Shown piece after piece: positions 1-54,804 of a DNA stretch of 54,804 bases; positions within the stretch are counted from its first letter, which is position 1, and each line of letters starts with the position of its first letter. The stretch is taken from positions 1 through 54,804 of IMG/VR virus record IMGVR_UViG_3300012920_000051. One strand, given 5' to 3'. The DNA is from a virus. Taxonomy: Duplodnaviria; Caudoviricetes. The notes below the pieces were generated by a model. That model made no database searches, was not told the DNA's origin, and saw only the letters and a list, made by a program, of their open reading frames with translations. A program made the position numbers and the translations under genes.

Positions 1-1
1 G

Positions 2-217
2 GCTGTCGCCAAGGCTACAGGATATCCTGTGGGCATATTACGTACTGAACATGAGCGCGGGGCTCGCGCTTGGGCAACAGGACGACGACCTGGGGCTTCG
101 CAGGCCGCATGGTCACGAGGTCGTGTGCTCTCATTCGTTCAAGGCGGTAAGACCACTAAGACTGCCGACAAAGATCTATATGCGAAGGCTAACAAGTCTA
201 GAAAGAAGAAACCATAA
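2..217 (+). CDS. Partial (5'-truncated) conserved viral hypothetical protein with RG.AW.TG.RPGA...W..GRV.SF motif (DUF5824-like, from recall)
   Basis: Frame open from window start: AVAKATGYPVGILRTEHERGARAWATGRRPGASQAAWSRGRVLSFVQGGKTTKTADKDL. Resembles a family seen in aquatic viruses; family name recalled, not searched. Confidence 0.55.
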   Translation, partial: AVAKATGYPVGILRTEHERGARAWATGRRPGASQAAWSRGRVLSFVQGGKTTKTADKDLYAKANKSRKKKP

Positions 218-282
218 TGCCATACGACACTAAGGGTAAGAAGAAGAAGGGCAAGGGCGGCAAAAAAGGCGGGAAGAAATAG
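217..282 (+). CDS. Tiny Lys/Gly-rich basic peptide (21 aa, MPYDTKGKKKKGKGGKKGGKK)
   Basis: ATG overlaps the upstream TAA (TAATG coupling); ends at TAG 280-282; below the ORF-track cutoff. Confidence 0.5.
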   Translation: MPYDTKGKKKKGKGGKKGGKK

Positions 283-309
283 TTATATAAAACTACCTCT
301 GAATCTGTA
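281..309 (+). promoter_or_regulatory. Motif B copy (palindromic core AGTTATATAAAACT plus GAATCTGTA)
   Basis: AGTTATATAAAACTACCTCTGAATCTGTA; one of 14 full co-oriented copies; upstream of phoH. Confidence 0.8.
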
Positions 310-401
310 ATGGACGTATATGCGCCTCGCGTGTCATATATTTATATAGAATGTTGTTGAGCAGACTGCTCATGTAGATACCATCCTATTAGGAGGTGCT
401 C

Positions 402-1298
402 ATGACTAGCATTGATGTTCTTGACCTAATACAGATTCAAACCGATTCAGCCACTATCAATTCTCTCTACAGGAAGAAATCAATCTCTTTAGACAACATC
501 CCGACCTTAGACGATCCGTTCGATAATCAGTACTTCGTGCTATCTGCGGGGCAACAATCCGCGATCTGTAAGGCTGATATTGAGCGAGATGTCGCTGTTG
601 TTGTCTCGTCAAAAGATGTTGAATTCCAAGGCGTAAAACCTCGCGACGCTCGCCAAGTGTGTATGATGGAAGGTCTACGCGAATCTAGTTTGTTCGTCGC
701 GCTTGGAGGCGCAGGAACGGGAAAGACCACCCTCGCGTTGGCCTATGCCGTTCAGCAAAAATTTCGCAATGATAAGAAGATCGTACTATGTAAGCCCACT
801 ACATTTGTTGGCACAAAGAGTAACGCGATAGCAGCGATACCTGGAGATCACCGCGAGAAAATGGCCGGATATATAGACAGCTACCTGTGTGCCATTACAC
901 GCATCTTAGGTGATTATGCAGAGCATCACGTCGCTGAATGGGAACAAGATGGCTCATTAGAGTTTAAACCCCTAGAGCTCATGCGTGGAATGCACTTTGA
1001 AGACTGCGTTGTAATCCTCGATGAGGCACAAAACACATCTCCTCATGAGCTGTTAACGCTCCTTAGCCGTATAGCTGATACTTCAAAACTTATTATACTA
1101 GGTGATAGCTTGCAAATAGACACAGAGGTCTTGTTTGAAGAGACAGGGCTTGGAACACTCGTCCATTCAAATGGATTTCTTGACTCCGATGTCTGTGCGG
1201 GTATAGAGCTAAAATCACAATATAGAGGCGTTCTCGCAAATGTAGCGATAGACGTACTTACTGAAATTAAGGAAAAACGTGAGCACACAAACAATTAA
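402..1298 (+). CDS. phoH: PhoH-family ATPase
   Basis: Walker A GGAGTGKT, plus LELMRG, ILDEAQN and IILGDSLQID motifs; AGGAGG RBS at 391-396 before ATG 402. Confidence 0.92.
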   Translation: MTSIDVLDLIQIQTDSATINSLYRKKSISLDNIPTLDDPFDNQYFVLSAGQQSAICKADIERDVAVVVSSKDVEFQGVKPRDARQVCMMEGLRESSLFVALGGAGTGKTTLALAYAVQQKFRNDKKIVLCKPTTFVGTKSNAIAAIPGDHREKMAGYIDSYLCAITRILGDYAEHHVAEWEQDGSLEFKPLELMRGMHFEDCVVILDEAQNTSPHELLTLLSRIADTSKLIILGDSLQIDTEVLFEETGLGTLVHSNGFLDSDVCAGIELKSQYRGVLANVAIDVLTEIKEKREHTNN

Positions 1299-1605
1299 TG
1301 CGATCAGAATGATCGTACTTGGCGTCTTCTTTAGCTATCCAATGCTACTCATGGGTACGTTGCTTGATGCTGTGTTGGTTCTTCCCCCGCTTATTGTGGG
1401 CTATTACATGTTTATTAGTAAAAAGATGACGTTTATGATCGTCGCCCCTAGACACATCATGTCTGCGATTAAGGATTACGCTTCTAGCCCATACATCCAG
1501 GACAACATCGAAAATATAGAGCTCATCGTTTACCACGAATCAGCAGACGAATTTATGAGCCACGTTGATCCTGAAGAGTTTCAAATTGAAGATTACATTG
1601 ATTAG
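1279..1605 (+). CDS. Hypothetical membrane protein (two N-terminal TM segments)
   Basis: Hydrophobic stretches IVLGVFFSYPMLL and VLVLPPLIVGYYMF; overlaps the phoH stop. Confidence 0.65.
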   Translation: MSTQTINAIRMIVLGVFFSYPMLLMGTLLDAVLVLPPLIVGYYMFISKKMTFMIVAPRHIMSAIKDYASSPYIQDNIENIELIVYHESADEFMSHVDPEEFQIEDYID

Positions 1606-2485
1606 CGATCTCTTCCCACCAAGGCGCGCAATCCCATTTACGACTTGACACATGATGATGCCCTAGCACACCTCTGAACGATTCGGCCTGTTTCTTCGTC
1701 AACGACGCAGACGGCGCTAACGTGACTAAGGGGATATCGAGCGCTATGCACAGATCTTCAATAACAAGACCTACTTGCTCAAGTATGCGCCCATCAAGAC
1801 TTAAGCACTCTACAGGACCCTTAATAGGGTTCTCCATAATAGAGACGTCGTAACCTCGACTTGTGTAATACTTGCCCCACTTAAGTGATGGCTGCTGACA
1901 TATATCAATGCCGATGCTTTGGTTGTTCATGAAGCCTGCGTGCCAAGACTTGTGCTGAAGATCAAGATATTGATACGTCACAGCCTCGTCACCCACAAGA
2001 CCTATTCCTGCGTGAGAAGACACCTTTCTAGCGCCACTGAAGCAGTTATACAGGTGCTCAGGATTAAGACCTCCCCAATGAACCACAAGGCTCTTTGGCT
2101 TCGTCGAGGCGAACCTTCTTGGCGTGTAATGACCTACGGCGTGTATATCAAGACCATTAGGGTCTTTATATTGAATCACGTTCGCTCGACCGCCTAGCGC
2201 GTCTCCGCGATACAAGAAGCCTCCGCGATCCTTCTGATCCGCTAAGATCACGCCCAATGTTCCAGGCCCAAGCTTTCCGTCAATAAAATCTTGATTATCT
2301 TGGCGGTGTTGAAACTCGAAGGTTGCTTGCGTCAACTCGTCGATCTGCCTATGAAGATTTTTCCTGTTTAAATTAAACTCCTCAAAGAACCAATCGGGTA
2401 GTCTGTCTGAGAGGCTCAAACGTCTTAGCGCCCTCGCGTTGTATTTATAAGCGCTCGACTTGCTGCTTGTGGTTTCGATTGACAT
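1553..2485 (-). CDS. N-acetylmuramoyl-L-alanine amidase (Amidase_2) with peptidoglycan-binding domain; probable endolysin
   Basis: PG-binding FQ...DGKLGPGT; amidase motifs LVVHWG, VSSH, SWHAG..N..SIGID and LGHHHVSSRKWDC. Confidence 0.85.
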   Translation of the reverse strand: MSIETTSSKSSAYKYNARALRRLSLSDRLPDWFFEEFNLNRKNLHRQIDELTQATFEFQHRQDNQDFIDGKLGPGTLGVILADQKDRGGFLYRGDALGGRANVIQYKDPNGLDIHAVGHYTPRRFASTKPKSLVVHWGGLNPEHLYNCFSGARKVSSHAGIGLVGDEAVTYQYLDLQHKSWHAGFMNNQSIGIDICQQPSLKWGKYYTSRGYDVSIMENPIKGPVECLSLDGRILEQVGLVIEDLCIALDIPLVTLAPSASLTKKQAESFRGVLGHHHVSSRKWDCAPWWEEIANQCNLQFETLQDQRGS

Positions 2486-2501
2486 TACACCTCATTTACA
2501 C

Positions 2502-2530
2502 TTGCTAAGAAAAATAGAATTATTTAACAT
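2502..2530 (+). promoter_or_regulatory. Promoter class A (sigma70-type): TTGCTA-N17-TAACAT
   Basis: One of 7 copies of TTGCTAAG with exact 17-nt spacing to a TAnnAT -10 box. Confidence 0.75.
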
Positions 2531-2566
2531 ATGTGTATGTTAAACCTTAACCTTATGTGTGATGAC

Positions 2567-2920
2567 ATGACCCGAACAATACAGTACACGCCCGAACAGA
2601 AGGATGCTTTTGACCGCATCATCCAAGCTATCGAAGATAGTCCTGAATTCCAAGAGCTAAAAGACTCGTTCGTCTACGAGGATCAGGGCATTGGTTCTTA
2701 TGAATATTGGGGCTTTAAGGGATTTGACTCTGAGATGGTTGCCGTCCCTAAAGAAGAGAAGAACGTCACGCTTGACTTCGACATTCCAGAGTTTGACTAC
2801 TATATGCACTCGATTGATGTTGAGATGAAGAAGTACGACATGTATGGGGATAAGATTGTCAATGAGACGTATACGCTCTGTATATCGTACTGTGGTAAGA
2901 ATGAGATACACATTGGCTAA
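2567..2920 (+). CDS. Hypothetical acidic protein
   Basis: ORF downstream of promoter A; contains GIGSYEYWG; start uncertain. Confidence 0.7.
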   Translation: MTRTIQYTPEQKDAFDRIIQAIEDSPEFQELKDSFVYEDQGIGSYEYWGFKGFDSEMVAVPKEEKNVTLDFDIPEFDYYMHSIDVEMKKYDMYGDKIVNETYTLCISYCGKNEIHIG

Positions 2921-2936
2921 GATTGGATTAACGCTG

Positions 2937-3665
2937 ATGAGTGACCAAGACGCGATAAAGATTAATTTAACTGATGGTGGGTTTGTGCGCCTTGTAGATT
3001 CTATGGGGAGTGACCTATCTGTGGTTAACTCTGCTCGGGTGTCATACGACACTCAGGTAAGCGAGATGCGACCGGGCAAAGACGATCGTCTTATTAAATA
3101 TCTATGGGAGCACCAACACAGCTCTCCGTTTAGACACGCTACTGTTCAGTTTCACATCAAGGCGCCGATCTTCGTGCTACGCCAATGGATGAAACACCAA
3201 GTGGGATGTTCTTGGAATGAGCGCAGCGGACGATATGTAAAATTTAATACAGAGTGGTGGTATCCCGAGAAGCTCTCATTTGAAGATGACAGCAAGAAAC
3301 AGGGCTCAGGGTACACTCTACCTACGGCGCTCAATGAAAGGGCATTAGGGGCCCTTCAGAAGGCTTATATAAGTGCGTACCAATCTTATGAGCATCTAAT
3401 AGATTTAGGCGTCGCTAAGGAGCAGGCTCGCGCTGTTTTACCTGTAGGTATGATGTCTGAATGTTATTGGACATGCTCTCTTCAGGCGGCGCTTCACTTT
3501 TTAACTTTGAGGCTTGACGCCCATACTCAAAATGAGACAAGATCGTACGCATGCGCGGTGTACCAAATACTACACCGTACCGAGCAATTTAAGAGCGTTC
3601 TTGACATTTGGCGAGCAGACTTTCTGAAAAATAGGCCTGAATGTGTAACGCTCTTTTCTCATTGA
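2937..3665 (+). CDS. thyX: Flavin-dependent thymidylate synthase
   Basis: GFVRLVDSMGSD..VVNSARVS, HSSPF, APIFVLRQWMKH..SWNERSGRY, KEQARAVLP and LRLDAHTQ.E motifs. Confidence 0.95.
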   Translation: MSDQDAIKINLTDGGFVRLVDSMGSDLSVVNSARVSYDTQVSEMRPGKDDRLIKYLWEHQHSSPFRHATVQFHIKAPIFVLRQWMKHQVGCSWNERSGRYVKFNTEWWYPEKLSFEDDSKKQGSGYTLPTALNERALGALQKAYISAYQSYEHLIDLGVAKEQARAVLPVGMMSECYWTCSLQAALHFLTLRLDAHTQNETRSYACAVYQILHRTEQFKSVLDIWRADFLKNRPECVTLFSH

Positions 3666-3678
3666 TTTAGGACAGAGC

Positions 3679-5637
3679 ATGTTAAAGAAGGTAAGCTTTA
3701 AGCTTAACGATGAATTTGTACTTTCTTACGCAGACAAGAAAGTCCCTTGGGGTCCTTTGGGCTATTTCGTATATAAGCGCACATACGCACGCAAAATCGA
3801 AGGCACAGACCGCACTGAAGAGTGGTTTGAAACTGTACGACGTGTCGTTGAAGGCACATACGCCCTTCAGCAGTCGCACTGCAAGACCATGAATCTCCGA
3901 TGGGATGCTGATAAATCTCTTCGATCTGCAGAGAAGATGTACGATAAGATCTTCAATATGAAATTCCTGCCTCCCGGTCGTGGCTTGTGGGCTATGGGTA
4001 CTGAGATGGTGTGGACAAAGGGTTCAGCAGCGCTGAACAACTGTGCCTTTATTAGCACCGATAACATTGAAGACGACCCTACCGCCCCCTTCACTTTCCT
4101 TATGGACATGAGCATGTTGGGTGTCGGTGTTGGCTCTGATACTCGCGGCAAGAACCGCGTTGTCGTTCAAGAGCCGAACATAACAGATGAGCCTTTTGTT
4201 GTTTCTGATGATCGAGAAGGTTGGGTTAATCTGATCCGTACTGTCATTGGAGCGTATTTTGGGCGAAATGATCTGCCCGCTGAGATCGACTACTCTGAGG
4301 TTCGCGCTTATGGCGAAGACATCAAGGGTTTTGGCGGCGTAGCGAGCGGGCCTGAGCCTTTGTCTCGTCTCGTAGACGACATTAAGCGCGTCCTAAATGA
4401 GCGTGTTGGGGGTGTGTTGAGCGGTGCCGATATTGTAGATATCCACAACTACATTGGTAAATGCGTTGTTGCTGGAAATGTGAGACGAACCGCTGAGATC
4501 ATGTTTGGTGATCCCGATGATACAGAGTTCCTTGATCTTAAGACAGACATTGATGCTCTAGGAGATCGTCGTTGGGCTTCAAATAACAGCGTATTTGCGT
4601 ATGTTGGAATGCCTTATGATGAGATTATTAAACGTGTCGCGAACAACGGCGAGCCTGGGTTTATCTACTTGGACAACGCTAAGCGTTTTGGTCGCCTAAT
4701 AGACGGCCCTAAAGAGAGCGACACTCGTGTCAAGGGTACTAACCCTTGTGGCGAGCAATTTCTTGAGAGCTTTGAGCTTTGTAATCTCGTTGAGACGTTC
4801 CCCGCGAACCACGATTCTCTAGAGGAATATCTTGAGACGCTGAAATACGCCTATCTGTACGGCAAGTCTGTGACCTTGATGCCTACTCATAATCAAGACA
4901 CGAACGCTGTGATGTTGAGGAATCGCCGTATTGGTGTTGGTATGAGTGGCATCGTGCAGGCGATCTCTAAATTTGGTCGTGAGAAATTCTTGTTCTTTGC
5001 GAATGAGGGCTATCGGATCATCCAAGACCTCGACACTAAATATAGTGAATGGTTATGCATTAGCCGATCTGTAAAGACCACGACCGTAAAACCAAGCGGT
5101 ACTGTCTCTCTCTTAGCGGGCGCGACTCCTGGGATTCACTATGACCACAGCGAGTATTACATCCGTAATGTCCGCTTATCCGAGGACTCTAAGCTTGTAC
5201 CGCCTTGTATAGAGGCAGGATATCCTGTTGAGCGTTGTCAATATCAGCCTGGATCTCTTGTCGTGTCTTTCCCTGTAAAGAGCGTCAACTTTGAGAAGTC
5301 TAAGAGTGATGTGACTGCGCTCGATCAGCTCTCGTTGATCCGCGATCTTCAGACGTATTGGTCGGACAACAGCGTCTCGTCTACGGTTACGTTTACTAAA
5401 GACGAGGTAGAATCTTTACCGGAGGCTCTCCGTATGTATGAGGAGTATCTCAAGAGCGTGTCGTTCCTGCCTATTAGCGATCACGGTTATGCACAAGCGC
5501 CGTATATTGAGATCACTAAGGAAGAATATGATGAGCTCTCCTCAAAGATCACTCCTCTTGACGTGCAGGATGGCCATGAGGTCATCGAACGCTTCTGCGA
5601 CGGAGATGGCTGTGATATCCCAATTGAAGGCAATTAA
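3679..5637 (+). CDS. nrdJ: Class II (adenosylcobalamin-dependent) ribonucleoside-triphosphate reductase
   Basis: PPGRGLW, NNCAF, VVAGNVRR, TNPCGEQ.LESFELCNL and TVKPSGTVS motifs; C-terminal FCDGDGC. Confidence 0.95.
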   Translation: MLKKVSFKLNDEFVLSYADKKVPWGPLGYFVYKRTYARKIEGTDRTEEWFETVRRVVEGTYALQQSHCKTMNLRWDADKSLRSAEKMYDKIFNMKFLPPGRGLWAMGTEMVWTKGSAALNNCAFISTDNIEDDPTAPFTFLMDMSMLGVGVGSDTRGKNRVVVQEPNITDEPFVVSDDREGWVNLIRTVIGAYFGRNDLPAEIDYSEVRAYGEDIKGFGGVASGPEPLSRLVDDIKRVLNERVGGVLSGADIVDIHNYIGKCVVAGNVRRTAEIMFGDPDDTEFLDLKTDIDALGDRRWASNNSVFAYVGMPYDEIIKRVANNGEPGFIYLDNAKRFGRLIDGPKESDTRVKGTNPCGEQFLESFELCNLVETFPANHDSLEEYLETLKYAYLYGKSVTLMPTHNQDTNAVMLRNRRIGVGMSGIVQAISKFGREKFLFFANEGYRIIQDLDTKYSEWLCISRSVKTTTVKPSGTVSLLAGATPGIHYDHSEYYIRNVRLSEDSKLVPPCIEAGYPVERCQYQPGSLVVSFPVKSVNFEKSKSDVTALDQLSLIRDLQTYWSDNSVSSTVTFTKDEVESLPEALRMYEEYLKSVSFLPISDHGYAQAPYIEITKEEYDELSSKITPLDVQDGHEVIERFCDGDGCDIPIEGN

Positions 5638-5643
5638 ATAAAT

Positions 5644-5672
5644 TTGCTAAGAATTGTGGATTCGCGTATTAT
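5644..5672 (+). promoter_or_regulatory. Promoter class A: TTGCTA-N17-TATTAT
   Basis: AAATAAATTTGCTAAGAATTGTGGATTCGCGTATTAT. Confidence 0.85.
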
Positions 5673-5690
5673 ATATACACGTTCAATGTG

Positions 5691-5719
5691 ACTTTTCTAT
5701 AACTCGCCTTGAACATGTA
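5691..5719 (+). promoter_or_regulatory. Motif B, degenerate copy
   Basis: ACTTTTCTATAACTCGCCTTGAACATGTA, preceded by TTCAATGTG as at the 16094 and 18467 copies. Confidence 0.65.
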
Positions 5720-5751
5720 TCTATAACCCTACTAACTCATTGGAGTTACTG

Positions 5752-6054
5752 ATGTCTAATACCGATAATCCACGTCGTTACGCCTTCCCTGTGGGGCAAA
5801 CCACTACTGATGGCAGAGATCTTGTCGCTGTTGATGAGCCTTGTGCAACTCAGAAGATGGAGCTTTTGTCTGAGGCGTTTGCTCGAGGTGGTATGGATGC
5901 TTACAACGAGCAGATGATGATTCTTAAGCGATACCCGCCCGTTGAGGTGCATGATCTCGACACAAACTCTCCGGCGTGTCGCGCCGCATACAAGGACTTC
6001 CACAAGATGCTGAACGAGTGTCCGGTCATCCGTCGTGCGATTACGGGTAAATGA
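5752..6054 (+). CDS. Hypothetical protein
   Basis: GGAG RBS before ATG 5752; follows promoter A. Confidence 0.7.
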   Translation: MSNTDNPRRYAFPVGQTTTDGRDLVAVDEPCATQKMELLSEAFARGGMDAYNEQMMILKRYPPVEVHDLDTNSPACRAAYKDFHKMLNECPVIRRAITGK

Positions 6055-6055
6055 T

Positions 6056-6430
6056 ATGAACTACGATCTTAAGAGGATGAACAACGCCGTTGGCGTCATC
6101 AACTTGTCGCAGGGCTACGCAGTAGACCAATATATCGAGGATAATTACTTATTAGACTCAATCATCTTCGCTAAGGGTCTTGCCTTCGCGATTAACGTCT
6201 CGACGCGCGTCCGGCTTGATGACATTGACGTGCCTGTCTACTCACACTTACAGGCGTTTCGATCAAAGGCTATACTTGAGCGCTTGCGAACATCTCAGAT
6301 TGACGCAGAGCTCGTCGATGTCGCGGAGCGCTCGGGGATGTGTGTATTTGACATTAAGCATATATACTCATTCATTAAGCGTAACTACAACGCTAAGAGT
6401 CAAAAATCATTCCTAGCAGGCTTAGCTTAA
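6056..6430 (+). CDS. Hypothetical protein
   Basis: ORF abutting the upstream stop. Confidence 0.7.
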   Translation: MNYDLKRMNNAVGVINLSQGYAVDQYIEDNYLLDSIIFAKGLAFAINVSTRVRLDDIDVPVYSHLQAFRSKAILERLRTSQIDAELVDVAERSGMCVFDIKHIYSFIKRNYNAKSQKSFLAGLA

Positions 6431-6522
6431 TTCTTCGAGACATACACACGCAACGTGTAGGCATACTACTAAGACAGTCTCGTATTAGAATTCAAATAAC
6501 GCTTATAAGCGCTATAATAAAT

Positions 6523-6551
6523 TTGCTAAGAAAATAGATTATCTGTAATAT
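6523..6551 (+). promoter_or_regulatory. Promoter class A: TTGCTA-N17-TAATAT
   Basis: Matches the class A consensus; hairpin CATGATCA-ATAA-TGATCATG at the predicted +1. Confidence 0.85.
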
Positions 6552-6597
6552 ACTTACATGATCAATAATGATCATGACCCTTTAATCTCTTGTTTTA

Positions 6598-7512
6598 ATG
6601 GAAACAACGATGCAAGAACAAAACACCCTTAACCTAAACGAGTTGTACGCCGACGCTAAGAGCGTTCGCGACGCTATTAAACAAAAGGTGGCGCACTCGC
6701 GCAATCCGATGATAGAGGTATTTCACGACCACTTTGAGATCGCACTTCGGACTCCACCAATTCTAGCCGACACTGGCTTTGAAAAACTTGGCGACATCAC
6801 CGCGTTCTCGGACGCGATGCTCGCAATCAAGGATATGTGTCCTGACTATTTCGACGTTGGATTCGCGATTAACTCAATTGGCGAGATCGTACTGTACTAC
6901 CGACCGAATGCCTTTTATGCCGGGAACACGATGGCGCAGATGGTCATAGAGTCATTCACCCCCGAGGACATCGAGATTCACGTCCTGAGAGAGAGTGTCA
7001 ATCGCTTTCAGCGCCACATGCGACGTCGCTTGACAAGCACACAGGTCCGTGTCGTTAACGAGCGTACGACTGCTTCTCGTAAGACTCAACATCTTCGCGT
7101 CACTGAGAAGACTCCCGCAATCTCAGTGCCTTTTGATTGCGGTGCTCGCACGTCACCCTATGGCCGCGATTATGTTGTGTTTAGCATGAACGCCGTATAC
7201 GCAGCTGAGAACTTCGACTTGGGTTACAATCTGTCGGAGCTGATTGACCTAACTCGCCAAGGCGTGATCTCATTCTTGAAGACAACTGATTCGACTTGGA
7301 TGTGGGCGCGCCAAGACGATGACTATCGGATTGCTCCTCTTTGCTACGAGATTGATTGGGATCTCGACGAGGAGGACTACGTTCACGCCAACGCGGGTGA
7401 ACCTCTCCCAAGATTCCTTGAGCGTGACAACCTTGAGACAGCGGATGACTTTGTTAACCGCATCACTGAGGAGTATGGCTACTGCGTCTCAGGCATTCAA
7501 CCTGTCGTATAA
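6598..7512 (+). CDS. Hypothetical protein
   Basis: 304-aa ORF after promoter A; no recognised motif. Confidence 0.8.
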   Translation: METTMQEQNTLNLNELYADAKSVRDAIKQKVAHSRNPMIEVFHDHFEIALRTPPILADTGFEKLGDITAFSDAMLAIKDMCPDYFDVGFAINSIGEIVLYYRPNAFYAGNTMAQMVIESFTPEDIEIHVLRESVNRFQRHMRRRLTSTQVRVVNERTTASRKTQHLRVTEKTPAISVPFDCGARTSPYGRDYVVFSMNAVYAAENFDLGYNLSELIDLTRQGVISFLKTTDSTWMWARQDDDYRIAPLCYEIDWDLDEEDYVHANAGEPLPRFLERDNLETADDFVNRITEEYGYCVSGIQPVV

Positions 7513-7521
7513 GGAGTTATT

Positions 7522-7827
7522 ATGACAGCATCTGCATACTTCCCCCGCGCTGAAGAGATTGCCTCTGAATATAAGGGCGCGAAGATTACCCGAATTGATA
7601 ACTATTGTGGCCGCACAGGGCCTCTTGGCAAGGCGCTGCGTATAACAGTTCCTCGTGTCAATGATGTTAAGTGTCCTATTAAGCGTCTCCAACACCCTCT
7701 GCTCTCAGAGCTCCGCACCGCTTACCCTAGAGATTACCACCATCATGGTTGCCTTCGTGTAAAGATCGATGATGAGAGCATCGTTTATCTGTCTTATAAG
7801 ACTTTTGTCCTCCACTTATCGTCATAG
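7522..7827 (+). CDS. Hypothetical protein
   Basis: AAGGAG RBS; 101 aa. Confidence 0.75.
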   Translation: MTASAYFPRAEEIASEYKGAKITRIDNYCGRTGPLGKALRITVPRVNDVKCPIKRLQHPLLSELRTAYPRDYHHHGCLRVKIDDESIVYLSYKTFVLHLSS

Positions 7828-7847
7828 CATTGACAAAGGAAATCGCA

Positions 7848-8108
7848 ATGGATCACGATTTTAGACTACCTGAAGAACATAAAGAGCTCTTGGCGTTAAT
7901 TAAGAAGAACAACAAGGTTCTTGAACTCCAGCAGATTCCTTATGGAGATAACGCTTTCTTGCTTCTTGGGGCGCTACGATTCAACCTAAAAAGGGGCGGA
8001 TGGCCGCGAGAAGACGTAGACAAGGCGGTTGAGCTCTGTATGACTGGAGACTATGAGCGACTCCAACACTTCGTAAGCGTTTGTCTGCTTCATCCCAAGA
8101 AGCACTAG
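7848..8108 (+). CDS. Small conserved phage protein (NAF.LLG....LKR.G...GDY type)
   Basis: AAGGA RBS; motif DNAFLLLGALRFNLKRGGW...MTGDYERL resembles a common small phage family. Confidence 0.7.
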   Translation: MDHDFRLPEEHKELLALIKKNNKVLELQQIPYGDNAFLLLGALRFNLKRGGWPREDVDKAVELCMTGDYERLQHFVSVCLLHPKKH

Positions 8109-8137
8109 ACTTATATAAAACTACCTCTGAATCCGTA
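8109..8137 (+). promoter_or_regulatory. Motif B copy
   Basis: ACTTATATAAAACTACCTCTGAATCCGTA, ending 10 nt before the ATG at 8148. Confidence 0.8.
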
Positions 8138-8147
8138 TGGACTAATA

Positions 8148-9131
8148 ATGCGTATACCAAGCAGAATGTTCTCTATCGACACAGAGCGCACGTACTTCTA
8201 TTTCCGTCTAGCCACAGGCACTTTGTCTGTCTCTGATGGAGACATCGTACATAGCGAGCCTGTCGATGACTTCCCTGATTTTCAGATAGCCCTCTCCCAT
8301 TTAGAATACACCCGCATACGAGCCTTGATTAAGGCCCACTCCCTCACACACATGTACCTTCAGCATCTCGACCCTGATAAGATGACCCTCGTTTCAGGTA
8401 CATACGAGATCGTCGTTGAAATATGCGGAGGAATCCGCGAATGGGATGTCACCCTTCCAGGTCTTCGGCGGCTACGAGATGACGCTAAGCCTTTCACGCT
8501 TGTTAACGCCCTAAAAGAGATTAAGCCTTATATATCTAAGGACTCGTCTCGTACACTTTTACAAGGCGTCAAGGTGGCTGATGGCTTTATTTATGCGACA
8601 GACGGCATTAAGCTTATTAGATGCCCTGTTGACGCAGACTACTCTCTGTATTTGACCGCTGATGGGGTCAAAGAGATCCTAAACATGGACCGGGCGCTCA
8701 TCTTAGAGCATGAGGATCTGTTTTTCATCTCAAACTTTAAGACTACTGTGATCGCGCATAAAGACGATGATCGTATTATGGAGTTCCCTCCCGTAGAGTC
8801 TCTCATTAAGATGTTCGACGACGATACTGAGCACCCAATAAAGAGCACAATCCGTAAATCATTTCTCGATTGTAGAGGCTCTGAGGACTCGATGCTCACC
8901 TACACGATAAATGAAGACGTTCATACTTTAACGTGGGGAGACGTTACTCGCCGTTATAAGACTAAGACCTCATCGGTGTTAACGCTTAAGGCCGACATGT
9001 CATTATTACCCAAGGATCACATCTCTAGGATCGTGACAACTCGCGTACATCTAGGTGACAAAGATCAGCCAAGGTTTGTCTTGTTTCAGACAGCCGAAAA
9101 CCGGACGATTGTTCTCGCCTGTTGGTGTTAA
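8148..9131 (+). CDS. DNA polymerase III beta-clamp-like protein (divergent)
   Basis: ISKDSSRTLLQGV...IYATDGIKL and EFPPVESLI match the DnaN central-domain pattern S.D..R..L.GV...ATDG.RL and (Y/F)P. Confidence 0.65.
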   Translation: MRIPSRMFSIDTERTYFYFRLATGTLSVSDGDIVHSEPVDDFPDFQIALSHLEYTRIRALIKAHSLTHMYLQHLDPDKMTLVSGTYEIVVEICGGIREWDVTLPGLRRLRDDAKPFTLVNALKEIKPYISKDSSRTLLQGVKVADGFIYATDGIKLIRCPVDADYSLYLTADGVKEILNMDRALILEHEDLFFISNFKTTVIAHKDDDRIMEFPPVESLIKMFDDDTEHPIKSTIRKSFLDCRGSEDSMLTYTINEDVHTLTWGDVTRRYKTKTSSVLTLKADMSLLPKDHISRIVTTRVHLGDKDQPRFVLFQTAENRTIVLACWC

Positions 9132-9139
9132 ATATAAAT

Positions 9140-9168
9140 TTGCTAAGAAAAATAGATTTTGTTATTAT
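9140..9168 (+). promoter_or_regulatory. Promoter class A: TTGCTA-N17-TATTAT
   Basis: Consensus match; hairpin GTGTGATT-AACA-AATCACAC at 9186-9205. Confidence 0.85.
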
Positions 9169-9243
9169 ATATGTATTAAATGATTGTGTGATTAACAAAT
9201 CACACGCCCCCCAATCACCATTAAATCTCAAAGGAGATTGACC

Positions 9244-9780
9244 ATGCGCCATCGCAGAGCACTGCAAATGCACTCTTTCGTTTACCCATCAAGCGGTGTA
9301 TCCGATAACGGCTTGCACATGATTGTTGGATATATGCACCCTGAGCTTGGGTATCTCAACAATCACCTTCATGCGAGGGCTAACACGCCTCTCGTCTTGA
9401 TCTCTACTGTGGTGGTTAACCCACAACCTTTGGTTGTCGCTCCCGACTTGGTGACGTCTGCGCCTTGGCACTCTTTCTCGACCATCATTACAGACCTGTT
9501 CATCAAGAATTTTGGTAATCCGCTCTTGAGCGGTCATACGCAGCGGAATCTTCTTACGCACAACTACAGGGTCACTTGTGAGGCACAGGCTGTCGAGGAC
9601 CACCCATTAGGTGGCGTGATCAACGCCCAATTTATGGGGTTCGTTCCGCAATATCGCGCCGCAGATAACTTTTTAGGTCTTGAGGAGTGTGACGAACCTT
9701 ATAGGCTTTACCGCGTCACGTTCGATGACTTTAGGCAGATCACCCTCGAGGAGCGTTCACTCCTAGACTTCCCATTCTAA
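9244..9780 (+). CDS. Hypothetical protein
   Basis: AAGGAG RBS; follows promoter A. Confidence 0.75.
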   Translation: MRHRRALQMHSFVYPSSGVSDNGLHMIVGYMHPELGYLNNHLHARANTPLVLISTVVVNPQPLVVAPDLVTSAPWHSFSTIITDLFIKNFGNPLLSGHTQRNLLTHNYRVTCEAQAVEDHPLGGVINAQFMGFVPQYRAADNFLGLEECDEPYRLYRVTFDDFRQITLEERSLLDFPF

Positions 9781-9816
9781 TCCCATTATCAGCATATCCA
9801 CACAAAGGCTACAACC

Positions 9817-10164
9817 ATGTTCCCATACAACATTAGAGGTATTGACCTCAACGCAGGCGATAAAATTTCAACACCGGACATCACATCTTCAAAGCCTAAA
9901 GTTGTTCGCGTCACTTATAAGAACATTCCGATTCGCGTTAAGATTAACAAGAATGGCGCAATTGGATGTCGCGACACTAATGAATGTTTTATCAAGGCGT
10001 TCTTCCCTGATTTCTATCAAGAGTATGTTGACGAACAAGAGTCACTTCGTGGCGTCATCTCTGAACTGAGGATTCGAATGGAGCTCCGCTCGTTGTTGAT
10101 TGAGATGGCCTTCAATGAGCCTAGGGCTGTGCTTAAGCATCTCCTTGAGGAGGATGCACGATGA
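9817..10164 (+). CDS. Hypothetical protein
   Basis: AAGG RBS; 115 aa. Confidence 0.7.
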   Translation: MFPYNIRGIDLNAGDKISTPDITSSKPKVVRVTYKNIPIRVKINKNGAIGCRDTNECFIKAFFPDFYQEYVDEQESLRGVISELRIRMELRSLLIEMAFNEPRAVLKHLLEEDAR

Positions 10165-10496
10165 GTGTTCTTAAGACCTGTGTCGATTGCGACCTTCCGT
10201 TCGCGACTTCCAACACAAGGGCGACACAATGTCTTCCTTGTTGGAAGAAGGATCGCGAATATGACATGAGCAAAGCAGATACCGCGCATATCTTGCTTCA
10301 GAATCATATGCGTAGGCTTATGCTGCTCTATGATCACGTTGAGAATACGCGCGCAAGATCTTCTAACTCAGGGTCTTCTCTCTCTGATAAGCAGATTAAG
10401 CGTTTACTGATCCTGTGTCATCCTGACAAGCACGACAACTCTGAGATGGCTACTGAGATGACTCAACTGCTGAATGGGATGCGTACTCCGCGTTAA
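10161..10496 (+). CDS. Zn-finger plus truncated J-domain-like protein
   Basis: CxxC...CxxC at the N-terminus; C-terminal IKRLLILCHPDKH...EMTQLLN with the HPD tripeptide; ATGA coupling and GGAGG RBS. Confidence 0.7.
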   Translation: MSVLKTCVDCDLPFATSNTRATQCLPCWKKDREYDMSKADTAHILLQNHMRRLMLLYDHVENTRARSSNSGSSLSDKQIKRLLILCHPDKHDNSEMATEMTQLLNGMRTPR

Positions 10497-10650
10497 CCGT
10501 TTACTGTGCCTTAGAGGGCATTATATGACGTAATAGGCCCCTATTTAGAGGTCTATTATGCTAATCAGGCTATTCTTGAAAACTCCTGAAAACTTGCCTG
10601 AAAAGCCCTTCTTCAATTATAGCGTTTGTTTCCTTTTCAATACTCAATGG

Positions 10651-10679
10651 AGTTATATAAAACTATGTCTGAACCTGTA
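10651..10679 (+). promoter_or_regulatory. Motif B copy overlapping a start codon
   Basis: AGTTATATAAAACTATGTCTGAACCTGTA contains the in-frame ATG at 10665. Confidence 0.8.
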
Positions 10680-11381
10680 ACACACAACGACTTTGAAGGT
10701 GCTTTTTCGCGCTTAGAGTCCATCGTGACCTTTGATGAGATACACAAAATCCTCTATGGAGACTTATCATTCGCGCAAGCGAGAGCATCAATTTTGAATC
10801 CCTATGAAGGTCATGTTATTCAGCTTAGAGGCAAATCTCGCTACCAATTTCACCCCGAGACATTGACGTGGGAGATCAACATTGAGGCCCCCGACGCCAA
10901 GAATCCCCTCACGATTGACGCGCCCCTAGCCCCCATTTCATCGACAAAACAGCCCTCCCCCTCCCACCACACTAGAGGACTATACTACCATAACAAAGTA
11001 GCGATGATCGCCGTCGCCTTACAAGCAACAAGCAAGCACCACAACATCAGAGAGATACACGTCGCCCTGAATGGAGCCCGCTTGAATCGCGCCCAAATAC
11101 CCCCCGGTATACCCAGAGTAATCATAAAGAACTCCCACTCCCCCCTGTACTCATTAAACGAAGCTATGAGACAACAACATAATGGGCAATATATTGATTC
11201 ATATGGCCTGTGTATGGCTTTCATGCTCAAGGCAGATCCCGATATAATAATAGGACTCAACTCCAATGACCAAGAAATTGCTACAAAACGGGCCTTGAAC
11301 CTGTCATGTAGACGGATTTTTGTACGTTCTGGGGCTTTTTTTGCTGATGGATCACCTGTTGCTGTGGCCCCTGAGCACTAG
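10665..11381 (+). CDS. Hypothetical protein
   Basis: Long ORF; start at 10647 or 10665 uncertain. Confidence 0.7.
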   Translation: MSEPVTHNDFEGAFSRLESIVTFDEIHKILYGDLSFAQARASILNPYEGHVIQLRGKSRYQFHPETLTWEINIEAPDAKNPLTIDAPLAPISSTKQPSPSHHTRGLYYHNKVAMIAVALQATSKHHNIREIHVALNGARLNRAQIPPGIPRVIIKNSHSPLYSLNEAMRQQHNGQYIDSYGLCMAFMLKADPDIIIGLNSNDQEIATKRALNLSCRRIFVRSGAFFADGSPVAVAPEH

Positions 11382-11734
11382 AGTTGTATTTACCCCCTAG
11401 AAAACGGACACCCAACCCTGTAACGCAGGTCATTTGGTGTGTGGCGCAGAGCGGATTCTTCAATGATTATAAGCACTTACGCCACATATTAGACCCAAGC
11501 GAAAGACCCGACCACCCATTGGCTACAGCAAAAGTTTGTATTTCCCCTAGGGGAAAAGCACACCACTGGTATAGATCCTTTATAAGGGTGGACACTACTT
11601 ACAGGCTCTGTGCCTTTTGTGTGGCGCAGAATAAGACCTGCGAACAGTGATCGGCCTGAGCGAAAGTTATTCGGCCACTACCCTAGACAAGAATCGACGA
11701 GGCCAAGATACAGTGACTAAGATAAGAAGCACAG

Positions 11735-11763
11735 AGTTTTAGAAAACTATGGTTGAATCTGTA
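11735..11763 (+). promoter_or_regulatory. Motif B copy (perfect palindromic arms AGTTTT-AG-AAAACT)
   Basis: AGTTTTAGAAAACTATGGTTGAATCTGTA. Confidence 0.8.
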
Positions 11764-11899
11764 TGGAGTATCGGCCTCTCAATACAGTATTTATGGCGTT
11801 GAATCGTGGCAACAAAAGCGCAATTTTGAGGTGCAAAATACAGGTTTTAAGATGCGGTGCATTACGCTTTTGAGCACCAAAAATAAATCGCTGGAGCAT

Positions 11900-11938
11900 G
11901 CAAAGAGGTTTGAAAAACGATACGGACTATGCTAATAT
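11900..11938 (+). promoter_or_regulatory. Promoter class C: TTGAAA-N17-(TGn)TAATAT with AACGATAC in the spacer
   Basis: GCAAAGAGGTTTGAAAAACGATACGGACTATGCTAATAT; near-identical copy at 13829. Confidence 0.8.
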
Positions 11939-12002
11939 ACTATTGTGTGCGCCCATGCGCCCACGCCCCGCAACCCCCGAAAACACCAAGAAGGACATGT
12001 TG

Positions 12003-12782
12003 ATGACCTACAGAAGAACCGAACCTGAACATGCCGGGTGCGTCGATAACACGACTCACGGTTATGTTGATCCCGACGTGCTCGGCAAGCGAATGTCTAC
12101 GATCAGACAGCCCGCCGCGACGCTTAGAGCCTCCATCATGGAGATACGCATCGAGAAGCTCAATGAATTGTACGAGGAGTGCATCAAAGAGGGCGACTCC
12201 CCTGCTGAAGCGCATGAATACTGCTCCAAGAAGCTCAAACTGATACCTTCAGTAACGACCTCAATGCCCAACAAGAAGACTCGCGCCCGAAGAGGTATCC
12301 GCGACCCTCAAGAGCTCAACGACATCTTGGATCTACCTGTCCGCTCGATCCAAGTGGATCACCGCCACCATCGTGACGGATTCATCTTCACGGTGCGTTA
12401 TCGCGGTCGTGATCGCCGGTATCATATGACGCACTCGCTCCTAGCGAAACTTAACCACCTCGAAGAACAATTCAACCTCACAGAGATGTCGAACAGAGAG
12501 CTTGATCGTGTGAGATCTACCCCACTCGACCGAAAGTGTCACTACACTGAGGAGAAACGCCGGGTAACATCGAACGACGACGCGCAGAGTCGCATGCGAT
12601 TCAATCGCAGATTGCATACACGGGTCGATCCGAACAGCAATCGACACGCCGTTAATCGTGAGCAGTCATCATATGATGCGCCTAAGAAGCGACGCCCCCT
12701 GACACAAGGCGCGACACCCGCAGACAGCAACTCCCGCGTTCCCGGACCTATCCAACGCAAGAGGCTCCTCAACCGACGTTAA
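12003..12782 (+). CDS. Hypothetical Arg-rich basic protein
   Basis: AAGGA RBS 7 nt before ATG 12003; the upstream extension in the ORF track overlaps the promoter. Confidence 0.75.
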   Translation: MTYRRTEPEHAGCVDNTTHGYVDPDVLGKRMSTIRQPAATLRASIMEIRIEKLNELYEECIKEGDSPAEAHEYCSKKLKLIPSVTTSMPNKKTRARRGIRDPQELNDILDLPVRSIQVDHRHHRDGFIFTVRYRGRDRRYHMTHSLLAKLNHLEEQFNLTEMSNRELDRVRSTPLDRKCHYTEEKRRVTSNDDAQSRMRFNRRLHTRVDPNSNRHAVNREQSSYDAPKKRRPLTQGATPADSNSRVPGPIQRKRLLNRR

Positions 12783-12899
12783 GCGCAACTACCCGCGCCC
12801 TTAGCCACCCACCATTCTCGATCAGCGTCAACCGACGTTGATCAGCAACACGCATGAGCGCTCGTGTTTTAAGCGCTCACCCACAACAAGGAGATTACA

Positions 12900-13664
12900 T
12901 TGGTAATCCTACCCAAGACTTCCGCGCATCAGCGCTTTGTTCACGCTCGGTACCCTGATGCCGAGCAATTCACCTGCCCTCTCGGCAACATCACCACTCA
13001 GGCGATGTACGCAGAGTTCGAACGAGCAGCGCTGATCGCAGACGGATTTGAGAAGACCACCGAAGAGATCGACACCGACCGACCAGGTATTATCGCGGCG
13101 ACATGTACGAACTATTGTGAGGACACTGACATGCAGTTCGTACTTCAATCTAAGGACTTTACAGACTATATTGACATGCTTGAGTACCTTCAGGTGCCTC
13201 CCGCCGACGATGGTGAGCGCGCACGACTCAAGATCTTCTATGATTGGGCTCACGCGCTCCACGACTTCAAGATGAACGTCAAATCATTTCAGTCTCGTCG
13301 TGATGAGCACAACCATTGGCGGTCTGTATACAAGCTTGTCCTCGAGGAGCTTAAACGCGACCAAGACGATTACGAACTGTATCTCAAAGATGCTCGTAAC
13401 ATGGTTGCTGTGTACATGGATGTCGTGAGGCTCATGTCACCGATGAACAAGGATCGCTCATGGACCCCTCTCCTTAAGAACTACCTCGACGATCGTTTAG
13501 AGGCGCAGAGGCGTGGGCTCGATCTTGAGTATCAGTGGGAAATTGAGAGCTTCGCGAACCGCAAGGAGCGTATGGAGCACAATAATCTCGCGACACAGCT
13601 TTATCGACGCATCTTCAGCGACTTGATCAAGACCGACCGCTTCCAGGAGTTACATAATGGGTGA
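12900..13664 (+). CDS. Hypothetical helical protein
   Basis: AAGGAG RBS before TTG; 254 aa. Confidence 0.8.
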   Translation: MVILPKTSAHQRFVHARYPDAEQFTCPLGNITTQAMYAEFERAALIADGFEKTTEEIDTDRPGIIAATCTNYCEDTDMQFVLQSKDFTDYIDMLEYLQVPPADDGERARLKIFYDWAHALHDFKMNVKSFQSRRDEHNHWRSVYKLVLEELKRDQDDYELYLKDARNMVAVYMDVVRLMSPMNKDRSWTPLLKNYLDDRLEAQRRGLDLEYQWEIESFANRKERMEHNNLATQLYRRIFSDLIKTDRFQELHNG

Positions 13665-13794
13665 TCACATCGTAGTCATCTTCAAAGGCTTGCTCGCCGC
13701 AGTGCTCTTTGTTCCTTGCCTGATGGTAACTCTGTTCTTGGAGTTCCCATTGTATTCGAGCATCATCCTGTTCTGCATCTACAGCACTAACTGA
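13657..13794 (+). CDS. Small membrane protein (45 aa)
   Basis: AGGAG RBS; MGDHIVVIFKGLLAAVLFVPCLMVTLFLEFPLYSSIILFCIYSTN; below the ORF-track cutoff. Confidence 0.55.
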   Translation: MGDHIVVIFKGLLAAVLFVPCLMVTLFLEFPLYSSIILFCIYSTN

Positions 13795-13828
13795 TAACCC
13801 TAGACCTTGATATATATCGACAGCGCGC

Positions 13829-13867
13829 GCAAAGAGATTTGAAAAACGATACGGGATATGATACTGT
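13829..13867 (+). promoter_or_regulatory. Promoter class C: TTGAAA-N17-(TGn)TACTGT
   Basis: GCAAAGAGATTTGAAAAACGATACGGGATATGATACTGT. Confidence 0.8.
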
Positions 13868-13939
13868 ATATGTGCGCCCTGCTCGCACCCCGCGCGCACG
13901 TCGCCAACAACCAAGCACATTGACTAAGGAGTCAATCAC

Positions 13940-14776
13940 ATGTCAAACAAGACAACCCCAACCGCTAACGAGACGATCACGCCGTTCAACGTCGAGGATC
14001 TCCAATTCACAGGCACATACGCCACCACCTCTGAGGAGCTCGCGAACGAGAGCTTGTGCATCGACAACGAGCCTGACGCGCCTGCTACTCAGAAGCTCCT
14101 CGCAGTGCTCCCCGATGTTCGTGAGGGCGCTCTCGATGCGCTCAACGGCAACCCGACGTTCAGCAGCCTGAAGAAGCTTTGTGCGTTGGCCACCAACAAG
14201 GAGGCACCCGAGGTCATCGCGACCAACATCGGCAACATCGCTTTCAATCGAGGCACCACTAAAACGCAAGTAAGCTGGAGCCTGACTGACTTCCGCACCA
14301 AGAAGAACCCTTCAGCGACTCGCCTCGAGCAGATCGCAACGCTCAAGCAGATTGCGATTGCAGGTATTGAGAAGGCTTCTCTTCGAGACATGAGCAGTCG
14401 CAACGTCGCCAAGGGTCAAGGCCAATTGATGAGCCACATCACATGTATGGCGATCCTCCGCGCGACCTCGCAGTGGCACAACTTGACGCACGTCGAGCAG
14501 GCTCACTATTCCGCGCGAGCACACCGCCCCGATGCCGACGCAGTGATCGCGTACACCTTCGGTACTTCGCTTGAGGGTGTCGTGCTTGCTACAGCGATCG
14601 CGATCGCAGAGGGTCCCAACTTGTTCGCGGTGGCTATCTACAACGCGGTGGCTACTGCGCTTGATGTCGGACAGATCGCGCTCCCTGAAGGTATGATTGA
14701 CGAGGACGTGACCGCGCCGAACATCAAGGTGACTGTCGTGAAGAACCCAATGTCTCAAATCAACATGGAGTCGTGA
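13940..14776 (+). CDS. Hypothetical protein
   Basis: TAAGGAG RBS; 278 aa; follows promoter C. Confidence 0.85.
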   Translation: MSNKTTPTANETITPFNVEDLQFTGTYATTSEELANESLCIDNEPDAPATQKLLAVLPDVREGALDALNGNPTFSSLKKLCALATNKEAPEVIATNIGNIAFNRGTTKTQVSWSLTDFRTKKNPSATRLEQIATLKQIAIAGIEKASLRDMSSRNVAKGQGQLMSHITCMAILRATSQWHNLTHVEQAHYSARAHRPDADAVIAYTFGTSLEGVVLATAIAIAEGPNLFAVAIYNAVATALDVGQIALPEGMIDEDVTAPNIKVTVVKNPMSQINMES

Positions 14777-14777
14777 C

Positions 14778-15224
14778 ATGGGGCTTAACCTTAAGAGGCT
14801 CAATTCTGATGCACCGGCTGACCCGATCTTGATGTACGGACGCTTCTTGTCGATCCTAGATACGTTGGAGTTGTTCACGTTCGCGTGTAAGAGCTGCCAC
14901 ACCAAGCGGATCAACAACCCGTCCGGCAAGATCTATCCCAACTGCGAGAAGTGTCGAGTGCGTAATCTACGAGAGGGTTTGCCTCCTCTCAAGCACATGT
15001 TCGATCACTTGGGTCGCCCGACTCCTCTACATCAGCAGTTCACGCTTGATAAGGTTCTCCGCATCATCGCGAAGCGGTTCGAGCAGATCTGCGTTACCTA
15101 TCAGGACGATGACATCATGGCCACCACTGCGGACTTGCTCTCCCGCTTCTTGGAGGCCAACGGGCTGTCGATCTGGGATGCTGTTGAAGACACTCCCCCC
15201 GCAGTTGACGCGCCTGTTCTGTAG
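14778..15224 (+). CDS. Hypothetical Zn-ribbon protein
   Basis: CKSC...CEKC; GGAG RBS. Confidence 0.7.
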   Translation: MGLNLKRLNSDAPADPILMYGRFLSILDTLELFTFACKSCHTKRINNPSGKIYPNCEKCRVRNLREGLPPLKHMFDHLGRPTPLHQQFTLDKVLRIIAKRFEQICVTYQDDDIMATTADLLSRFLEANGLSIWDAVEDTPPAVDAPVL

Positions 15225-15597
15225 ATCGCTCCCCCTAGTGATCCTCTCCTGTACCATAGGATGCACTCCCCGCACCGAGATGATTTGTTGCCAACGCCTT
15301 CAGGGGCAAACGCAGTTTATCAAATCTCATGTGATCGGGGGGAACATCAAGCCGAGATTCAACCGAATCACCGACTCGGCGGTACGCGCGTACTGCAGAC
15401 GCACCTCCCCGAAGGCAGTCTGCTACACATTGGAGGTCGCGCTACAGCGCTATCCCGAAGGGCGTCCTCGCGAATACGGAGAGCTCGTATTTGGGATCTA
15501 CACACTGAGAAACTGCCTGTACTGCAAGACAGTCACGCTCTGCGAAGGTGATGTCGAACGCTTAGAGTGTCCACCCACAGACGAAATCGTAGAGTGA
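15205..15597 (+). CDS. Hypothetical Cys-rich protein, possibly exported or a lipoprotein
   Basis: Hydrophobic LPLVILSCTIGC near a TTG start; start uncertain. Confidence 0.45.
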   Translation: MTRLFCRSLPLVILSCTIGCTPRTEMICCQRLQGQTQFIKSHVIGGNIKPRFNRITDSAVRAYCRRTSPKAVCYTLEVALQRYPEGRPREYGELVFGIYTLRNCLYCKTVTLCEGDVERLECPPTDEIVE

Positions 15598-15603
15598 CTT
15601 AAG

Positions 15604-15640
15604 AGCCTGTCGCGAAAGAGCAATCGCGATGGGCTTTTTC
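15604..15640 (+). terminator. Rho-independent terminator
   Basis: AGCCTGTCGCGA-loop-TCGCGATGGGCT followed by TTTT, right after the 15597 stop. Confidence 0.75.
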
Positions 15641-15719
15641 GTAAGCTGCGCGCGCGTGTAAACTCGGGTCGAGATCTCGGGGCGAGCCTGATTCCTGTGG
15701 CTGTAGACAACAACTACGG

Positions 15720-16050
15720 CGAAGTGCTATTAGACGAAGCTAATAAGCAACACACAAAGTGACAAGAAAAGCGCAAAGCGACTTGGCTAAACGGTTATCT
15801 ACAAGCGAAAGATCAAAGCGAAAGATCGAAAGCTACAGGTGGCGGACCCTAGCGAAAGTGCTTGGAACGAGAACGAGCGCAAACCGCCATAAGCGAGGTT
15901 TTCGCAAAGACGAGCTCTACAAGCATTTTGAACAGCATATACAGCGCATCTTACGAGCGACCAAAGCGCTTACTACGAGCGACTTGCTTCTTTAAGGCAA
16001 GCGATCCTGCTTCCCTAGCCAAGCTGTGCTTGTGATGAGCCGAGCGTTGC
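15720..16050 (+). repeat. AGCG(A)-rich non-coding spacer 1
   Basis: About 13 AGCG (8 AGCGA) in about 280 bp on the + strand, counted by eye. Confidence 0.7.
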
Positions 16051-16084
16051 CTGTTATTGGTATCAGCCGGTTCTGTCGTACTGA

Positions 16085-16142
16085 TTCAACGTGACTTTTC
16101 TAAAACTTTTTTATTGCGCTCGTCTTCTGTGTGTAATACTAT
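16085..16142 (+). promoter_or_regulatory. Sigma70-type promoter TTGCGC-N17-TACTAT with upstream motif-B core
   Basis: TTCAACGTGACTTTTCTAAAACTTTT upstream element shared with 18458; -35 at 16114-19, -10 at 16137-42. Confidence 0.7.
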
Positions 16143-16230
16143 TGACACGATGTTGTGATAACATCGCTACACTTGAAACCGTGTCTCTTGTGACACACAT
16201 ACACCGCGCTTATGCGCCCAGGGTAACGCT

Positions 16231-17151
16231 ATGAACGCTTATACTTTCCCTCGTCACTTTGCTGATCCATCACGCGATGAAATCAATGTTCTCTTGACTG
16301 ATGATCATCTACGCGCTGATCTTGATGATAACGCTCGTCTTCGCATGTTGTCTAATGACTTGTCACCGTTCTTTGTTGATAACATCTCTGATCTTTATGA
16401 TGATGTGCCAACCTTTCACACCGGTAACGATACATATACTCCTGATTTCTCTAATCTGCTTAAATATATTGACATGCTTGATGCTGTGATCACTGATTAT
16501 TTCTTTGATGATCCTATGTTGATTGATCTCGCTATTCGTGAATGTAATTACGCATTACCACGACGATCAACAAACTTGATTCATTCTCGCTCTGATCTTT
16601 CGCGCGTCTATGCTCGTCTGTATGCTCACTATGTCACCTTCTCAAATTCAACGATTACTCATGATCGTGTGTTTAAACAAATCAATCACATGATCGAATA
16701 CGCGCGCGACCATATGCCGAACGCTCACTTCATTATCACCGATGATTGCATGCAATCGCTTCAACTTCCATCCTTGATGCATTTGATTAACTATTGCGCT
16801 CTCACACCTTCGCGTATCATCTCGCATCACTTGATCCCGCGATCTGTTAACACTGAATCATTTCTTGATATCGTGCTCTACTGCAACTCACATTTTGATA
16901 TGCCTCGATACCTCTATACACGCTATAATGATCTATATGAACAATCACATCATATTGACTTTGATGATCTCCGCTCAATTAATGTTTATATGACTGCATA
17001 TACTACGCTATCACCGCTTTCTATGCGATACCCTGCCAACAATCATCACGCTCACAATAATGTTGATCTTAACACCGATCATACACACCAATACTACAAC
17101 ACCCTACCTATGCTTGATTCCGCTCCTAATGTCTGTAAATTCACGCGCTGA
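16231..17151 (+). CDS. Hypothetical protein encoded without AG and with one GG (306 aa; 1 Gly, 0 Trp; D/H/N/Y/L-rich)
   Basis: 921-bp ORF with promoter and AGGG RBS-like island at 16220-23. Confidence 0.8.
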   Translation: MNAYTFPRHFADPSRDEINVLLTDDHLRADLDDNARLRMLSNDLSPFFVDNISDLYDDVPTFHTGNDTYTPDFSNLLKYIDMLDAVITDYFFDDPMLIDLAIRECNYALPRRSTNLIHSRSDLSRVYARLYAHYVTFSNSTITHDRVFKQINHMIEYARDHMPNAHFIITDDCMQSLQLPSLMHLINYCALTPSRIISHHLIPRSVNTESFLDIVLYCNSHFDMPRYLYTRYNDLYEQSHHIDFDDLRSINVYMTAYTTLSPLSMRYPANNHHAHNNVDLNTDHTHQYYNTLPMLDSAPNVCKFTR

Positions 17152-17349
17152 TACTCTCCAGCCGGGTAACGATACGCACTAAAACACTCTCTAACCACGT
17201 TTAACACTCTAACCTATGTGTTGATACACGTCGCGACCGAAACGCACTACACGCGCTAATCTCGCGACGATTTGAACACTCCCCATCTGACCACTTGACC
17301 GCGATTGAACCCACCCGACCCCCAACCGCGCTAAAGCACCCTCTCCCCT

Positions 17350-17993
17350 GAGGATTGCAAGCCAAGCCTCTCCTATGAGGGGCTTAAGTCAAGCGACTAA
17401 TTAAAGATATCAAGGTAGTAGAACAAAGAGGAAGGCGATTGATTAGCGAAGCGATTGCTTTGACCGGTGGGCGTGTGCCGTAAGCGAAGAAAAAATTTTT
17501 ACGAGCGTTAGCTGTATCTCGATTTCGACCGAGATAGATCGCGATTCAAATCTGGATGCCTCGATCATGATCGCGAGGTGTGCTCGGAAGAACCACAAGA
17601 GGTACCTTGATGACCGACAAGTGAAACGAGAAAGACGCTACGGTTGCATCCTGATGTTTCCTAGCACTATCGAGCAAGAACCAAAAGCGACGCGCTAAAC
17701 TCGCCAAAGTGACTCGCGAACCCCGAACAAGTGAAGCGCTTTCGCCTCGCGAACAAGAATCGAGAGCGCCTCTATGAGCGCCCTAGCTAAAAAATGTAGC
17801 GACACAAGCCAAGCCAAAACTTTACTACGGCAAGGCCACATAGCGACAAAATAAGTGGCCCGAGGTGATCAGCGACAATAGTACCTGGGTGGTACTCTTT
17901 GTTGACGTTTCCTAGGATAACCTTAGCGAAAGTTGCGCTTAAGGTGAGGTAACATCGGCTAGGCCGAAAGGCGAGACTCGGGACGAGCGAAAG
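17350..17993 (+). repeat. AGCG(A)-rich non-coding spacer 2
   Basis: About 14 AGCG (10 AGCGA) in about 640 bp, counted by eye; no convincing ORF; starts with hairpin AAGCCTCTC-CTAT-GAGGGGCTT at 17364-85. Confidence 0.65.
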
Positions 17994-18042
17994 TTGCGAA
18001 CGCAATCTTTCGTATAAATCGCGATTTTTCGCGATTTTTGCT

Positions 18043-18308
18043 GTTCGCCCTGACCGAACGATCACCCCCTCATCGTTCGATCAAACCGAATTGTCAAATA
18101 ATCGAAATAATGCTTGACATGCGTTCCGGACGTGTAACGCTATGCAACCTTGTACAACCTTCCCCGCCTCTCTAAATATCGTTCTGTTTAACCGAACGAT
18201 TAACCTTGTACAACCTTGTACACCGTTTTGTCCGCCTCGTGAAATTTCGCGTATCGTCTCCATGAAATTTCGTGTGTCGTCTCCATGAAATTTCGTGTGT
18301 CGTCTCCA
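18043..18308. repeat. Left repeat cluster: GTTCG-N7-CGAAC palindromes, AACCTTGTAC repeats and a 3x23-bp tandem repeat
   Basis: Palindromes near 18043, 18074 and 18178; AACCTTGTAC at 18146, 18202 and 18212; TGAAATTTCGTGTGTCGTCTCCA-type unit x3 at 18240-18308. Confidence 0.85.
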
Positions 18309-18457
18309 CTCGATTCCACGCGCGCGACATCATCACGCTCTGATCATTCACGGGCTCGTATCGTTACGCTCTTGTGTCGATTCTACGCGCCACCTGTAAA
18401 TTTTTTTCAAACTGAATTATGTAACGATTACGAACACTTACGCTGCGTCATTACACA

Positions 18458-18512
18458 TTCAACGTCACTTTTCTAAAACTTTTCTTGACCTCCTCGATCA
18501 ATCTGCTATTGT
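18458..18512 (+). promoter_or_regulatory. Sigma70-type promoter TTGACC-N16-(TGn)TATTGT with upstream motif-B core
   Basis: TTCAACGTCACTTTTCTAAAACTTTT element as at 16085; hairpin TGTGATC..GATCACA at the predicted +1. Confidence 0.7.
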
Positions 18513-18573
18513 GCCTCATGTGATCGCTGTTGATCACACACCAAACCATTTGACTCCACAGGGAGACAACGAT

Positions 18574-19275
18574 ATGACATTCACTCTGAATGATCTTACT
18601 ACCCTCGCAACCGCTAAACGCAACCGCGCCACCTCAATCGCTCCTGACGCTCACACCATCGACGTCACCACGCTACGCTCCGATGCTCCTCTGATCACTG
18701 ATCACCCGCTCGCTACGTTCATCAATGACCTGTCAAACGCTCGTACTGTGCTCGCTAACTGCACGTCATACGATGACCGCATGATTGTCTCTGATCACGC
18801 CTCAATGTACCTCGACAACGACCGTAAATGCTTTGTGCTGTGCCTCGATGCTCACGACGCTAAACGCGCTCCTCGTACCTCTGGACATAACGTTGTGACT
18901 CTCACCGCCGACCGCGCTACGCTCAAACGCTCTGACATGCGCCACGCCGTTAACGCCTTCGTTTCGATCGCTCACGTGTCGATCATGCTTGACCGCTTTG
19001 CATCCTACCTCACGCATCCTGTGACTGCTATCGCCTTCACACGTTCACGCGCTCATGATCTCACCTCTAACGTGATCCGATATGATCACACTCACTACTC
19101 ACCTGTAACTCTCGCTCACGCGACCGCTTGCGCTGTCGTGATCCTCTCTGATCACAACCACGACACATACGCGCCCGCCTTCAACGCATGCCTTGATATG
19201 CTGAACGCATCTGATCACGCGCTCACCATCACCTGTGACGCTTACCCTGACTCTGTGCGCGCTCCTCTCGCTTGA
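18574..19275 (+). CDS. Hypothetical protein encoded without AG and with one GG (233 aa; 1 Gly; no Glu, Gln or Trp)
   Basis: AGGGAG RBS at 18560-65 is one of the few RG islands; promoter upstream and terminator downstream. Confidence 0.8.
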   Translation: MTFTLNDLTTLATAKRNRATSIAPDAHTIDVTTLRSDAPLITDHPLATFINDLSNARTVLANCTSYDDRMIVSDHASMYLDNDRKCFVLCLDAHDAKRAPRTSGHNVVTLTADRATLKRSDMRHAVNAFVSIAHVSIMLDRFASYLTHPVTAIAFTRSRAHDLTSNVIRYDHTHYSPVTLAHATACAVVILSDHNHDTYAPAFNACLDMLNASDHALTITCDAYPDSVRAPLA

Positions 19276-19352
19276 CGCGCTGACTTGACCTGACATGTGA
19301 TTGCGTGACTTGACTCCACATCATCGACCGCGATCACCACGCTCTACGCCTT

Positions 19353-19388
19353 GAAACGCGACGCTCAAAACGTCGCGTTTCTTGTTTG
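19353..19388 (+). terminator. Rho-independent terminator
   Basis: Perfect 11-bp stem GAAACGCGACG-CTCAAAA-CGTCGCGTTTC followed by TTGTTTG. Confidence 0.7.
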
Positions 19389-19731
19389 TGTGCTCTCCAG
19401 GAAGACACCGATATGATGCTGTGATCTCTGCGCAGCCGGGTATCGTTACGCGCTTGATCCTTTGTTTTGAATCCTCCCCCTACCTCCTATGCTCTTTGTG
19501 TGTGTCTCACCTCTTCGCCTCGTGTCTTGTGATGATGTGTCGTGTGCCTCACGCGCGCTCTAATGCCTCTCTATGCTCGCTTGCGCTCTCTACCTATACC
19601 TACCCCTATGTTGACTTGCTTACGTTCCTCTGTGTGCAATCTCGCGCGTCTTGTGTTTCCACGTTGCGCGCGTGTGTGCTATCCGCCGTGTCTCGTCTCA
19701 CCTTGCTTGACCTCTCGCGTTGGTATCGTTG

Positions 19732-19895
19732 CGCGTGAAATCTCCACGCGCGACCGCGTGAAATCTCCACGCCTCAACCTTGTACAACCTTGTACACGCG
19801 CGACCGCCCGACCGCGCGACCGTTCGCTCAAACCGAACGATGAAAAAACCGAAAAAAAATCAAAAAAAACCTGTACAACCTTTGTACAACGATAC
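19732..19895. repeat. Right repeat cluster: 23-bp-period repeat, AACCTTGTAC repeats, GTTCG-N7-CGAAC palindrome and A-tracts
   Basis: CGCGTGAAATCTCCACGC at 19732 and 19755; AACCTTGTAC at 19776 and 19786, variants at 19868 and 19877; palindrome near 19821; A-tracts at 19843-69. Confidence 0.85.
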
Positions 19896-20014
19896 TGTGA
19901 ACGCGCGTTCACACTCGCGAATTCCTGAAAATTTCTGAAAAAAACCCGAAATCACGAACCGCGGAGCCCTGACCGCCTTTACGACGGAGTGAATTTCCCT
20001 AGACTCGGACAAAA

Positions 20015-20043
20015 AGTTTCCGAAAACTACCGTTGAATCCGTA
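20015..20043 (+). promoter_or_regulatory. Motif B copy
   Basis: AGTTTCCGAAAACTACCGTTGAATCCGTA. Confidence 0.8.
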
Positions 20044-20125
20044 TAAGAGACAGAAATAACTCTTGATAAATGGCGATTTGTTTGGTATTTTACATATACA
20101 CAAAGATCGCAAATAACTGCAAGAC

Positions 20126-20452
20126 ATGGAGCAATACATGACAAGACTATTCCTGTTAAAAACCAAAGGCAAAGACCACACGGGCAAGCTGTGGGGCCAC
20201 TCTAAGATGCACCTTATTACTTTCGCGACTGATCTTTTACGAGAGGGTCACATATTAGAGGCTACGATCTACGAGGCGATCTTTGAGCATGACTCGTCGT
20301 TGCGTCAACTGTTGGTGTCTGTGTTGAACGGCGAATCAAAACCCACACACAACCAAGTGTGGCGTTCTACGGCCTCTGATCACGAGGCGCAGCTACAAGA
20401 CGTACAAGACATTCAATCCGTACAAGACATTCAATCCGTGGAGCCATCATGA
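20126..20452 (+). CDS. Hypothetical protein with a C-terminal 18-bp tandem duplication (VQDIQS x2)
   Basis: ORF coupled to rusA by ATGA; repeat at 20401-20436. Confidence 0.65.
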   Translation: MEQYMTRLFLLKTKGKDHTGKLWGHSKMHLITFATDLLREGHILEATIYEAIFEHDSSLRQLLVSVLNGESKPTHNQVWRSTASDHEAQLQDVQDIQSVQDIQSVEPS

Positions 20453-20961
20453 GTGACCTTGATCTTCGATTCTTTGCGTTGGGCGCACCGCGAGGCAAAC
20501 AACGCCCTAGAATGGCGCGTCGTGGGCGCAAGACCATCACATATACGCCTCAAGAAACCCTCGAATATGAGCGTAGAATTCGGGAGGCTTTTCTGTTGGC
20601 TTCTTTACACGATCAACTGCCCTTACGGGGGCCACTGTGGGTAGATGTGATCGCGATCTTCCCGCGGACTAAGGCGCTCTCCTTTCGATATAAGAACGGC
20701 ACATACAAGCACAGCACCTCGCGGATATTGCACGCTGTGAAGCCGGACGAAGACAACATACGGAAGTGCGTCCTAGATGGGATTAATGATTACATCGAGG
20801 GTGGTGATTCTCGCGTTGTGGGCGGTACAACCTTGAAGGTGTATGCGTCAATCGACGAGGAGTGTGGCACGCTTGTTAGAGTCCGCAATGCCGAGAGCCT
20901 TGAGGCGCTTGGCGCGCTCTACGATTTCGGCTGGGGTGCGGGCTCCATTGATGCGCCCTAA
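20449..20961 (+). CDS. rusA: RusA-family Holliday junction resolvase
   Basis: P.GKQRPR, YTP.ET..YE, KPDEDNIRKCVLDGI and GDSRVV motifs. Confidence 0.88.
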   Translation: MSDLDLRFFALGAPRGKQRPRMARRGRKTITYTPQETLEYERRIREAFLLASLHDQLPLRGPLWVDVIAIFPRTKALSFRYKNGTYKHSTSRILHAVKPDEDNIRKCVLDGINDYIEGGDSRVVGGTTLKVYASIDEECGTLVRVRNAESLEALGALYDFGWGAGSIDAP

Positions 20962-21261
20962 TTCGCGGGTCATTCTACGCGAGCTATTGTTCATGTGATT
21001 TAGTTGCTTTAAGACCTTCTCTCGTAGAGCCTGTGCCTCGCGTTCACGCTCTAGGACTTCTTGGCGTTCACGATCATTATCTAAAACTAGATGATCACCA
21101 TGATCGTCGGGCATGGACATCATTGGATTATCCATAATAGCCCCATCTTCGCTGTGATGAACCATCCCCTCATTTGTATAAGAGATGGCTTCTGTCTTTG
21201 CGCCCATGAGGGCGAGATATGTGACCGCGCCGAGCGCGATAACCACTAAGAGATATCTCAC
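20848..21261 (-). CDS. Membrane-anchored or secreted coiled-coil protein (possible lysis accessory)
   Basis: N-terminal signal or TM segment MRYLLVVIALGAVTYLALMGA; GGAGG RBS; coupled to the upstream - strand gene; 3' end overlaps rusA. Confidence 0.6.
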   Translation of the reverse strand: MRYLLVVIALGAVTYLALMGAKTEAISYTNEGMVHHSEDGAIMDNPMMSMPDDHGDHLVLDNDRERQEVLEREREAQALREKVLKQLNHMNNSSRRMTRELGRINGARTPAEIVERAKRLKALGIADSNKRATLLVD

Positions 21262-21575
21262 TTTACGCCTCCTGAGAGCAACCGCGTATTAAGGACTCTA
21301 ATATCTGCGCGGGTATCTTCGATACGCTTGTCGATCCGCTCTAGTGTTTTAGAGATGGACGCGAGGGTAGCGGCGTTGGCCGTAGTGGTCTTATTTAGAG
21401 ACTTGATCTCAGCGGCTGCGGAATCGAGGCTGTTTTCTGCGGCCTCTAAGCGTGCCTTAAGTACTGCGAGATCATTACTAAGAGAATTGATCCAAATTAG
21501 GGCTGGGACAAAACATGCGGCGCATGCTTTCCAAATGAGATCAGCCTTTGTACTTGGAGAGAGGGTTGTGGACAT
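21258..21575 (-). CDS. TM plus coiled-coil protein (holin- or spanin-like architecture)
   Basis: One TM segment followed by heptad repeats; GGAGG RBS. Confidence 0.65.
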   Translation of the reverse strand: MSTTLSPSTKADLIWKACAACFVPALIWINSLSNDLAVLKARLEAAENSLDSAAAEIKSLNKTTTANAATLASISKTLERIDKRIEDTRADIRVLNTRLLSGGVK

Positions 21576-21673
21576 ACGAGCCTCCGAAGGCGCATCGGAC
21601 AGATGCAGATATACTTTAGGGATAGATAAAAATTACCATATTGATGTATCTCTTAAAAGCAATCAATAATCAT

Positions 21674-21702
21674 TTGCTAAGCCAATCGGGATCATGTATG
21701 AT
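21674..21702 (+). promoter_or_regulatory. Promoter class A: TTGCTA-N17-TATGAT
   Basis: Consensus match; hairpin GTGATGT..ACATCAC at 21714-36; upstream of the CdbA-like gene. Confidence 0.8.
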
Positions 21703-21769
21703 ATTTACGTCATGTGATGTGTTTATCATACATCACTTCATTCAATCGAAACCAAATCAAGGAGCAACG

Positions 21770-21994
21770 ATGGCTAAAGAAGAGAGTCGCTCTACGTCTT
21801 GTAAGAAGACGATCTACTTCCCGAGCGCGATGCTTGATGAGATCCAACAAGAATGCACGCGCCTTGAGCGCAGCTTCTCTTGGGTCATGCAACGCGCGTG
21901 GCGCATCGCGAGAGAGACTGTACAAGAGATGCCGGGTGTTGAATTAGCAGAGACAACCGACCAACGGGAGGCTGAAGATGCTCACATTGGGTAA
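21770..21994 (+). CDS. cdbA: CdbA/CdbB-like ribbon-helix-helix protein (TIGR04563, MXAN_4361/4362 family; binds c-di-GMP and DNA in Myxococcus)
   Basis: KKTIYFPSAMLDEIQQECTRLERSFSWVMQRAWRIAR aligns without gaps to the recalled M. xanthus CdbA KQSLYFPEEMLKEIQEEATRQDRSLSWVVQQAWKIAR; AAGGAG RBS. Confidence 0.85.
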   Translation: MAKEESRSTSCKKTIYFPSAMLDEIQQECTRLERSFSWVMQRAWRIARETVQEMPGVELAETTDQREAEDAHIG

Positions 21995-22520
21995 ATTATG
22001 CACATTTGTTGCGCTACAGACATTCTCGGCGCACACACCGGACCGAACACCCCTCTCAGAGATGTCACCGTCCTATCAGCGTGTATGGAAGAAGCGCTAT
22101 ATGGACTCACGCATTGAAGAGTGTAAGCGTCTTGTGCGCTTCGCGAAAAATCAACCGGGGTTATCTGATAACAGCAGACTGGATGTAAAGCGCCACGAGA
22201 TTCTATGGATCTTATCAACCGCCGTTGTAGAGAGCGGATTAAATAACAGCGTCGTATCCAAACGAGGCGCTAAGAGTTCTATGCAGACGTACCGGAAATA
22301 CGCGCCGTGTAAGACTTGTGATTTACGGGTCGCGGGGATCTATCACGCGATCACATATCAGAGAAAACACGGATCGTGTAGCGCTGCGGCTAAGTATAAC
22401 GCAGGCCCTAGAGGAACATGTATGGGTCTTGGGCGCGGATACGCCTCACTCGTCCTGAGTGTGTACGAAGATGTATGCGCTGAGGACGGCACTGAATGTC
22501 CTATTGATTGGGGGTGTTGA
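21978..22520 (+). CDS. Secreted lytic transglycosylase-like (SLT) protein
   Basis: Signal-like N-terminus; VVESGL....VSKRGAKSSMQ and AAAKYNAGP motifs. Confidence 0.75.
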   Translation: MLTLGKLCTFVALQTFSAHTPDRTPLSEMSPSYQRVWKKRYMDSRIEECKRLVRFAKNQPGLSDNSRLDVKRHEILWILSTAVVESGLNNSVVSKRGAKSSMQTYRKYAPCKTCDLRVAGIYHAITYQRKHGSCSAAAKYNAGPRGTCMGLGRGYASLVLSVYEDVCAEDGTECPIDWGC

Positions 22521-22521
22521 G

Positions 22522-22851
22522 ATGGACGCAGGCAAATATCAAGAGTTCACTCGCACGACAGCGATCTACCCAAGAGAGACTGCGTTGTCTTATTTATGTC
22601 TTGGCCTCGCGTCTGAAGCGGGAGAGGTCTGTGACAAACTGAAGAAGCACATTCGTGACAGCACACAAGAGGACTTAACACCTGAGCAGATCACCGCGAT
22701 CTCAAAGGAGCTTGGAGACGTTTTGTGGTATGTCGCTCGACTAGCCGATGAATTAGGGCTTACCTTGCCAGAGGTCATCGAAGCCAATCATACAAAGCTA
22801 TTAAAACGTAAGCAAAACCAGACACTTAAAGGCAGTGGAGATGATCGCTGA
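22522..22851 (+). CDS. mazG: MazG-like nucleotide pyrophosphohydrolase
   Basis: LGLASEAGEV..K.KK..RD, KELGDVLWY and C-terminal GSGDDR. Confidence 0.9.
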   Translation: MDAGKYQEFTRTTAIYPRETALSYLCLGLASEAGEVCDKLKKHIRDSTQEDLTPEQITAISKELGDVLWYVARLADELGLTLPEVIEANHTKLLKRKQNQTLKGSGDDR

Positions 22852-22862
22852 TCACTCCTTAG

Positions 22863-22891
22863 ACTTTTAGAAAACTATAGAGATACTTGTA
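22863..22891 (+). promoter_or_regulatory. Motif B copy abutting the terminase start
   Basis: ACTTTTAGAAAACTATAGAGATACTTGT-ATG. Confidence 0.75.
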
Positions 22892-24561
22892 TGGCTAATA
22901 ACGACAATAGAATTATATCTCGTAAAGACATGTTGGATTTGGCTGATAAGGCTTTCCAATTCTGTCTTACTGCGAGCGGAATAGATCTCTATCCGTATCA
23001 ACGAGAGTTTGGATTACGTATATGTCAATCTGTCTTATTAGAGGACGGCGATGAGATTACTGCTTTATTCTCTCGACAGAGCGGAAAGACTGAGACCGTT
23101 TCTTGTGTCGTGCCTAGCTTGTGTGTGTTGTTACCGACGCTAGCACAGGTTCCCGATTTAGCTGAAGACTCTCGTATCTCTAAATTTAAAGATGGTTTTT
23201 GGTGTGGCATCTTCGCCCCCAACTATGAGCTTGCGGGGATCATGCACTCTCGTATGGCATCGCGCTTAACTAGCACCTCCATGCAGGAGGTATTACAAGA
23301 CCCCGATATTGACCTCCAACTCAATTCAGGGCGTAAGGTCTTGCAACTCCCTAATGGTAGCCGTGTTGACTCAAATAGCGCAGGACCGCATACCGCGATC
23401 GAGGGTAAGACTTACCACTTGATCATCTGCGAGGAGACTCAAGATATCGCGGACTATAAGATAAGAAAGTCTATTCACCCTATGGGTGCAGCGACCTCCG
23501 CTACAATCATTAAGATTGGCACACCTGCTCCAAGAATCTGCGACTTCTATGAGGCATGTGAACGTAACCGTACACGAACCCTAGAGGCTGGGCAGCGCGC
23601 TCTTAAGACTCACTTTGAATATGACTACACTGTAGCGCAACAATACAATCCCCGCTATGAGCTGTACATCAAGAAAGAGATTGAACGTCTTGGCTATGAG
23701 AGTGATGACTTTCGTATGTCTTATAGGCTCCATTGGATTCTTGAGCGCGGGTTGTTCATCACGCCTGAGATCTTAAAAGAGTGTGGAGTGCGTGATCGTA
23801 AGACCCTTCGATCTGATCAGGGATCTTCTTTTGTTCTGTCATCAGGGCTCTCTAATGTAGACCGTTCTACGGATAACCTAATCGCGTCGATTGATATTGG
23901 ACGCCACAGCGACTCTACCGTCGTGACTGTCGCTAAGGTGTGGTGGGATAACCCGGACACTCAAGCGGGTGAGAACCGCTATCGGACGCACGTACTGAAT
24001 TGGCTTGAGCTTCAAGGCGATGATCATGAACGCCAATACCCTCAGATCTTACAATTCTTGAGTAACTATAATTTGGGCTCAATCGTCGTTGATGCTACGG
24101 GTCGAGGTGATCCTATTTATGATCGTATCAATGCAGATTTGTCTGATATTGAGGTTTGGCCTTTTATCTTTACCCAGAGATCTAAGCATGAGGGCTACAC
24201 TGTTTTGTATCAAGAGATCTTCAATCAGCGCTTGACGTACCCTGCATCTAAGGGCGCGCAAAAGAGCTCTAAATGGCGTAAATTTGTACAGCAGACAACG
24301 ACCCTAGAGAAGAACTGGAAGGGTAAATATATGTCTGTCGAGGCCCCGCAACAGAAGGGCAAAGGCGCGAAGGCTCTTGATAAACCTCACGATGACTATC
24401 CCGACAGCCTCATGATGTTGTGTTGGCTGATACACCGAAAGAGTTGGAGTATTGATTATGGAGACTCACTCACAAGAAAGTCCGACATCCTCTACGACAG
24501 AGTCCGAAATAGAGGATCAGGCATCACGGCGCGTTCGGGAGCTTCCCGGAATAGATGGTGA
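22891..24561 (+). CDS. terL: Terminase large subunit
   Basis: LYPYQ, Walker A SRQSGKT, Walker B LIICEE and coupling GTP; nuclease motifs IDIG...D.TV, VDATG.G and HDDYPDS. Confidence 0.93.
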   Translation: MANNDNRIISRKDMLDLADKAFQFCLTASGIDLYPYQREFGLRICQSVLLEDGDEITALFSRQSGKTETVSCVVPSLCVLLPTLAQVPDLAEDSRISKFKDGFWCGIFAPNYELAGIMHSRMASRLTSTSMQEVLQDPDIDLQLNSGRKVLQLPNGSRVDSNSAGPHTAIEGKTYHLIICEETQDIADYKIRKSIHPMGAATSATIIKIGTPAPRICDFYEACERNRTRTLEAGQRALKTHFEYDYTVAQQYNPRYELYIKKEIERLGYESDDFRMSYRLHWILERGLFITPEILKECGVRDRKTLRSDQGSSFVLSSGLSNVDRSTDNLIASIDIGRHSDSTVVTVAKVWWDNPDTQAGENRYRTHVLNWLELQGDDHERQYPQILQFLSNYNLGSIVVDATGRGDPIYDRINADLSDIEVWPFIFTQRSKHEGYTVLYQEIFNQRLTYPASKGAQKSSKWRKFVQQTTTLEKNWKGKYMSVEAPQQKGKGAKALDKPHDDYPDSLMMLCWLIHRKSWSIDYGDSLTRKSDILYDRVRNRGSGITARSGASRNRW

Positions 24562-24760
24562 TCAGGATCTATCTATTGCTGTAATCGCTGATATCTCAGG
24601 CATTGACGCTAAGATGGTGCGTAGATATTTATACATGGGAGTGATAGGCTCAACTAGAGCTTGCGACGTTCGTGATTGGCTCGAACATCATCAACCCAAC
24701 GTAGTGTGTCGCGGAAGTCGTATTGAACGAGGCCGCGTATTTAATAAGTGGAGAGACTAA
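24452..24760 (+). CDS. Small HTH-like protein (true start probably further downstream)
   Basis: LSIAVIADISGIDAKMVRRYL HTH pattern; fills the terL-portal gap with TAATG coupling to the portal. Confidence 0.5.
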   Translation: MIMETHSQESPTSSTTESEIEDQASRRVRELPGIDGDQDLSIAVIADISGIDAKMVRRYLYMGVIGSTRACDVRDWLEHHQPNVVCRGSRIERGRVFNKWRD

Positions 24761-26319
24761 TGGCAGTTATTGACAGTACCCCGTTTGGTAAGGCCGATTC
24801 CCTTACGCATCAGATGCTTTTGGGTTTTAGAGAGAAACATGCCTATCGCCTTAAGCGCTATGATGAATACACGAAATTCTATAGAGGTGTGCATTGGGGC
24901 CGTACAAGGCATCCTGATGATCATTTCGTAACTATGAACTACTGTAGCCGTATCGTCGATATCCACGCGGACTTCTTGATGAAAGATGGCTTTAAGATCG
25001 TGATCCCTGATGATCCTGAATCTGAGGAGTTTGAGCCTGAGACTCTTGATTTCTTAAGCATGGCGCTTGATCGTATATGGCAGTTAAATGACCGCAACGA
25101 CCTCGCTTTGAACATGGCGCAGATGGCGGGCGTGACGGGTGACTGCTTTGTTCGTGTATCCCTTAAGGAAGATGCTGTGTATGGGTCTTATCCTTGTCTA
25201 GAGGTAATCCCTAGCGCTTATGTGTTTCCTACGTTTCATGGGCCTCACGGACCGTCTCAAAGCAAGCTACATAGTGTCCTGATCTCTTACCCTAAATATA
25301 CGGAGTCTGCGAACACAGATATCTTGTCTGGTCTTGACCGCGCCAATCGCAAATTTGGAGAGCCTGATCAGAGCATTGAATATCATGTTGAGCGGTGGTA
25401 TGAAGACCGCGTTATCTACTACCACGATAACGGCAAAGAAGAGGTCAAGCCCAATCCTTTAGGCAAGATTCCGCTGGTACATATCCCTAACTACCCGATT
25501 GCAGGTGAATTTTATGGACGCTCAGATCTTGCGTTTATCCTACCTTTACAGAGAGAGCTTAACGAGAAAGCGACAGACATCTCGGACGTGATCAACTATC
25601 ACGGCTCTCCTGTTACGGTTGTCAAGGGAATCAAGGTCACACATCTTGAGCGTGGCGCTAACCGTACTTGGAGCATCCCTGAGCATGCGTCTATCGAGAA
25701 CCTTGCGCTTAACGGAGAGTTAGATGCCTCTATGCAATACTTAGAGCGTATCCGTAAGGCGATGTTTGAGATTGCCGGGATACCTGAGCAGGTGTTGTCT
25801 CCTACTCATCAGTATCAAAGTGCTGTTGCGGGCTCACTCGCGTATAACAGCATGATTAATCTCCGCAAGAGCAAGATTACATCTTTCCGTAAGGGCATAC
25901 GCGAGATTAATGGCTTGATTGTCCGCGTTCTTATGTTGATTGAGGATGACTTCGCAAAGAAGGCTAAGGGCCATCCCGCGCGTCACCTCTACAACACGGA
26001 TATTGTGTTTGGCGAACCACTCCCTAGAAATGAAAGTATAGAGCTTGATCGCGCTGAGAGGCGTCTTCGTCTTGGCCTGTCATCTCGTCGTTTTGAGATG
26101 GAAAAGATGGGCTTATCACGCGCTGAGATGGACAAGATCATGGAAGAAGTACAACAAGATCGCGAATCCTCTTTAATGTTTGAGGAGCAGGCAGGCGCTA
26201 TGTTATACGAATCGGCGGGCGAGGGTAATCCGTTCCCTAAGCCAAGCAATCCCGAAATATCAGGCGAGAAAAAGTCTGAGAACTACGCGGACAGCAAGGC
26301 GACTGATCAAGAGTTTTAG
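24760..26319 (+). CDS. Portal protein (SPP1 gp6-like)
   Basis: Position after terL; NYC..IVD, NPLGKIPLVHIPN, YGRSDL and YHGSP motifs. Confidence 0.9.
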   Translation: MAVIDSTPFGKADSLTHQMLLGFREKHAYRLKRYDEYTKFYRGVHWGRTRHPDDHFVTMNYCSRIVDIHADFLMKDGFKIVIPDDPESEEFEPETLDFLSMALDRIWQLNDRNDLALNMAQMAGVTGDCFVRVSLKEDAVYGSYPCLEVIPSAYVFPTFHGPHGPSQSKLHSVLISYPKYTESANTDILSGLDRANRKFGEPDQSIEYHVERWYEDRVIYYHDNGKEEVKPNPLGKIPLVHIPNYPIAGEFYGRSDLAFILPLQRELNEKATDISDVINYHGSPVTVVKGIKVTHLERGANRTWSIPEHASIENLALNGELDASMQYLERIRKAMFEIAGIPEQVLSPTHQYQSAVAGSLAYNSMINLRKSKITSFRKGIREINGLIVRVLMLIEDDFAKKAKGHPARHLYNTDIVFGEPLPRNESIELDRAERRLRLGLSSRRFEMEKMGLSRAEMDKIMEEVQQDRESSLMFEEQAGAMLYESAGEGNPFPKPSNPEISGEKKSENYADSKATDQEF

Positions 26320-26340
26320 AAAACTATGGAGTAACCTATA
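26312..26340 (+). promoter_or_regulatory. Motif B copy containing a GGAG RBS
   Basis: AGTTTTAGAAAACTATGGAGTAACCTATA-ATG; includes the portal TAG stop. Confidence 0.8.
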
Positions 26341-27186
26341 ATGCCATCTGCGCCTAAAGGGACAGGTCTGCGCGTCAAAGGCGACCAAGCGAGTTACCGA
26401 TCAATGTCGGGTAGAACGGAGTATGTCTCTGTAAACTCTGCGGACTACCGTACTCTGCCTAGAGTAGATAACCCCAATACTGTAGACAATTTAGTGCGCG
26501 CTTCTAAGGTTCGCACACGTATTCGGCGCGAGGTTATTCTTCCTTTATTAAAGGACCTCACTGTGTTGACCGCTTACGCTAAGCTCTCGGAGTCATACAC
26601 CTCTGAGATGCTGTTGTTCCAAGAGGACATCATTAAGGCAGTGTCACGACATCTTAAGCAACAATATCGCTTGCTCCTTAATATAGACAAACAGATAGAC
26701 CGCTCTGATCCCGCACACTCTCGGCGCGTAAATCTAGCGATGGGTCAAATCAAGGCAGAGATTGAGTTTGTAAATGGGAGAGCAAGCGGGCTATATAATC
26801 GCACCCTCCGCGCACTCTCTCAGGAGATATCTAAGGACAAGCCGGACGCTATTCGCATCTCTAGGCTATTAGCGCCCGCTACATATCAGAACGTAAACCA
26901 TCACTCCCTCTCTAGGGGATTGGCTTCTATACAGCGTAGCTCTTTACAACGTGCTAGATTCAACGCACAATATCAGCTTTATGCTGAGGCCAATGTTCAA
27001 TATGTACAATGGCGATTATCAGGCAGCCATAAAGACTATGGCGGATCTGAGATATGTGAGGTCCTCGCAAACACGACAGGAAACCTCGCCTCACGCGCTA
27101 GAAGCGATAGAGGTCTTTACTTGTTATCTGAAGCGCCTCAACCTCCTCATCCAAACTGCATGTGCTCCTTAGTGCCTACAAAATAA
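26341..27186 (+). CDS. Head morphogenesis / minor capsid protein (Mu gpF, SPP1 gp7-like)
   Basis: C-terminal WRLS..H....IC...PPHPNCMCSLVP; position after the portal. Confidence 0.8.
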   Translation: MPSAPKGTGLRVKGDQASYRSMSGRTEYVSVNSADYRTLPRVDNPNTVDNLVRASKVRTRIRREVILPLLKDLTVLTAYAKLSESYTSEMLLFQEDIIKAVSRHLKQQYRLLLNIDKQIDRSDPAHSRRVNLAMGQIKAEIEFVNGRASGLYNRTLRALSQEISKDKPDAIRISRLLAPATYQNVNHHSLSRGLASIQRSSLQRARFNAQYQLYAEANVQYVQWRLSGSHKDYGGSEICEVLANTTGNLASRARSDRGLYLLSEAPQPPHPNCMCSLVPTK

Positions 27187-27188
27187 AT

Positions 27189-27217
27189 TTGCTAAGCCTA
27201 TCAGAATCGTGTATTAT
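27189..27217 (+). promoter_or_regulatory. Promoter class A: TTGCTA-N17-TATTAT
   Basis: AAATAAATTTGCTAAGCCTATCAGAATCGTGTATTAT. Confidence 0.8.
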
Positions 27218-27335
27218 ATGTTTATGAAAAACGTCTAATAACTTAAATAAAGTTAATCGTTGCTCATAAAATGTTTGATAAAGATTTGTCCGATATGGTA
27301 CGTCTGAGGCGTTTCTGTATATGAATACAACGCAG

Positions 27336-27364
27336 AGTTTCCGAAAACTATGCTTGAATCTGTA
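27336..27364 (+). promoter_or_regulatory. Motif B copy
   Basis: AGTTTCCGAAAACTATGCTTGAATCTGTA. Confidence 0.8.
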
Positions 27365-27447
27365 TGTTATGTTTCTAAAAAAATCTTTGACTTTACAGGA
27401 CTCCCTCATATTATAGAAGTAGTCCTATCCACTCAAAGGAGCTTATC

Positions 27448-27672
27448 ATGTCACGAGGACCATCACTTAACGCGCAAAACGCACCGTCCGTAGCACCCGT
27501 CGAAGGAATGAACACTGAGGTTGGGGGCAACCGAGGCAACGACATGGCCATGAGCGTGCCAAACGTCCCGCGCACTCGTACCCAGGCTCAGGTTCCAGGC
27601 GGCGCGCAGATTCTCTCGAACGGCGCAGACGGTATGGAGCGTGCGATGCCACGCATTAGCCAAATCCGCTAA
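27448..27672 (+). CDS. Small hypothetical head-module protein
   Basis: AAGGAG RBS; 74 aa; predicted disordered. Confidence 0.7.
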   Translation: MSRGPSLNAQNAPSVAPVEGMNTEVGGNRGNDMAMSVPNVPRTRTQAQVPGGAQILSNGADGMERAMPRISQIR

Positions 27673-27709
27673 GACCTAATTTATATCCGCTACCCTGTAA
27701 GGAAACAGA

Positions 27710-28438
27710 ATGTCCGACACGCCAAACACTACAGAGCAGACCCCGAACGACAATGCAGAGCAATCTGCACCTGTCACAAACGACACTGATACAATCACTC
27801 GCCAAGACCTCATTGATGCTGTTGAGAAGGCTCGCCAACAAGAAAAAGATAAGCTGTACTCTCGATTAGAAGACCTCGATTCTTCTAGAGAACAACTTAA
27901 CTCTAAGCTTGAAGAGTCGGCCGAAATGCTTCGCGTTCTTATGCAAGAGCGCGATGACGCCAAAAAGCAGCTTGAGGAAAAGGCACTTGAAGAGTTGTCT
28001 GCTGAAGAGAAGGTCGCACAGCGACTTAAAGCCCTTGAAGAAAAAGAGGCTTCTCTCCAATCACAACTTGAGCAAGTTGCTACTGAGGCGGCGATGAGGG
28101 TTCGCGAATCGGAGCTAAAGCTCTACCGCGCTAACAGACTCGCTGAAGTGGGTCTAACGCTAACCGAACTCGTATCAGGCTCTAACGAACAAGAGATTGA
28201 TGAAAGTATACAACGCGCAAAACAACGTGAGGACGCGATCTTCGCCAAGGCAAGAGAGTCTGTTAAGGCAGAATTCGCTAATAACTTGCCCAAGCCGTCC
28301 TCACCTGCGCCTCTTGAGCCCGCTAAGGACTCTGCTCTCGTTGATCCTCGTAAAAAGTTTGAGCTTGCGAATCTTTCTTCACAAGACTTTAACCGACTTA
28401 AAGCAGAGCTCCTCGAGAGGGCTCGCTCTAACTCTTAA
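27710..28438 (+). CDS. Capsid scaffolding protein
   Basis: Acidic coiled coil with EKARQQEKDKLY; directly upstream of the major capsid gene. Confidence 0.85.
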   Translation: MSDTPNTTEQTPNDNAEQSAPVTNDTDTITRQDLIDAVEKARQQEKDKLYSRLEDLDSSREQLNSKLEESAEMLRVLMQERDDAKKQLEEKALEELSAEEKVAQRLKALEEKEASLQSQLEQVATEAAMRVRESELKLYRANRLAEVGLTLTELVSGSNEQEIDESIQRAKQREDAIFAKARESVKAEFANNLPKPSSPAPLEPAKDSALVDPRKKFELANLSSQDFNRLKAELLERARSNS

Positions 28439-28457
28439 TTCCTTACAGGAGTAAATC

Positions 28458-29534
28458 ATGCCCGTATCAGGCTACGCAGCATCAGGTGCTAATTACGCTA
28501 CTAGCGTTATCCAACAGACCGCTAACGAGCTTCACCCATTCTTAGACGTATACTCGCTACAAGCCCTCCATGAGGCTCGTGGCGTAATGATGTATGAGAA
28601 CTTCGCTACTCGTCGTCTCGACCTTAGCGCAGGACCCGGACAGACCATTAAGTTTGTCACTTACGCAGACATCACTCGAGGAACTGAGCTCACTGAGGGT
28701 ACTAACCTCACTACTAAGAGCATCGCTTCAAGCGTTAAGAGCATTAGCGTCACTGAATGGGGTAACGCGATCTCTGTCTCTGAGAAAGCGCTTCAGTTGT
28801 CTTTCGATGAGCTCATGACTGAGAGCTCAATCCTCCTTGGACGTGATTATGCGATCACCCGCGATCTCTACCTCCGCGATAAGCTCGTCTCAGGCTTCAC
28901 CAACGTCATCTATGGTGGCGAGAAGTCTGCCCAAGCGAACGTCACGTCTGCAGACACTTTTGGTGTTGAAGAGGTCATGAATGGTGTTCTTGAACTTCAG
29001 AGCAAGAACGTCCCTAAGTTCAATAATGACTATTATGTGTGCTTCGTACACCCACGACAGGCGAGCTATCTAAGGCGCGACTCACAGTGGCAGAACGCAA
29101 ACCACTACAAGAACGACGCGCGCGCTCTCTTCAAGGGTGAGATTGGTCGCTTTGAGGACGTGATCTTCATCGCCACTACTCATCAAGGTAACGGCGCGGC
29201 TGGTTCACTCGCGGCACAAGGTGCAAATAACGCTGAGGCAAAGGTTCAGGCGGCTACGCTCCAACAAACTGCACCGGGCTATGAGCTTCTCCTTGATGGC
29301 GACGCTACTCACGGCGCAGGTGACGCCACCGCAGGTGGCGGTGATTCAGGTATTGATCTCTTCCGCGCTACTATGTTTGGTGACCAGGCATTCGCGCTCG
29401 CAGACTCTCTCCCTGTAGAGCTCCGCGACAACGGCGTAGAGGACTTTGGACGTAAGCACAGCCTCGCGTGGTACGCGATCTGGGGATGTGGCGTTCTCAA
29501 TGAGACTCACGGCGTCCACATCATCACTGCCTAA
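28458..29534 (+). CDS. Major capsid protein (N4-gp56-like family, HK97 fold)
   Basis: PGQTIKF..Y, LTEG, EWGNAI.VSE, YVCFVHPRQ...LR, GEIGRFEDV.FI and DFGRKHSLAWYAIWG motifs. Confidence 0.92.
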   Translation: MPVSGYAASGANYATSVIQQTANELHPFLDVYSLQALHEARGVMMYENFATRRLDLSAGPGQTIKFVTYADITRGTELTEGTNLTTKSIASSVKSISVTEWGNAISVSEKALQLSFDELMTESSILLGRDYAITRDLYLRDKLVSGFTNVIYGGEKSAQANVTSADTFGVEEVMNGVLELQSKNVPKFNNDYYVCFVHPRQASYLRRDSQWQNANHYKNDARALFKGEIGRFEDVIFIATTHQGNGAAGSLAAQGANNAEAKVQAATLQQTAPGYELLLDGDATHGAGDATAGGGDSGIDLFRATMFGDQAFALADSLPVELRDNGVEDFGRKHSLAWYAIWGCGVLNETHGVHIITA

Positions 29535-29548
29535 TACGGAGACTACCC

Positions 29549-29899
29549 ATGACCGAAGAGAAAAAAACTCGACGTCGGCGTAAGCCTGTCGCCAAACCAT
29601 CTAAGGTCGTGGATAGTACTGTGATTTTAGAGAAGGGTGATGTCATCGGTTCTCGACAAGAGGAAGAGACATCTGCGCCTTCTGAGCTACCTCCTCCGAG
29701 CGATGCGGTAGACGCTGAAGTAATTAAAACATCAGCGTCTCGCGTGGTAGCTCATAAAGACCGCTACACTAAGATCGTGGCTATCCAAGACTGTGTTGGG
29801 CGCAACGGCGGTATTCGCGTTGACATTAAGGCGGGTCAAACCTACACTTTCCCTACAGCAGTCGCGAATTGGCTCATCTCGATAGGACGCGCTAAATAA
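29549..29899 (+). CDS. Hypothetical head-associated protein
   Basis: GGAG RBS; position after the major capsid gene. Confidence 0.75.
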   Translation: MTEEKKTRRRRKPVAKPSKVVDSTVILEKGDVIGSRQEEETSAPSELPPPSDAVDAEVIKTSASRVVAHKDRYTKIVAIQDCVGRNGGIRVDIKAGQTYTFPTAVANWLISIGRAK

Positions 29900-29911
29900 G
29901 GGAGTAGCATC

Positions 29912-30691
29912 ATGGCAGACGTAGCATCCGTAATCCTTCGTGTAAGACGCAGAATACACGATGCGACGTTTAACCAAGAAGGACTCCCTCACTACTCTGA
30001 TGAGGTCTACAGGGACGCACTAAACCGCGCCCTAGACCGCGTTAACCTTGCGCTTAGCTCTAACCATACGATAGCCATGTTGCCGACAAGAGCGGAGTAT
30101 CTTGTTGAGTTACGGACTACGATAGAGATGTGCTTTATCCGAGGTGGTGAAGGTACAACAGGTGACGTTACTGATGTGCCTGAACTACCTCCGCAGGCGC
30201 TCACCCTACCGGGTGGATTTACTCAGAGTAATCAACAGATGTCCTATGAAGGGCCTCGTTTTTGGTTACGTCTCGCAGAAAGACTAGAACAAGAGTATCG
30301 CGACATACTTGATGACGTTTTAGAGGCGCTCTCTGCGGGATCTGCGATCACGATGGGTGTCATGCAACGTATGAGTCATCGAACGCGCAGGAGTATGTCA
30401 TATTTCTACGATAAGCCACTCGACGCTCCTGATATTTCTGTAAGCGCTTCGGGTAACAACGTCGTTGTTGGGTGGAATCCGTTACTCACCGAATTCTTAG
30501 AGACGTATCGCGTAGAAAGATCTCAAGACGATTTTGTCACGTTCACTGAGGTGTTCTTGACGCATAATAATCAGGATAAGTTATTCGTTGATACGGCTGT
30601 TCCTGTGGGTAACTACAAATATCGTCTGCGGGTTGTAAACACTAATGACCTTTCGTCATATAGCCCTGTCGCTCAGGTGACTGTACAATGA
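29912..30691 (+). CDS. Putative head-tail adaptor with C-terminal fibronectin III-like domain
   Basis: Synteny; C-terminal V.VGW....YRVERS...FVD...YKYRLRVVN....S.YS FN3 pattern. Confidence 0.7.
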   Translation: MADVASVILRVRRRIHDATFNQEGLPHYSDEVYRDALNRALDRVNLALSSNHTIAMLPTRAEYLVELRTTIEMCFIRGGEGTTGDVTDVPELPPQALTLPGGFTQSNQQMSYEGPRFWLRLAERLEQEYRDILDDVLEALSAGSAITMGVMQRMSHRTRRSMSYFYDKPLDAPDISVSASGNNVVVGWNPLLTEFLETYRVERSQDDFVTFTEVFLTHNNQDKLFVDTAVPVGNYKYRLRVVNTNDLSSYSPVAQVTVQ

Positions 30692-31143
30692 AGGGCATGT
30701 TAAGAAACCAACTTGAGAAGTCTACCAACGACTTTCTTGAGAGATATGGCCGTAAAATTGATTACTACAGGTACTCATCTGTAGCAGACTATGCGTCTCC
30801 TTATAGACAGCGTAAGAAGCAATACGCCGACGTTCCTATACAGCTCCAATGCACTGTGCAGGAGCTCATCGAGACGGACGCTCACTCTCCGATTGGGAAT
30901 GCAAAGCTTAAGACCTTTAAGCTGTGTACGACGCCTAAGCACATCAAACTTGCTTTCCACCCATTGGACTACGACGATCCTAGATTAGACTTAGATCCAT
31001 CTCTCATTATATCTACTAAAGACAAAATGATTATCAATGGAACAGACTGTCGTATGTATGCAATAGAGCGACATGCCGATGATAACGGCGGTCCTATTTG
31101 GTACATCATTAAGGCGAGAGAGACGGTGGAAAATGGGAATTGA
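30688..31143 (+). CDS. Putative head-closure / neck protein
   Basis: Synteny and size. Confidence 0.6.
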   Translation: MKGMLRNQLEKSTNDFLERYGRKIDYYRYSSVADYASPYRQRKKQYADVPIQLQCTVQELIETDAHSPIGNAKLKTFKLCTTPKHIKLAFHPLDYDDPRLDLDPSLIISTKDKMIINGTDCRMYAIERHADDNGGPIWYIIKARETVENGN

Positions 31144-31489
31144 ACCATCGCCATCTAGAACCGACATAGCCGGGGCTATGCGGAAAAAGTTATATAAAAC
31201 TATACTAGAACCTATACCGTCGCATATTCGGAAGCTCACCTTGTCGCAGAAGCCTTTTTTTGGCAACACGCCTGAAGGCCAATTTTTGCGTAACAACATG
31301 AAGATTTACCCCAAGAATAACAGCTTTACTGTTGGGTTCAACATGAGCGCTAAATTAGGCGACCGATCCATGTCTCAGGTTATTGGTGATGTTCAATCGA
31401 ATGGTATTAATGTTAGAGACGTCCTTGAGCGGTATACCCGAAATGTCCTGATACCTCAGCTTAAGCGCCGTATAAAGCGAGGACGATAA
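31133..31489 (+). CDS. Putative neck / tail-completion protein
   Basis: Synteny; basic; contains a motif B copy. Confidence 0.6.
   Translation: MGIEPSPSRTDIAGAMRKKLYKTILEPIPSHIRKLTLSQKPFFGNTPEGQFLRNNMKIYPKNNSFTVGFNMSAKLGDRSMSQVIGDVQSNGINVRDVLERYTRNVLIPQLKRRIKRGR
31188..31216 (+). promoter_or_regulatory. Motif B copy (intragenic)
   Basis: AGTTATATAAAACTATACTAGAACCTATA. Confidence 0.75.
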
Positions 31490-32184
31490 TGGCTAAGACT
31501 TTCCCGCAAATCGAAGAAGCATTTATTAATGTATTCTCAGGAATCACAATAGATGACATGGATGGCGCAACTATAGCGCCTTCATTCTTTGTAGATGTTC
31601 CCGACGTAGAAGAGGTATCTAAGCGAAAGTTCCCCGCGATTACGATTGATCTACAGACGGTCACTCATGAGGTTGAGATGGAGACATCGGAATATGAGGA
31701 CATTGTAGAGTATAATATCGTAGACGATACAATCACTACCCGAAGAAAATCGCATTGGTATAGAATTGCCTACAATGTGCATGCTTGGAGTCTTTACGCG
31801 CTCCAAGACCGAGAGCTCTGTCGTAAGATCGAAAACCGACTCGCCCCTAGAGACGGACTTACCGTAGACGATGAGCGCTATTGGGTATTCCGACAAGACT
31901 TTAATGTCGAAGATGACAACTCAATTCCCGATCAGATGCTCTACCATAAAAGGTGGACTTTTGAAATTTTAGCAGATATAGATAATACAGACACAGATGT
32001 GACAACGAAGGCTGTTAAAGAAGTACATCTTGAGAGCTACACTGTGCGAACCAAGCCATTTGGTGATGAGATCGCTCCTGTTGATGATCGAGGTACTCGC
32101 GTAAACGCAGTAGACGCCGTGAGACACTTGCACAGAGAGATAAGATTCAATCATTTAACTTACTGGTTCCAACCGGAGGATTAA
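31489..32184 (+). CDS. Putative tail terminator / sheath-cap protein
   Basis: Directly upstream of the sheath; FPAITIDL and Y.V..W....QDR pattern. Confidence 0.65.
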   Translation: MAKTFPQIEEAFINVFSGITIDDMDGATIAPSFFVDVPDVEEVSKRKFPAITIDLQTVTHEVEMETSEYEDIVEYNIVDDTITTRRKSHWYRIAYNVHAWSLYALQDRELCRKIENRLAPRDGLTVDDERYWVFRQDFNVEDDNSIPDQMLYHKRWTFEILADIDNTDTDVTTKAVKEVHLESYTVRTKPFGDEIAPVDDRGTRVNAVDAVRHLHREIRFNHLTYWFQPED

Positions 32185-32185
32185 G

Positions 32186-34081
32186 ATGGCTTACAACACT
32201 CCCGGAGTATTTATCAATGAGGAGACTCCTCAACTCACTCCCCTAATTACCGCAGGCACTGGTGTCGCGGGATTCTTGGGCTTCTCTACACGAGGCCCAT
32301 CTCAATTGGCGGTCGCTCTTGATTCCTATGAGGATCTTCTTCGCACTTTTGGCGCGCCTTACACCGACGAGAGCACTTTTAACTCTGTTAAGATGTTCTT
32401 TGAGAACGGTGGTAGCCGGGCGTACTTCGTGCGACTCTCAGACTACGATGTCGCAACAGGCGCTGAGAACGCTGATGCGGCGTCTACTGAGGTCGCGACA
32501 CAACAAGCAGGCGCACTCACCATTAAGGCAGGCTATCGCGGTAACGAGAGCGTCGGTACCGAAGGCAACAGCCTGTATGTACAGCTCACAGAGAACCCGA
32601 TGCACCCAAGTGCTGGACGTGGGCAAGATTTGGTTACAGATTTGACCGCGGGTAATGACGTGGTTGAACTTAGTGGCCTTATTGGTATTCGCGCGGGTAC
32701 GCTACTTAAGTTCTTTACAGATGATTCAAATAACGACAGCACAATAGGCGATGATACTACTGAGTATCACGTCGTTCGTCGTGTAGAGTCTCGCCTTGAA
32801 TCAGGAGTTATTAAGCACTACGCTTACCTTGAGACTACAATCGTCGCTGCAACAGCATTTAAGGCTGCGACTACTACTGTTGAATCTGTAGAGTACGACG
32901 TAGCTGTCTACAACGCGACAAGCGAGCTCCTTGAGAGCTACAGCCAACTCAGCCTCTCTGAGAGCGCGGACAACAACATGCTCGCGATCATCAACGACTC
33001 AGAGCTTGGAAGTCGTTTCATCACCCTTGCCTACGCTCCTAACGCGGCAGACAAGGGCGCGCTTGATGTCACAGAGACCATCTTGACCTCTCAGGTACAG
33101 CTCTCAGGCGGCACCGCTGAGAACGCAGGTGCGACCTCTGCGATGTTCGCGGGCAGTGAGGCTCTTGGTAAGGGTATTCATGCGTTCGACGCAATCACAG
33201 AGCTTAATATCATCTGTGCGCCTCCTACACTGAACCCTACAACGAACACTTGGAGTATTCAGGGTACTGCCGTGTACCACTCACTGCTCCTTCAGTATGC
33301 TGAGGGCCGTATGGACGTATTCGCGATCCTCGATCCTGCGATTGGAAAGACCACTACAGAGATTAAGCAGTATCGCGAGACATCTCTTGGTGTTGATACA
33401 CCTTGGGGTGCGCTCTACTACCCATTCCTTAAGATCCAAGACCCTGAGCGTCCACAGAGCTCGGCAACTATCCTTGTTCCACCAAGCGGTGCTGTCGCTG
33501 GGTGCTATGCTCGCGTTGATGCGCTCCCCGCTCCTGATGGTGGTGTAAGCGCGGCAGCAGCAGGCGTAGGCATCAACGGCGTTGTCCGTAATGTTGTTGG
33601 CCTTGAGATTCCTGTATCTGATAAAGAGCAAGCGCTGTTGAACCCTGTAGGCGTCAACTGTATTCGCCGTTTGGTTCGCGCGAGTGGCTCACAGGGCATC
33701 TTCATCTACGGTGCTCGTACACTGTCTACAGCGGCTCACATGAAGTATATCCCCATGCGCCGTACCATGACTTACATCGAAGAGACTGTACGCCTTAGCT
33801 CACAATTCGCAATCTTCAAGAAGAACGGCCCTGAGATCTGGAGTCGCCTTTCTTTGTTGATTGATACATTCCTTCGCGACTTTTGGGAGGAAGGCAATCT
33901 CAAGGGGGCATCTCCTGCGGAGGCGTTCTTTGTCACGATTGACTCAACAACGACCACTGCGGTAGATATTGAGAACGGTATCATTCGTGGTAAGATTGGT
34001 GTGAGCCTTTTCCGACCAGCAGAATTTATCGTATTCACATTCACTCAGGCACAATCTGGGTCTAGCGTAGAGGAGATTTAA
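32186..34081 (+). CDS. Contractile tail sheath protein
   Basis: TPGVFINE, FFENGG..AY.VR, ALYYP, VPPSGAVAG, LNPVGVNCIR, GARTLS and PAEFIVF motifs. Confidence 0.95.
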   Translation: MAYNTPGVFINEETPQLTPLITAGTGVAGFLGFSTRGPSQLAVALDSYEDLLRTFGAPYTDESTFNSVKMFFENGGSRAYFVRLSDYDVATGAENADAASTEVATQQAGALTIKAGYRGNESVGTEGNSLYVQLTENPMHPSAGRGQDLVTDLTAGNDVVELSGLIGIRAGTLLKFFTDDSNNDSTIGDDTTEYHVVRRVESRLESGVIKHYAYLETTIVAATAFKAATTTVESVEYDVAVYNATSELLESYSQLSLSESADNNMLAIINDSELGSRFITLAYAPNAADKGALDVTETILTSQVQLSGGTAENAGATSAMFAGSEALGKGIHAFDAITELNIICAPPTLNPTTNTWSIQGTAVYHSLLLQYAEGRMDVFAILDPAIGKTTTEIKQYRETSLGVDTPWGALYYPFLKIQDPERPQSSATILVPPSGAVAGCYARVDALPAPDGGVSAAAAGVGINGVVRNVVGLEIPVSDKEQALLNPVGVNCIRRLVRASGSQGIFIYGARTLSTAAHMKYIPMRRTMTYIEETVRLSSQFAIFKKNGPEIWSRLSLLIDTFLRDFWEEGNLKGASPAEAFFVTIDSTTTTAVDIENGIIRGKIGVSLFRPAEFIVFTFTQAQSGSSVEEI

Positions 34082-34083
34082 TA

Positions 34084-34548
34084 ATGGCTACAACGCTTCT
34101 TAGAAATTTCAAATTTAAGGTCACTGTTGGTAACTTGGGCGTTATGGGCTTCCAGAAGTGCTCAGGACTTTCTTCATCTGTAGAGGTCATCGAATACCGT
34201 GAGGGCGGCGACGCGATCACTACTCGTAAATTCCCTGGACAGGTGTCGTTTGGTAACATCACGCTCGAGCGCGGAATGCTTTCCGATAATCAGAGCTTGC
34301 GTAATTGGCTTGAAAGTATCCTTGATGTGGAGACTACCCAAGCGAGCACAGCTGCGCCTACTCGTCAATCGCTTACTATCGAGGTTCTCGACAACTCAAA
34401 TCAGGTAGAGCGCACGTTCCGCATCAAGCGTGCCTTTGTAGCGTCTCGCGAGATCACCGATCTTGACGCAACAGGCAACGAGATCCTCATCGAGACTTTA
34501 GAGATTGCTCATGAGGGCCTCAAAGAGGAAAACATCGGCACTCGCTGA
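34084..34548 (+). CDS. Tail tube protein (T4 gp19 / Afp1-like)
   Basis: NFKF.V, GFQ.CSGL, YREGG...RKFPG, ITLERG and LDATGNEILIETLEIAHEG motifs. Confidence 0.93.
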   Translation: MATTLLRNFKFKVTVGNLGVMGFQKCSGLSSSVEVIEYREGGDAITTRKFPGQVSFGNITLERGMLSDNQSLRNWLESILDVETTQASTAAPTRQSLTIEVLDNSNQVERTFRIKRAFVASREITDLDATGNEILIETLEIAHEGLKEENIGTR

Positions 34549-34550
34549 TA

Positions 34551-34579
34551 AGTTATATAAAACTACCCTTGAACATGTA
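34551..34579 (+). promoter_or_regulatory. Motif B copy
   Basis: AGTTATATAAAACTACCCTTGAACATGTA. Confidence 0.8.
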
Positions 34580-34590
34580 ATAGGATTGTA

Positions 34591-35403
34591 ATGATACCTT
34601 CAAATACAGTAATACTCCCTGTCGGCATTGAGAAAGACGGGAAAATATACCGCAAAGTCACAGTAAGCGAAATGAACGGCTTTGATGAAGAGAACATGTC
34701 TACGCCTGCCGTAAGGAAAAACGGCGCTAAAGCTCAAAGCATCTTACTGCGCCGTTGTATTCAAGAGATTGAGGGTCTTGTGCCTCTTAAGACTCGCCCG
34801 AACCTCCTGATTGACGAGAGCATTGTCCGATCCATGTGTTCATATGATCGAGACTTTTTGTTCTTTAACATCAGGATGATTGGCGGTGTTGAGGATGTTG
34901 AATTTATCGCCGAATGTCCCTCTTGTTCAGCACAATCAAAGTACTCTAAGAACATCAGTGATCTCGCTGTATATGAATGGGATGACTCGGAACCTCGTTC
35001 GATCAGTATTGATCTTTCTAAGGGTATCTTTGTCGAGGGCAAAGAATACACAGAGTTTGAATGGAAATTCCTGAACGGTGAGCAACAAGAGCGAATCGCG
35101 CGACTTGACCAAAACAAGGTCATTAGCGCTTCACTATTTATGGGCTGCCAAGGCTTCCGAGGTCTTGATGATCACGTTGTCACTGAGAATGACTTCCGCA
35201 TGTTGCCTTCTCAGGCACGCATCGACGCCATGACTCAGATCGCTGAGGAGGCCCCAGGTCTTCAGACCGCGATTGAGATCGAATGTCCTCACTGCTCGTA
35301 TGAGTTTGAGCACATGTTAGACGTCTCCCTTTTTTTCGAGCCGAAGGCGAAACCGAAGAAGAAAGATCCAAAGCGTACGAAGAAGCGTCGCTTAAGACGC
35401 TAA
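34591..35403 (+). CDS. Tail assembly chaperone (gpG analogue; two CxxC)
   Basis: Between tube and tape measure; LP.G, DRDFL, CPSC and CPHC...FF motifs. Confidence 0.8.
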   Translation: MIPSNTVILPVGIEKDGKIYRKVTVSEMNGFDEENMSTPAVRKNGAKAQSILLRRCIQEIEGLVPLKTRPNLLIDESIVRSMCSYDRDFLFFNIRMIGGVEDVEFIAECPSCSAQSKYSKNISDLAVYEWDDSEPRSISIDLSKGIFVEGKEYTEFEWKFLNGEQQERIARLDQNKVISASLFMGCQGFRGLDDHVVTENDFRMLPSQARIDAMTQIAEEAPGLQTAIEIECPHCSYEFEHMLDVSLFFEPKAKPKKKDPKRTKKRRLRR

Positions 35404-35558
35404 AGGCACTCACCCGCCTAGTCGTCGCCTTTGCAGAGCGATGGCATTGGACACGAGAAGATACCTTGAGTATTCCTCTGTCTCAGCGTAAGTTGTACTA
35501 TGACCTTTATGAAGAGATAGTAACAAAAGAGCGTCAAGAGATGAGCAGAAAGAGGTGA
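35331..35558 (+). CDS. -1 frameshift extension of the chaperone (gpGT analogue; DUF6760-like HW motif)
   Basis: Slippery T-TTT-TTC at 35331-37; the -1 frame is open to TGA 35556-58 and encodes ...LVVAFAERWHWTREDTLSIPLSQRKLYY... Confidence 0.75.
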   Translation, partial: FFRAEGETEEERSKAYEEASLKTLKALTRLVVAFAERWHWTREDTLSIPLSQRKLYYDLYEEIVTKERQEMSRKR

Positions 35559-35562
35559 TGTC

Positions 35563-38500
35563 ATGGCGGCATTCGATCCGTTTAATTACGATGTCGAGGT
35601 AGATACCTCCAAAGCTAAAGAAGCCGTCGATAAGCTCAACGAGAGCATAGATAAGCTCAACGAGCAGCTTGAAAAGAGCGAAAAGGACTTAGCAGCTGAA
35701 GAACAAGCGGTCGCTAACCTCGTTAACGGCATCAACAAGGCCAACAATGTAGTAGAGCAATTCAAATCTGGATTTGACCGACTACATGCGAGCACTTCCG
35801 GTGCATTTAGAGAGTCATCCTCTGCCATGACGAGCGTTAACATCGTCTTGGGTAGAACAGGTATGCTCAACGCTAAACTCGCCTCACAGCAGATGGCTAA
35901 TCTGAGGCAACTAAACGGAACCGTAAAAGGGACAACAAATACCTTTCAAGTGCACGCCACTAATTTAGCAAAAGACTATGAGCTCATCGAGAGTAAAGTG
36001 GCCAAGCTCGCAAAGACCACACAATTCTCGTATGTAGAGATCGCGAACATGTTCGCGCAACTCAAGCAGGCGGGCTTAACGACGAACGCCATCATCAACC
36101 CTTTAGAGAATGCAAAAGCCTCGATATTAGAGGCTACTTTGGCGCTTAGCGCCGCGTCTCGCGGACAGCTGTCTCTCGCCGAATCAGGACGCTTGCTTGT
36201 CCTTAGCGCAAACTCTGTTGGTGGCGGATTAGGCGAGGTTGCGAATAACGCCTCTCGTATGTTGCGCTTGATCAACAACGCAGACATTGGCTTTAAAGAC
36301 CTAAAGATCTCAATGGAGGGTCTTGCAGGTGCCGGGGCTAACTTGTTCCCTTCTAGTAAGCCCTCTGAAATCTTAGGAATCTTAGGCGCACTCACGACCG
36401 CAGGTCGATCTCCTGCGTTTGCAGCACAAGACATCGTTGGCATGGGTCGCGCCATGAACAACTTGATCTCTACCATAATGGTATACGAGGACAAGCAACT
36501 AGGCAGTCGTAGCGCGTTCGCTAAGGTCAATAAAGTAGGTGATCTAAAAGATCGGGTAGGCACCCGTATGAGCATGAAGCTCTTTGCGCTCGAGGAGCTT
36601 GGCCTTCTTAATCAGGCTCACTTTTTGAACTTTATGAGCGACCGCATAGATTTAGGCAACTTAGAGAATTTCACATCAGGTAGAGGACAAAGCAGGAGAC
36701 TCGATCCGCAAAAATTAAAAGCTGCGGCGCCAATCTTAGCAGATCGAAATCCCGGCACCCAAGCAGGCGGTTATAACTTTATGCCTGCTGATGACGGACT
36801 TGGAGGACAACGACTCCTCGCTGTCCGTAAAGATGTTGGTGGTAAGCAGAGACCAATCCGTGACATCTTCAACATGATCACATTGGCTAAGGCGATTAAG
36901 ACCGCTGATATTGCTCGGGTCGGTAAGCTCACTGGAGCCATGCTCGACACTCAGCTTACCGTCAACAAGATTGATGGCGAGCAAATCGAAACTACCTTTG
37001 GCCAAGTAATGAATCTTGGGTTAAACCAAGGCGTCTTAAAGGATGCACAGAGCATTAGTGGGTTCAAAGATGTAGGCGACCTGTTACTCCGCTCTCGTAA
37101 AAATGTAGACCCAAACACAGGGAAAACGCTTGGACCTGATACGGGAGTTTTAGGCCCAAAGCAGTTTGAGGCGCTTCTATATAAGGCATTAGGTACGCAA
37201 CAGGCGGTCAATCTCCTGAAGGGTATTCAATTATACGAGGATCGCCTTAACGAGATGGACGCCGGGGGGAACTTTAATAAATTCTTAGACGATTTGCAGG
37301 ACGTAGCCGACGAAAAGGATGCTCAAGCCGTATTCCGCGCAGAGGCTACCGCGCTACAAGACTTAGAGGGACAAACGAGACTGCTTGAGGCTGCCCAATT
37401 CTCGTTGCGCGAGGGCATTGGACAAGTAACGGGTGGGTTCGACCTGTTTGTGACTAAGACCGCTGTGAACGTCGTAAACGGCATCGACGACGTTATCCGC
37501 TCTAGTGGAGGGCTTAACTTCGCCATTGGCGGGATGACTACTTCGATACGTGGATTCGCTACAGTGGGTCTTGCGCTATCGGGTACGCTCGCGACGCTGT
37601 TTAGCCTCGCGCAGATTCAACGATCATCTGCGCTCTTGTTTGGCGGAGACATGAAAAAAGCCTTTGCTATGATCCAGCCGATGATCGGCATATTGGGTAA
37701 ATTTGCCGTGGTAGCCGGGGCCGCGACTCTTGTGTTCTTTAGCTTAGGCGAGGCTTTTGCATTCATGTCATCAGGAAGCGGGGGATCACTGCTCAAAGGC
37801 ATCGCAGACACGCTCTCTGAGCTGACAAGAGTCTTTGTTGATGGGATCATACCTATCATCGCTTCAGGAGACGCTGAGAGGCACGTACAGGCCATCGCTC
37901 AGGTGACTTCGCATCTTACAAAGGGGCAGGGCGAGTTCTTCCGAATGATCGCTACTGCGCTGATTGATATTAAGCAGTTCTTGGGAGACGTATTTACAGG
38001 CTTCAAATTCGTGTTTGGTTTTGTAGGCACTGTTGTGATTACTGCGTTTACGGCCTTCGCAAAGATTTTGTACATCGCTGTGGGCTTCATTATATCTTTG
38101 GTTAGCCACGCGAGGAGATTCATCGCAGATATCACCAAAAACTTTGTTCCTCAGGTGGACAAAATGGGGTTGTCTCTTTCTTATCTTAACGACGAAGGTT
38201 CTAAAAATAACATAATCATGAGAGGACTCGCTATTATTATTGGTATTGTCGCGGGCTCTTATCTCCTTGTAGCGACTTATACTAAGGCTGCGGCGATTAT
38301 TACTTCTGTTTGGACAGGGGTAACTGAGATCGCCACTGTTGTATCGGCTGCTTATGGCGGTGTTCTTAATTTTCTCACACTGTCATCTAATGCGTTTACT
38401 ATCTCTCTTAAGAGTGGGTTGGTGGCTGGAGCTCTGTTTCTAGTCGCCTTGTACTACTTATGGGAGTATGGAGATAGGGCGGGGAAGGTTATGGCAGTGA

Positions 38501-39036
38501 TCGCAGTGATCACTGCGGCGGCTAGTATTGCTTTCTACGTCTTTGGCGGAGCTGGTTACTTCGCTGGAGCGCCGATACTGCTAATCGTAGGCGCGATTGG
38601 CCTGCTAGTAACGGGTTTGGTGTTGCTCATTGATTATATTGGCCAAGCTACAGGTTGGTTCAACTTGTTTGGAGAATCTGCTGATAACGCAGGAGATAGT
38701 GTAGCGTCTGCTAAAGGAAAAATCGGAGGTGATAAAAAAGTTTCTGCGACCTCTGAGCTTGAAGAGGGTCTTGCTAAGCTTAACGCTCAGGCGATGCCTG
38801 AGATGCCTACTATACCTGAAGATGTGTCTGCGCTCACTGCGCCTACTCAGGGAATGGGCAGTTCAATAGCGAAGACTAGTCGCGTACAGATGGAAAACTA
38901 TTTCACCATCACCGCGAACACAAATGTAGACCAATTAGACCCACAGGTGGCAAGATCTATTGGCGAACAAATCGCCCCCTTCGTCATCAAAGAATTAGAG
39001 AGTATCTACGACTTAGGGCCGACGCGCGTCGGGTAA
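35563..39036 (+). CDS. Tape measure protein
   Basis: 1157 aa, Ala/Gly-rich and helical; LAKTTQFS motif; C-terminal hydrophobic segments; synteny. Confidence 0.9.
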   Translation: MAAFDPFNYDVEVDTSKAKEAVDKLNESIDKLNEQLEKSEKDLAAEEQAVANLVNGINKANNVVEQFKSGFDRLHASTSGAFRESSSAMTSVNIVLGRTGMLNAKLASQQMANLRQLNGTVKGTTNTFQVHATNLAKDYELIESKVAKLAKTTQFSYVEIANMFAQLKQAGLTTNAIINPLENAKASILEATLALSAASRGQLSLAESGRLLVLSANSVGGGLGEVANNASRMLRLINNADIGFKDLKISMEGLAGAGANLFPSSKPSEILGILGALTTAGRSPAFAAQDIVGMGRAMNNLISTIMVYEDKQLGSRSAFAKVNKVGDLKDRVGTRMSMKLFALEELGLLNQAHFLNFMSDRIDLGNLENFTSGRGQSRRLDPQKLKAAAPILADRNPGTQAGGYNFMPADDGLGGQRLLAVRKDVGGKQRPIRDIFNMITLAKAIKTADIARVGKLTGAMLDTQLTVNKIDGEQIETTFGQVMNLGLNQGVLKDAQSISGFKDVGDLLLRSRKNVDPNTGKTLGPDTGVLGPKQFEALLYKALGTQQAVNLLKGIQLYEDRLNEMDAGGNFNKFLDDLQDVADEKDAQAVFRAEATALQDLEGQTRLLEAAQFSLREGIGQVTGGFDLFVTKTAVNVVNGIDDVIRSSGGLNFAIGGMTTSIRGFATVGLALSGTLATLFSLAQIQRSSALLFGGDMKKAFAMIQPMIGILGKFAVVAGAATLVFFSLGEAFAFMSSGSGGSLLKGIADTLSELTRVFVDGIIPIIASGDAERHVQAIAQVTSHLTKGQGEFFRMIATALIDIKQFLGDVFTGFKFVFGFVGTVVITAFTAFAKILYIAVGFIISLVSHARRFIADITKNFVPQVDKMGLSLSYLNDEGSKNNIIMRGLAIIIGIVAGSYLLVATYTKAAAIITSVWTGVTEIATVVSAAYGGVLNFLTLSSNAFTISLKSGLVAGALFLVALYYLWEYGDRAGKVMAVIAVITAAASIAFYVFGGAGYFAGAPILLIVGAIGLLVTGLVLLIDYIGQATGWFNLFGESADNAGDSVASAKGKIGGDKKVSATSELEEGLAKLNAQAMPEMPTIPEDVSALTAPTQGMGSSIAKTSRVQMENYFTITANTNVDQLDPQVARSIGEQIAPFVIKELESIYDLGPTRVG

Positions 39037-39037
39037 A

Positions 39038-39066
39038 AGTTATATAAAACTACCGTTGAATATGTA
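39038..39066 (+). promoter_or_regulatory. Motif B copy
   Basis: AGTTATATAAAACTACCGTTGAATATGTA. Confidence 0.8.
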
Positions 39067-39080
39067 ATAAGGAAACAGAC

Positions 39081-39584
39081 ATGCCGAACCCGCAACTCGT
39101 AAAAGGCCAACTAATACCTTTCGACCCTGTTACTAGGGAAATCACGGGTCGCGATGTTCGCTTCCTGTATAACCCTAATAAGGTCACGACTGAGCATAAC
39201 CCTGCTTATAGATTTGGTACAGCGATCACAGGCAATCAAGCATTCGCTCAATTTGGTGCTATGTCTCCACAGACCATCTCTTTTAATCTGTTCCTCAGAA
39301 CAGGAGATCACATATCCTCTGATACGTCCGACATCACAGGACTAATGCAGGATCTAAACTATTTGGCCACACCTCTTCGCCCTAATCAGAGTCCTCCTAT
39401 GTGCTATCTACATATGGGACAGCTGATACCTGCTATCGTAACCAACGGCGAGTCAAGCGATATTGACGTCGTGTTGGGTGTTGTCTCTCGGCTATCTTTG
39501 AACGTCACTCAAATGAGCACTAATCTGTATCCGACACAAGCAACGGCGAGTATCAAATTCACCATCTCTAGGAGGCGCATATGA
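39081..39584 (+). CDS. Baseplate tube-initiator protein (Pvc7/Afp7-like)
   Basis: F.YNP..V, QF....TISFNLF, PP.C...G and P.QATASIKF motifs. Confidence 0.75.
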   Translation: MPNPQLVKGQLIPFDPVTREITGRDVRFLYNPNKVTTEHNPAYRFGTAITGNQAFAQFGAMSPQTISFNLFLRTGDHISSDTSDITGLMQDLNYLATPLRPNQSPPMCYLHMGQLIPAIVTNGESSDIDVVLGVVSRLSLNVTQMSTNLYPTQATASIKFTISRRRI

Positions 39585-39898
39585 GCGTTCAGTTTACCGA
39601 ATCACGCTACATGAGACAAGACTTCGTGACTAACTATGCGGTGGTCTCTGAGAGCCCTATTCGCTTCCGCGCTGATACCGTTCCCGCCTCTAGGGTCACT
39701 ACTCTTAAGGTCGGCGGTGATGTATACATCGCGATCGAAGGCGAGCGATATAGAGACATCGCCGTGTCTGTGTATGGAGAGGATCATTATTGGTGGATTC
39801 TATGCGATGCCAACCCAGGCATTCCTTTAGATAATGGCTTGTTTGGCCTGCAAGCCGGGGCTGCTGTTATCGTACCATCTAAGGAGATCGTCTTGTGA
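39581..39898 (+). CDS. LysM-like baseplate protein (tail X / gp53-like)
   Basis: EGERYRDIAVSVYGEDHYWWILCDAN. Confidence 0.8.
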   Translation: MSVQFTESRYMRQDFVTNYAVVSESPIRFRADTVPASRVTTLKVGGDVYIAIEGERYRDIAVSVYGEDHYWWILCDANPGIPLDNGLFGLQAGAAVIVPSKEIVL

Positions 39899-41610
39899 GG
39901 TCAAAACAAACAGAGCTGAAGATATTCTCTCGCGATACCGTCGTTGAGACTAACCCATATATTAATATTGAGGTAGTTAAGGCACAAGGCTCTACAAGTA
40001 CAGGAATGATCTCTCCATTTCTTAGAGAACGCTTGCATAGCTTTAAAATGGTGCTTGACCGCAGGAAGCGCCCGAAGGCTACCGCTGTCTTTCAATTCGA
40101 AGACTTTAAGGTCTTAAACCCGTCTCAGCAGTCTACTATTGTGGTGAACGATGTGTCTTTGGGCAATAATATTGTCCCTCATGAGAAAATCCCTGATTTA
40201 GACGTATACGACGTGGGTGCCGATATCTTAAGCGAGATCATGCCTTTAGACGCATCCGTTAAAATCCATCTAGGGTATGTCAACTCATACAAAGAGTTTG
40301 GCCCTTTTGATGTTGTAGAGCATGATGTGCGTTATCGTCGTGGCGGGTCTGAGGTCACTGTTCAATTCGAGGCTTTTGGCAGATCTAAGAGCTCCACTAA
40401 CCAAGAGGTGTTCTCTAATGGCTCTATCTATGATGTACTCGCGCAATTAGCATCACGAGAAGGTTTATCGCTCGCGTTCACAAAGAGAGAACTAACTGAG
40501 CTTGTCAAACAGGCTGCCCTTAACACAGACGAATATTTTAGCTCCCCTGTTACCGATGACCAACAGATCTTTAACGCCCTAGATCAATTAACCGCGTTGG
40601 AGCTTGAGAAGTATCTTGACGTAAGCCCTGAGAGTCCGATCATCATCCCGGCAGGACACATCGCCATTCAACAACTGCATTCTATATTCGCCAATCTAGG
40701 GCTTACAATTAACGTCGCTCCTGATGGGCGTATTGACGCGCAGAGCATCTTCTCTACGCCTACTAATCCTCTGATACGCCTCGTCTATGGTGAAGAGTTA
40801 ATACACCCACAAACAGGGGATGTGACTCAACCCAATGTGAGCGACATTAACTTTGAGGTGTCTAAGCCTAAGATGTCTTATTTAAAGAAGCTCGTTAATC
40901 GCGCCGTTAACAACGCCGTAGGAGCAAAAGGCAATCGTCAAAAGATGAATGGACGGCAAGTTACTGGACAAATCCCTGTCTCTGGAACTACGGCCTCAAA
41001 TCCTGTTACTAACACTAAGGGCAATACAGGGTCTACTTCGTCGAATGCTTCTGTCCCCAATACGCCTCAGACTAAAATTACAGCAGACAAACAGAGTTAT
41101 CTTAAGACGACTATCGCGCGAAGACGCTTAAAAGGAGAAGTGCTGTCGGCAAAAGTTACGCTCATGACCGGAACGCCTATCCCTTTGCCTTTGTATGCCG
41201 TAGAGGTGCTTTTAGACAGCACTTATTACTCTGGTAAGTACATTATAGATAACGTGACTCACAACTTGTCCAACACAGGATATAAGACCTCACTTAAGCT
41301 TATTAGACCGCCCAAGAAAAAGAAAAAAGGCAAGCCTTCGTCAAACGCCATGCAGACAATGAATGGGCGACAGGTAACTGGGCAGATTCCTGTTGCTTCG
41401 ACAACAGCCCCTAGTCCTGCGCCTACAACGCCCACTCCTACGCCTCCTCAGACGCCTACGCCCGCGCAGAGTGCGCCACCGCCTGCGTCGAAGAACGAAA
41501 AATTAGGCTCTGTGAGAACGCAAGAACTATCAAAAGAAGCAGATAGCGACTATGAGAGATACAAGCGTGAGAGGCAAGCAGCACAAAAGGCAGAGCAAGG
41601 ACAGAACTAA
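39895..41610 (+). CDS. Baseplate hub (GPD / gp27-like) with Pro/Thr-rich insertions
   Basis: I.LGY and YSGKYIIDNVTHNLSNTGYKTSL motifs; synteny. Confidence 0.75.
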   Translation: MRSKQTELKIFSRDTVVETNPYINIEVVKAQGSTSTGMISPFLRERLHSFKMVLDRRKRPKATAVFQFEDFKVLNPSQQSTIVVNDVSLGNNIVPHEKIPDLDVYDVGADILSEIMPLDASVKIHLGYVNSYKEFGPFDVVEHDVRYRRGGSEVTVQFEAFGRSKSSTNQEVFSNGSIYDVLAQLASREGLSLAFTKRELTELVKQAALNTDEYFSSPVTDDQQIFNALDQLTALELEKYLDVSPESPIIIPAGHIAIQQLHSIFANLGLTINVAPDGRIDAQSIFSTPTNPLIRLVYGEELIHPQTGDVTQPNVSDINFEVSKPKMSYLKKLVNRAVNNAVGAKGNRQKMNGRQVTGQIPVSGTTASNPVTNTKGNTGSTSSNASVPNTPQTKITADKQSYLKTTIARRRLKGEVLSAKVTLMTGTPIPLPLYAVEVLLDSTYYSGKYIIDNVTHNLSNTGYKTSLKLIRPPKKKKKGKPSSNAMQTMNGRQVTGQIPVASTTAPSPAPTTPTPTPPQTPTPAQSAPPPASKNEKLGSVRTQELSKEADSDYERYKRERQAAQKAEQGQN

Positions 41611-43007
41611 TGTTTGGACCTACACAGATCGCTGAATCTTTAGAAGGGAGGCACTATGGCTTCCACGCAAGCGTCGTTAAAGAGATTGACGATCCAGAGT
41701 TATTGGGCCGCATTCGGGTCTTGTGTCACTCTGCTTACGGCGATAGCTTATCGCCTTGGGTGATGCCCTGTTTCCCTTTTGGCTTAGGCGTAGGAACAGG
41801 ATCTGTGTCTATACCGCCTGTAGACAGCTATGTTTGGATTACGTTTGAAGAGGGATCATTGGAGTCTCCGATTTACATTGGAGGGTTCGCGCTCACTGCC
41901 GATCTAGGGCGTGATTCGGACGGAACGCTCTTAGAGGAATCTGATTCTCATCAGAACAACCAATCGCCTCTTCCTGTCCACGCTCAGGGCTTGCCTAATG
42001 GCTCTGATCTTGAGGGATGCGTCCGAAACTTCCGCAACGTGCCTCCATCTAGTTTTGCGGGTCAATATGGCAAGGTGAGCACGACGCGTACTCAATCGGG
42101 CCATGTAATAGAGCTCGACGACACTGAAGGTAATGAGCGCATCTTTATCCATCACGGCGCTTCGGGTACCTACTACGAGATACGTCCAGATGGGACGATA
42201 TGCGAGGTTACAGAGGCGTCTAAGGTCATCTATAATGGAGGGCAATCATCTGTCCACTCAGGGCCATCTGATGCGTCCTATGATGATGAGATGACTGAGG
42301 TGTTTGGAGGCGCGTACAGCGGAACGTACTTATCGAGATTTGCTGTTCGTTTTGGATTAGATGATGACTCGCCTTCTGTTTCGATAGACTCAGGGATTGT
42401 CCGCGCTGAGGTCAATGACCTTACTATGAACGTCACAGGCTCTGCTTTACTATCTGCGTTCTCTTCTGTGGATATAAACGCGGGGGATGGCGTGACTGTT
42501 ACAAGCGGGGGATCACGGACTGATTTATCTGTTGCGGATCATAAGATCACTGCGCTTAATGGGTATGACCCCACGCAACTTAGCAACGGAATAGAGATTT
42601 CTTCACAGGGTGGTGGGCTATCCGCGACAAGCTCCGACCCTACGGGGTCGATCTCATTAGGGATAGAGGCGTTTCAAATAAGCAACGACGTTGTGTTGGG
42701 TAATCTTTCGTTACCTTCTGCGACTAGGCGTTCTCCTGTGGCTATTCCTCTTCAAAAAGAGGGCGTTGTTATGGGTAGTCAACTACAACTCGCCCTTTCA
42801 GCGCTTATAGGCATCCTTGAGGTGTATGCCGGAACACTGTCATCGGGAGGCTCTACTCCTGGGTTTGGAGGGCCTAATCCTGTTTTGGCTACCGCTAACG
42901 TAGCGCTCGCCACAGAGCTTGGATTATGGGCATCCAAATACGCGACCCCGCTACCTCCTAGAGCTCAACCGTTCTATGCAAGCGATACTGTATTCGTGAG
43001 CAAATGA
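41610..43007 (+). CDS. Baseplate spike (gp5 / gpV / VgrG-like OB-fold plus beta-helix)
   Basis: DDPELLGRIRV, PPVDSYVWITFEEG...PIYIG and TQSGHVIELDDT.GNERI...H..GT motifs. Confidence 0.88.
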   Translation: MFGPTQIAESLEGRHYGFHASVVKEIDDPELLGRIRVLCHSAYGDSLSPWVMPCFPFGLGVGTGSVSIPPVDSYVWITFEEGSLESPIYIGGFALTADLGRDSDGTLLEESDSHQNNQSPLPVHAQGLPNGSDLEGCVRNFRNVPPSSFAGQYGKVSTTRTQSGHVIELDDTEGNERIFIHHGASGTYYEIRPDGTICEVTEASKVIYNGGQSSVHSGPSDASYDDEMTEVFGGAYSGTYLSRFAVRFGLDDDSPSVSIDSGIVRAEVNDLTMNVTGSALLSAFSSVDINAGDGVTVTSGGSRTDLSVADHKITALNGYDPTQLSNGIEISSQGGGLSATSSDPTGSISLGIEAFQISNDVVLGNLSLPSATRRSPVAIPLQKEGVVMGSQLQLALSALIGILEVYAGTLSSGGSTPGFGGPNPVLATANVALATELGLWASKYATPLPPRAQPFYASDTVFVSK

Positions 43008-43035
43008 CTTTTAGAAAACTACGGAGAAACCTGTC
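43007..43035 (+). promoter_or_regulatory. Motif B copy containing a GGAG RBS
   Basis: ACTTTTAGAAAACTACGGAGAAACCTGTC-ATG. Confidence 0.75.
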
Positions 43036-43980
43036 ATGTCATTAGCAGACAAACTACAACAGGCCGATATAACTAGCGTTGGGCAGGATATTCCCGCTAC
43101 TAGCCCTGCCTTTAAGGTTATACGTAAGCACGCAGAGGACTACGCCGACGCCATTAAGCAAGAGATTATTAAATCCGCGCCACAGGCGATCTCTACTACT
43201 GTGATTCAGCAGGTGCAAGGCGAAAGCTCTATAGATCTATCGGGCGCACAACCGAACGATTTGTTGACCGTCGTTGGTGGAGAGATTGCCTTTATACCGA
43301 GAGGCTCGCTCACTGAGCATCAACACCCGCCGCAAGAGATCCCCACGCCTTCGTTTATAGAAAGTGAGGACTCTGCGACAAGGGTTGATTCGTCCTCCGA
43401 AGAGGTACAGATCATAACGAACTCTCTTACGAGATTCACTGTTACTGATCAGGGTCATCTCCTCCCCATGTTAAACTCCCGATACGACTTGGGCAGCGCT
43501 GAGAGAAAGATTAGAAACCTCTACCTTAGCGACAACTCTCTGTACCTTGGCGACCATCACGTCTTTGCTGATAACAATCGGCCTTATTTTGATGACAAGG
43601 CAATAGACCGCGAGGTCTATACGTGGATGGCGTCTTTTGAGCCGAACTACGGGCAACTCGCATTCTACCCGATGTTTTCAGGACTTGGCAAGTTTGAGAT
43701 CGCGCACAAGAATATTAACCTAGAGTCTATTGCTGTATGGGTAATCACTGATGGGCAAAAGAGCGCCGACGTAACCATTCACATCGCATATGGGGCTACA
43801 GGATCTGAACAAACCTATAGCTTTACTGTGAGTGCCTCCGGCTCTGTCTCTTCGCAGGTATTCACTCCCGATAGCTCTGTGATCTTACTGAAGGGCCAAC
43901 TCGCCTCTATCTCTGCGTACTCTTCTATTCAGATCGACGCGATCGGCATATCTATGCGCTTAGTTGAAATTACAACTTAA
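43036..43980 (+). CDS. Putative short tail fibre / virion structural protein
   Basis: GHLLP..NSRYDLGSAERKIRNLYLSDNSLYLG fibre-like motif; beta-rich C-terminus. Confidence 0.6.
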   Translation: MSLADKLQQADITSVGQDIPATSPAFKVIRKHAEDYADAIKQEIIKSAPQAISTTVIQQVQGESSIDLSGAQPNDLLTVVGGEIAFIPRGSLTEHQHPPQEIPTPSFIESEDSATRVDSSSEEVQIITNSLTRFTVTDQGHLLPMLNSRYDLGSAERKIRNLYLSDNSLYLGDHHVFADNNRPYFDDKAIDREVYTWMASFEPNYGQLAFYPMFSGLGKFEIAHKNINLESIAVWVITDGQKSADVTIHIAYGATGSEQTYSFTVSASGSVSSQVFTPDSSVILLKGQLASISAYSSIQIDAIGISMRLVEITT

Positions 43981-43988
43981 AAATAAAT

Positions 43989-44017
43989 TTGCTAAGAAAA
44001 ACAGATCTTGTTATTAT
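43989..44017 (+). promoter_or_regulatory. Promoter class A: TTGCTA-N17-TATTAT
   Basis: AAATAAATTTGCTAAGAAAAACAGATCTTGTTATTAT, located inside the baseplate cluster. Confidence 0.85.
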
Positions 44018-44092
44018 ATATACATCTCATGTGATTAACCTTTAATAATAATCACTTACGATGTAACCCTTGTCTCAACGGAGATTAACTCT

Positions 44093-44605
44093 ATGACACA
44101 ATCATTATCTCAGCACATGTTCCCGCTGAGCGACGTTGCCCATAAGGGCCTTAATCCTGCACAGATGCATGCCTTAATCGCAGATAAACTGATCACTGAT
44201 GACTTCTCTTCTAAGGAGCGCTACGCCTTAGCGCCTTTTATTCGCATCATTGGCATTCCTGATAACTACCAAGAGATTTACTCTGCGATGTGGGATGAGA
44301 ATGTTGTTGATCGCGAGACGTTATTGTCTGTGATCTTCCACAGCCGAGAGGGTAGACGGCGCTTTGAGGCAATGACTGAGGAGCAACGTATCGCCACGGC
44401 TACGCCTTGGATCTATCCTATGATGGAGCTTGCTTCCGTTGAGGAGTTTCCGGCGCATGCACTTGCTTCGCTCTATAACGCTACGACTAAGAGGCACCGC
44501 CCCACTTTGGTTGCTAAGATGGAATCTATTCGTTACGCCGTAGGCGCTCCCACTTCTGTATATCGGCACTGTTTCTCGTTACAGGGCTTCGCGCTCCCTC
44601 ACTAA
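44093..44605 (+). CDS. Hypothetical early-type protein (moron-like insertion)
   Basis: GGAG RBS; has its own promoter A. Confidence 0.75.
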   Translation: MTQSLSQHMFPLSDVAHKGLNPAQMHALIADKLITDDFSSKERYALAPFIRIIGIPDNYQEIYSAMWDENVVDRETLLSVIFHSREGRRRFEAMTEEQRIATATPWIYPMMELASVEEFPAHALASLYNATTKRHRPTLVAKMESIRYAVGAPTSVYRHCFSLQGFALPH

Positions 44606-44615
44606 GGATATAATC

Positions 44616-44789
44616 ATGGCACAGTACATTAAATATGTTGACGGAGATGTTCTCCGAATTGACGTTCAGCGCAACGGCAACGAATGGGTTGTAAGAGTCT
44701 ACAATACAGATGATGAGGTGATTCATTACACTAAGTTTAGCTACAACCCCGACTTGAATGACATCAACAGCTCGTTGTACCTATGGTGA
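44616..44789 (+). CDS. Small hypothetical protein (57 aa)
   Basis: TAAGGA RBS; MAQYIKYVDGDVLRIDVQRNGNEWVVRVY...; below the ORF-track cutoff. Confidence 0.6.
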   Translation: MAQYIKYVDGDVLRIDVQRNGNEWVVRVYNTDDEVIHYTKFSYNPDLNDINSSLYLW

Positions 44790-44851
44790 CTATGTATTGA
44801 ATAACGTGTGTCTTTAAGGTAGCCTGAACTTGCTATCGAAAGGACACTGTT

Positions 44852-45241
44852 ATGACCCGCGACCAGGACTATAAGACGCTCTCTGAGAGACATTCGCCCT
44901 CTGGGTGGGGCGCTGTACAGACTCCTGAAGAGAGAAAAGTTTCCGAAAACTACCCTACAATCTGTAACGCAACGCCTCCTTGGGTCAAAAAGGGGCAGGA
45001 CGCAAAAACGTACCTCGCCCCGATTACTGAAACCTTTACTGAGATCAACCTCGCGTTGCGTGAAGATGAAACCGCTCTAGAGAATCTATCTCCTGAGAAG
45101 CTTGTTAATGCTATAACCCGCCTAACCGAAACGGCGGGTTTTGTTGTATCTGCTAAGGAGCTCGCTAAAGTAAGGGCTCTACTCGCGCTCGCTAACAAGG
45201 AGCAGACAGATGTCTCAAAGAGATTACGACACTCTAAGTGA
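44852..45241 (+). CDS. Hypothetical protein
   Basis: AAGGA RBS; contains a motif B copy. Confidence 0.7.
   Translation: MTRDQDYKTLSERHSPSGWGAVQTPEERKVSENYPTICNATPPWVKKGQDAKTYLAPITETFTEINLALREDETALENLSPEKLVNAITRLTETAGFVVSAKELAKVRALLALANKEQTDVSKRLRHSK
44938..44966 (+). promoter_or_regulatory. Motif B copy (intragenic)
   Basis: AGTTTCCGAAAACTACCCTACAATCTGTA. Confidence 0.75.
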
Positions 45242-46496
45242 TGACGAAAAGATTCGCGTCGCTACGCTACGCGCTCAACGCTATGGAGTTGGAAACCGCA
45301 CTGAGCAGCTTAATCGCGTTGGCTTAGACGAGAACGTCAAGACTCCCTCTCAAATATGGGATGATATACTCGCTAATCCCGACCTTTATGGATCTGTCCA
45401 AGCAGATTGGAACTCTTTTGGCCTCCAAGACTTGCCGGAGGCTCTCTTACAAGAGAACATTAGAGACACCCTTGACACCGTGAATGTCGCTATAGATGTC
45501 GTAAGAGAATTCATCTCTATATTGGAGACAATCGTTGATGCTGTTCTCTTATTGGCTATAGATGGTGCTAACCTGATCGCAGAGGCGTTCAACATCGCGA
45601 TCCTCGCTTTACAGGCTTTCGTTGATCTCTTTGGCGCGACACAAGTGTCACTCATCTCGGGAATACCTTCTACGATTAAGAGCGCTAAGACTTTACCACT
45701 CGCGCTCCAAGAGATCTCACAATCTTATTTTGATATGGCTGATCACCGCCGACCCACAAGCAGATCTGAGAGCGACGCACACCTGTTCTTAGGGTTGTTC
45801 GTTACGGCCCCCACGATACACGCGCTCTCTGAAGCTTGGGAGGTGTTTAAGGCTCTGATGCCCCCTAGCCAAAGATTTCAATATAACAACATAGACACGT
45901 ACAACGCCATAACGAGCTATCCGTATGACATGTACCAAACAGGCCAAGCGCAAGCGCCTAATTGGTCATCTGCACAGCTTAAAGATCTTCAACCCTTTAA
46001 GACTACTGTTGATGGCTTAATATCATTGACCAACGCGCTCAAGGTAGGCAAATCTTATACAGAGGCTGTACGCACACAATTGAATATCATAAAGCGACGT
46101 GTAGACTATGTTGAACAGACCATACAAAAAATCTTAACGATGATACAGGGCTTTATCGCTGTAACAGAAAGCCCAATTCAGACGCTCACCGTGTATGGAA
46201 CCGGAAATATAGAAGGCGTCGCTGACACTATTGGGAATGCACATCGCCTCGCGACTTATCCGTTAAACCTAGAGGCGCCTGTTGAGAAGACTGCCTATTT
46301 AGGGTTTCACTTTGTGTTAGGCGTAGGCCGAGCAGCCGATGTTATACGCGCAGCATTTAAGATCACTAACATGGCCCAAAACGCGCAATGGAGCGAAAAC
46401 CTAAAGACGGCAACTAGCGCTACTGATCAAGGTGCTGTTAACATCGCACAGCGCGCTGATGATATTAACTTTATTTGGAATACAAAGGGTGAATGA
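45210..46496 (+). CDS. Hypothetical baseplate-region protein (amphipathic helices)
   Basis: AAGGAG RBS; 428 aa; coupled to the gp25-like gene. Confidence 0.75.
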   Translation: MSQRDYDTLSDDEKIRVATLRAQRYGVGNRTEQLNRVGLDENVKTPSQIWDDILANPDLYGSVQADWNSFGLQDLPEALLQENIRDTLDTVNVAIDVVREFISILETIVDAVLLLAIDGANLIAEAFNIAILALQAFVDLFGATQVSLISGIPSTIKSAKTLPLALQEISQSYFDMADHRRPTSRSESDAHLFLGLFVTAPTIHALSEAWEVFKALMPPSQRFQYNNIDTYNAITSYPYDMYQTGQAQAPNWSSAQLKDLQPFKTTVDGLISLTNALKVGKSYTEAVRTQLNIIKRRVDYVEQTIQKILTMIQGFIAVTESPIQTLTVYGTGNIEGVADTIGNAHRLATYPLNLEAPVEKTAYLGFHFVLGVGRAADVIRAAFKITNMAQNAQWSENLKTATSATDQGAVNIAQRADDINFIWNTKGE

Positions 46497-46873
46497 TGTT
46501 GAACGTCACTAAGGGTCTATCTTATCCGTTATCATTTGGCGCTAACGGCGGGCTTGCGCGCTCATCTGGATCTCAGAAGATTTTAGCGAATATCAAGAAC
46601 ATCGTGACTACGCGCCTTGGAGAGCGCTACATGGCGCGCGACCTTGGCACAAACATAGCGAGTCATCTCTTTAGCAACATTGGCTCTATACCGTTCGCTG
46701 TATTAGCGACAGATGTACGCACCGCAATTCAGAGATATGAGCCTCGCGTACAGGTGATCTCTGTACAGATCAAACAATCTGAGAGCGAAGAGTCTACTCT
46801 AAAGATTAATATCATTTACAAGGTTAAGACACTTGGGTTAAGCCCGGAGGTGTCTTTAGATTTTGAGGTTTAA
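46493..46873 (+). CDS. Baseplate wedge / sheath initiator (GPW / gp25 family)
   Basis: GL.YP, I..NI..IV.T..GERYM..DLG and AI.RYEPRV motifs. Confidence 0.92.
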   Translation: MMLNVTKGLSYPLSFGANGGLARSSGSQKILANIKNIVTTRLGERYMARDLGTNIASHLFSNIGSIPFAVLATDVRTAIQRYEPRVQVISVQIKQSESEESTLKINIIYKVKTLGLSPEVSLDFEV

Positions 46874-46875
46874 CG

Positions 46876-48759
46876 ATGCGCGCGATAGAATCCACTACCC
46901 TTAGCGGTTTACCATTTCAGCTTGATGTCTCTGCGAGAGACTATGTGTCTATCCGGGACGCTCTGATTAGATTCATCTCTGATATTACCCCTGAATGGAC
47001 AGACCGCTCTCCGGGCGACTTAGGCATGAATCTCTTAGAGGTCATGTCTTACGTAGCAGACACGCTCAACTACCATATAGATCGCGCGCAAAACGAGAGT
47101 TACCTTACTACCGCGCAAGAGTTGCAAAACGTCAAGGCGTTGTTGTCGCTTATTGGCTATGAGATGTCTACAGGAGCAGGCTCAACTGTGCCTATGTGTA
47201 TCGTGTGTGATCGGCCTGTTAACATCCCTGCGGGAACACGCATCACGGCGCAAGGAGTTTCAGGTGCTTTTGAATTTATTAATCCTATTAATATAGCGGC
47301 TGCGGGTGTATATGCACCATCGAGTGTTGTGGCGATAACCCAAGAGGGTCTTGGGGGAATCCCCGTCACGGCAAATGACGATTTGGTCGCATATTATGGA
47401 AGCACTGTACAAGAGTTGTTGGGTACTTCTAATGGTCGTGCCTATCAGGTTTTCACTCTATCCAATACAGACGTATCATTCTCTTCTGTTGCTCCGCTTT
47501 ATTTGGAATGTGATGGAGAAATTTACGAGCCTGTATCTAACTTTATAGATGCAGAGCCCGACTCTGCGGTGTTTGTTTACTCTATAGACGCGAACGGTGT
47601 TGTGTCTGTGCGCTTTGGTGACGGCGTATCGGGTAAGATACCTACTGTAAATCAAGAGATCGCGGCGTCATACCGGACTGGTACCGGTTCAGTATCTAAC
47701 TCTTTTGGTGTTAATACGATCGTCACGCTATCTAGCTCTATTATAGGGATACAACGTATCTTTAACCCGGTGACGCCTTCGGGCGGTCTTGATGCTGAAT
47801 CTATATTTGACGCTAAGATCAACGGCCCTCTATCGCTTAGAGCGCTCGACCGCGCCGTAACCCTAGAGGATTACGAGACTTTGGCTCGCCTTACTCCATC
47901 AGGAGGCGTCATGAATGCGCGGGCTGATGGCTCTGATCCTTACCGCGTCAAGATTTACATATCTGCACAGGGGGAAAATCCCATACCTTCAGGTCGATGG
48001 TACTCTGAGATAGAAGCTGGTACAGGTCTTCTTGGGGCTGTAGGGCGTTGGCTGATCACTCGTAAGCCTGCTACAGCTCAAATTGAGGTTCTCGCCCCTA
48101 CAGCGGTGCGTTTGTTTATGCGACTGCGCGTGAACGTCAATCGGAATATACTTCGTGAGGAGGTCCGAACGAACGTCTTAGAGAATATACAGACCATGCT
48201 TGACCAGGTTAACGACGTATTTGGAAAGAGCCTTCACTTATCACGATTGATCCAAGTAGTTGAAAACACAAGAGGTGTTGACTTCCTGAATGTATTAGAG
48301 TTTAGGCGCGTACCTGAGCTTTATTATATCAAGGGCTCTGAATACTCGCCTATTGGCGCATCTATTGATGTAGAGCAATTTGACACCACTGTATCTGAGC
48401 GTTATGAGATTGTTTGGCGTAACTCGTATCAATATACTCTAAGGTCTTCAAATTACGGGGATATAAGAGATTCTTACTCTGCGAGAGTCGCTACAGTGTT
48501 TAATGTAAATACTGATTCTAACGTATTTTTCTATAACTTTCAAGAGACTGAAGACATCCCCGCGCGATCAAGGCAGATCACCCTTTCGATCAATCTTGGG
48601 AACAACACTCCATCTCGAGGAGATGTTTGGGGCTTCGCTGTTGATTCTGCTGTTGGCAACATCAATCTCCTCCCTAGCGAAATCGCTGTGCCTTCGCTAA
48701 CCGCAGATCAACTTCTCGATCAGGCTTCATATCAAATTGAGATTCTTGGAGGAATCTGA
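46876..48759 (+). CDS. Baseplate J-like wedge protein (Afp11 / gp6-like)
   Basis: RDY..IR, PEWTD.SPGDLG..LLE, VRFGDGV.GK.P, GGLDAES and RAVTLEDYE motifs. Confidence 0.92.
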   Translation: MRAIESTTLSGLPFQLDVSARDYVSIRDALIRFISDITPEWTDRSPGDLGMNLLEVMSYVADTLNYHIDRAQNESYLTTAQELQNVKALLSLIGYEMSTGAGSTVPMCIVCDRPVNIPAGTRITAQGVSGAFEFINPINIAAAGVYAPSSVVAITQEGLGGIPVTANDDLVAYYGSTVQELLGTSNGRAYQVFTLSNTDVSFSSVAPLYLECDGEIYEPVSNFIDAEPDSAVFVYSIDANGVVSVRFGDGVSGKIPTVNQEIAASYRTGTGSVSNSFGVNTIVTLSSSIIGIQRIFNPVTPSGGLDAESIFDAKINGPLSLRALDRAVTLEDYETLARLTPSGGVMNARADGSDPYRVKIYISAQGENPIPSGRWYSEIEAGTGLLGAVGRWLITRKPATAQIEVLAPTAVRLFMRLRVNVNRNILREEVRTNVLENIQTMLDQVNDVFGKSLHLSRLIQVVENTRGVDFLNVLEFRRVPELYYIKGSEYSPIGASIDVEQFDTTVSERYEIVWRNSYQYTLRSSNYGDIRDSYSARVATVFNVNTDSNVFFYNFQETEDIPARSRQITLSINLGNNTPSRGDVWGFAVDSAVGNINLLPSEIAVPSLTADQLLDQASYQIEILGGI

Positions 48760-50177
48760 TGACGATGGACAACCTTTGGCAATTTAGATTCGTAGATTCT
48801 TTTGGCGATCTTGGCCGAAGGTTAGATACGCTTGGAAAAGAAAACCCCATCGTCGTAGAGAGCTACCCTTATCCCGACAAGACAATCTCTGCATTAGAAG
48901 GTAATGTTTCTCTTGGCGACCCTTGCGCCATTGTAAGATTCAATGTTCCGGCTACCAACGCCGTTACCCTCACCGGCCGGACACGCATACTCTGCTCTAG
49001 CGTCAAATTCGTTCGTGACCCCGAGGAGCTAAACACCTCACTACGAGACATCACTGATAAAGAGTTCAATCTCGATCCCGCAGATACAGACACTCAATAC
49101 ACTACAGTGGTCACTTCGCCTGCGTCTACTATGGTGTATGTCTCTATCTGCTTCGAGGCAGATAGTGGTATTTGGTATTTTAGCCCTCAATACCTCATGG
49201 GTCGCACACTGATTCGTAGACCTATAGGGATGTGGGGAGATCGTCTCTTCGCTTCGATGCCTGTATATCAACAAGCACAAGACGACAATAATGAAGACAC
49301 ACTTCTTCGTATATTTAAGCTGTTTGGATCTTCTCTGGATGATGCCTACTCTAGGATAAGCAGACCTTACTCTGCTTACGACTATGAGCGCATCGACGCA
49401 GCAGTCTTGCCCTTTATAGATCGGCTTATTGGTTGGCCTACCAACTTTGAGCTTCCTGAAGACCTGCGACGAAGAGAAACAGGAAGCGCCGTTGATTTAT
49501 GGAAAGCTAAGGGGTCTTCGCGCGCCCTAGAGCTCGTTATGCAGCGCACGATAGGATGGGATGTAGAAATATTTGAAGGTTGGAGGCATGTTGCTCGCAC
49601 CGCCTACAGAACATTAGAGCGACCCGCTGATTGGATAGAGGGTGAAATTGACTTAGACTCGCAACTACCTGCTGATCAACAACCTACAGGTATATGGGAT
49701 GACTTATCCGCTAATCAATTAATGACATGGAGCGCCCGAGATGGCGTCCCATTTAATAGCGTAAGCAGTACCATTCTTGTCTTGCCCTCTCCCGACAACG
49801 ATTGGAAGAATACAAACGGAGTCCTAATACGCCTCTATCCGTCGCCAACCGCAAAGACCACGCTTACTCGTCTAGCGATTGCTAAGGCTAAGAACCTCAT
49901 TCCCTTGTTCGTCTTACACTCAGCAGACGTGTACTTCGCTATTGTTGACTCCTATCAGGAGACGATGAAAATAGGCTTCTCGTCTGAGTTTGACGATGAC
50001 TTTGGTAGCAGGCACGCCAACGACATTCGCCTTGACATTTTAGACCACATATCCAAGACTAAGAGCGATAAGTGTCTACTCAAGACATGGACATTGCCTG
50101 AACAGAGTACGACCAACGATACGAAATACCGCCTATATCACAGCGAAATAGAATTCACCTGCGATGCAGAAGCCTAA
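48759..50177 (+). CDS. Baseplate wedge protein (P2 tail protein I / gp7-like)
   Basis: LF..MP.YQ..D and LPFI..LIGW.....LPE..RR....AV.LWK.KGS..AL motifs. Confidence 0.8.
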   Translation: MTMDNLWQFRFVDSFGDLGRRLDTLGKENPIVVESYPYPDKTISALEGNVSLGDPCAIVRFNVPATNAVTLTGRTRILCSSVKFVRDPEELNTSLRDITDKEFNLDPADTDTQYTTVVTSPASTMVYVSICFEADSGIWYFSPQYLMGRTLIRRPIGMWGDRLFASMPVYQQAQDDNNEDTLLRIFKLFGSSLDDAYSRISRPYSAYDYERIDAAVLPFIDRLIGWPTNFELPEDLRRRETGSAVDLWKAKGSSRALELVMQRTIGWDVEIFEGWRHVARTAYRTLERPADWIEGEIDLDSQLPADQQPTGIWDDLSANQLMTWSARDGVPFNSVSSTILVLPSPDNDWKNTNGVLIRLYPSPTAKTTLTRLAIAKAKNLIPLFVLHSADVYFAIVDSYQETMKIGFSSEFDDDFGSRHANDIRLDILDHISKTKSDKCLLKTWTLPEQSTTNDTKYRLYHSEIEFTCDAEA

Positions 50178-50195
50178 CTCTATAGGAGTAGAGCC

Positions 50196-50789
50196 ATGAT
50201 CCAACAGATGCCTAAAATCTTAAGCGGTAAATGGCGTGATCGCCTCTATCGTGACAATCAGCTTGTGTCCGACACTGGAGAGCGATCTAATCAAATTCAA
50301 AATGGTGCTTATGTAGCGGTTGCCTCGCTCTTAGCTAATCAATTCGATATCGCAAGGGTGCCTGTCGAGACTCCAACGACATACGGCATTAGCTATATTG
50401 ATTATGGCTCTGGAGATCCCTCTTGGGATTTACCCGGCGCTGTAATCAACCAACCTGTGGATGCAACGCAGATCGCCAATGCGACTTATAGGCAAACCAT
50501 CTCACAAAATCAGATCACCTTTGTTCCTGTGGGCGACCCCTTTGGTGGAAACGGCATTAGCTTAGAGCCTACCAATCGCATTCGCATCTCGCTCACTCTT
50601 GAAGAATTAGAGTTTGTAGGACAGCTTAGAGAGTTTGGGCTGTTCTGTCGTTACGGTGACAACGCGGCAGATCAATCACAGGTCAATCAAGGCTTGATCT
50701 TCAATTGGGTTACGCACCCGCTCATTGACAAAGATGATAGCTTGCGTTTAGAGCGCGTTATTGAAATCACTATAGAGAATTGTAACTGA
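50196..50789 (+). CDS. Tail-collar / baseplate-fibre connector-like protein
   Basis: N.I, YIDYGSGD, LREFGLF and HPLI.KD..L motifs. Confidence 0.7.
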   Translation: MIQQMPKILSGKWRDRLYRDNQLVSDTGERSNQIQNGAYVAVASLLANQFDIARVPVETPTTYGISYIDYGSGDPSWDLPGAVINQPVDATQIANATYRQTISQNQITFVPVGDPFGGNGISLEPTNRIRISLTLEELEFVGQLREFGLFCRYGDNAADQSQVNQGLIFNWVTHPLIDKDDSLRLERVIEITIENCN

Positions 50790-50800
50790 AAGAGGATAAG

Positions 50801-53800
50801 ATGTCTGATACTCCAACGCCCAACCTATCCACTCAAGGCACATTTGATCGGAGAAATCTCTATAAGAATGTCCGATTCCAACAAGGCAAACCTGTTTTAG
50901 ACACAGAGCTAAACGACGCACAAGACATGTCGCTCGAAGAGGTGTTCGCTAAGGCGCGTTTAGATACTCGATTTAGCGGTGTAGAAACCTCTCCCTTTGA
51001 GTTCGCTGTCCTCCCGGCAGATGTAGCGCCTGCCTCTGTCCTCAACGAGGATAACTTTGCTATCACTCTAGGGCGATTGCCTACGCGCGGGGGCATCATT
51101 GATACGGACAGTCTACATCAGATCGCTGAAGATCAATGGACTATCCCCTACGATGGATTCTTGTACACGCAAAACGGAGGCAACTCTCCTGATGCGTTTG
51201 GCAACTACGTCTTCAAGGGCTTCGTATCAGACACTGATCCAACTGCTACTACCACTAAGTTGGTCGATCTATCTAAGAACTACGGCGCTCATCATCTTCT
51301 CGTAGAGTCTACGACGGCATTCACCATTACGGATGGCTTACAACCTAAGACGTTAAATGTTAAAACCGGCGGTTGTCGCGTCATGTTCACGAATGCCGTA
51401 AATCAGGCTAACGTGAATGTGCCTGTTGAGATTACAGGCGTTAGCGGAACTACCTTGGTATTCAATGCACTGCCCGCAGACATCAAGGTAGGCGATGAAT
51501 ACATTATCTTACCGCCCAATATGTTGGCGCAATCTCGCAACTCTTGGGACTCTGCTGATAACTATGAAACGGTTATTGGGGCTGAAGACAACCCGCTACA
51601 GGTGATCTTCATCAATTCTTGGCAAGAAGACATCTCGTCAAATGAAGACAGTAACATCGAGAACCCGAACATTGGCACCGAGACTAGCCATAGGACTCAA
51701 TTGCGCTGGACTGCGCGAATCGCGCACATCTATGGAGATGCAATCACCACGCTCGCTACAGATCTCTCCGATCTAGGGGAGCATAGCTTCGCGTCATCAG
51801 CGCGTGACTTAATTAAGACGCTGATTACCACACAGGAATTTACTCTTGGATCAGACCAAGACTCTTCTTGGAACATTGGCGTTAATGGATTCACACAACA
51901 GACTCTGTTACTGTCATCGGGTGATTCTGTATACGACTCGTCTGAAGACCTAGCGCTACGAGATCGTCCGCGTTCTGTCATGGGTACTCAAAAGGTGTCT
52001 TCCCCTGTCGTTCGCAAGATGGGCGATGATGGGCTGATCAACTTTGATATCCTTAAGGCGCTTGTAGGGTTGCACTCAACACAAGGGAGCGACGTTGCCT
52101 ATGACCGCTTCCTTAGTGATCAGACAATCTTGTCTTTGTTTAGCGCCCCATCAAAGCGCCTACACCAAGAGTACCTATATGGCGGTGCGCGCCTGTCTAC
52201 CCTTCAGGACTACGCTAATAACGCAGCTCCTGCGGGTAAAGATGTGCTGTCTCCTGTGTTTTGGATGTTCAACTACGATCCGAATCACTTAGGTAATCTC
52301 AACGTAGCAGACGGCGCGCAAGCGACCATTCCTCGCTTCTGGAAGAACCCACTAACTAGCGCTAACGCAAATGGATTCTTCACGCAGGTAGCAGGCTCTG
52401 ATCTTTATAGTGTACAGCCTTCCATCTTCATCAACCCTCCAAGGGTCTATCTTAAAGCGAGCGACGCCTCTACAGAGATTCTACGTGCGCGTCAAGCATT
52501 CTATGGCGCTACGCCTCATCGCATGATGGATCAACTTAGGGGTGTATATGCGCCTCTTGTCGAATCTAAGCTGTCTCTGTCTGAAGGCGAGACTCTTCGC
52601 CAAGTACTGTTCAACTCCCTAGATGGACGTTTAGACTCTTACGACAACATGCTCTTGGCAATCATGGGTCAAGCGGGCATTACCCAACTTCGCTCTGCGG
52701 GAGACGCGGGGTCATCTCAATCTTCTGGAGTCTACCGCGTCCTTAGCTGCGGAAACTCTCTGCTAAAAGATACCCACGCCGTAGGCATCGCAAGCTCAGG
52801 GACAACTTATCGACAGGCAGAAAATGCGTCTGCTGATTGGATCTCTGCGACCAACTACGGCGATAGCCGTTTGACATTTGGCACGATTGACTTTGAAGAT
52901 CCTCTCTACGCTGAGAATGGGGCTTGGCCTGTCTCCGGAGAAAATCTTGGCGACACGCGCCCACAGCTGTCTTCTCCGGAATCATCCTACAAGGTAAGAG
53001 AGCTCACGAACGGCTCTTACTCTGTTTCATATAATGACGACGCGCTTGGGTGGAACCGCGTAAAGAGCGCAGACGAACAACGTAAGTGGCACGAGGGTAT
53101 CGCTCAAGCTAAGGCGTTCCGCGATTCCTTCAATCTCCGCAAGCTCGCGATCAAGACAACTGCTCACGCTGAAGGCGATCTCTTCACGATTGATCAGCCT
53201 CTTTGGTTTAAGGCGTTTGACTCTAACGCGGATATCTTGACGTTCATCCGAGATAACATTGTTGTTGGCCCAGGCGACGCAGACATTCTCGACGAAGGCT
53301 TCTTTACTGCGTTATCTAATATTAGCTTTGGCGGGATCACGCCTCTCGCAAGCAGTGTGTCTGCGATCCGTACACAGCTCGCTGATGTAGAGAGTAATGG
53401 CCCTATGGGAATTACCTCTTCTGCGGGTACCTCTTACTCGCCTGAGCTTGGCTCTACTGGGCAATCTCCGCTCACTAAGGCATTAGGTCATGTAGCGACC
53501 AACACTACGCTCTTGCCCTTCTTAGCGAATATTAGTGGCTCGTCTTCAATTAGCCGTATTGATCAGGGCTCGTCGCCTTATTTAGATGACATCTTTAACC
53601 TGTCTAACTATTACACAGACATGGACGCCTCGTCCGCTAAGATGCTTGAACCGCTTAAGGGTGCTTGGGGTCGGAGAAAGATCACATTAGATGATCTCAT
53701 CACGGCAAGCCAAAACGCAGGGAGCAATCCGGGCAAAGAGGGTTTGTATATGCCTTCTACGTCTTTGGACTCAAACCGCGCTACTGCTCTTAGGCTTCGC

Positions 53801-54804
53801 TACCACATCGGTGATTTCTATCCAGGAGAAACTGATGCAAACGGTGTCCCTTCAAATCTCCTTGTAGACAGCCTCAACCTGTTTATACGCATAGAGCCAC
53901 TGAGCTTTGCTCATTGGATGACGATGCCTAAGCACCAACACTCTATCTTAGAGGGCTCTATGGATCTAAGTGAAGCGATTGCGACGCTCTTAGACCTCTC
54001 TAATGGACGTGGTATCCCCGATCACCTGTATACGCTTACAAGCGCCTTTGCTTCGCGCACAGACACTTCTGATTACCTCTTCATCGACGAATCAGAGGGC
54101 AACGTGATTCCGAGGGCAGCGCTCGATCTTAATAGCTTTGCGCTGTCTAAAAATGAGCCTGAGATCATTATCAATGGCACGTATACCCTTCAAGAGGCAC
54201 ACGCTCGCTATTACAACTCTGAGATCGCTCTCGCGTTTAGAGAAATAAACTCAGAGCTATTCTCTGCCCCCGGCAACCAAGATGGTCCTAATGGCACTGA
54301 TATCATATTTGCGGTCATCTTAGGCAATGAGATTGACATCACTTCTGTGTTCCCTGCCGGTGGTGATGCCTTTACAATAGATAACTATTTCCAAGAGATT
54401 GGGGTAGAGGCAAACAACGGTCAATATAACCTATTAGCAAAGTGGATATCAGGAGATCAATGGAAGCCATTGTTTGATCGCTGGGCTTCTGCACGCAACC
54501 GACCGCTCTCAGCGGACGTGCTCGCTGATCCATCTTTGACCGAGACGGCGCTAAAAGACTTCTATCTCGCTGTAGCGTCGCACCTTAAAGATGTACTTAG
54601 CTCGTTTATGTACAACTCCTCGACGATCTCTAAGGCATTAGACGGCCTTATCGACTCAGGAGCTTTGCGCTCTGATAAGCTTTATGATGTGATCGCAGAC
54701 TTAAAGAATCCTAATAATCCTGCGACAAGCGGATTGGCTACCACTACGCCAATCATTAGCCGTTGGCTTTCAAACTTATCACCAACTGCGATTAAGCGGA
54801 TGTA
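50801..54804 (+). CDS. Large tail fibre / baseplate protein with DUF6519/DUF4815-like N-terminus (3'-truncated, >1330 aa)
   Basis: GAGGA RBS; MSDTPTPNLSTQGTFDRRNLYKNVRFQQGKPVLDTELNDAQD; absent from the ORF track, consistent with the frame running off the window end. Confidence 0.8.
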   Translation, partial: MSDTPTPNLSTQGTFDRRNLYKNVRFQQGKPVLDTELNDAQDMSLEEVFAKARLDTRFSGVETSPFEFAVLPADVAPASVLNEDNFAITLGRLPTRGGIIDTDSLHQIAEDQWTIPYDGFLYTQNGGNSPDAFGNYVFKGFVSDTDPTATTTKLVDLSKNYGAHHLLVESTTAFTITDGLQPKTLNVKTGGCRVMFTNAVNQANVNVPVEITGVSGTTLVFNALPADIKVGDEYIILPPNMLAQSRNSWDSADNYETVIGAEDNPLQVIFINSWQEDISSNEDSNIENPNIGTETSHRTQLRWTARIAHIYGDAITTLATDLSDLGEHSFASSARDLIKTLITTQEFTLGSDQDSSWNIGVNGFTQQTLLLSSGDSVYDSSEDLALRDRPRSVMGTQKVSSPVVRKMGDDGLINFDILKALVGLHSTQGSDVAYDRFLSDQTILSLFSAPSKRLHQEYLYGGARLSTLQDYANNAAPAGKDVLSPVFWMFNYDPNHLGNLNVADGAQATIPRFWKNPLTSANANGFFTQVAGSDLYSVQPSIFINPPRVYLKASDASTEILRARQAFYGATPHRMMDQLRGVYAPLVESKLSLSEGETLRQVLFNSLDGRLDSYDNMLLAIMGQAGITQLRSAGDAGSSQSSGVYRVLSCGNSLLKDTHAVGIASSGTTYRQAENASADWISATNYGDSRLTFGTIDFEDPLYAENGAWPVSGENLGDTRPQLSSPESSYKVRELTNGSYSVSYNDDALGWNRVKSADEQRKWHEGIAQAKAFRDSFNLRKLAIKTTAHAEGDLFTIDQPLWFKAFDSNADILTFIRDNIVVGPGDADILDEGFFTALSNISFGGITPLASSVSAIRTQLADVESNGPMGITSSAGTSYSPELGSTGQSPLTKALGHVATNTTLLPFLANISGSSSISRIDQGSSPYLDDIFNLSNYYTDMDASSAKMLEPLKGAWGRRKITLDDLITASQNAGSNPGKEGLYMPSTSLDSNRATALRLRYHIGDFYPGETDANGVPSNLLVDSLNLFIRIEPLSFAHWMTMPKHQHSILEGSMDLSEAIATLLDLSNGRGIPDHLYTLTSAFASRTDTSDYLFIDESEGNVIPRAALDLNSFALSKNEPEIIINGTYTLQEAHARYYNSEIALAFREINSELFSAPGNQDGPNGTDIIFAVILGNEIDITSVFPAGGDAFTIDNYFQEIGVEANNGQYNLLAKWISGDQWKPLFDRWASARNRPLSADVLADPSLTETALKDFYLAVASHLKDVLSSFMYNSSTISKALDGLIDSGALRSDKLYDVIADLKNPNNPATSGLATTTPIISRWLSNLSPTAIKRM

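What the first reader, a model, noticed from the sequence alone, without database searches (positions are those of the whole stretch)
15720..17993. AGCGA-rich polar spacers alternate with the RG-free blocks
Seen: the non-coding DNA just before each RG-free block (15720-16050 and 17350-17993) has the opposite composition. It is AG-rich, with about 27 AGCG and about 18 AGCGA (often AGCGAAAG or AGCGAC) in about 950 bp on the + strand, where about 4 AGCG would be expected by chance. Two more AGCGAAAG lie near 11498 and 11659. Inference: an organised on/off pattern (dense sites, none, dense, none) for the same RG-reading activity, for example loading, priming, modification or pausing zones upstream of protected genes, or staged DNA entry.
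Basis: partly seen in the sequence, partly recalled or inferred. Interest (0 to 1): 0.75.

Follow-up and report, generated by a model that had tools for sequence, protein, structure and literature searches.

The report
Polar repeat arrays between phage early genes
The AGCGA-rich stretches are real, non-coding, one-strand-biased remains of a 22-base repeat lying in front of two unusual early genes of an uncultured marine phage; they are probably docking arrays for a protein, and the exact word AGCGA is a local dialect that the closest relative does not share.

Summary
S1 (15720-16050) and S2 (17350-17993) carry 27 AGCG and 18 AGCGA on the + strand and 0 TCGCT, against about 5 and 1.6 expected from the window's own rates. 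They do not code, match no Rfam family and hold no tRNA.

AGCGA is not the conserved unit. The closest relative (L001) keeps both RG-free blocks and both purine-rich spacers in the same places, but has 0 AGCGA in them. Its words are CAAGT, AAGTA and AGAGAAAGTT.

Two things are conserved:
- a polar word class, AAGYRA;
- a degenerate 22-bp direct-repeat register with half-sites 13+9 apart. It ends about 50 bp before the early promoter element in both phages.

S1 and S2 resemble each other within a genome more than they resemble their orthologues.

Best reading (0.4): arrays of protein-binding sites, iteron- or operator-like, that co-evolve with a lineage-specific binder. Rivals are a transcribed multi-site 3' UTR, a functionless repeat fossil, and Chi-like polar sites. 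A shared "RG-reading" activity is neither shown nor excluded. RG density in the spacers is only slightly above average, though AAG is 2.3-4.3 times enriched.

The parts
15601..15640 (+). T0: intrinsic terminator of the upstream operon; S1 begins after it
   Evidence: A 15-pair hairpin followed by UUUUU, -24.2 kcal/mol, z -3.65. Equivalent hairpins follow the last upstream ORF in L001 (5521-5547) and L130.
15641..16078 (+).
   Evidence: RNA fold z is -0.25, so it is not structured. It has no protein-level match to L001 or L130.
15803..15833 (+). 13-bp tandem repeat AAGCGAAAGATCGA, 2.3 copies
   Evidence: TRF score 55.
15943..16048 (+). Phased array with a 22-bp register. AGCGH half-sites lie at 15943, 15956, 15965, 15978, 16000 and 16043 (spacing 13, 9, 13, 22, 43), with AGCTG at 16022 in register. 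The array ends 51 bp before the promoter element at 16094.
   Evidence: Lag-22 self-identity is 0.46 against a null 99th percentile of 0.41. L001 has the same geometry with RCAAG half-sites (spacing 9, 13, 9, 13, 9, 13, 9, 22), ending 47 bp before its element.
16079..16150 (+). P1 region: a 32-nt A/T-rich element (ACTTTTCTAAAACTTTT core) shared with P2; inferred early promoter of ORF1
   Evidence: 91% identical to 18452-18483 (D15) and conserved in L001. The hexamer scan did NOT call a -35/-10 pair here, so this promoter is inferred.
16231..17151 (+). ORF1 (306 aa) inside RG-free block 1 (16070-17335); 1 Gly, 0 Trp, acidic, no family
   Evidence: One homologue at 52% identity, also with 1 Gly and 0 Trp.
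17336..18015 (+).
   Evidence: Every frame holds TAA, TAG and TGA. Fold z is -3.6 on both strands, which indicates local palindromes rather than a strand-specific RNA fold.
17501..17850 (+). Core of the degenerate 22-bp array in S2. AAG(Y)GA-type words lie in one register at 17597, 17619, 17685, 17707 and 17729.
   Evidence: Lag-22 identity 0.36-0.40 and lag-44 identity 0.38 in 200-bp windows, against means near 0.25. Rows of 22 are shown; positions come.
17925..17995 (+). Two copies of AGCGAAAGTT (17925-17934 and 17986-17995) at the 3' end of S2, just before RG-free block 2
   Evidence: 4 copies of RGMGAAAGTT in the window, all on the + strand, against 0.5 expected. L001 has AGAGAAAGTT twice at the same place (7651, 7679) and 7 in all against 0.19 expected. 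L130 has GAGCGAAAGTT twice just before its C-rich block.
18016..18037 (+). T1: intrinsic terminator at the end of S2
   Evidence: 9-pair stem followed by a U run.
18452..18512 (+). P2: promoter of ORF2 (TTGACC, 16-nt spacer, TATTGT with upstream TG), preceded by the shared A/T-rich element
18574..19275 (+). ORF2 (233 aa) inside RG-free block 2 (17993-19963), followed by terminator T2 at 19353-19381
   Evidence: 30% identical to L001 8161-8841.
11498..11668 (+). The two outlying AGCGAAAG (11498, 11659) in a separate intergenic region
   Evidence: That region holds an element TTGTATTTACCCCCTAGAAAACGGACAC that is identical in L001. In L130, AGCGAAAGTT abuts a copy of this element.

Best explanation
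The two spacers are fast-evolving, non-coding arrays of a degenerate direct repeat. The unit is 22 bp and holds two same-orientation half-sites 13 and 9 bp apart. The half-site core belongs to the word class AAGYRA. In this phage the preferred form is AAGCGA/AGCGA, so the AGCGA excess is simply the repeated half-site plus its decayed copies.

The arrays most likely work as double-stranded DNA. Many copies of a lineage-specific DNA-binding protein would dock on one face of the helix, since 22 bp is about two turns. The arrays lie next to the strong host-type early promoters and the iteron-rich block 2, as iterons, operators or plasmid centromeres do. Such docking could set early-gene expression, replication start or DNA handling.

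Shown: the enrichment, the strand polarity, the non-coding nature, the 22-bp register, positional conservation in a relative, word turnover between genomes, and word sharing within a genome.

Inferred: that a protein binds, which protein, and what the binding does.
For: 1. Register. AGCGH sites lie at 15943, 15956, 15965, 15978, 16000 and 16043. L001's RCAAG sites lie at 5806-5903 with spacing 9, 13, 9, 13, 9, 13, 9, 22. Both arrays end about 50 bp before the shared promoter element.
2. Lag-22 self-identity is 0.46 (window) and 0.66 (L001) in the S1 arrays, and 0.34 and 0.33 over whole S2. Each exceeds the 99th percentile of shuffles.
3. Among about 1,090 windows of 200 bp, 10 of the 12 highest lag-22 values lie in S1 or S2. 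In 62,237 lag-by-window tests, 10 of the top 25 rows lie in S1 or S2, and 8 of those are lag 22 or 44. L001's top lag-22 windows are also its S1 and S2.
4. AAGYRA on the + strand, observed/expected: window S1 7/0.35, window S2 7/0.54, L001 S1 9/0.22, L001 S2 12/0.39. On the - strand the counts are 1, 1, 0 and 4.
5. Concerted word use. The 4-mer profile correlation between S1 and S2 is 0.59 within the window and 0.57 within L001. Between orthologous spacers it is 0.31 and 0.29.
6. Flanking proteins are 61-89% identical, yet blastn aligns nothing inside the spacers. Composition and words are kept while sequence is not.
7. S1 lies behind a terminator and has no called promoter. An RNA role is therefore hard to give to S1.
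Against: - No DNA-binding protein was identified. ORF1 and ORF2 hit no Pfam or PHROG family. The ORF2 model is poor (pLDDT 56.8) and matches no fold. A nearby ORF (21641-21994) gives only a sub-threshold ribbon-helix-helix hit (E 0.0045, 17.1 bits against a cut-off of 26).
- The units are very degenerate. TRF at score 30 finds only the 13-bp repeat in the window's spacers.
- AAG, AG, AA and RG positions show no 10-11 bp periodicity over the whole spacers.
- 10 of the 18 AGCGA lie in S2, where few are in register.
- The AAGYRA class was defined after seeing the data.
- Only one relative (L001; L131-L133 are the same phage) shows whole spacers. L130 shows 231 bp and has no lag-22 signal.
- The purine bias of one strand is not needed for a duplex binding site.
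Confidence: 0.4

Rival explanations
1. RNA-level multi-site element. S2 is transcribed from P1 as an 870-nt 3' UTR of ORF1. Its many AAGYRA/AGCGA words would act as a sponge or entry platform for an RNA-binding protein or ribonuclease, possibly the same factor that the RG-free coding parts avoid.
For: - S2 lies between the ORF1 stop (17151) and a strong intrinsic terminator (18016-18037), with no terminator in between.
- The words are strictly strand-polar, which is natural for RNA.
- Inside the blocks, RG survives almost only in ribosome-binding-site-like motifs, which suggests an RNA-level constraint on the blocks.
- Conserved word content with free sequence is what sponge RNAs such as CsrB show (recalled, not tested).
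Against: - S1 sits behind terminator T0 with no called promoter.
- L001 has no + strand terminator at the end of its S2.
- S1 RNA is unstructured (z -0.25), and S2 folds equally well on both strands.
- No Rfam match.
- Duplex energies between spacer RNA and block RNA are no better than for shuffled spacers: 2, 8 and 10 of 40 shuffles did as well.
- A 22-nt register has no obvious meaning in RNA.
Confidence: 0.2
2. Repeat fossil without present function. The spacers arose by tandem duplication or slippage of a short unit and are decaying. Word sharing between S1 and S2 reflects occasional recombination, and the purine bias is drift or a mutational skew.
For: - The units are highly degenerate.
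- The spacers are unalignable with the relative's by blastn.
- L130 seems to have a single short spacer, so a spacer-plus-cassette unit can be lost or gained.
Against: - The spacers are kept at the same two places, with the same polarity and register, in phages whose spacer sequences are saturated with change.
- AGMGAAAGTT is kept in two copies at the same end of S2 in three phages.
- Phage genomes rarely keep more than 1 kb of useless DNA (general knowledge).
Confidence: 0.2
3. Polar control sites for a DNA translocase or nuclease, like Chi or KOPS. One-orientation short words would stop or steer a host enzyme that tracks along the entering DNA, and would differ between phages because the hosts differ.
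For: - Strict single orientation, irregular spacing in most of S2, a short word, and a different word in the relative.
- AGCGA resembles the Bacillus Chi AGCGG (recalled, not tested).
Against: - Outside the spacers AGCGA (73) is rarer than TCGCT (106), so there is no genome-wide skew.
- The host and the genome ends are unknown; contigs gave no ends.
- The 22-bp register is not expected for Chi-like sites.
Confidence: 0.08

Closest known systems
Iteron arrays of plasmid and phage replication origins (for example the seven 22-bp iterons of R6K, and those of RK2 oriV and P1 oriR; recalled from the literature, not retrieved here)
   Same: Several direct repeats in one orientation on a register of about 22 bp, lying next to a promoter and a fast-evolving gene, with the repeat word changing between relatives.
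   Different: - The units are far more degenerate, and in S2 they extend over about 350 bp.
- No Rep-family gene was found.
- DnaA boxes are not enriched (13 against 9.9 expected).
- One strand has a strong purine bias.
Plasmid centromeres and operators bound by ribbon-helix-helix proteins (ParR-parC, omega heptads; recalled)
   Same: Arrays of short direct repeats upstream of a promoter that bind many protein copies cooperatively.
   Different: No ParR or ParM-like genes were found. The only ribbon-helix-helix hint is below threshold. This is a lytic-looking myovirus contig.
Short-repeat arrays SRL/SRR beside the terminal repeat of phage T7 (recalled)
   Same: Non-coding arrays of a short A/G-containing word, all in one orientation, close to the host-polymerase early promoters; their function is still unclear.
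   Different: A different word and period. The genome ends of this phage are unknown, so nearness to a terminus could not be tested.
Multi-site sponge RNAs such as CsrB/RsmZ (recalled)
   Same: Many copies of one short word in a non-coding stretch, with the words conserved and the sequence free.
   Different: The word is not GGA. There is no Rfam match, S1 has no promoter, and the words are not shown to sit in hairpin loops.

Membership tests
Iteron-type origin / iteron array | Three or more direct repeats of about 17-22 bp on a register of about 22 bp | tested here: met
   The units are degenerate.
Iteron-type origin / iteron array | Adjacent initiator (Rep) gene of a known family | tested here: not met
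   ORF1, ORF2 and their neighbours have no Pfam or PHROG hit. The ORF2 fold has no match.
Iteron-type origin / iteron array | DnaA boxes and an A/T-rich unwinding element beside the iterons | tested here: inconclusive
   DnaA-box matches are 13 against 9.9 expected, with one in S1. An A-rich tract exists at 19843-19869 but is 1.8 kb away.
Iteron-type origin / iteron array | Initiator protein binds the repeats | not testable with these tools
   Needs EMSA or footprinting.
Known structured RNA (Rfam families, tRNA/tmRNA) | Match to a covariance model or a tRNA fold | tested here: not met
   0 matches at gathering score in the whole window. In 11300-20200 only two chance-level hits (E 0.58 and 2.9), neither in a spacer. 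0 tRNA.
Protein-coding gene | Open frame, 3-nt periodicity, conserved translation | tested here: not met
   S2 has all three stop types in all six frames, and every frame of S1 holds stops. No period-3 signal. No tblastn match to the relatives apart from promoter words.
Chi-like polar sites | The word is the host's recombination hotspot and is skewed in the host genome | not testable with these tools
   The host is unknown. The closest cultured phage terminase is 41% identical.
CsrB/Rsm-type sponge RNA | Own promoter and terminator, with GGA words in hairpin loops | tested here: not met
   No promoter was called in S1 or S2. The word is AAGYRA, not GGA. No Rfam hit.

The most novel reading that the evidence does not exclude
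The purine-rich arrays and the RG-free cassettes are two halves of one conserved system. A strand-reading factor (a ribonuclease, helicase or primase, of the host or injected by the phage) needs a purine-G step such as AAG in order to bind or cut. The arrays would offer it dozens of sites, to trap it, load it or set a boundary. The earliest genes would be written without any such step, except at ribosome-binding sites, so that they stay invisible to it. The word dialect (AAGCGA here; AAGTAA/AAGTGA in the relative) would track the factor's specificity.
Probability: 0.12. Interest if true: 0.85.

Novelty: new variant of a known kind. Interest (0 to 1): 0.5.

Why it matters
If the arrays are binding sites, they mark the control region of the earliest genes of an uncultured marine myovirus lineage. 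They also give a handle (repeat word against candidate protein) for finding the regulator.

They are the only sequence context of a much stranger feature: early genes written without AG or GG. That feature is conserved in a protein family whose distant members also lack glycine and tryptophan.

Knowing that AGCGA is a dialect and not the conserved unit prevents a wrong link being built between the two features.

Tried and rejected
Rejected readings
- Coding. Every frame of S1 holds stops and S2 has all three stop types in every frame. No conserved translation. Rejected.
- Known RNA. Rfam at gathering score and at E up to 5, and ARAGORN, found nothing in the spacers.
- Antisense pairing of spacer RNA with block RNA is not better than for shuffled spacers (the script timed out after three of four comparisons).
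- Helical (10-11 bp) or codon periodicity of AAG, AG, AA or RG over the whole spacers: none. The 22-bp register showed up only by sequence self-identity.
- DnaA boxes are not enriched.

Searches for relatives
- blastn against the phage collection found no match.
- The ORF1 protein scan of viral contigs found none.
- The promoter-word scan gave 120 mostly unrelated A/T-rich contigs, none with RG-free blocks except L001.
- The iteron-word scan gave only L001's own contig.
- The metagenome scan gave L130 plus three copies of L001's phage.
- P0005 and P0006 were not found in viral contigs.
- More distant terminase relatives (L124-L129) have only partial G-poor stretches and no 22-bp arrays.

Neighbouring proteins
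- ORF2: the AlphaFold model has pLDDT 56.8 and no Foldseek match at E <= 0.001.
- The ESM Atlas gave nothing usable for ORF1 or ORF2.

Expression and genome ends
- No RNA holder is listed for this stretch.
- Only contigs could be laid. They break at the 23-bp repeats (18254-18306) and show no genome ends.

Literature
- Four searches were seen as listings and abstract starts only. They turned up nothing on strand-specific AG/GG avoidance or on such spacer arrays.
- PMC11543638 (passages read) says that no consensus motif could be identified for DarT1, so the idea of avoiding guanine ADP-ribosylation could not be tested.
- Supplementary files were not consulted.
Full report
CONTEXT. The window is one 54.8-kb contig and is all that is held of its genome. 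It belongs to an uncultured myovirus: PhoH, ThyX, ribonucleotide reductase, RusA, terminase, portal, major head protein, tail sheath and baseplate are present. The nearest cultured terminase is 41% identical. Nearly all genes read on the + strand.

THE OBSERVATION. There are 13 + 14 AGCG and 8 + 10 AGCGA in 331 + 644 bp, and 0 TCGCT. The window's rates are 5.16 AGCG and 1.66 AGCGA per kb. 18 of the 91 AGCGA in the window lie in 1.8% of its length.

Against the spacers' own base and dinucleotide content the excess stands: 1.5 and 4.0 AGCGA expected at orders 0 and 1. Against their own trinucleotide content it shrinks to 18 against 11, because the word itself sets those counts. Among all strand-specific 5-mers, the S1 cluster ranks 11th.

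The RG-free blocks are real. The + strand has gaps without AG or GG of up to 737 nt between 16070 and 19963, and no gap longer than 84 nt elsewhere. The - strand has nothing comparable.

The spacers are not unusually rich in RG. They hold 33-44 per 300 bp against a mean of 31.7, sd 9.2. They are among the most purine-rich (0.58-0.61) and AAG-rich (13-18 against a mean of 5.7) parts of the window.

WHAT THE SPACERS ARE NOT.
- They do not code. Every frame of S1 holds stops and S2 has all three stop types in all six frames, so no single stop reassignment opens a frame. There is no period-3 signal and no translated match to the relatives.
- They match no Rfam family, and there is no tRNA.
- S1 RNA is no more stable than shuffles (z -0.25). 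S2 is (z -3.6), but equally on both strands. That points to local palindromes, among them the terminator.

TRANSCRIPTIONAL SETTING.
- A strong hairpin with a U run (15601-15640) ends the upstream operon, and S1 follows it.
- A 32-nt A/T-rich element stands before both ORF1 (16079-16110) and ORF2 (18452-18483), 91% identical between the two.
- At P2 it is followed by TTGACC-16-TATTGT. At P1 the scan called no hexamer pair, so P1 is inferred.
- S2 lies between the ORF1 stop and an intrinsic terminator at 18016-18037.
- S2 is therefore probably transcribed as a long 3' UTR, and S1 probably is not. L001 has no + strand terminator at the end of its S2.

RELATIVES. L001 has RusA 81%, terminase 89% and the upstream 278-aa protein 61% identical to the window's. 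It is collinear with the window from 10.6 to 23 kb. It keeps two + strand RG-free blocks (about 6001-7040 and 7720-9500) and two purine-rich spacers before them (about 5560-5935 and 7041-7715). Those spacers contain 0 AGCGA. Their enriched words are CAAGT, GCAAG, AAGTA, AAAGT and AAGAG.

blastn aligns nothing inside the spacers. MAFFT gives only short anchors, such as TAAGTCAAG, ATATCAAG, AGAGGA and AG(C/A)GAAAGTT.

L131-L133 are the same phage as L001. L130, a third lineage, shows a 231-bp spacer with four AGCGA (three of them as AGCGAAAGT) and then the start of a C-rich block at the contig end.

WHAT IS CONSERVED.
(a) A word class. At aligned places, AAGCGA in the window corresponds to AAGTGA, AAGTAC or AAGCTA in L001, and AGCGAAAGTT corresponds to AGAGAAAGTT. 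The class AAGYRA was defined after seeing this, so it is post hoc. It occurs on the + strand 7, 7, 9 and 12 times in the four spacers against 0.35, 0.54, 0.22 and 0.39 expected. It occurs 1, 1, 0 and 4 times on the - strand. AAG alone is 2.3-4.3 times enriched.

(b) A register.
- In L001, RCAAG sites run 9, 13, 9, 13, 9, 13, 9, 22 bp apart. TRF finds a 22-bp unit in 3.7 copies.
- In the window, AGCGH sites run 13, 9, 13, 22, 43 bp apart, with AGCTG filling the register at 16022.
- Both arrays end 47-51 bp before the promoter element.
- Self-identity at lag 22 exceeds the 99th percentile of shuffles in the S1 arrays and over the whole of S2, in both phages.
- In the whole window, 10 of the 12 highest lag-22 windows lie in S1 or S2.
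- Over lags 4-60 (62,237 tests), 10 of the top 25 rows lie in S1 or S2. The other 15 lie mostly in the iteron-rich ends of block 2 and in one coding repeat.
- In S2, AAG-type words stand in one register at 17597, 17619, 17685, 17707 and 17729.

(c) A fixed element. RGMGAAAGTT occurs 4 times in the window (all on the + strand, 0.5 expected) and 7 times in L001 (0.19 expected). Two copies stand at the 3' end of S2 in the window, L001 and L130.

(d) Concerted evolution. The word profiles of S1 and S2 correlate better within a genome (r 0.59 and 0.57 for 4-mers) than between orthologous spacers (0.31 and 0.29).

READING. Four features are the signature of arrays of protein-binding sites on duplex DNA:
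- a repeat on a two-turn register;
- direct orientation;
- a position just upstream of a strong promoter;
- turnover of the half-site word between relatives while the geometry is kept, with the word shared by both arrays of one genome.

Iterons, operators of cooperative repressors and plasmid centromeres all look like this.

The AGCGA excess is then the half-site and its decayed copies. I put this at 0.4. It is not higher for four reasons: no binder was found, the units are very degenerate, most S2 copies are out of register, and the one-strand purine bias is not explained.

The rivals are a transcribed multi-site 3' UTR (0.2), a functionless repeat fossil (0.2) and Chi-like polar sites (0.08).

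It is not excluded for AAG. The alternation of AAG-rich arrays and RG-free cassettes is conserved in the two phages in which it can be seen. I give the linked-system reading 0.12.

THE TWO OUTLYING AGCGAAAG. The copies at 11498 and 11659 lie in another intergenic region. That region holds an element (TTGTATTTACCCCCTAG...ACACC) that is identical in L001 and present in L130. In L130, AGCGAAAGTT directly abuts this element. They belong with the conserved AGMGAAAGTT element, not with the 22-bp arrays.

LIMITS.
- Only one independent relative shows complete spacers.
- No expression data exist.
- The host and the genome ends are unknown.

Noticed in passing
window 16220, 16423, 17160, 18128, 18352, 18560, 18883, 19399, 19436, 19722; L001 about 6066, 8150, 8345, 8625, 9225: The few AG/GG left inside the RG-free blocks sit almost all in one recurring motif. 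It is either ribosome-binding-site-like (GGRGAYAACGMT before ATG), or GG(G)TAACGATAC and its inverse-core form GGTATCGTTAC. It also occurs in frame inside ORFs as Gly-Asn-Asp, and that GND is kept in the 52% homologue of ORF1.
   Followed up: partly
window 18574-19275 (ORF2) and proteins P0005-P0008: A profile search found 6 clusters of ORF2 relatives. The four distant ones (E 1e-11 to 4e-22) have 0 or 1 glycine and no tryptophan. Avoidance of GG (and so of Gly and Trp codons) is therefore old and widespread in this family.
   Followed up: partly
window 5691, 8109, 11735(-), 16094, 18467, 22863, 26312(-), 43007, 48525: The near-palindromic word ACTTTTCTAAAACT / ACTTTTAGAAAACT gives 11 matches with up to 2 mismatches, against 0.33 expected. 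Most lie just before ORF starts, including terminase and the two early ORFs. It could be a promoter-associated element or a regulator site.
   Followed up: no
window 11384-11411 and 11536-11564; L001 2064, 2213, 2245; L130 about 170 and 321: A 28-nt element, TTGTATTTACCCCCTAGAAAACGGACAC, is identical in the window and L001 inside an otherwise diverged intergenic region, and it is repeated there. It may be a promoter or a small RNA start.
   Followed up: no
window 18040-18310 and 19730-19880: ORF2 and its non-coding tail are bracketed by repeat sets. These are AACCTTGTACAACCTT (5 copies), GTTCG..AACCGAACGAT (3 copies), a 23-bp unit in 3 copies (18240-18308) and CGCGTGAAATCTCCACGC in 2 copies. 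L001 has the same arrangement. The assembly contigs of run X1 break at the 23-bp repeats.
   Followed up: partly
window 19399-19425: After terminator T2 there is a ribosome-binding-site-like AGGAAGACACCGAT followed by a three-codon mini-ORF, ATG ATG CTG TGA.
   Followed up: no
window 46585-46784: A small secondary cluster of 4 AGCGA in a 379-bp gap between called ORFs (46497-46875), with about 0.6 expected from the window's rate of 1.66 per kb; 1 TCGCT in the same gap.
   Followed up: no
L127 300-1900, L128 400-1900 (- strand); L129 300-2000 (+ strand): More distant terminase relatives (46-63% identity) have partially G-poor, RG-poor stretches a few kb upstream of terminase. RG-free gaps reach only 150-195 nt there, and there are no 22-bp arrays.
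   Followed up: partly

Follow-up and report, generated by a model that had tools for sequence, protein, structure and literature searches.

The closest described parallels to the locus reported here are systems in which an enzyme reads a short word in DNA or mRNA. Engineered mRNAs that lack ACA reportedly escape MazF: synonymous and conservative codon changes remove the 3-nt word at no cost in amino acids. In phage T4, the RegB endoribonuclease is said to cut early messages at GGAG to switch them off. T7 reportedly escapes EcoP15I because its sites all share one orientation, and the first-step-transfer DNA of T5 is said to be devoid of EcoRI sites. CmdTAC reportedly defends against phages by ADP-ribosylating mRNA at GA dinucleotides, which blocks translation. 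Phage DpdA enzymes act in the contexts GA and GGC for CAjan and GA for iggy (PMC7544227, PMC10484667).

The window analysed here is a whole viral record of 54,804 nt (G000; G001 denotes a second phage, and G002–G005 further related sequences). It contains two blocks whose + strand is almost devoid of AG and GG (together RG, or RpG, purine-G), separated by a spacer of normal RG content.

16071–17335, + strand: block 1, purged of RG (7 observed, 78 expected)
17336–17993, + strand: 658-nt spacer, non-coding, purine-rich and RG-normal; 10 AGCGA copies
17994–19963, + strand: block 2, purged of RG (15 observed, 149 expected)

Relative to mononucleotide expectations, the + strand of block 1 (1265 nt) holds 2 AG instead of 49.3 and 5 GG instead of 29.1, and that of block 2 (1970 nt) 5 AG instead of 79.1 and 10 GG instead of 69.9. 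The pooled total of 22 RG agrees with that of the initial annotation, which had set it against roughly 200; the computed expectation is about 227. Because these expectations already incorporate local composition, mononucleotide skew is rejected as the cause. Sliding windows of 200 nt (step 100) over all 54,804 nt contained four or fewer RG only within the two blocks, the genome median being 22, and no other part of the record is purged; no window at all contained four or fewer CY (CC or CT). The longest RG-free runs (736, 515 and 318 nt) all lie in the blocks, against a maximum of 83 nt outside, whereas CY-free runs reach 88 nt at most anywhere in the record. An unbiased scan of the 16 dinucleotides flagged AG and GG alone. 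CC and CT are retained on the + strand of the blocks (counts 56, 119, 130 and 190), so the purge is strand-specific; CG and TG are elevated (observed/expected ratio, O/E, 1.5–1.7), GA is elevated too and AA is normal, as the initial annotation had proposed in claiming that GA, AA, CC and CT persist under a one-strand rule. The blocks show no rise in A (0.21–0.27 vs 0.26 genome-wide) but higher C and T. The purge is stricter for AG than for GG, with 15 AG vs 30 GG left in the four blocks of G000 and G001 pooled, and GATC is enriched (17 vs 4.3 and 21 vs 7.0). In classical restriction-site avoidance specific, mostly palindromic words of 4–8 nt are depleted equally on both strands, whereas here only AG and GG are purged, and only from the + strand. 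The edges of the blocks are sharp, RG-containing AGCGA and AAGTA repeat arrays sit outside them, and the coding parts of other genes are rich in RG throughout.

Each block carries one long open reading frame.

16231–17151, + strand: ORF-A, acidic orphan of 306 aa (pI 5.55; one Gly, no Trp)
18574–19275, + strand: ORF-B, orphan of 233 aa (one Gly; no Trp, Glu or Gln)

ORF-A contains one RG in 921 nt (53 expected) and ORF-B one in 702 nt (50 expected). The amino acid compositions are those first noted, and the start of ORF-B, initially placed at 18571, is corrected to 18574, behind a ribosome-binding site (RBS), AGGGAG, at 18560–18565. The stop-free frame of ORF-A spans 324 codons, against at most 191 among 500 shuffles. 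Its AF2 model has a pLDDT of 33, and no relatives were found beyond its own cluster; ORF-B is homologous to a G001 ORF (E 1e-10, 30–37% identity). PHROG and Pfam searches matched neither product to a family, the homologues of T5 pre-early A1, A2 and Dmp included. In all four block products of G000 and G001, Gly amounts to 0.3–0.9% and Trp is absent, compared with 6.6% and 0.9% in 23 other genes. Codon junctions of the R|G type number 0, 0, 1 and 2 in these four ORFs where 16–19 are expected, and the non-coding portions of the blocks are purged as thoroughly as the ORFs. The rule therefore acts on the dinucleotide and not on the codon; RG counts confirm the earlier view that it spans coding and non-coding DNA with sharp limits.

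The locus resembles the ACA-less mRNAs in that a whole message lacking an enzyme's short word would alone survive: ORF-A and ORF-B, with one RG each, all but lack the word, as motif-less RNase-escape messages do, and the leaders have no RG. It differs in being natural, in concerning a 2-nt word (two of the 16 dinucleotides), in including non-coding DNA and in the loss of Gly and Trp. RegB is similar as a phage-linked RNase reading a purine-G-rich word that coincides with the Shine-Dalgarno of early genes, but here the putative early messages avoid RG except at Shine-Dalgarno sites; no PHROG match to a RegB-like family was found among the scanned ORFs, which cover part of the small ORFs of a record about 56% complete. 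As with T7 and T5, DNA exposed before counter-defences would be kept target-free, in a strand-oriented way in the T7 case, but the words avoided by those phages are specific and 5–6 nt long. As a control, T5 (positions 1–12000) and T7 (entire) were scanned for every dinucleotide: no window is purged, and RG-free runs reach 81 nt at most; the T5 pre-early genes are not purged (RG O/E 0.71–0.92). CmdTAC is a likeness as a defence that reads a bare dinucleotide in mRNA and blocks translation, yet its word, GA, is enriched in the blocks, and it is not known to be linked to this phage or its host. DpdA is comparable as an enzyme acting on G in a 2–3-nt context, with genes present in the relative BCD7, but its contexts depend on the 3′ neighbour, BCD7 has no purged region and no DpdA gene was found in the sequences searched; the accessible part of one DpdA paper (PMC7544227) mentions no such region. 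The purge is without a known system that explains it. Nothing like it was found in T5, T7, BCD7 or the literature searched, in agreement with the statement of the initial annotation that no such phage system had been described.

The sequence of the blocks is independently supported. Contigs built with a different assembler from a marine metagenome run (possibly the source sample itself) cover positions 15500–20500, breaking once, at the 23-nt tandem repeat near 18254–18306. An assembly artefact is thus an unlikely source of the blocks. The contigs differ at 7 positions, none of which creates an RG. G001, whose terminase is 89% identical to that of G000, has the same two purged blocks around an RG-normal spacer of 659 nt. 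Its blocks cannot be aligned with those of G000 at the DNA level except for promoter pieces, and are equally purged; the rule is therefore actively maintained, and selection is ongoing. The examples number two full ones, G000 and G001, and a partial one, G003; in each it is the sense strand that is purged. Conservation in G001, the codon junctions, the clean non-coding DNA and variants that break no rule uphold the original proposal that one strand is under strong selection against a dinucleotide.

Around the two ORFs, the region is organised as follows.

15777–16004, + strand: eight AGCGA repeats, the final three at 22-nt spacing, RG-normal, left of block 1; probably a protein-binding array
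16079–16110, + strand: conserved 32-nt element upstream of ORF-A, 91% identical to 18452–18483
17152–17335, + strand: C-rich, G-poor tail 3′ of ORF-A (C 0.36, G 0.16); possibly a Rho-dependent stop
18016–18037, + strand: hairpin and T run resembling a terminator, at the start of block 2
18146–18308, + strand: TTGTACAA palindrome cluster with 10-nt phasing, then three 23-nt tandem repeats
18485–18512, + strand: ORF-B promoter of sigma-70 type (TTGACC, 16-nt spacer, TATTGT with TG)
19353–19391, + strand: intrinsic terminator 3′ of ORF-B (11-bp stem and T run)
19392–19963, + strand: non-coding 3′ portion of block 2, free of RG, with repeats and an A-rich end
20011–20050, + strand: late-promoter-like element, forward copy, just outside block 2

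The array is worded differently at the equivalent place in G001 (AAGTA/GCAAGT). The element at 16079–16110 is a reversed, variant copy of a genome-wide AAAACTAYNNTTGAATCTGTAW element and is followed by an A/T-rich tract; the ORF-A promoter of G000 is non-canonical, and the homologous element of G001 has TTGACA-17-TATAAC behind it. The second copy, at 18452–18483, precedes the ORF-B promoter. Positions 16072–16111 and 20011–20050 form a 40-nt inverted pair that brackets the entire region. G001 also has a tail of the kind found behind ORF-A (C 0.37, G 0.13). A second TTGTACAA cluster lies at 19776–19797 and 19867–19882, and G001 has clusters at both equivalent places; the palindromes and 23-nt repeats may be operator-like sites. 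Rfam gave zero matches in the spacer (89 RG observed, 99.5 expected), and RNA folding gave no consistent fold for it.

The few RG that survive mostly fall in RBS-like motifs. The blocks of G000 and G001 contain 22 island groups, roughly 17 of them RBS-like by inspection: GG or GGAG, a short spacer and AACGAT or a variant, with ATG next in nine. The spacer AACGATG is also found upstream of ordinary genes. Single RBS-like islands occur in the tail of ORF-A (17160–17165) and, with a 3-codon mini-ORF, at 19413–19424; further islands lie at 19434–19439 and 19722. Outside the blocks, RG is missing from the leaders of one promoter class.

5643–5742, + strand: example of a TTTGCTAAG-class promoter, its leader RG-free from about -20 to the Shine-Dalgarno

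G000 has six promoters of this class, the others starting at 6522, 9139, 21673, 27188 and 43988. Their leaders, together with five from G001 (n = 11), amount to 712 nt and contain 72 G, none of which follows a purine; since the leaders were measured as far as the first RG, this result is partly circular. In 9 of the 11 that first RG belongs to the Shine-Dalgarno. RG accounts for 43% of G in 12 other upstream regions of G000 and for 53% in 20 of BCD7. The TTTGCTAAG-class promoters carry conserved AG dinucleotides upstream of about -20, and RG is therefore tolerated in untranscribed promoter DNA. At six sites AAATTTGCTAAGAA is followed by TATTAT. In T4 middle promoters the MotA box replaces the -35 and lies about 12–13 nt upstream of the sigma-70 -10, which the AAATTTGCTAAGAA sites may resemble.

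We tentatively favour, at somewhat less than even chances, selection against RG at the RNA level, by which the first transcripts of host polymerase would be invisible to an RpG-reading activity. Reading of RNA is favoured by the RBS-like nature of the survivors, by leaders that are RG-free up to the Shine-Dalgarno and by conserved promoter AG lying upstream of about -20. The near-total purge (22 RG against about 227, with a run of 736 nt) fits a hazard that is all-or-none at each site. Of the causes first suggested, an enzyme attacking RG or CY is thereby favoured, as a candidate, in its RNA branch. RG is also missing from the DNA upstream of the ORF-A promoter region (about 70–150 nt) and of the ORF-B promoter (about 500 nt), and from that past the intrinsic terminator (about 570 nt); these stretches, whose transcription is only presumed, would fit a DNA-level cause better. 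RG abounds in the coding parts of all other genes, so that the activity would, as an added assumption, have to spare translated RNA or be neutralised early. We know of no RpG-specific RNase or RNA modifier, and a literature search found none described. By analogy, precedents in kind exist in CmdTAC and in bacterial RNase toxins, for which cleavage motifs of low information content are reported (PMC8546651).

A DNA-level cause of this sort would be a modification context: the phage would modify G in RG (or C in CY), for instance to a 7-deazaguanine, and genes first read by unmodified host polymerase would keep one strand without modifiable sites or, in a mirrored version, with all of its G in the modifiable YG context. 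This would account for the rule in promoter-flanking and non-coding DNA. There is a lead in Bacillus phage BCD7, the nearest cultured terminase relative (41% identity), which has a DpdA-like transglycosylase, FolE, QueC, QueD and QueE. About 44% of the phage genome is moreover unseen (CheckV completeness 56%; ORF-B is present on a 92.9-kb contig), so that phage genes which could bear on the cause would escape notice. The proposal, also made in the initial annotation, goes no further than that lead. BCD7 itself is unpurged (lowest sense-strand RG O/E 0.79 in 1-kb windows), TGT/DpdA (PF01702) was unmatched in G000 (E up to 1; about 56% complete) and in G001–G005, GA is enriched in the blocks, and leaders that are RG-free exactly to the Shine-Dalgarno are not predicted. 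Heavily modified phage DNA, such as that of T4, is transcribed by host polymerases. The 2–3-nt contexts of phage DpdA enzymes are in its favour, but their published motifs are GA and GGC and not RG (PMC7544227, PMC10484667). We regard it as unlikely.

A hazard to single-stranded DNA has a comparably small chance. In this case an enzyme would hit CY or RG on one strand, and that strand of the early region would be kept site-free; candidates are a frequent-cutting nickase, a DnaG-type primase (template 5′-CTN/CCN, primers pppAG/pppGG) or a toxin that modifies ssDNA and attacks the non-template strand left exposed in very active genes. Strand specificity, the inclusion of non-coding DNA and the inverted 40-nt elements flanking the region exactly are all in keeping with it. 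AG or GG stands at the start of DnaG primers, and the sites of chlorovirus nickases are 3 nt long and strand-specific (CCD, RAG). The dinucleotide logic of the primase idea put forward earlier thus fits, but the RG-free leaders at other promoters and the RBS-like exceptions are left unexplained, the surviving islands would remain targets, and a benefit of blocking priming over 1–2 kb is hard to see. No nuclease or primase gene was recognised among the scanned ORFs, and DarT1, a G-directed ssDNA ADP-ribosyltransferase, has no consensus motif (PMC11543638).

There is only a slim chance that translation is being tuned, Shine-Dalgarno-like sequences being removed to confine ribosomes to the true starts of the first mRNAs. 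Each trinucleotide of AGGAGG contains AG or GG, and both the RBS-like remnants and the leaders agree with such a function. However, an isolated AG (as in CAGC) pairs uselessly with the anti-Shine-Dalgarno, and yet AG is the harder purged; the gain is disproportionately small next to the loss of Gly and Trp and of most Lys, Glu and Gln, and the early genes of T7 and T5 are only mildly RG-poor (O/E 0.66–0.92).

Evasion of type III restriction, whose enzymes need two inversely oriented asymmetric sites, is very improbable. If one strand of the first-entering DNA has no RG, most short asymmetric motifs can occur there in one orientation only, for which the T7 case is a precedent; the contigs of G005 and G003 begin at or inside a block, which might mark a genome end, and terminase relatives such as Streptomyces phage BRock presumably have long terminal repeats. 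But only about 70% of asymmetric 5–6-mers would be affected by our estimate, a doubled terminal repeat is not apparent from contig depths (16.3 vs 15.1), and the leaders are unexplained. A bias in mutation or hypermutation (such as G-to-A changes at RG in the non-transcribed strand; alkylating agents preferentially mutate G at 5′-RG) and an assembly or sequencing artefact can practically be dismissed, given that C and T are raised rather than A, that the ORFs are open, the edges sharp and the RBS sites spared, and that two phages and independently assembled contigs agree.

Under selection on RNA, the explanation we prefer, the region would be an early module read by host RNA polymerase and made of two fast-evolving orphan genes with their regulatory DNA, in an uncultured marine phage with a contractile tail and a Gram-negative host; that these genes are the first expressed is suggested by their promoters. 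On the sense strand, selection against the step 5′-purine-G-3′ is strong and continuing. Block transcripts, and the untranslated leaders of the TTTGCTAAG class, would then offer no site to an RpG-reading activity acting on single-stranded RNA, perhaps an endoribonuclease specific for the dinucleotide or an enzyme that modifies RNA. RpG would be kept solely at indispensable Shine-Dalgarno-type sites, where the bound ribosome would cover it. Such an activity could belong to a host defence, or it may be the phage's own means of host shut-off.

The + strand of this phage carries two blocks (block 1, 16071-17335; block 2, 17994-19963) that the initial annotation had described as purged of AG and GG (hereafter RG), and our counts bear out that description: the blocks hold 7 and 15 AG+GG dinucleotides, against 78 and 149 predicted by local base composition. 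The strand-specific sliding-window check that it had proposed gave the same picture, with 200-nt windows containing at most four RG confined to the blocks (median 22) and no window in the record containing at most four CC or CT (CY). The longest RG-free runs of the blocks measure 736, 515 and 318 nt, compared to a maximum of 83 nt elsewhere, and the longest CY-free run anywhere in the record is 88 nt. Among all 16 dinucleotides, only AG and GG were flagged, and a trinucleotide analysis under a first-order model found no further strong constraint. The non-coding parts of the blocks are purged as much as the coding parts.

RG observed/expected in parts of the blocks
Upstream of ORF-A: 3 / 12.4
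Tail after ORF-A: 3 / 12.8
5' part of block 2: 7 / 39.7
3' part of block 2: 7 / 59.9

The lost G residues are made up by C and T and not by A, which argues against G-to-A hypermutation. Contigs produced by another assembler from X1, a public marine metagenome run, span the region with a single break, located at a 23-nt tandem repeat. The variants in these contigs (four base substitutions and one 1-nt insertion) and three more from a second run, X2, which covers two small pieces only, add no RG. Mutation bias or an artefact is thus disfavoured as the cause of the purge.

The record is one viral contig of 54,804 nt, about 56% complete according to CheckV, that is present in, and may originate from, a marine metagenome. 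Almost all genes lie on the + strand, the exceptions including an Rz-like spanin on the - strand. Recognised genes encode PhoH, ThyX, ribonucleotide reductase, a clamp-like protein and RusA, together with the large terminase, portal, major head protein, tail sheath, baseplate hub, baseplate wedge, amidase and the spanin; most replication-side ORFs have no family match. The phage is therefore a contractile-tail phage of a Gram-negative host, 'Gram-negative' being indicated by the spanin. An ORF of more than 1334 aa without family match (50801-54802), probably a tail fibre, follows the baseplate genes and runs off the end of the record, so that the contig is truncated. GATC is in excess genome-wide (352 versus 198 expected) and more strongly in the blocks (17 versus 4.3 and 21 versus 7.0), which could point to Dam activity in the host or to the usage of Asp codons.

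Relatives were searched with the large terminase, which yielded eight IMG/VR loci and eight metagenome loci. The G001 phage (terminase 89% identical), present in two further records at 99.94%, has the same layout: a 260-aa ORF in one RG-free block, a spacer, and a second RG-free block in which a 226-aa ORF-B homologue is followed by a terminator and a long non-coding end. The spacer is RG-normal and purine-rich in both phages (659 nt in G001, 658 nt here). By BLASTN the flanks of the two phages match at 67-77%; inside the region, alignments are limited to two promoter pieces. The sequence of the blocks has thus turned over with the rule kept, which indicates that selection is continuing. The record of G003 (terminase 46%) starts inside a partly purged stretch (AG 31/86, GG 34/62); at positions 1-150 of this locus, the partly purged early ORF opens with tandem repeats encoding DDDDATN, and its product is a repeat protein of high acidity that possibly mimics DNA. 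The record of G005 (terminase 79%) starts just right of the expected block end. No RG-free block was found in G004 (terminase 64%, rated complete, 104.6 kb, 32% G+C), in G002 or in Bacillus phage BCD7, the nearest cultured terminase relative (41% identity). T5 first-step-transfer DNA and the whole of T7 also lack a purged block, their early genes having RG observed/expected ratios of 0.66-0.92. Two of the three longest RG-free runs of T7 (56 and 59 nt; 927-1043) fall at the beginning of gene 0.3 (ocr), which T7 expresses first; these may be due to chance, the whole gene being only mildly depleted (ratio 0.74).

Metagenome contigs searched with the terminase gave the same lineages again, and the terminase search of bacterial genomes returned none. 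A 16-nt promoter word matched 120 unrelated AT-rich contigs in IMG/VR, used only as background. A search with the TTGTACAA double word recovered G001 again and eight contigs without RG purge, one of them with two marginal low-CY windows. Low-C stretches at four other loci (L003, L004, L006 and L007) were rejected as further examples, as they reflect plain G/C skew and not the RG rule.

Each block contains one long ORF:

16231-17151, + strand: ORF-A (306 aa, block 1), holding one RG, the first two bases of its sole Gly codon
18574-19275, + strand: ORF-B (233 aa, block 2), holding one RG, the first two bases of its sole Gly codon

A purine-ending codon is never followed by a G-starting codon in either ORF, against 18.4 (ORF-A) and 16.4 (ORF-B) such junctions expected, and third codon positions are 73-78% pyrimidine, compared to 58% in 23 other genes. 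The four products from this phage and G001 contain no Trp and one or two Gly, are low in Glu, Gln and Lys, and have an excess of His, Asp, Asn, Thr and Cys. The purge is a dinucleotide rule that overrides coding needs. ORF-A and ORF-B nevertheless appear to be real genes: the stop-free frame of ORF-A (324 codons) was equalled in none of 500 dinucleotide-preserving shuffles (maximum 191), that of ORF-B in one of 500, and the ORF-B protein is conserved between the two phages (E 1e-10). Both are orphans. IMG/VR queries with either found no relatives, Pfam and PHROGs gave no match, nor did megablast with the region as query against 50,697 phage records. ORF-B, which is carried on a 92.9-kb contig, matched only its own cluster in a collection of 5.8 billion proteins; among 1.84 billion representatives ORF-A matched itself and gave three compositional matches to giant proteins. 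AlphaFold2 models from two-sequence alignments (pLDDT 41.7 and, for ORF-A, 33.0) were too poor for a fold search, and the ESM Atlas yielded no usable match. Within the G001 homologue of ORF-B (5955-5975 and 6234-6250 of the locus), two AGGGTAACGATG motifs each combine a ribosome-binding site with an out-of-frame ATG; by our reading they open frames of about 20 and 47 codons, which may represent small overlapping genes.

The surroundings of the blocks are rich in repeated elements:

15777-16004 and 17392-17990 in the window, 3377-3540 and 4684-5149 in the G001 locus: phage-specific short-repeat arrays, three copies 22 nt apart
289, 8117, 10659, 11743, 20023, 27344, 32870, 34559, 39046 and 44946, + strand: forward AAAACTAYNNTTGAATCTGTAW copies, just upstream of genes
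18146-18233, 19776-19797 and 19867-19882 in the window, about 5440-5520 and 6915-7000 in the G001 locus: TTGTACAA palindrome clusters with 10-nt phasing, flanking ORF-B in both phages

An AG-containing array precedes each block (AGCGA in this phage, AAGTA/GCAAGT in G001), and its repeats are likely binding sites of some protein. Upstream of each gene lie a conserved 32-nt element and an A/T-rich tract, with a good sigma-70 promoter after them at ORF-B and at both G001 genes; the ORF-A promoter of this phage is non-canonical and its position presumptive. Upstream of ORF-A and ORF-B, the 32-nt element is AAAACTAYNNTTGAATCTGTAW in reversed, variant form; AAAACTAYNNTTGAATCTGTAW itself has 11 matches in all (0.01 expected), about ten of them forward, and is probably a late or middle promoter of the phage. 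One forward copy adjoins block 2 on the right, so that a 40-nt inverted pair brackets the region. The TTGTACAA clusters resemble operator arrays, through which the ORF-B gene could be looped out. Block 2 also holds tandem repeats and a strong intrinsic terminator, and in both phages ORF-A is followed by a C-rich, G-poor tail that could be a Rho-dependent stop. The spacer was rejected as a structured RNA (z = -3.6 in this phage but +0.9 in G001) and shows only a weak excess of pairing with the blocks; Rfam and tRNA scans were empty, save for one chance-level snoRNA match.

The surviving RG of both phages fall into 22 island groups. By our reading, about 17 of these carry GG, GGG or GGAG followed, after 0-6 nt, by AACGAT or a close variant. 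In nine cases the motif is followed by ATG, including the starts of the four ORFs and several mini-ORFs, and the AACGATG spacer also precedes ordinary genes elsewhere. This likeness to ribosome-binding sites indicates that RG survives where ribosome binding demands it and hardly anywhere else. Beyond the blocks, AAATTTGCTAAGAA-TATTAT promoters lie directly upstream of four of this phage's five longest RG-free runs (83, 77, 76 and 66 nt), and the fifth (70 nt) likewise follows a promoter of this class, at 21673; in G001 all five (88, 84, 79, 70 and 56 nt) have one directly upstream.

5640, 6519, 9136, 21673, 27185 and 43985 in the window, with a variant at 2498: AAATTTGCTAAGAA-class promoters, AAATTTGCTAAGAA lying about 13 nt upstream of TATTAT, then a hairpin-forming leader
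3181, 3730, 6285, 17595 and 23094 in G001's own coordinates: AAATTTGCTAAGAA-class promoters

In 11 leaders of this class (712 nt), all 72 G residues are preceded by a pyrimidine, and in nine the first RG is the Shine-Dalgarno sequence. As the leaders were measured up to the first RG, the weight of this observation comes from its recurrence at one kind of location and from the controls: RG accounts for 43% of G in 12 further upstream regions of the phage, and for 53% in 20 of BCD7. The promoters contain conserved AG, upstream of about -20. G004 has similar leaders, less telling in its AT-rich DNA. We take the AAATTTGCTAAGAA class to resemble T4 middle (MotA-box) promoters, and this likeness suggests a possible switch of the sigma-appropriation type.

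Since AG/CT and GG/CC steps are abundant from the other strand, no physical property of the duplex can be responsible. Whatever imposes the rule must therefore recognise a single strand and its polarity, be it as RNA, as single-stranded DNA or by way of an enzyme that tracks. We favour selection at the RNA level, because the purged strand is always the sense strand, the rule also holds in untranslated leaders elsewhere, arrays of RG-containing protein sites sit in apparently untranscribed spacers, most of the exceptions resemble ribosome-binding sites, and a purge this close to absolute suggests a danger, such as a nuclease, for which a single site is enough to lose the molecule. The main point against it is the several hundred RG-free nucleotides found ahead of recognisable promoters or past a terminator. 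A DNA modification context gains a lead from BCD7, which carries a 757-aa TGT/DpdA-like gene with FolE, QueC, QueE and QueD (10327-15799) and whose DNA is probably 7-deazaguanine-modified, but BCD7 has no purge, no TGT-like gene was found in the present record or in G001-G005, and the published DpdA contexts are GA and GGC (PMC7544227, PMC10484667). A nickase, primase, single-stranded DNA toxin or type III restriction enzyme as the selective agent is a rival that covers the strand bias and the non-coding DNA but leaves the leaders and the nature of the exceptions unexplained. Avoidance of Shine-Dalgarno-like words does not suffice as the whole cause, isolated AG being purged harder than GG (15 versus 30 in 6,162 nt).

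Returning to selection on RNA, we tentatively propose that an activity reading bare purine-G in RNA, a nuclease or modifier serving immunity or host shut-off, exists in marine bacteria or phages, and that this phage lineage answers it with a 14-dinucleotide alphabet in its first-expressed genes and in all exposed untranslated RNA. The first transcripts would be intrinsically immune to such an RpG-reading enzyme, purine-G would be kept only where ribosomes must bind, and the price accepted would be proteins nearly devoid of Gly, Trp, Glu, Gln and Lys. DarT1 and the E. coli RNase toxins checked were rejected as the agent, none of these toxins being RG-specific (PMC8546651) and DarT1 having no known consensus motif (PMC11543638).

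In the literature searched, no phage was described as having a dinucleotide purged from one strand. The nearest ideas are motif-less messages that escape MazF, the RegB nuclease with its GGAG target, the avoidance of sites in DNA that enters first, and G modification in a specific context, all of them different from the RG purge in a defining respect. What makes the finding highly interesting is that its rule is clear, that two complete natural cases and a partial one follow it, and that it lends itself to direct experiment, native RNA or DNA being assayable against RG-restored versions. Restriction-site avoidance is an earlier sequence footprint that led to enzymes. Strand-specific dinucleotide-free runs offer a simple scan of all viral genomes for other hidden 'alphabets', and naturally nuclease-invisible expression cassettes are a possible yield. 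The blocks show how far nucleotide-level constraint on proteins can reach. If the purge is what it appears to be, it is the footprint of a very strong and so far undescribed selective agent, which would read two bases only, on one strand, and cost the phage the Gly and Trp of two proteins and a constraint on every codon junction. If a DNA modification context or a priming rule were responsible instead, the purge would still represent a new principle of phage early-gene design.

What the first reader, a model, noticed from the sequence alone, without database searches (positions are those of the whole stretch)
16219..19732. Every tolerated AG/GG island sits immediately 5' of a 10-bp pseudo-palindrome (GTAACGATAC-like)
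Seen: all 10 RG islands lie within 7 nt upstream of, or overlap the first base of, a RYAWCGWTRY-like 10-mer: 16223 GTAACGCTAT, 16424 GTAACGATAC, 17166 GTAACGATAC, 18134 GTAACGCTAT, 18358 GTATCGTTAC, 18566 ACAACGATAT, 18887 ATAACGTTGT, 19405 ACACCGATAT, 19440 GTATCGTTAC and 19723 GTATCGTTGC. In six cases a CAG or CGG starts exactly 7 nt before the 10-mer. The single Gly codon of each protein and both RBSs follow this rule. Inference: either a bound protein masks or licenses the neighbouring RG, or CRG-N4-10mer is itself a composite signal (nicking, priming or loading site) placed in an otherwise silent background. CRG on the + strand is CTG or CCG on the - strand, and CTG is the DnaG recognition triplet.
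Basis: partly seen in the sequence, partly recalled or inferred. Interest (0 to 1): 0.88.

Follow-up and report, generated by a model that had tools for sequence, protein, structure and literature searches.

The report
Purine-G islands beside a palindromic box
In two stretches of a marine phage's early region where AG and GG have been removed from one DNA strand, every surviving AG/GG sits just upstream of the same 10-base near-palindrome, so the pair looks like one deliberate signal whose job is still unknown.

Summary
On the + strand, AG/GG is absent from 16071-17334 and 17993-19962 except for 10 islands. Each island abuts, on its 3' side, a RYAHCGHTRY box.

The coupling is not chance. A matrix built only from the relative G001 recovers all 10 window sites among the top 12 of about 110,000 positions. 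The reverse test gives 7 of the top 10 hits at islands (P=1.4e-8).

RG lies 5' of the box in 18 of 18 sites and never 3'.

The ideal box is the palindrome RYAACGTTRY. G001 carries perfect copies. The window, which has purged AACGTT (1 observed, 13.2 expected), uses imperfect forms in both orientations.

About half of the islands are ribosome-binding sites: ATG follows at 5-10 nt in 8 of 19 (P=8e-4).

Simple masking fits poorly, and the DnaG/CTG idea is not supported (CAG at 5 of 10 window islands, 1 of 9 in G001).

Best reading, at low confidence: an oriented composite DNA signal, purine-G plus a dimer-type protein site related to the flanking TGTACAAC iterons. Nick site, priming site and RNA-level roles remain open. 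Only one independent relative exists.

The parts
16071..17334 (+). RG-free block 1 (1,264 nt): promoter element, 5' leader, ORF1 and a C-rich 3' region. Three RG islands.
   Evidence: 0.6 RG per 100 nt against 8.6-13.5 in neighbouring DNA.
17993..19962 (+). RG-free block 2 (1,970 nt): iteron arrays, promoter P2, ORF2, a terminator and a pyrimidine-rich tail. Seven RG islands.
16219..16232 (+). CAGGGTAACGCTAT: island 16220-16223 plus box 16223-16232. This is the Shine-Dalgarno sequence and spacer of ORF1 (ATG at 16231).
16422..16433 (+). CGGTAACGATAC: island plus box inside ORF1. GGT is the only Gly codon (residue 65).
17159..17175 (+). CAGCCGGGTAACGATAC: noncoding copy. The island starts 8 nt after the ORF1 stop codon (17149-17151).
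   Evidence: (repeat D16).
18127..18143 (+). CGGACGTGTAACGCTAT: island plus box. TTGACA (18114-18119), a 16-nt spacer and TGtAACGCT read as a possible extended -10 promoter. An ATG lies at 18142.
   Evidence: The promoter reading is my own; the scan did not list it.
18351..18367 (+). CGGGCTCGTATCGTTAC: noncoding copy between the 23-nt repeats and promoter P2. The box is in the opposite orientation.
18559..18575 (+). CAGGGAGACAACGATAT: Shine-Dalgarno sequence and spacer of ORF2 (ATG at 18574).
18882..18896 (+). TGGACATAACGTTGT: inside ORF2 (only Gly codon, residue 104). It holds the only AACGTT in the whole window.
19398..19424 (+). CAGGAAGACACCGATAT followed by ATG ATG CTG TGA: island plus box serving a 3-codon mini-ORF (19413-19424) just after the terminator.
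19433..19449 (+). CAGCCGGGTATCGTTAC: noncoding copy. The island starts 9 nt after the mini-ORF stop. It is the positional homologue of G001 15363 (GGAGCAACGTTGC); both are followed by GCGC(C)TTGATCC.
19721..19732 (+). TGGTATCGTTGC: noncoding copy before the CGCGTGAAATCTCCACGC repeats. It is the positional homologue of G001 15634.
16231..17151 (+). ORF1, 306 aa: 1 Gly, 0 Trp, orphan protein.
18574..19275 (+). ORF2, 233 aa: 1 Gly, 0 Trp, 0 Glu, 0 Gln. Homologous to the ORF2 of G001.
19886..19895 (+). ACAACGATAC: high-scoring box without RG, fused to a TGTACAAC iteron. Weaker RG-less copies lie at 16161-16170 and 18421-18430.
11914..11923 (+). AAAACGATAC in the spacer of a TTGAAA-17-TAATAT promoter outside the blocks. 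A second copy lies at 13843-13852.
18146..18233 (+). AACCTTGTAC iterons with a 10-bp period. Further copies lie at 19776-19797 and 19867-19890. They share the ACAAC(G) half-site with the box.
   Evidence: G001 counterparts.
18485..18512 (+). Promoter P2 (TTGACC-16-TATTGT), preceded by the conserved element at 18452-18483. The same element lies at 16079-16110 before ORF1.
   Evidence: (repeat D10).
19353..19381 (+). Intrinsic-terminator-like hairpin with a T tail after ORF2. Both arms are free of RG and CY.

Best explanation
The purine-G island and the 10-mer form one oriented, composite cis-element of the phage's early module. It has 10 copies here and 8 in relative G001. It is the only RG-containing sequence that selection keeps on a sense strand otherwise purged of AG/GG.

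The box part. It is most likely a double-stranded DNA site for a dimeric protein, with ideal form RYAACGTTRY, and it belongs to the same binding repertoire as the TGTACAAC(G) iterons that flank ORF2.

The RG part. It is an obligatory one-sided 5' flank that gives the site polarity. In about half of the copies the same RG also serves as the Shine-Dalgarno sequence of a start codon lying inside or just after the box.

Proposed working. The box-binding protein occupies the starts and ends of the early cistrons and the iteron-flanked region. There it controls early expression (operator or roadblock next to translation starts) and/or marks strand-specific initiation points of an origin-like region.

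What is shown: the purge, the coupling, its polarity, its conservation, the dyad symmetry, and the overlap with translation starts.

What is inferred: that the box is read as DNA by a protein, and what that protein does. The agent that makes stray RG harmful is not identified.
For: - Coupling and conservation.
- Polarity: RG in the 5' flank of 18 of 18 boxes and in the 3' flank of none.
- Double-stranded DNA character. GTAACGATAC (16424, 17166) and its reverse complement GTATCGTTAC (18358, 19440) both occur on the + strand while RG stays 5'.
- G001 has the perfect palindromes ATAACGTTAT, GCAACGTTGC and ACAACGTTGT.
- The homologous noncoding site changes from GTATCGTTAC to GCAACGTTGC, with positions 2 and 9 changing together.
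- The window has purged both true palindromes: AACGTT 1 observed against 13.2 expected, ATCGAT 1 against 19.6. Its single AACGTT lies in a box. G001 does not purge AACGTT (16 against 14.1). This explains the imperfect forms seen here.
- Box copies without RG sit in operator-like places: promoter spacers at 11914 and 13843, over the -10 region of G001's ORF1 promoter, and fused to iterons.
- Functional rather than merely tolerated: noncoding copies are kept at matching positions in both genomes, and in-ORF copies sit at non-homologous codons.
- Dual use as translation starts: ATG at a 5-10 nt spacer after 8 of 19 islands, against an 11.7% background (P=8e-4). The core lies upstream of only 3 of 55 ORF starts in the window, two of them ORF1 and ORF2.
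Against: - No DNA-binding protein was identified. ORF1 and ORF2 have no family. Their homologue searches returned only self or compositional hits. The ORF2 structure model was poor. The only hint is a sub-threshold ribbon-helix-helix match at 21641-21994.
- A symmetric dimer site gives no reason for a one-sided RG.
- An operator model does not explain why RG is purged at all.
- Box positions 2 and 9 do not covary across all sites (my tabulation).
- The box can also be read as two direct pentamers, with G every 5 nt.
- One G001 island (12685, GGTACCTCATAC, the single Gly codon of ORF1) has no box.
- Only two independent genomes carry the feature, and several sites are homologous by descent.
Confidence: 0.35

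Rival explanations
1. Strand-specific nick or primer-start sites. An enzyme acts at purine-G on the + strand (or starts a primer pppRG on the - strand template) and is directed by the box. Stray RG is purged so that the enzyme acts only at licensed sites in an iteron- and AT-tract-bearing, origin-like region just upstream of the packaging genes.
For: - Polarity and confinement to one strand.
- Spacing of about 200-740 nt between sites.
- Iterons plus A/T tracts flank ORF2 in both genomes.
- Precedent, from passages I read. Localized nicks occur in one strand only in T5 (consensus R/GCGCRGG, cut between R and G), tf and phiKMV-like phages (PMC3517423). Phage HNH nickases cut SG|GT, CG|GT or YG|GTY with 3-7 bp specificity (PMC3592412).
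- GGT is present in 9 of the 19 islands.
- This is the only rival that ties the purge and the box together.
Against: - No HNH or other nuclease or primase gene was found among the ten ORFs scanned around and downstream of the region, including those just upstream of terminase. The record is only about 56% of a genome.
- Ten of the 19 islands lack GGT.
- CAG (CTG on the - strand) is not conserved: 5 of 10 here, 1 of 9 in G001.
- The sites are confined to 3.9 kb, whereas known nick sites are spread over whole genomes.
- Four sites coincide with the ribosome-binding sites of the long ORFs.
- If RG alone sufficed for action, the box would not be needed. If the box were needed, the purge would not be.
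- No raw reads were available to look for ends.
Confidence: 0.22
2. RNA-level signal. The purge protects the early transcripts from an RG-cutting ribonuclease or from stray ribosome binding. The islands are true or decoy translation-initiation regions: Shine-Dalgarno sequence, a fixed spacer, then NUG or ACG. The shared spacer is a translational operator or processing site, in the manner of T4 RegA/RegB (recalled, not looked up).
For: - The purged strand is the sense strand of all genes in the region.
- ATG at a 5-10 nt spacer after 8 of 19 islands, and ATG/GTG/TTG after 11 of 19.
- Class-B boxes mimic the ORF1 translation start with ACG in place of ATG: GGGTAACGATACG against GGGTAACGCTATG.
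- Two noncoding copies start 8-9 nt after a stop codon.
- All four early leaders carry small hairpins of non-conserved sequence.
Against: - Both orientations of the asymmetric box occur, and as RNA these are different sequences.
- Perfect DNA palindromes and RG-less copies lie in promoters.
- The purge covers about 70 nt upstream of the ORF1 promoter's start, 330-460 nt upstream of P2, and 580 nt beyond the terminator.
- Folding shows no common structure around the islands.
- Eight of the 19 islands have no ATG, GTG or TTG in range.
- No ribonuclease with RG specificity is known to me.
Confidence: 0.18
3. Masking or licensing only. RG is intrinsically harmful. A protein bound to the box shields the few RGs that the phage cannot do without.
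For: Every island but one has a box (18 of 19), whereas boxes without RG exist. So RG depends on the box and not the reverse. The needed RGs (ribosome-binding sites, Gly codons) all obey the rule.
Against: - RG is never on the 3' flank (0 of 18), although a footprint would cover both sides.
- Four window copies and two G001 copies lie in noncoding DNA, where an RG could simply have been removed, yet they are conserved.
- In G001's ORF1, the GG at 13164 spans a codon boundary (GTG|GAT) that a synonymous Val codon would avoid.
Confidence: 0.1
4. RNA polymerase signal on the non-template strand. The element is read as a -10-like element: extended -10 G plus AACGAT or TATCGT, as recalled for sigma-70-dependent pausing at lambda PR'. 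Alternatively it is the elemental pause G(-10)...Y(-1)G(+1) that is enriched at start codons (also recalled).
For: - GGTAACGATACG fits GG-N8-YG exactly.
- 13 of 19 islands have a G 10 nt after an RG guanine.
- TTGACA-16-TGtAACGCT at 18114-18141 reads as a promoter.
- AACGAT and TATCGT keep the A2 and T6 positions of TATAAT.
Against: - Offsets +5 and +15 are as enriched as +10 (12 and 12 of 19), so the spacing is not specific.
- No -35 element sits at the other sites (my reading).
- The ACACCGAT forms lack A2.
- This does not explain why AG is removed.
Confidence: 0.08

Closest known systems
Localized single-strand interruption sites of T5-like, phiKMV-like and tf/LUZ24-like phages (passages of PMC3517423 read)
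   Same: A sequence-defined site present in one strand only, with several copies per genome. The T5 consensus is cut between R and G (R/GCGCRGG). The function is still unknown.
   Different: Those sites are spread over whole genomes, are not palindromic and sit in normal sequence. None is reported with a dinucleotide purge. No nick has been demonstrated here.
Terminase-linked phage HNH nicking endonucleases with 3-7 bp sites such as CG|GT, SG|GT and YG|GTY, and frequent nickases such as Nt.CviPII /CCD (abstract and passages of PMC3592412)
   Same: Strand-specific enzymes with very short, GG-centred sites. GGT occurs in 9 of the 19 islands. The region lies about 3 kb upstream of the large terminase gene.
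   Different: No HNH gene was found in the ORFs next to terminase. Ten islands lack GGT. Those enzymes are not known to need a neighbouring palindrome.
Palindromic operators and iteron arrays bound by dimeric phage or plasmid proteins. The lambda-type operators, the omega/ribbon-helix-helix heptads and the IncQ oriV with ssi sites are recalled examples, not looked up.
   Same: A 10-bp dyad with a central CG, copies inside promoters, a half-site shared with 10-bp-phased iterons next to A/T tracts, and imperfect variants used in either orientation.
   Different: Operators have no one-sided purine-G requirement. They are not normally placed between the Shine-Dalgarno sequence and the start codon, or inside ORFs. 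The binding protein is unknown.
Shared translational operators or processing sites of phage early mRNAs (T4 RegA operators; RegB cleavage at GGAG in early Shine-Dalgarno sequences). Recalled, not looked up.
   Same: One short motif at the translation starts of several early genes. GGAG is present in 4 of the 19 islands.
   Different: About 40% of the copies have no start codon. The motif is a DNA palindrome used in both orientations. No such nuclease or repressor gene was identified.

Membership tests
Shine-Dalgarno translation initiation region | Purine-rich GG-containing stretch able to pair with the anti-SD sequence | tested here: met
   Eighteen of the 19 islands contain GG; the exception is G001 13164? 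No: all listed islands contain GG, but 7 of them are a bare GG doublet and therefore weak.
Shine-Dalgarno translation initiation region | Start codon 5-10 nt downstream | tested here: inconclusive
   ATG after 8 of 19 islands and ATG/GTG/TTG after 11 of 19, against backgrounds of 11.7% and 30%. Eight of 19 have none.
Shine-Dalgarno translation initiation region | Followed by a conserved coding frame | tested here: inconclusive
   True for ORF1 and ORF2 in both genomes. The other frames are 3-55 codons long and differ in length between the genomes.
Localized phage nick sites (T5 / tf / phiKMV type) | Consensus confined to one strand | tested here: inconclusive
   The RG+box composite is always in + orientation (18 of 18). 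However, RG was scored on the + strand only, and the box itself is dyad-symmetric.
Localized phage nick sites (T5 / tf / phiKMV type) | Ligatable nick (3'-OH/5'-P) in virion DNA | not testable with these tools
   Only assembled contigs of two runs were available; no read ends.
Localized phage nick sites (T5 / tf / phiKMV type) | Sites distributed along the genome | tested here: not met
   Eleven of the top 12 matrix hits lie within 3.9 kb.
HNH-nickase site next to terminase | HNH endonuclease gene beside the terminase genes | tested here: not met
   Pfam scan of ten ORFs, including those at 20126-22851: RusA, MazG and a weak ribbon-helix-helix match, but no HNH. The record is about 56% complete.
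HNH-nickase site next to terminase | G|GT core at the site | tested here: inconclusive
   GGT is present in 9 of 19 islands.
Palindromic operator / iteron-type protein site | Dyad symmetry | tested here: met
   Perfect 10-bp palindromes in G001. Both orientations of the imperfect form in the window. The 18-bp palindrome TTGTACAACGTTGTACAA in G001.
Palindromic operator / iteron-type protein site | Placement in or at promoters | tested here: inconclusive
   Four copies sit in or at promoters (11914, 13843, 18134, G001 12407). Most copies lie inside transcribed DNA.
Palindromic operator / iteron-type protein site | Cognate DNA-binding protein | not testable with these tools
   No helix-turn-helix or ribbon-helix-helix family above threshold among the roughly 45 ORFs scanned.
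DnaG priming site | CTG on the template (-) strand at each site | tested here: not met
   CAG on the + strand at 5 of 10 window islands and 1 of 9 G001 islands.

The most novel reading that the evidence does not exclude
The early module is written in an RG-free alphabet because a strand-reading enzyme needs nothing more than purine-G to act. The enzyme could be a nickase or primase on the DNA, or a ribonuclease on its transcript. Its specificity would be created by purging the substrate rather than by the enzyme. The box would be the licence that turns the few remaining RGs into the only legitimate or regulated sites. That would be a two-letter-specific nucleic-acid enzyme paired with a kilobase-scale, recoded immune gene cassette, recoded so hard that its proteins gave up glycine and tryptophan.
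Probability: 0.2. Interest if true: 0.9.

Novelty: new variant of a known kind. Interest (0 to 1): 0.7.

Why it matters
A strict, strand-specific removal of two dinucleotides over kilobases implies a very strong agent that reads one strand. The removal holds through heavy sequence divergence and costs the encoded proteins nearly all Gly, Trp, Glu and Gln.

The exceptions are the best handle on that agent, and they all carry one conserved, oriented motif. That gives experimenters a defined 12-17 nt probe for pull-downs, footprints, and nick or 5'-end mapping in a phage lineage with no cultured close relative.

If the motif is an enzyme's licensed site, it would show a new way for phages to shield or address their first-expressed genes. 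If it is an operator or translation-start element, it is still a compact regulatory code for an orphan early module.

My three literature searches on dinucleotide avoidance in phage early genes found nothing comparable (and, for nick sites, 87). These searches cover open-access text only.

Tried and rejected
Close DNA relatives in cultured phages: none. ORF1 by tblastn: none.

Families for ORF1 and ORF2: none in PHROGs or Pfam. The homologue search for ORF2 found only itself. The representative search for ORF1 found itself plus three giant multi-stretch proteins, which I take as compositional matches. The AlphaFold model of ORF2 had mean pLDDT 36.5, so no fold search was run. Protein-atlas hits for two neighbouring ORFs scored below 0.9 and were not used.

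More relatives carrying RG-free blocks:
- ORF1 and ORF2 as queries in viral contigs: none.
- TerL in viral contigs: 8 loci. TerL in metagenome contigs: 8 loci.
- Promoter-element pattern and the downstream gene as query.
- Only G001 and near-identical copies of it (L027 is 99.9% identical to L001) carry strict blocks.
- G002-G005, with TerL 46-65% identical, do not.

Other negative searches:
- Rfam: one sub-threshold hit. tRNA genes: none.
- RNA hairpin masking of the islands: no common fold.
- DarT1 guanine ADP-ribosylation: the paper reports no consensus motif (passages of PMC11543638).
- 7-deazaguanine lead: BCD7 (TerL 41% identical) is annotated with TGT, FolE, QueC, QueD and QueE genes. 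It has no dinucleotide-free block, and no TGT match exists in G000-G005.
- HNH gene beside terminase: none.
- Elemental-pause spacing: not specific.
- Generic restriction-site or PAM avoidance: rejected by argument, because only one strand is purged.
- G-to-A hypermutation: rejected, because the lost G is replaced by T and C rather than A.

Sequencing runs: no RNA holder was listed and only contigs were available. The source-like run X1 shows 4 substitutions and 1 insertion in 16148-16293, none of which creates an RG. A 198-nt contig from run X2 covers the 18883 site, and no difference is listed there.

Full report
Setting. The window is the whole held record: 54,804 bases, about 56% of a phage genome by the tool's estimate. 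It encodes PhoH, thymidylate synthase, ribonucleotide reductase, a sliding-clamp-like protein, RusA, MazG, large terminase, portal, major head protein and a baseplate. Its large terminase is only 41% identical to the nearest cultured phage, Bacillus phage BCD7, and no cultured phage matches at the DNA level. Nearly all genes are on the + strand.

The background. RG (AG or GG) occurs at 0.106 per base on the + strand of the window. The runs without RG reach 737, 516, 319, 283, 241, 224, 207, 201, 170, 151 and 136 nt, and all lie between 16069 and 19963. The longest run elsewhere is 84 nt, and the longest on the - strand is 89 nt.
- There are two blocks, 16071-17334 and 17993-19962, separated by a 658-nt purine-rich noncoding spacer of normal RG content.
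- Each block holds a sigma-70-type promoter behind a conserved element and one orphan ORF.
- ORF1 (306 aa) and ORF2 (233 aa) each have 1 Gly and 0 Trp. ORF2 also has 0 Glu and 0 Gln.
- No codon boundary forms AG or GG. The constraint therefore acts on nucleic acid and is strong enough to reshape the proteins.
- No other trinucleotide is excluded.
- The lost G is replaced by T and C, not A, which argues against G-to-A hypermutation.

The observation. One search lists every RG in the blocks. There are ten islands, at 16220, 16423, 17160, 18128, 18352, 18560, 18883, 19399, 19434 and 19722.
- RYAHCGHTRY occurs 12 times in the 3,234 nt of the blocks and 3 times in the other 51,570 nt. Ten of the 12 are the island sites.
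- AACGATAC occurs 9 times on both strands against 1.86 expected. No shuffle out of 100 reached 9, and 8 of the 9 lie between 11.9 and 19.9 kb.

Relatives. Searches with the terminase, the promoter element and the downstream gene found one independent relative with the same architecture: G001, with 89% terminase identity, plus near-identical copies of it.
- Its RG-free blocks (12343-13453 and 14125-15816 in its own coordinates) are not alignable to the window apart from the promoter element.
- ORF2 is nonetheless homologous (37% identity over 87 residues, E=2e-10). ORF1 is marginally so.
- More distant relatives, with terminase 46-65% identical and including a complete 104.6-kb genome, have no strict blocks. 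BCD7 has none either.
- G001 has nine islands, and eight carry the box.

Cross-validation.
- A matrix from the ten window sites places 7 of its top 10 hits in G001's blocks at islands. Only 3.9% of positions count as adjacent (P=1.4e-8).
- A matrix from eight G001 sites, scanned over the whole window on both strands, ranks all ten window sites within its top 12 distinct hits. The other two are 19886, in block 2 without RG, and 6604.
- Five or six site pairs are positional homologues: both translation starts, the site upstream of P2, the site after ORF2 and the distal site. The tests therefore demonstrate purifying selection on the element rather than many independent origins.

Anatomy of the element.
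1. Polarity. RG lies in the 9-nt 5' flank of 18 of 18 boxes and in the 3' flank of none.
2. The box is a DNA-type dyad.
- GTAACGATAC (16424, 17166) and its reverse complement GTATCGTTAC (18358, 19440) both appear on the + strand.
- G001 has the perfect palindromes ATAACGTTAT, GCAACGTTGC and ACAACGTTGT.
- The homologous post-ORF2 site reads GTATCGTTAC here and GCAACGTTGC in G001.
- The window avoids many 6-bp palindromes. AACGTT occurs once against 13.2 expected and ATCGAT once against 19.6. The single AACGTT sits in the box at 18887. G001 does not avoid AACGTT (16 against 14.1).
- This accounts for the 'pseudo' palindromes. The ideal site is RYAACGTTRY, and the window uses AACGAT or ATCGTT forms because both true palindromes are counter-selected genome-wide.
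3. The box shares its ACAAC(G) half with the TGTACAAC iterons that flank ORF2 on both sides with a 10-bp period. In G001 two iterons meet as TTGTACAACGTTGTACAA. A/T tracts lie beside them.
4. Boxes without RG exist.
- In the window: 16161, 18421 and 19886, plus AACGATAC in the spacers of two promoters at 11.9 and 13.8 kb.
- In G001: 12407 over the -10 region of the ORF1 promoter, and 14268 and 15761 in the iterons.
- At 18114-18141 the sequence TTGACA-16-TGtAACGCT reads as an extended -10 promoter. This is my reading; it was not listed.
5. About half of the islands are translation starts.
- ATG follows at a 5-10 nt spacer in 8 of 19 (background 11.7%, P=8e-4).
- ATG, GTG or TTG follows in 11 of 19 (background 30%, P=0.011).
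- Four of these serve the long ORFs. The rest serve frames of 3-55 codons that are not conserved in length.
- The core lies upstream of only 3 of 55 ORF starts in the window, so it is not a general feature of this phage's ribosome-binding sites.
6. Guanines recur 5, 10 and 15 nt after the RG guanine (12, 13 and 12 of 19 islands).

- Pure masking is unlikely. A bound protein would shield both flanks, yet RG is only 5'.
- Copies at 17160, 18352, 19434 and 19722 lie where no RG is needed, and two of them are conserved in place in G001.
- One G001 island is a GG across a codon boundary that a synonymous Val codon would avoid.
- The in-ORF2 copies (Gly-Asn-Asp twice in G001, Gly-His-Asn-Val here) fall at non-homologous residues. 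They are therefore nucleic-acid signals written into the gene.
- The DnaG/CTG link is not supported: CAG at 5 of 10 islands here and 1 of 9 in G001.

Mechanism. I commit, with low confidence (0.35), to a DNA-level reading. The box is a dimer-type protein site of the iteron family. The purine-G is its one-sided flank and gives the site polarity. Copies sit at cistron starts and ends and around an origin-like iteron and A/T region. The RG is also used as the Shine-Dalgarno sequence where a start codon follows. This explains the dyad, the use of both orientations, the promoter copies and the iteron kinship.

It does not explain the purge. The nick or priming rival (0.22) is the only one that links the purge and the box, and it has precedent in one-strand nick sites. 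T5 is cut at R/GCGCRGG, and phage HNH nickases cut at SG|GT. However, I found no nuclease gene in the held 56% of the genome, and I could not map DNA ends. RNA-level models (0.18) fit the translation starts but not the palindrome or the purged untranscribed flanks. The remaining probability goes to masking, polymerase-pause readings and mechanisms not yet considered.

Limits.
- Only two independent genomes carry the feature.
- There are no raw reads and no RNA data.
- The orphan proteins gave no usable fold.
- Supplementary files of papers were not seen.
- Statements marked 'recalled' come from no call.

Noticed in passing
window 16071-17334 and 17993-19962; G001 (L019) 12343-13453 and 14125-15816: The underlying phenomenon is a strict + strand absence of AG and GG over 1.1-2.0 kb blocks, conserved in two phages whose block DNA is otherwise unalignable. 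The encoded proteins have 1-2 Gly, no Trp and very few Lys, Glu or Gln. The selective agent is unknown.
   Followed up: partly
window 15600-16070 and 17335-17992; G001 about 12000-12342 and 13454-14124: Purine-rich noncoding spacers of normal RG content precede each RG-free block. In the window, AGCGAAAG occurs 8 times, always on the + strand (11498, 11659, 15804, 15817, 15851, 17925, 17986, 31622). G001 has different repeated words in the same places (GCAAGTGATGCAAGACGTTGAC, AAAGAGCT). These could be noncoding RNAs or protein-binding arrays.
   Followed up: no
window 16079-16110, 18452-18483 (+); 11735-11763, 20011-20050 (inverted): The conserved element ATTCAACGTSACTTTTCTAAAACTTTT has a palindromic core AGTTTTCTAAAACT. 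It abuts the -35 of the two early promoters. In inverted form it lies about 40 nt upstream of other promoters. The copies at 16072-16111 and 20011-20050 bracket the whole RG-free module as 40-nt inverted repeats (78% complementary). G001 has the same element.
   Followed up: partly
window 18043-18310 and 19732-19895: The flanks of ORF2 carry the same motif set in mirrored order but in the same orientation: GTTCG..ACCGAACGAT hairpin words, AACCTTGTAC iterons, and 23-nt GAAAT(T)TC..TCTCCA repeats. A/T tracts lie beside them. This looks like a replication origin or a packaging recognition region.
   Followed up: partly
whole window: Many 6-bp palindromes are strongly avoided: CCATGG, CCCGGG, GCCGGC, GGATCC and GTCGAC 0 copies each; ATCGAT 1 (19.6 expected); ACGCGT 1 (15.6); TGCGCA 1 (14.1); AACGTT 1 (13.2). 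This suggests a host with many restriction systems. G001 does not avoid AACGTT.
   Followed up: partly
window 19886-19913: The perfect 18-bp palindrome TGTGAACGCGCGTTCACA directly follows the RG-less box ACAACGATAC near the right end of block 2. It looks like an operator.
   Followed up: no
window 17367-17388 and 18016-18045: Block 1 ends at a 9-bp hairpin (AAGCCTCTC-CTAT-GAGGGGCTT) that has no T tail. Block 2 begins at a terminator-like hairpin (AAATCGCGATTTTTCGCGATTT followed by a T-rich tail). The block borders therefore coincide with RNA-structure signals.
   Followed up: no
window 14778-15224: This 148-aa ORF upstream of the blocks carries CKSCH...CEKC (a zinc-ribbon-like pair of CxxC motifs), is conserved in G001 and has no Pfam or PHROG family. 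The atlas lead to RNHCP scored only 0.87.
   Followed up: partly
Bacillus phage BCD7, L036 10327-15799: The nearest cultured terminase relative is annotated with a 7-deazaguanine gene set: TGT-like, GTP cyclohydrolase, QueC, QueE and QueD. No such genes were found in the held parts of this lineage, and BCD7 has no dinucleotide-free block.
   Followed up: yes
G005 (L021) 1-400: A more distant relative (terminase 46% identical) starts with an RG-free 283-nt stretch of CGACGACGACGCCACCAA repeats and a partly RG-poor ORF. Its islands carry no box. This may be a weaker form of the same constraint, or merely a compositional effect.
   Followed up: no
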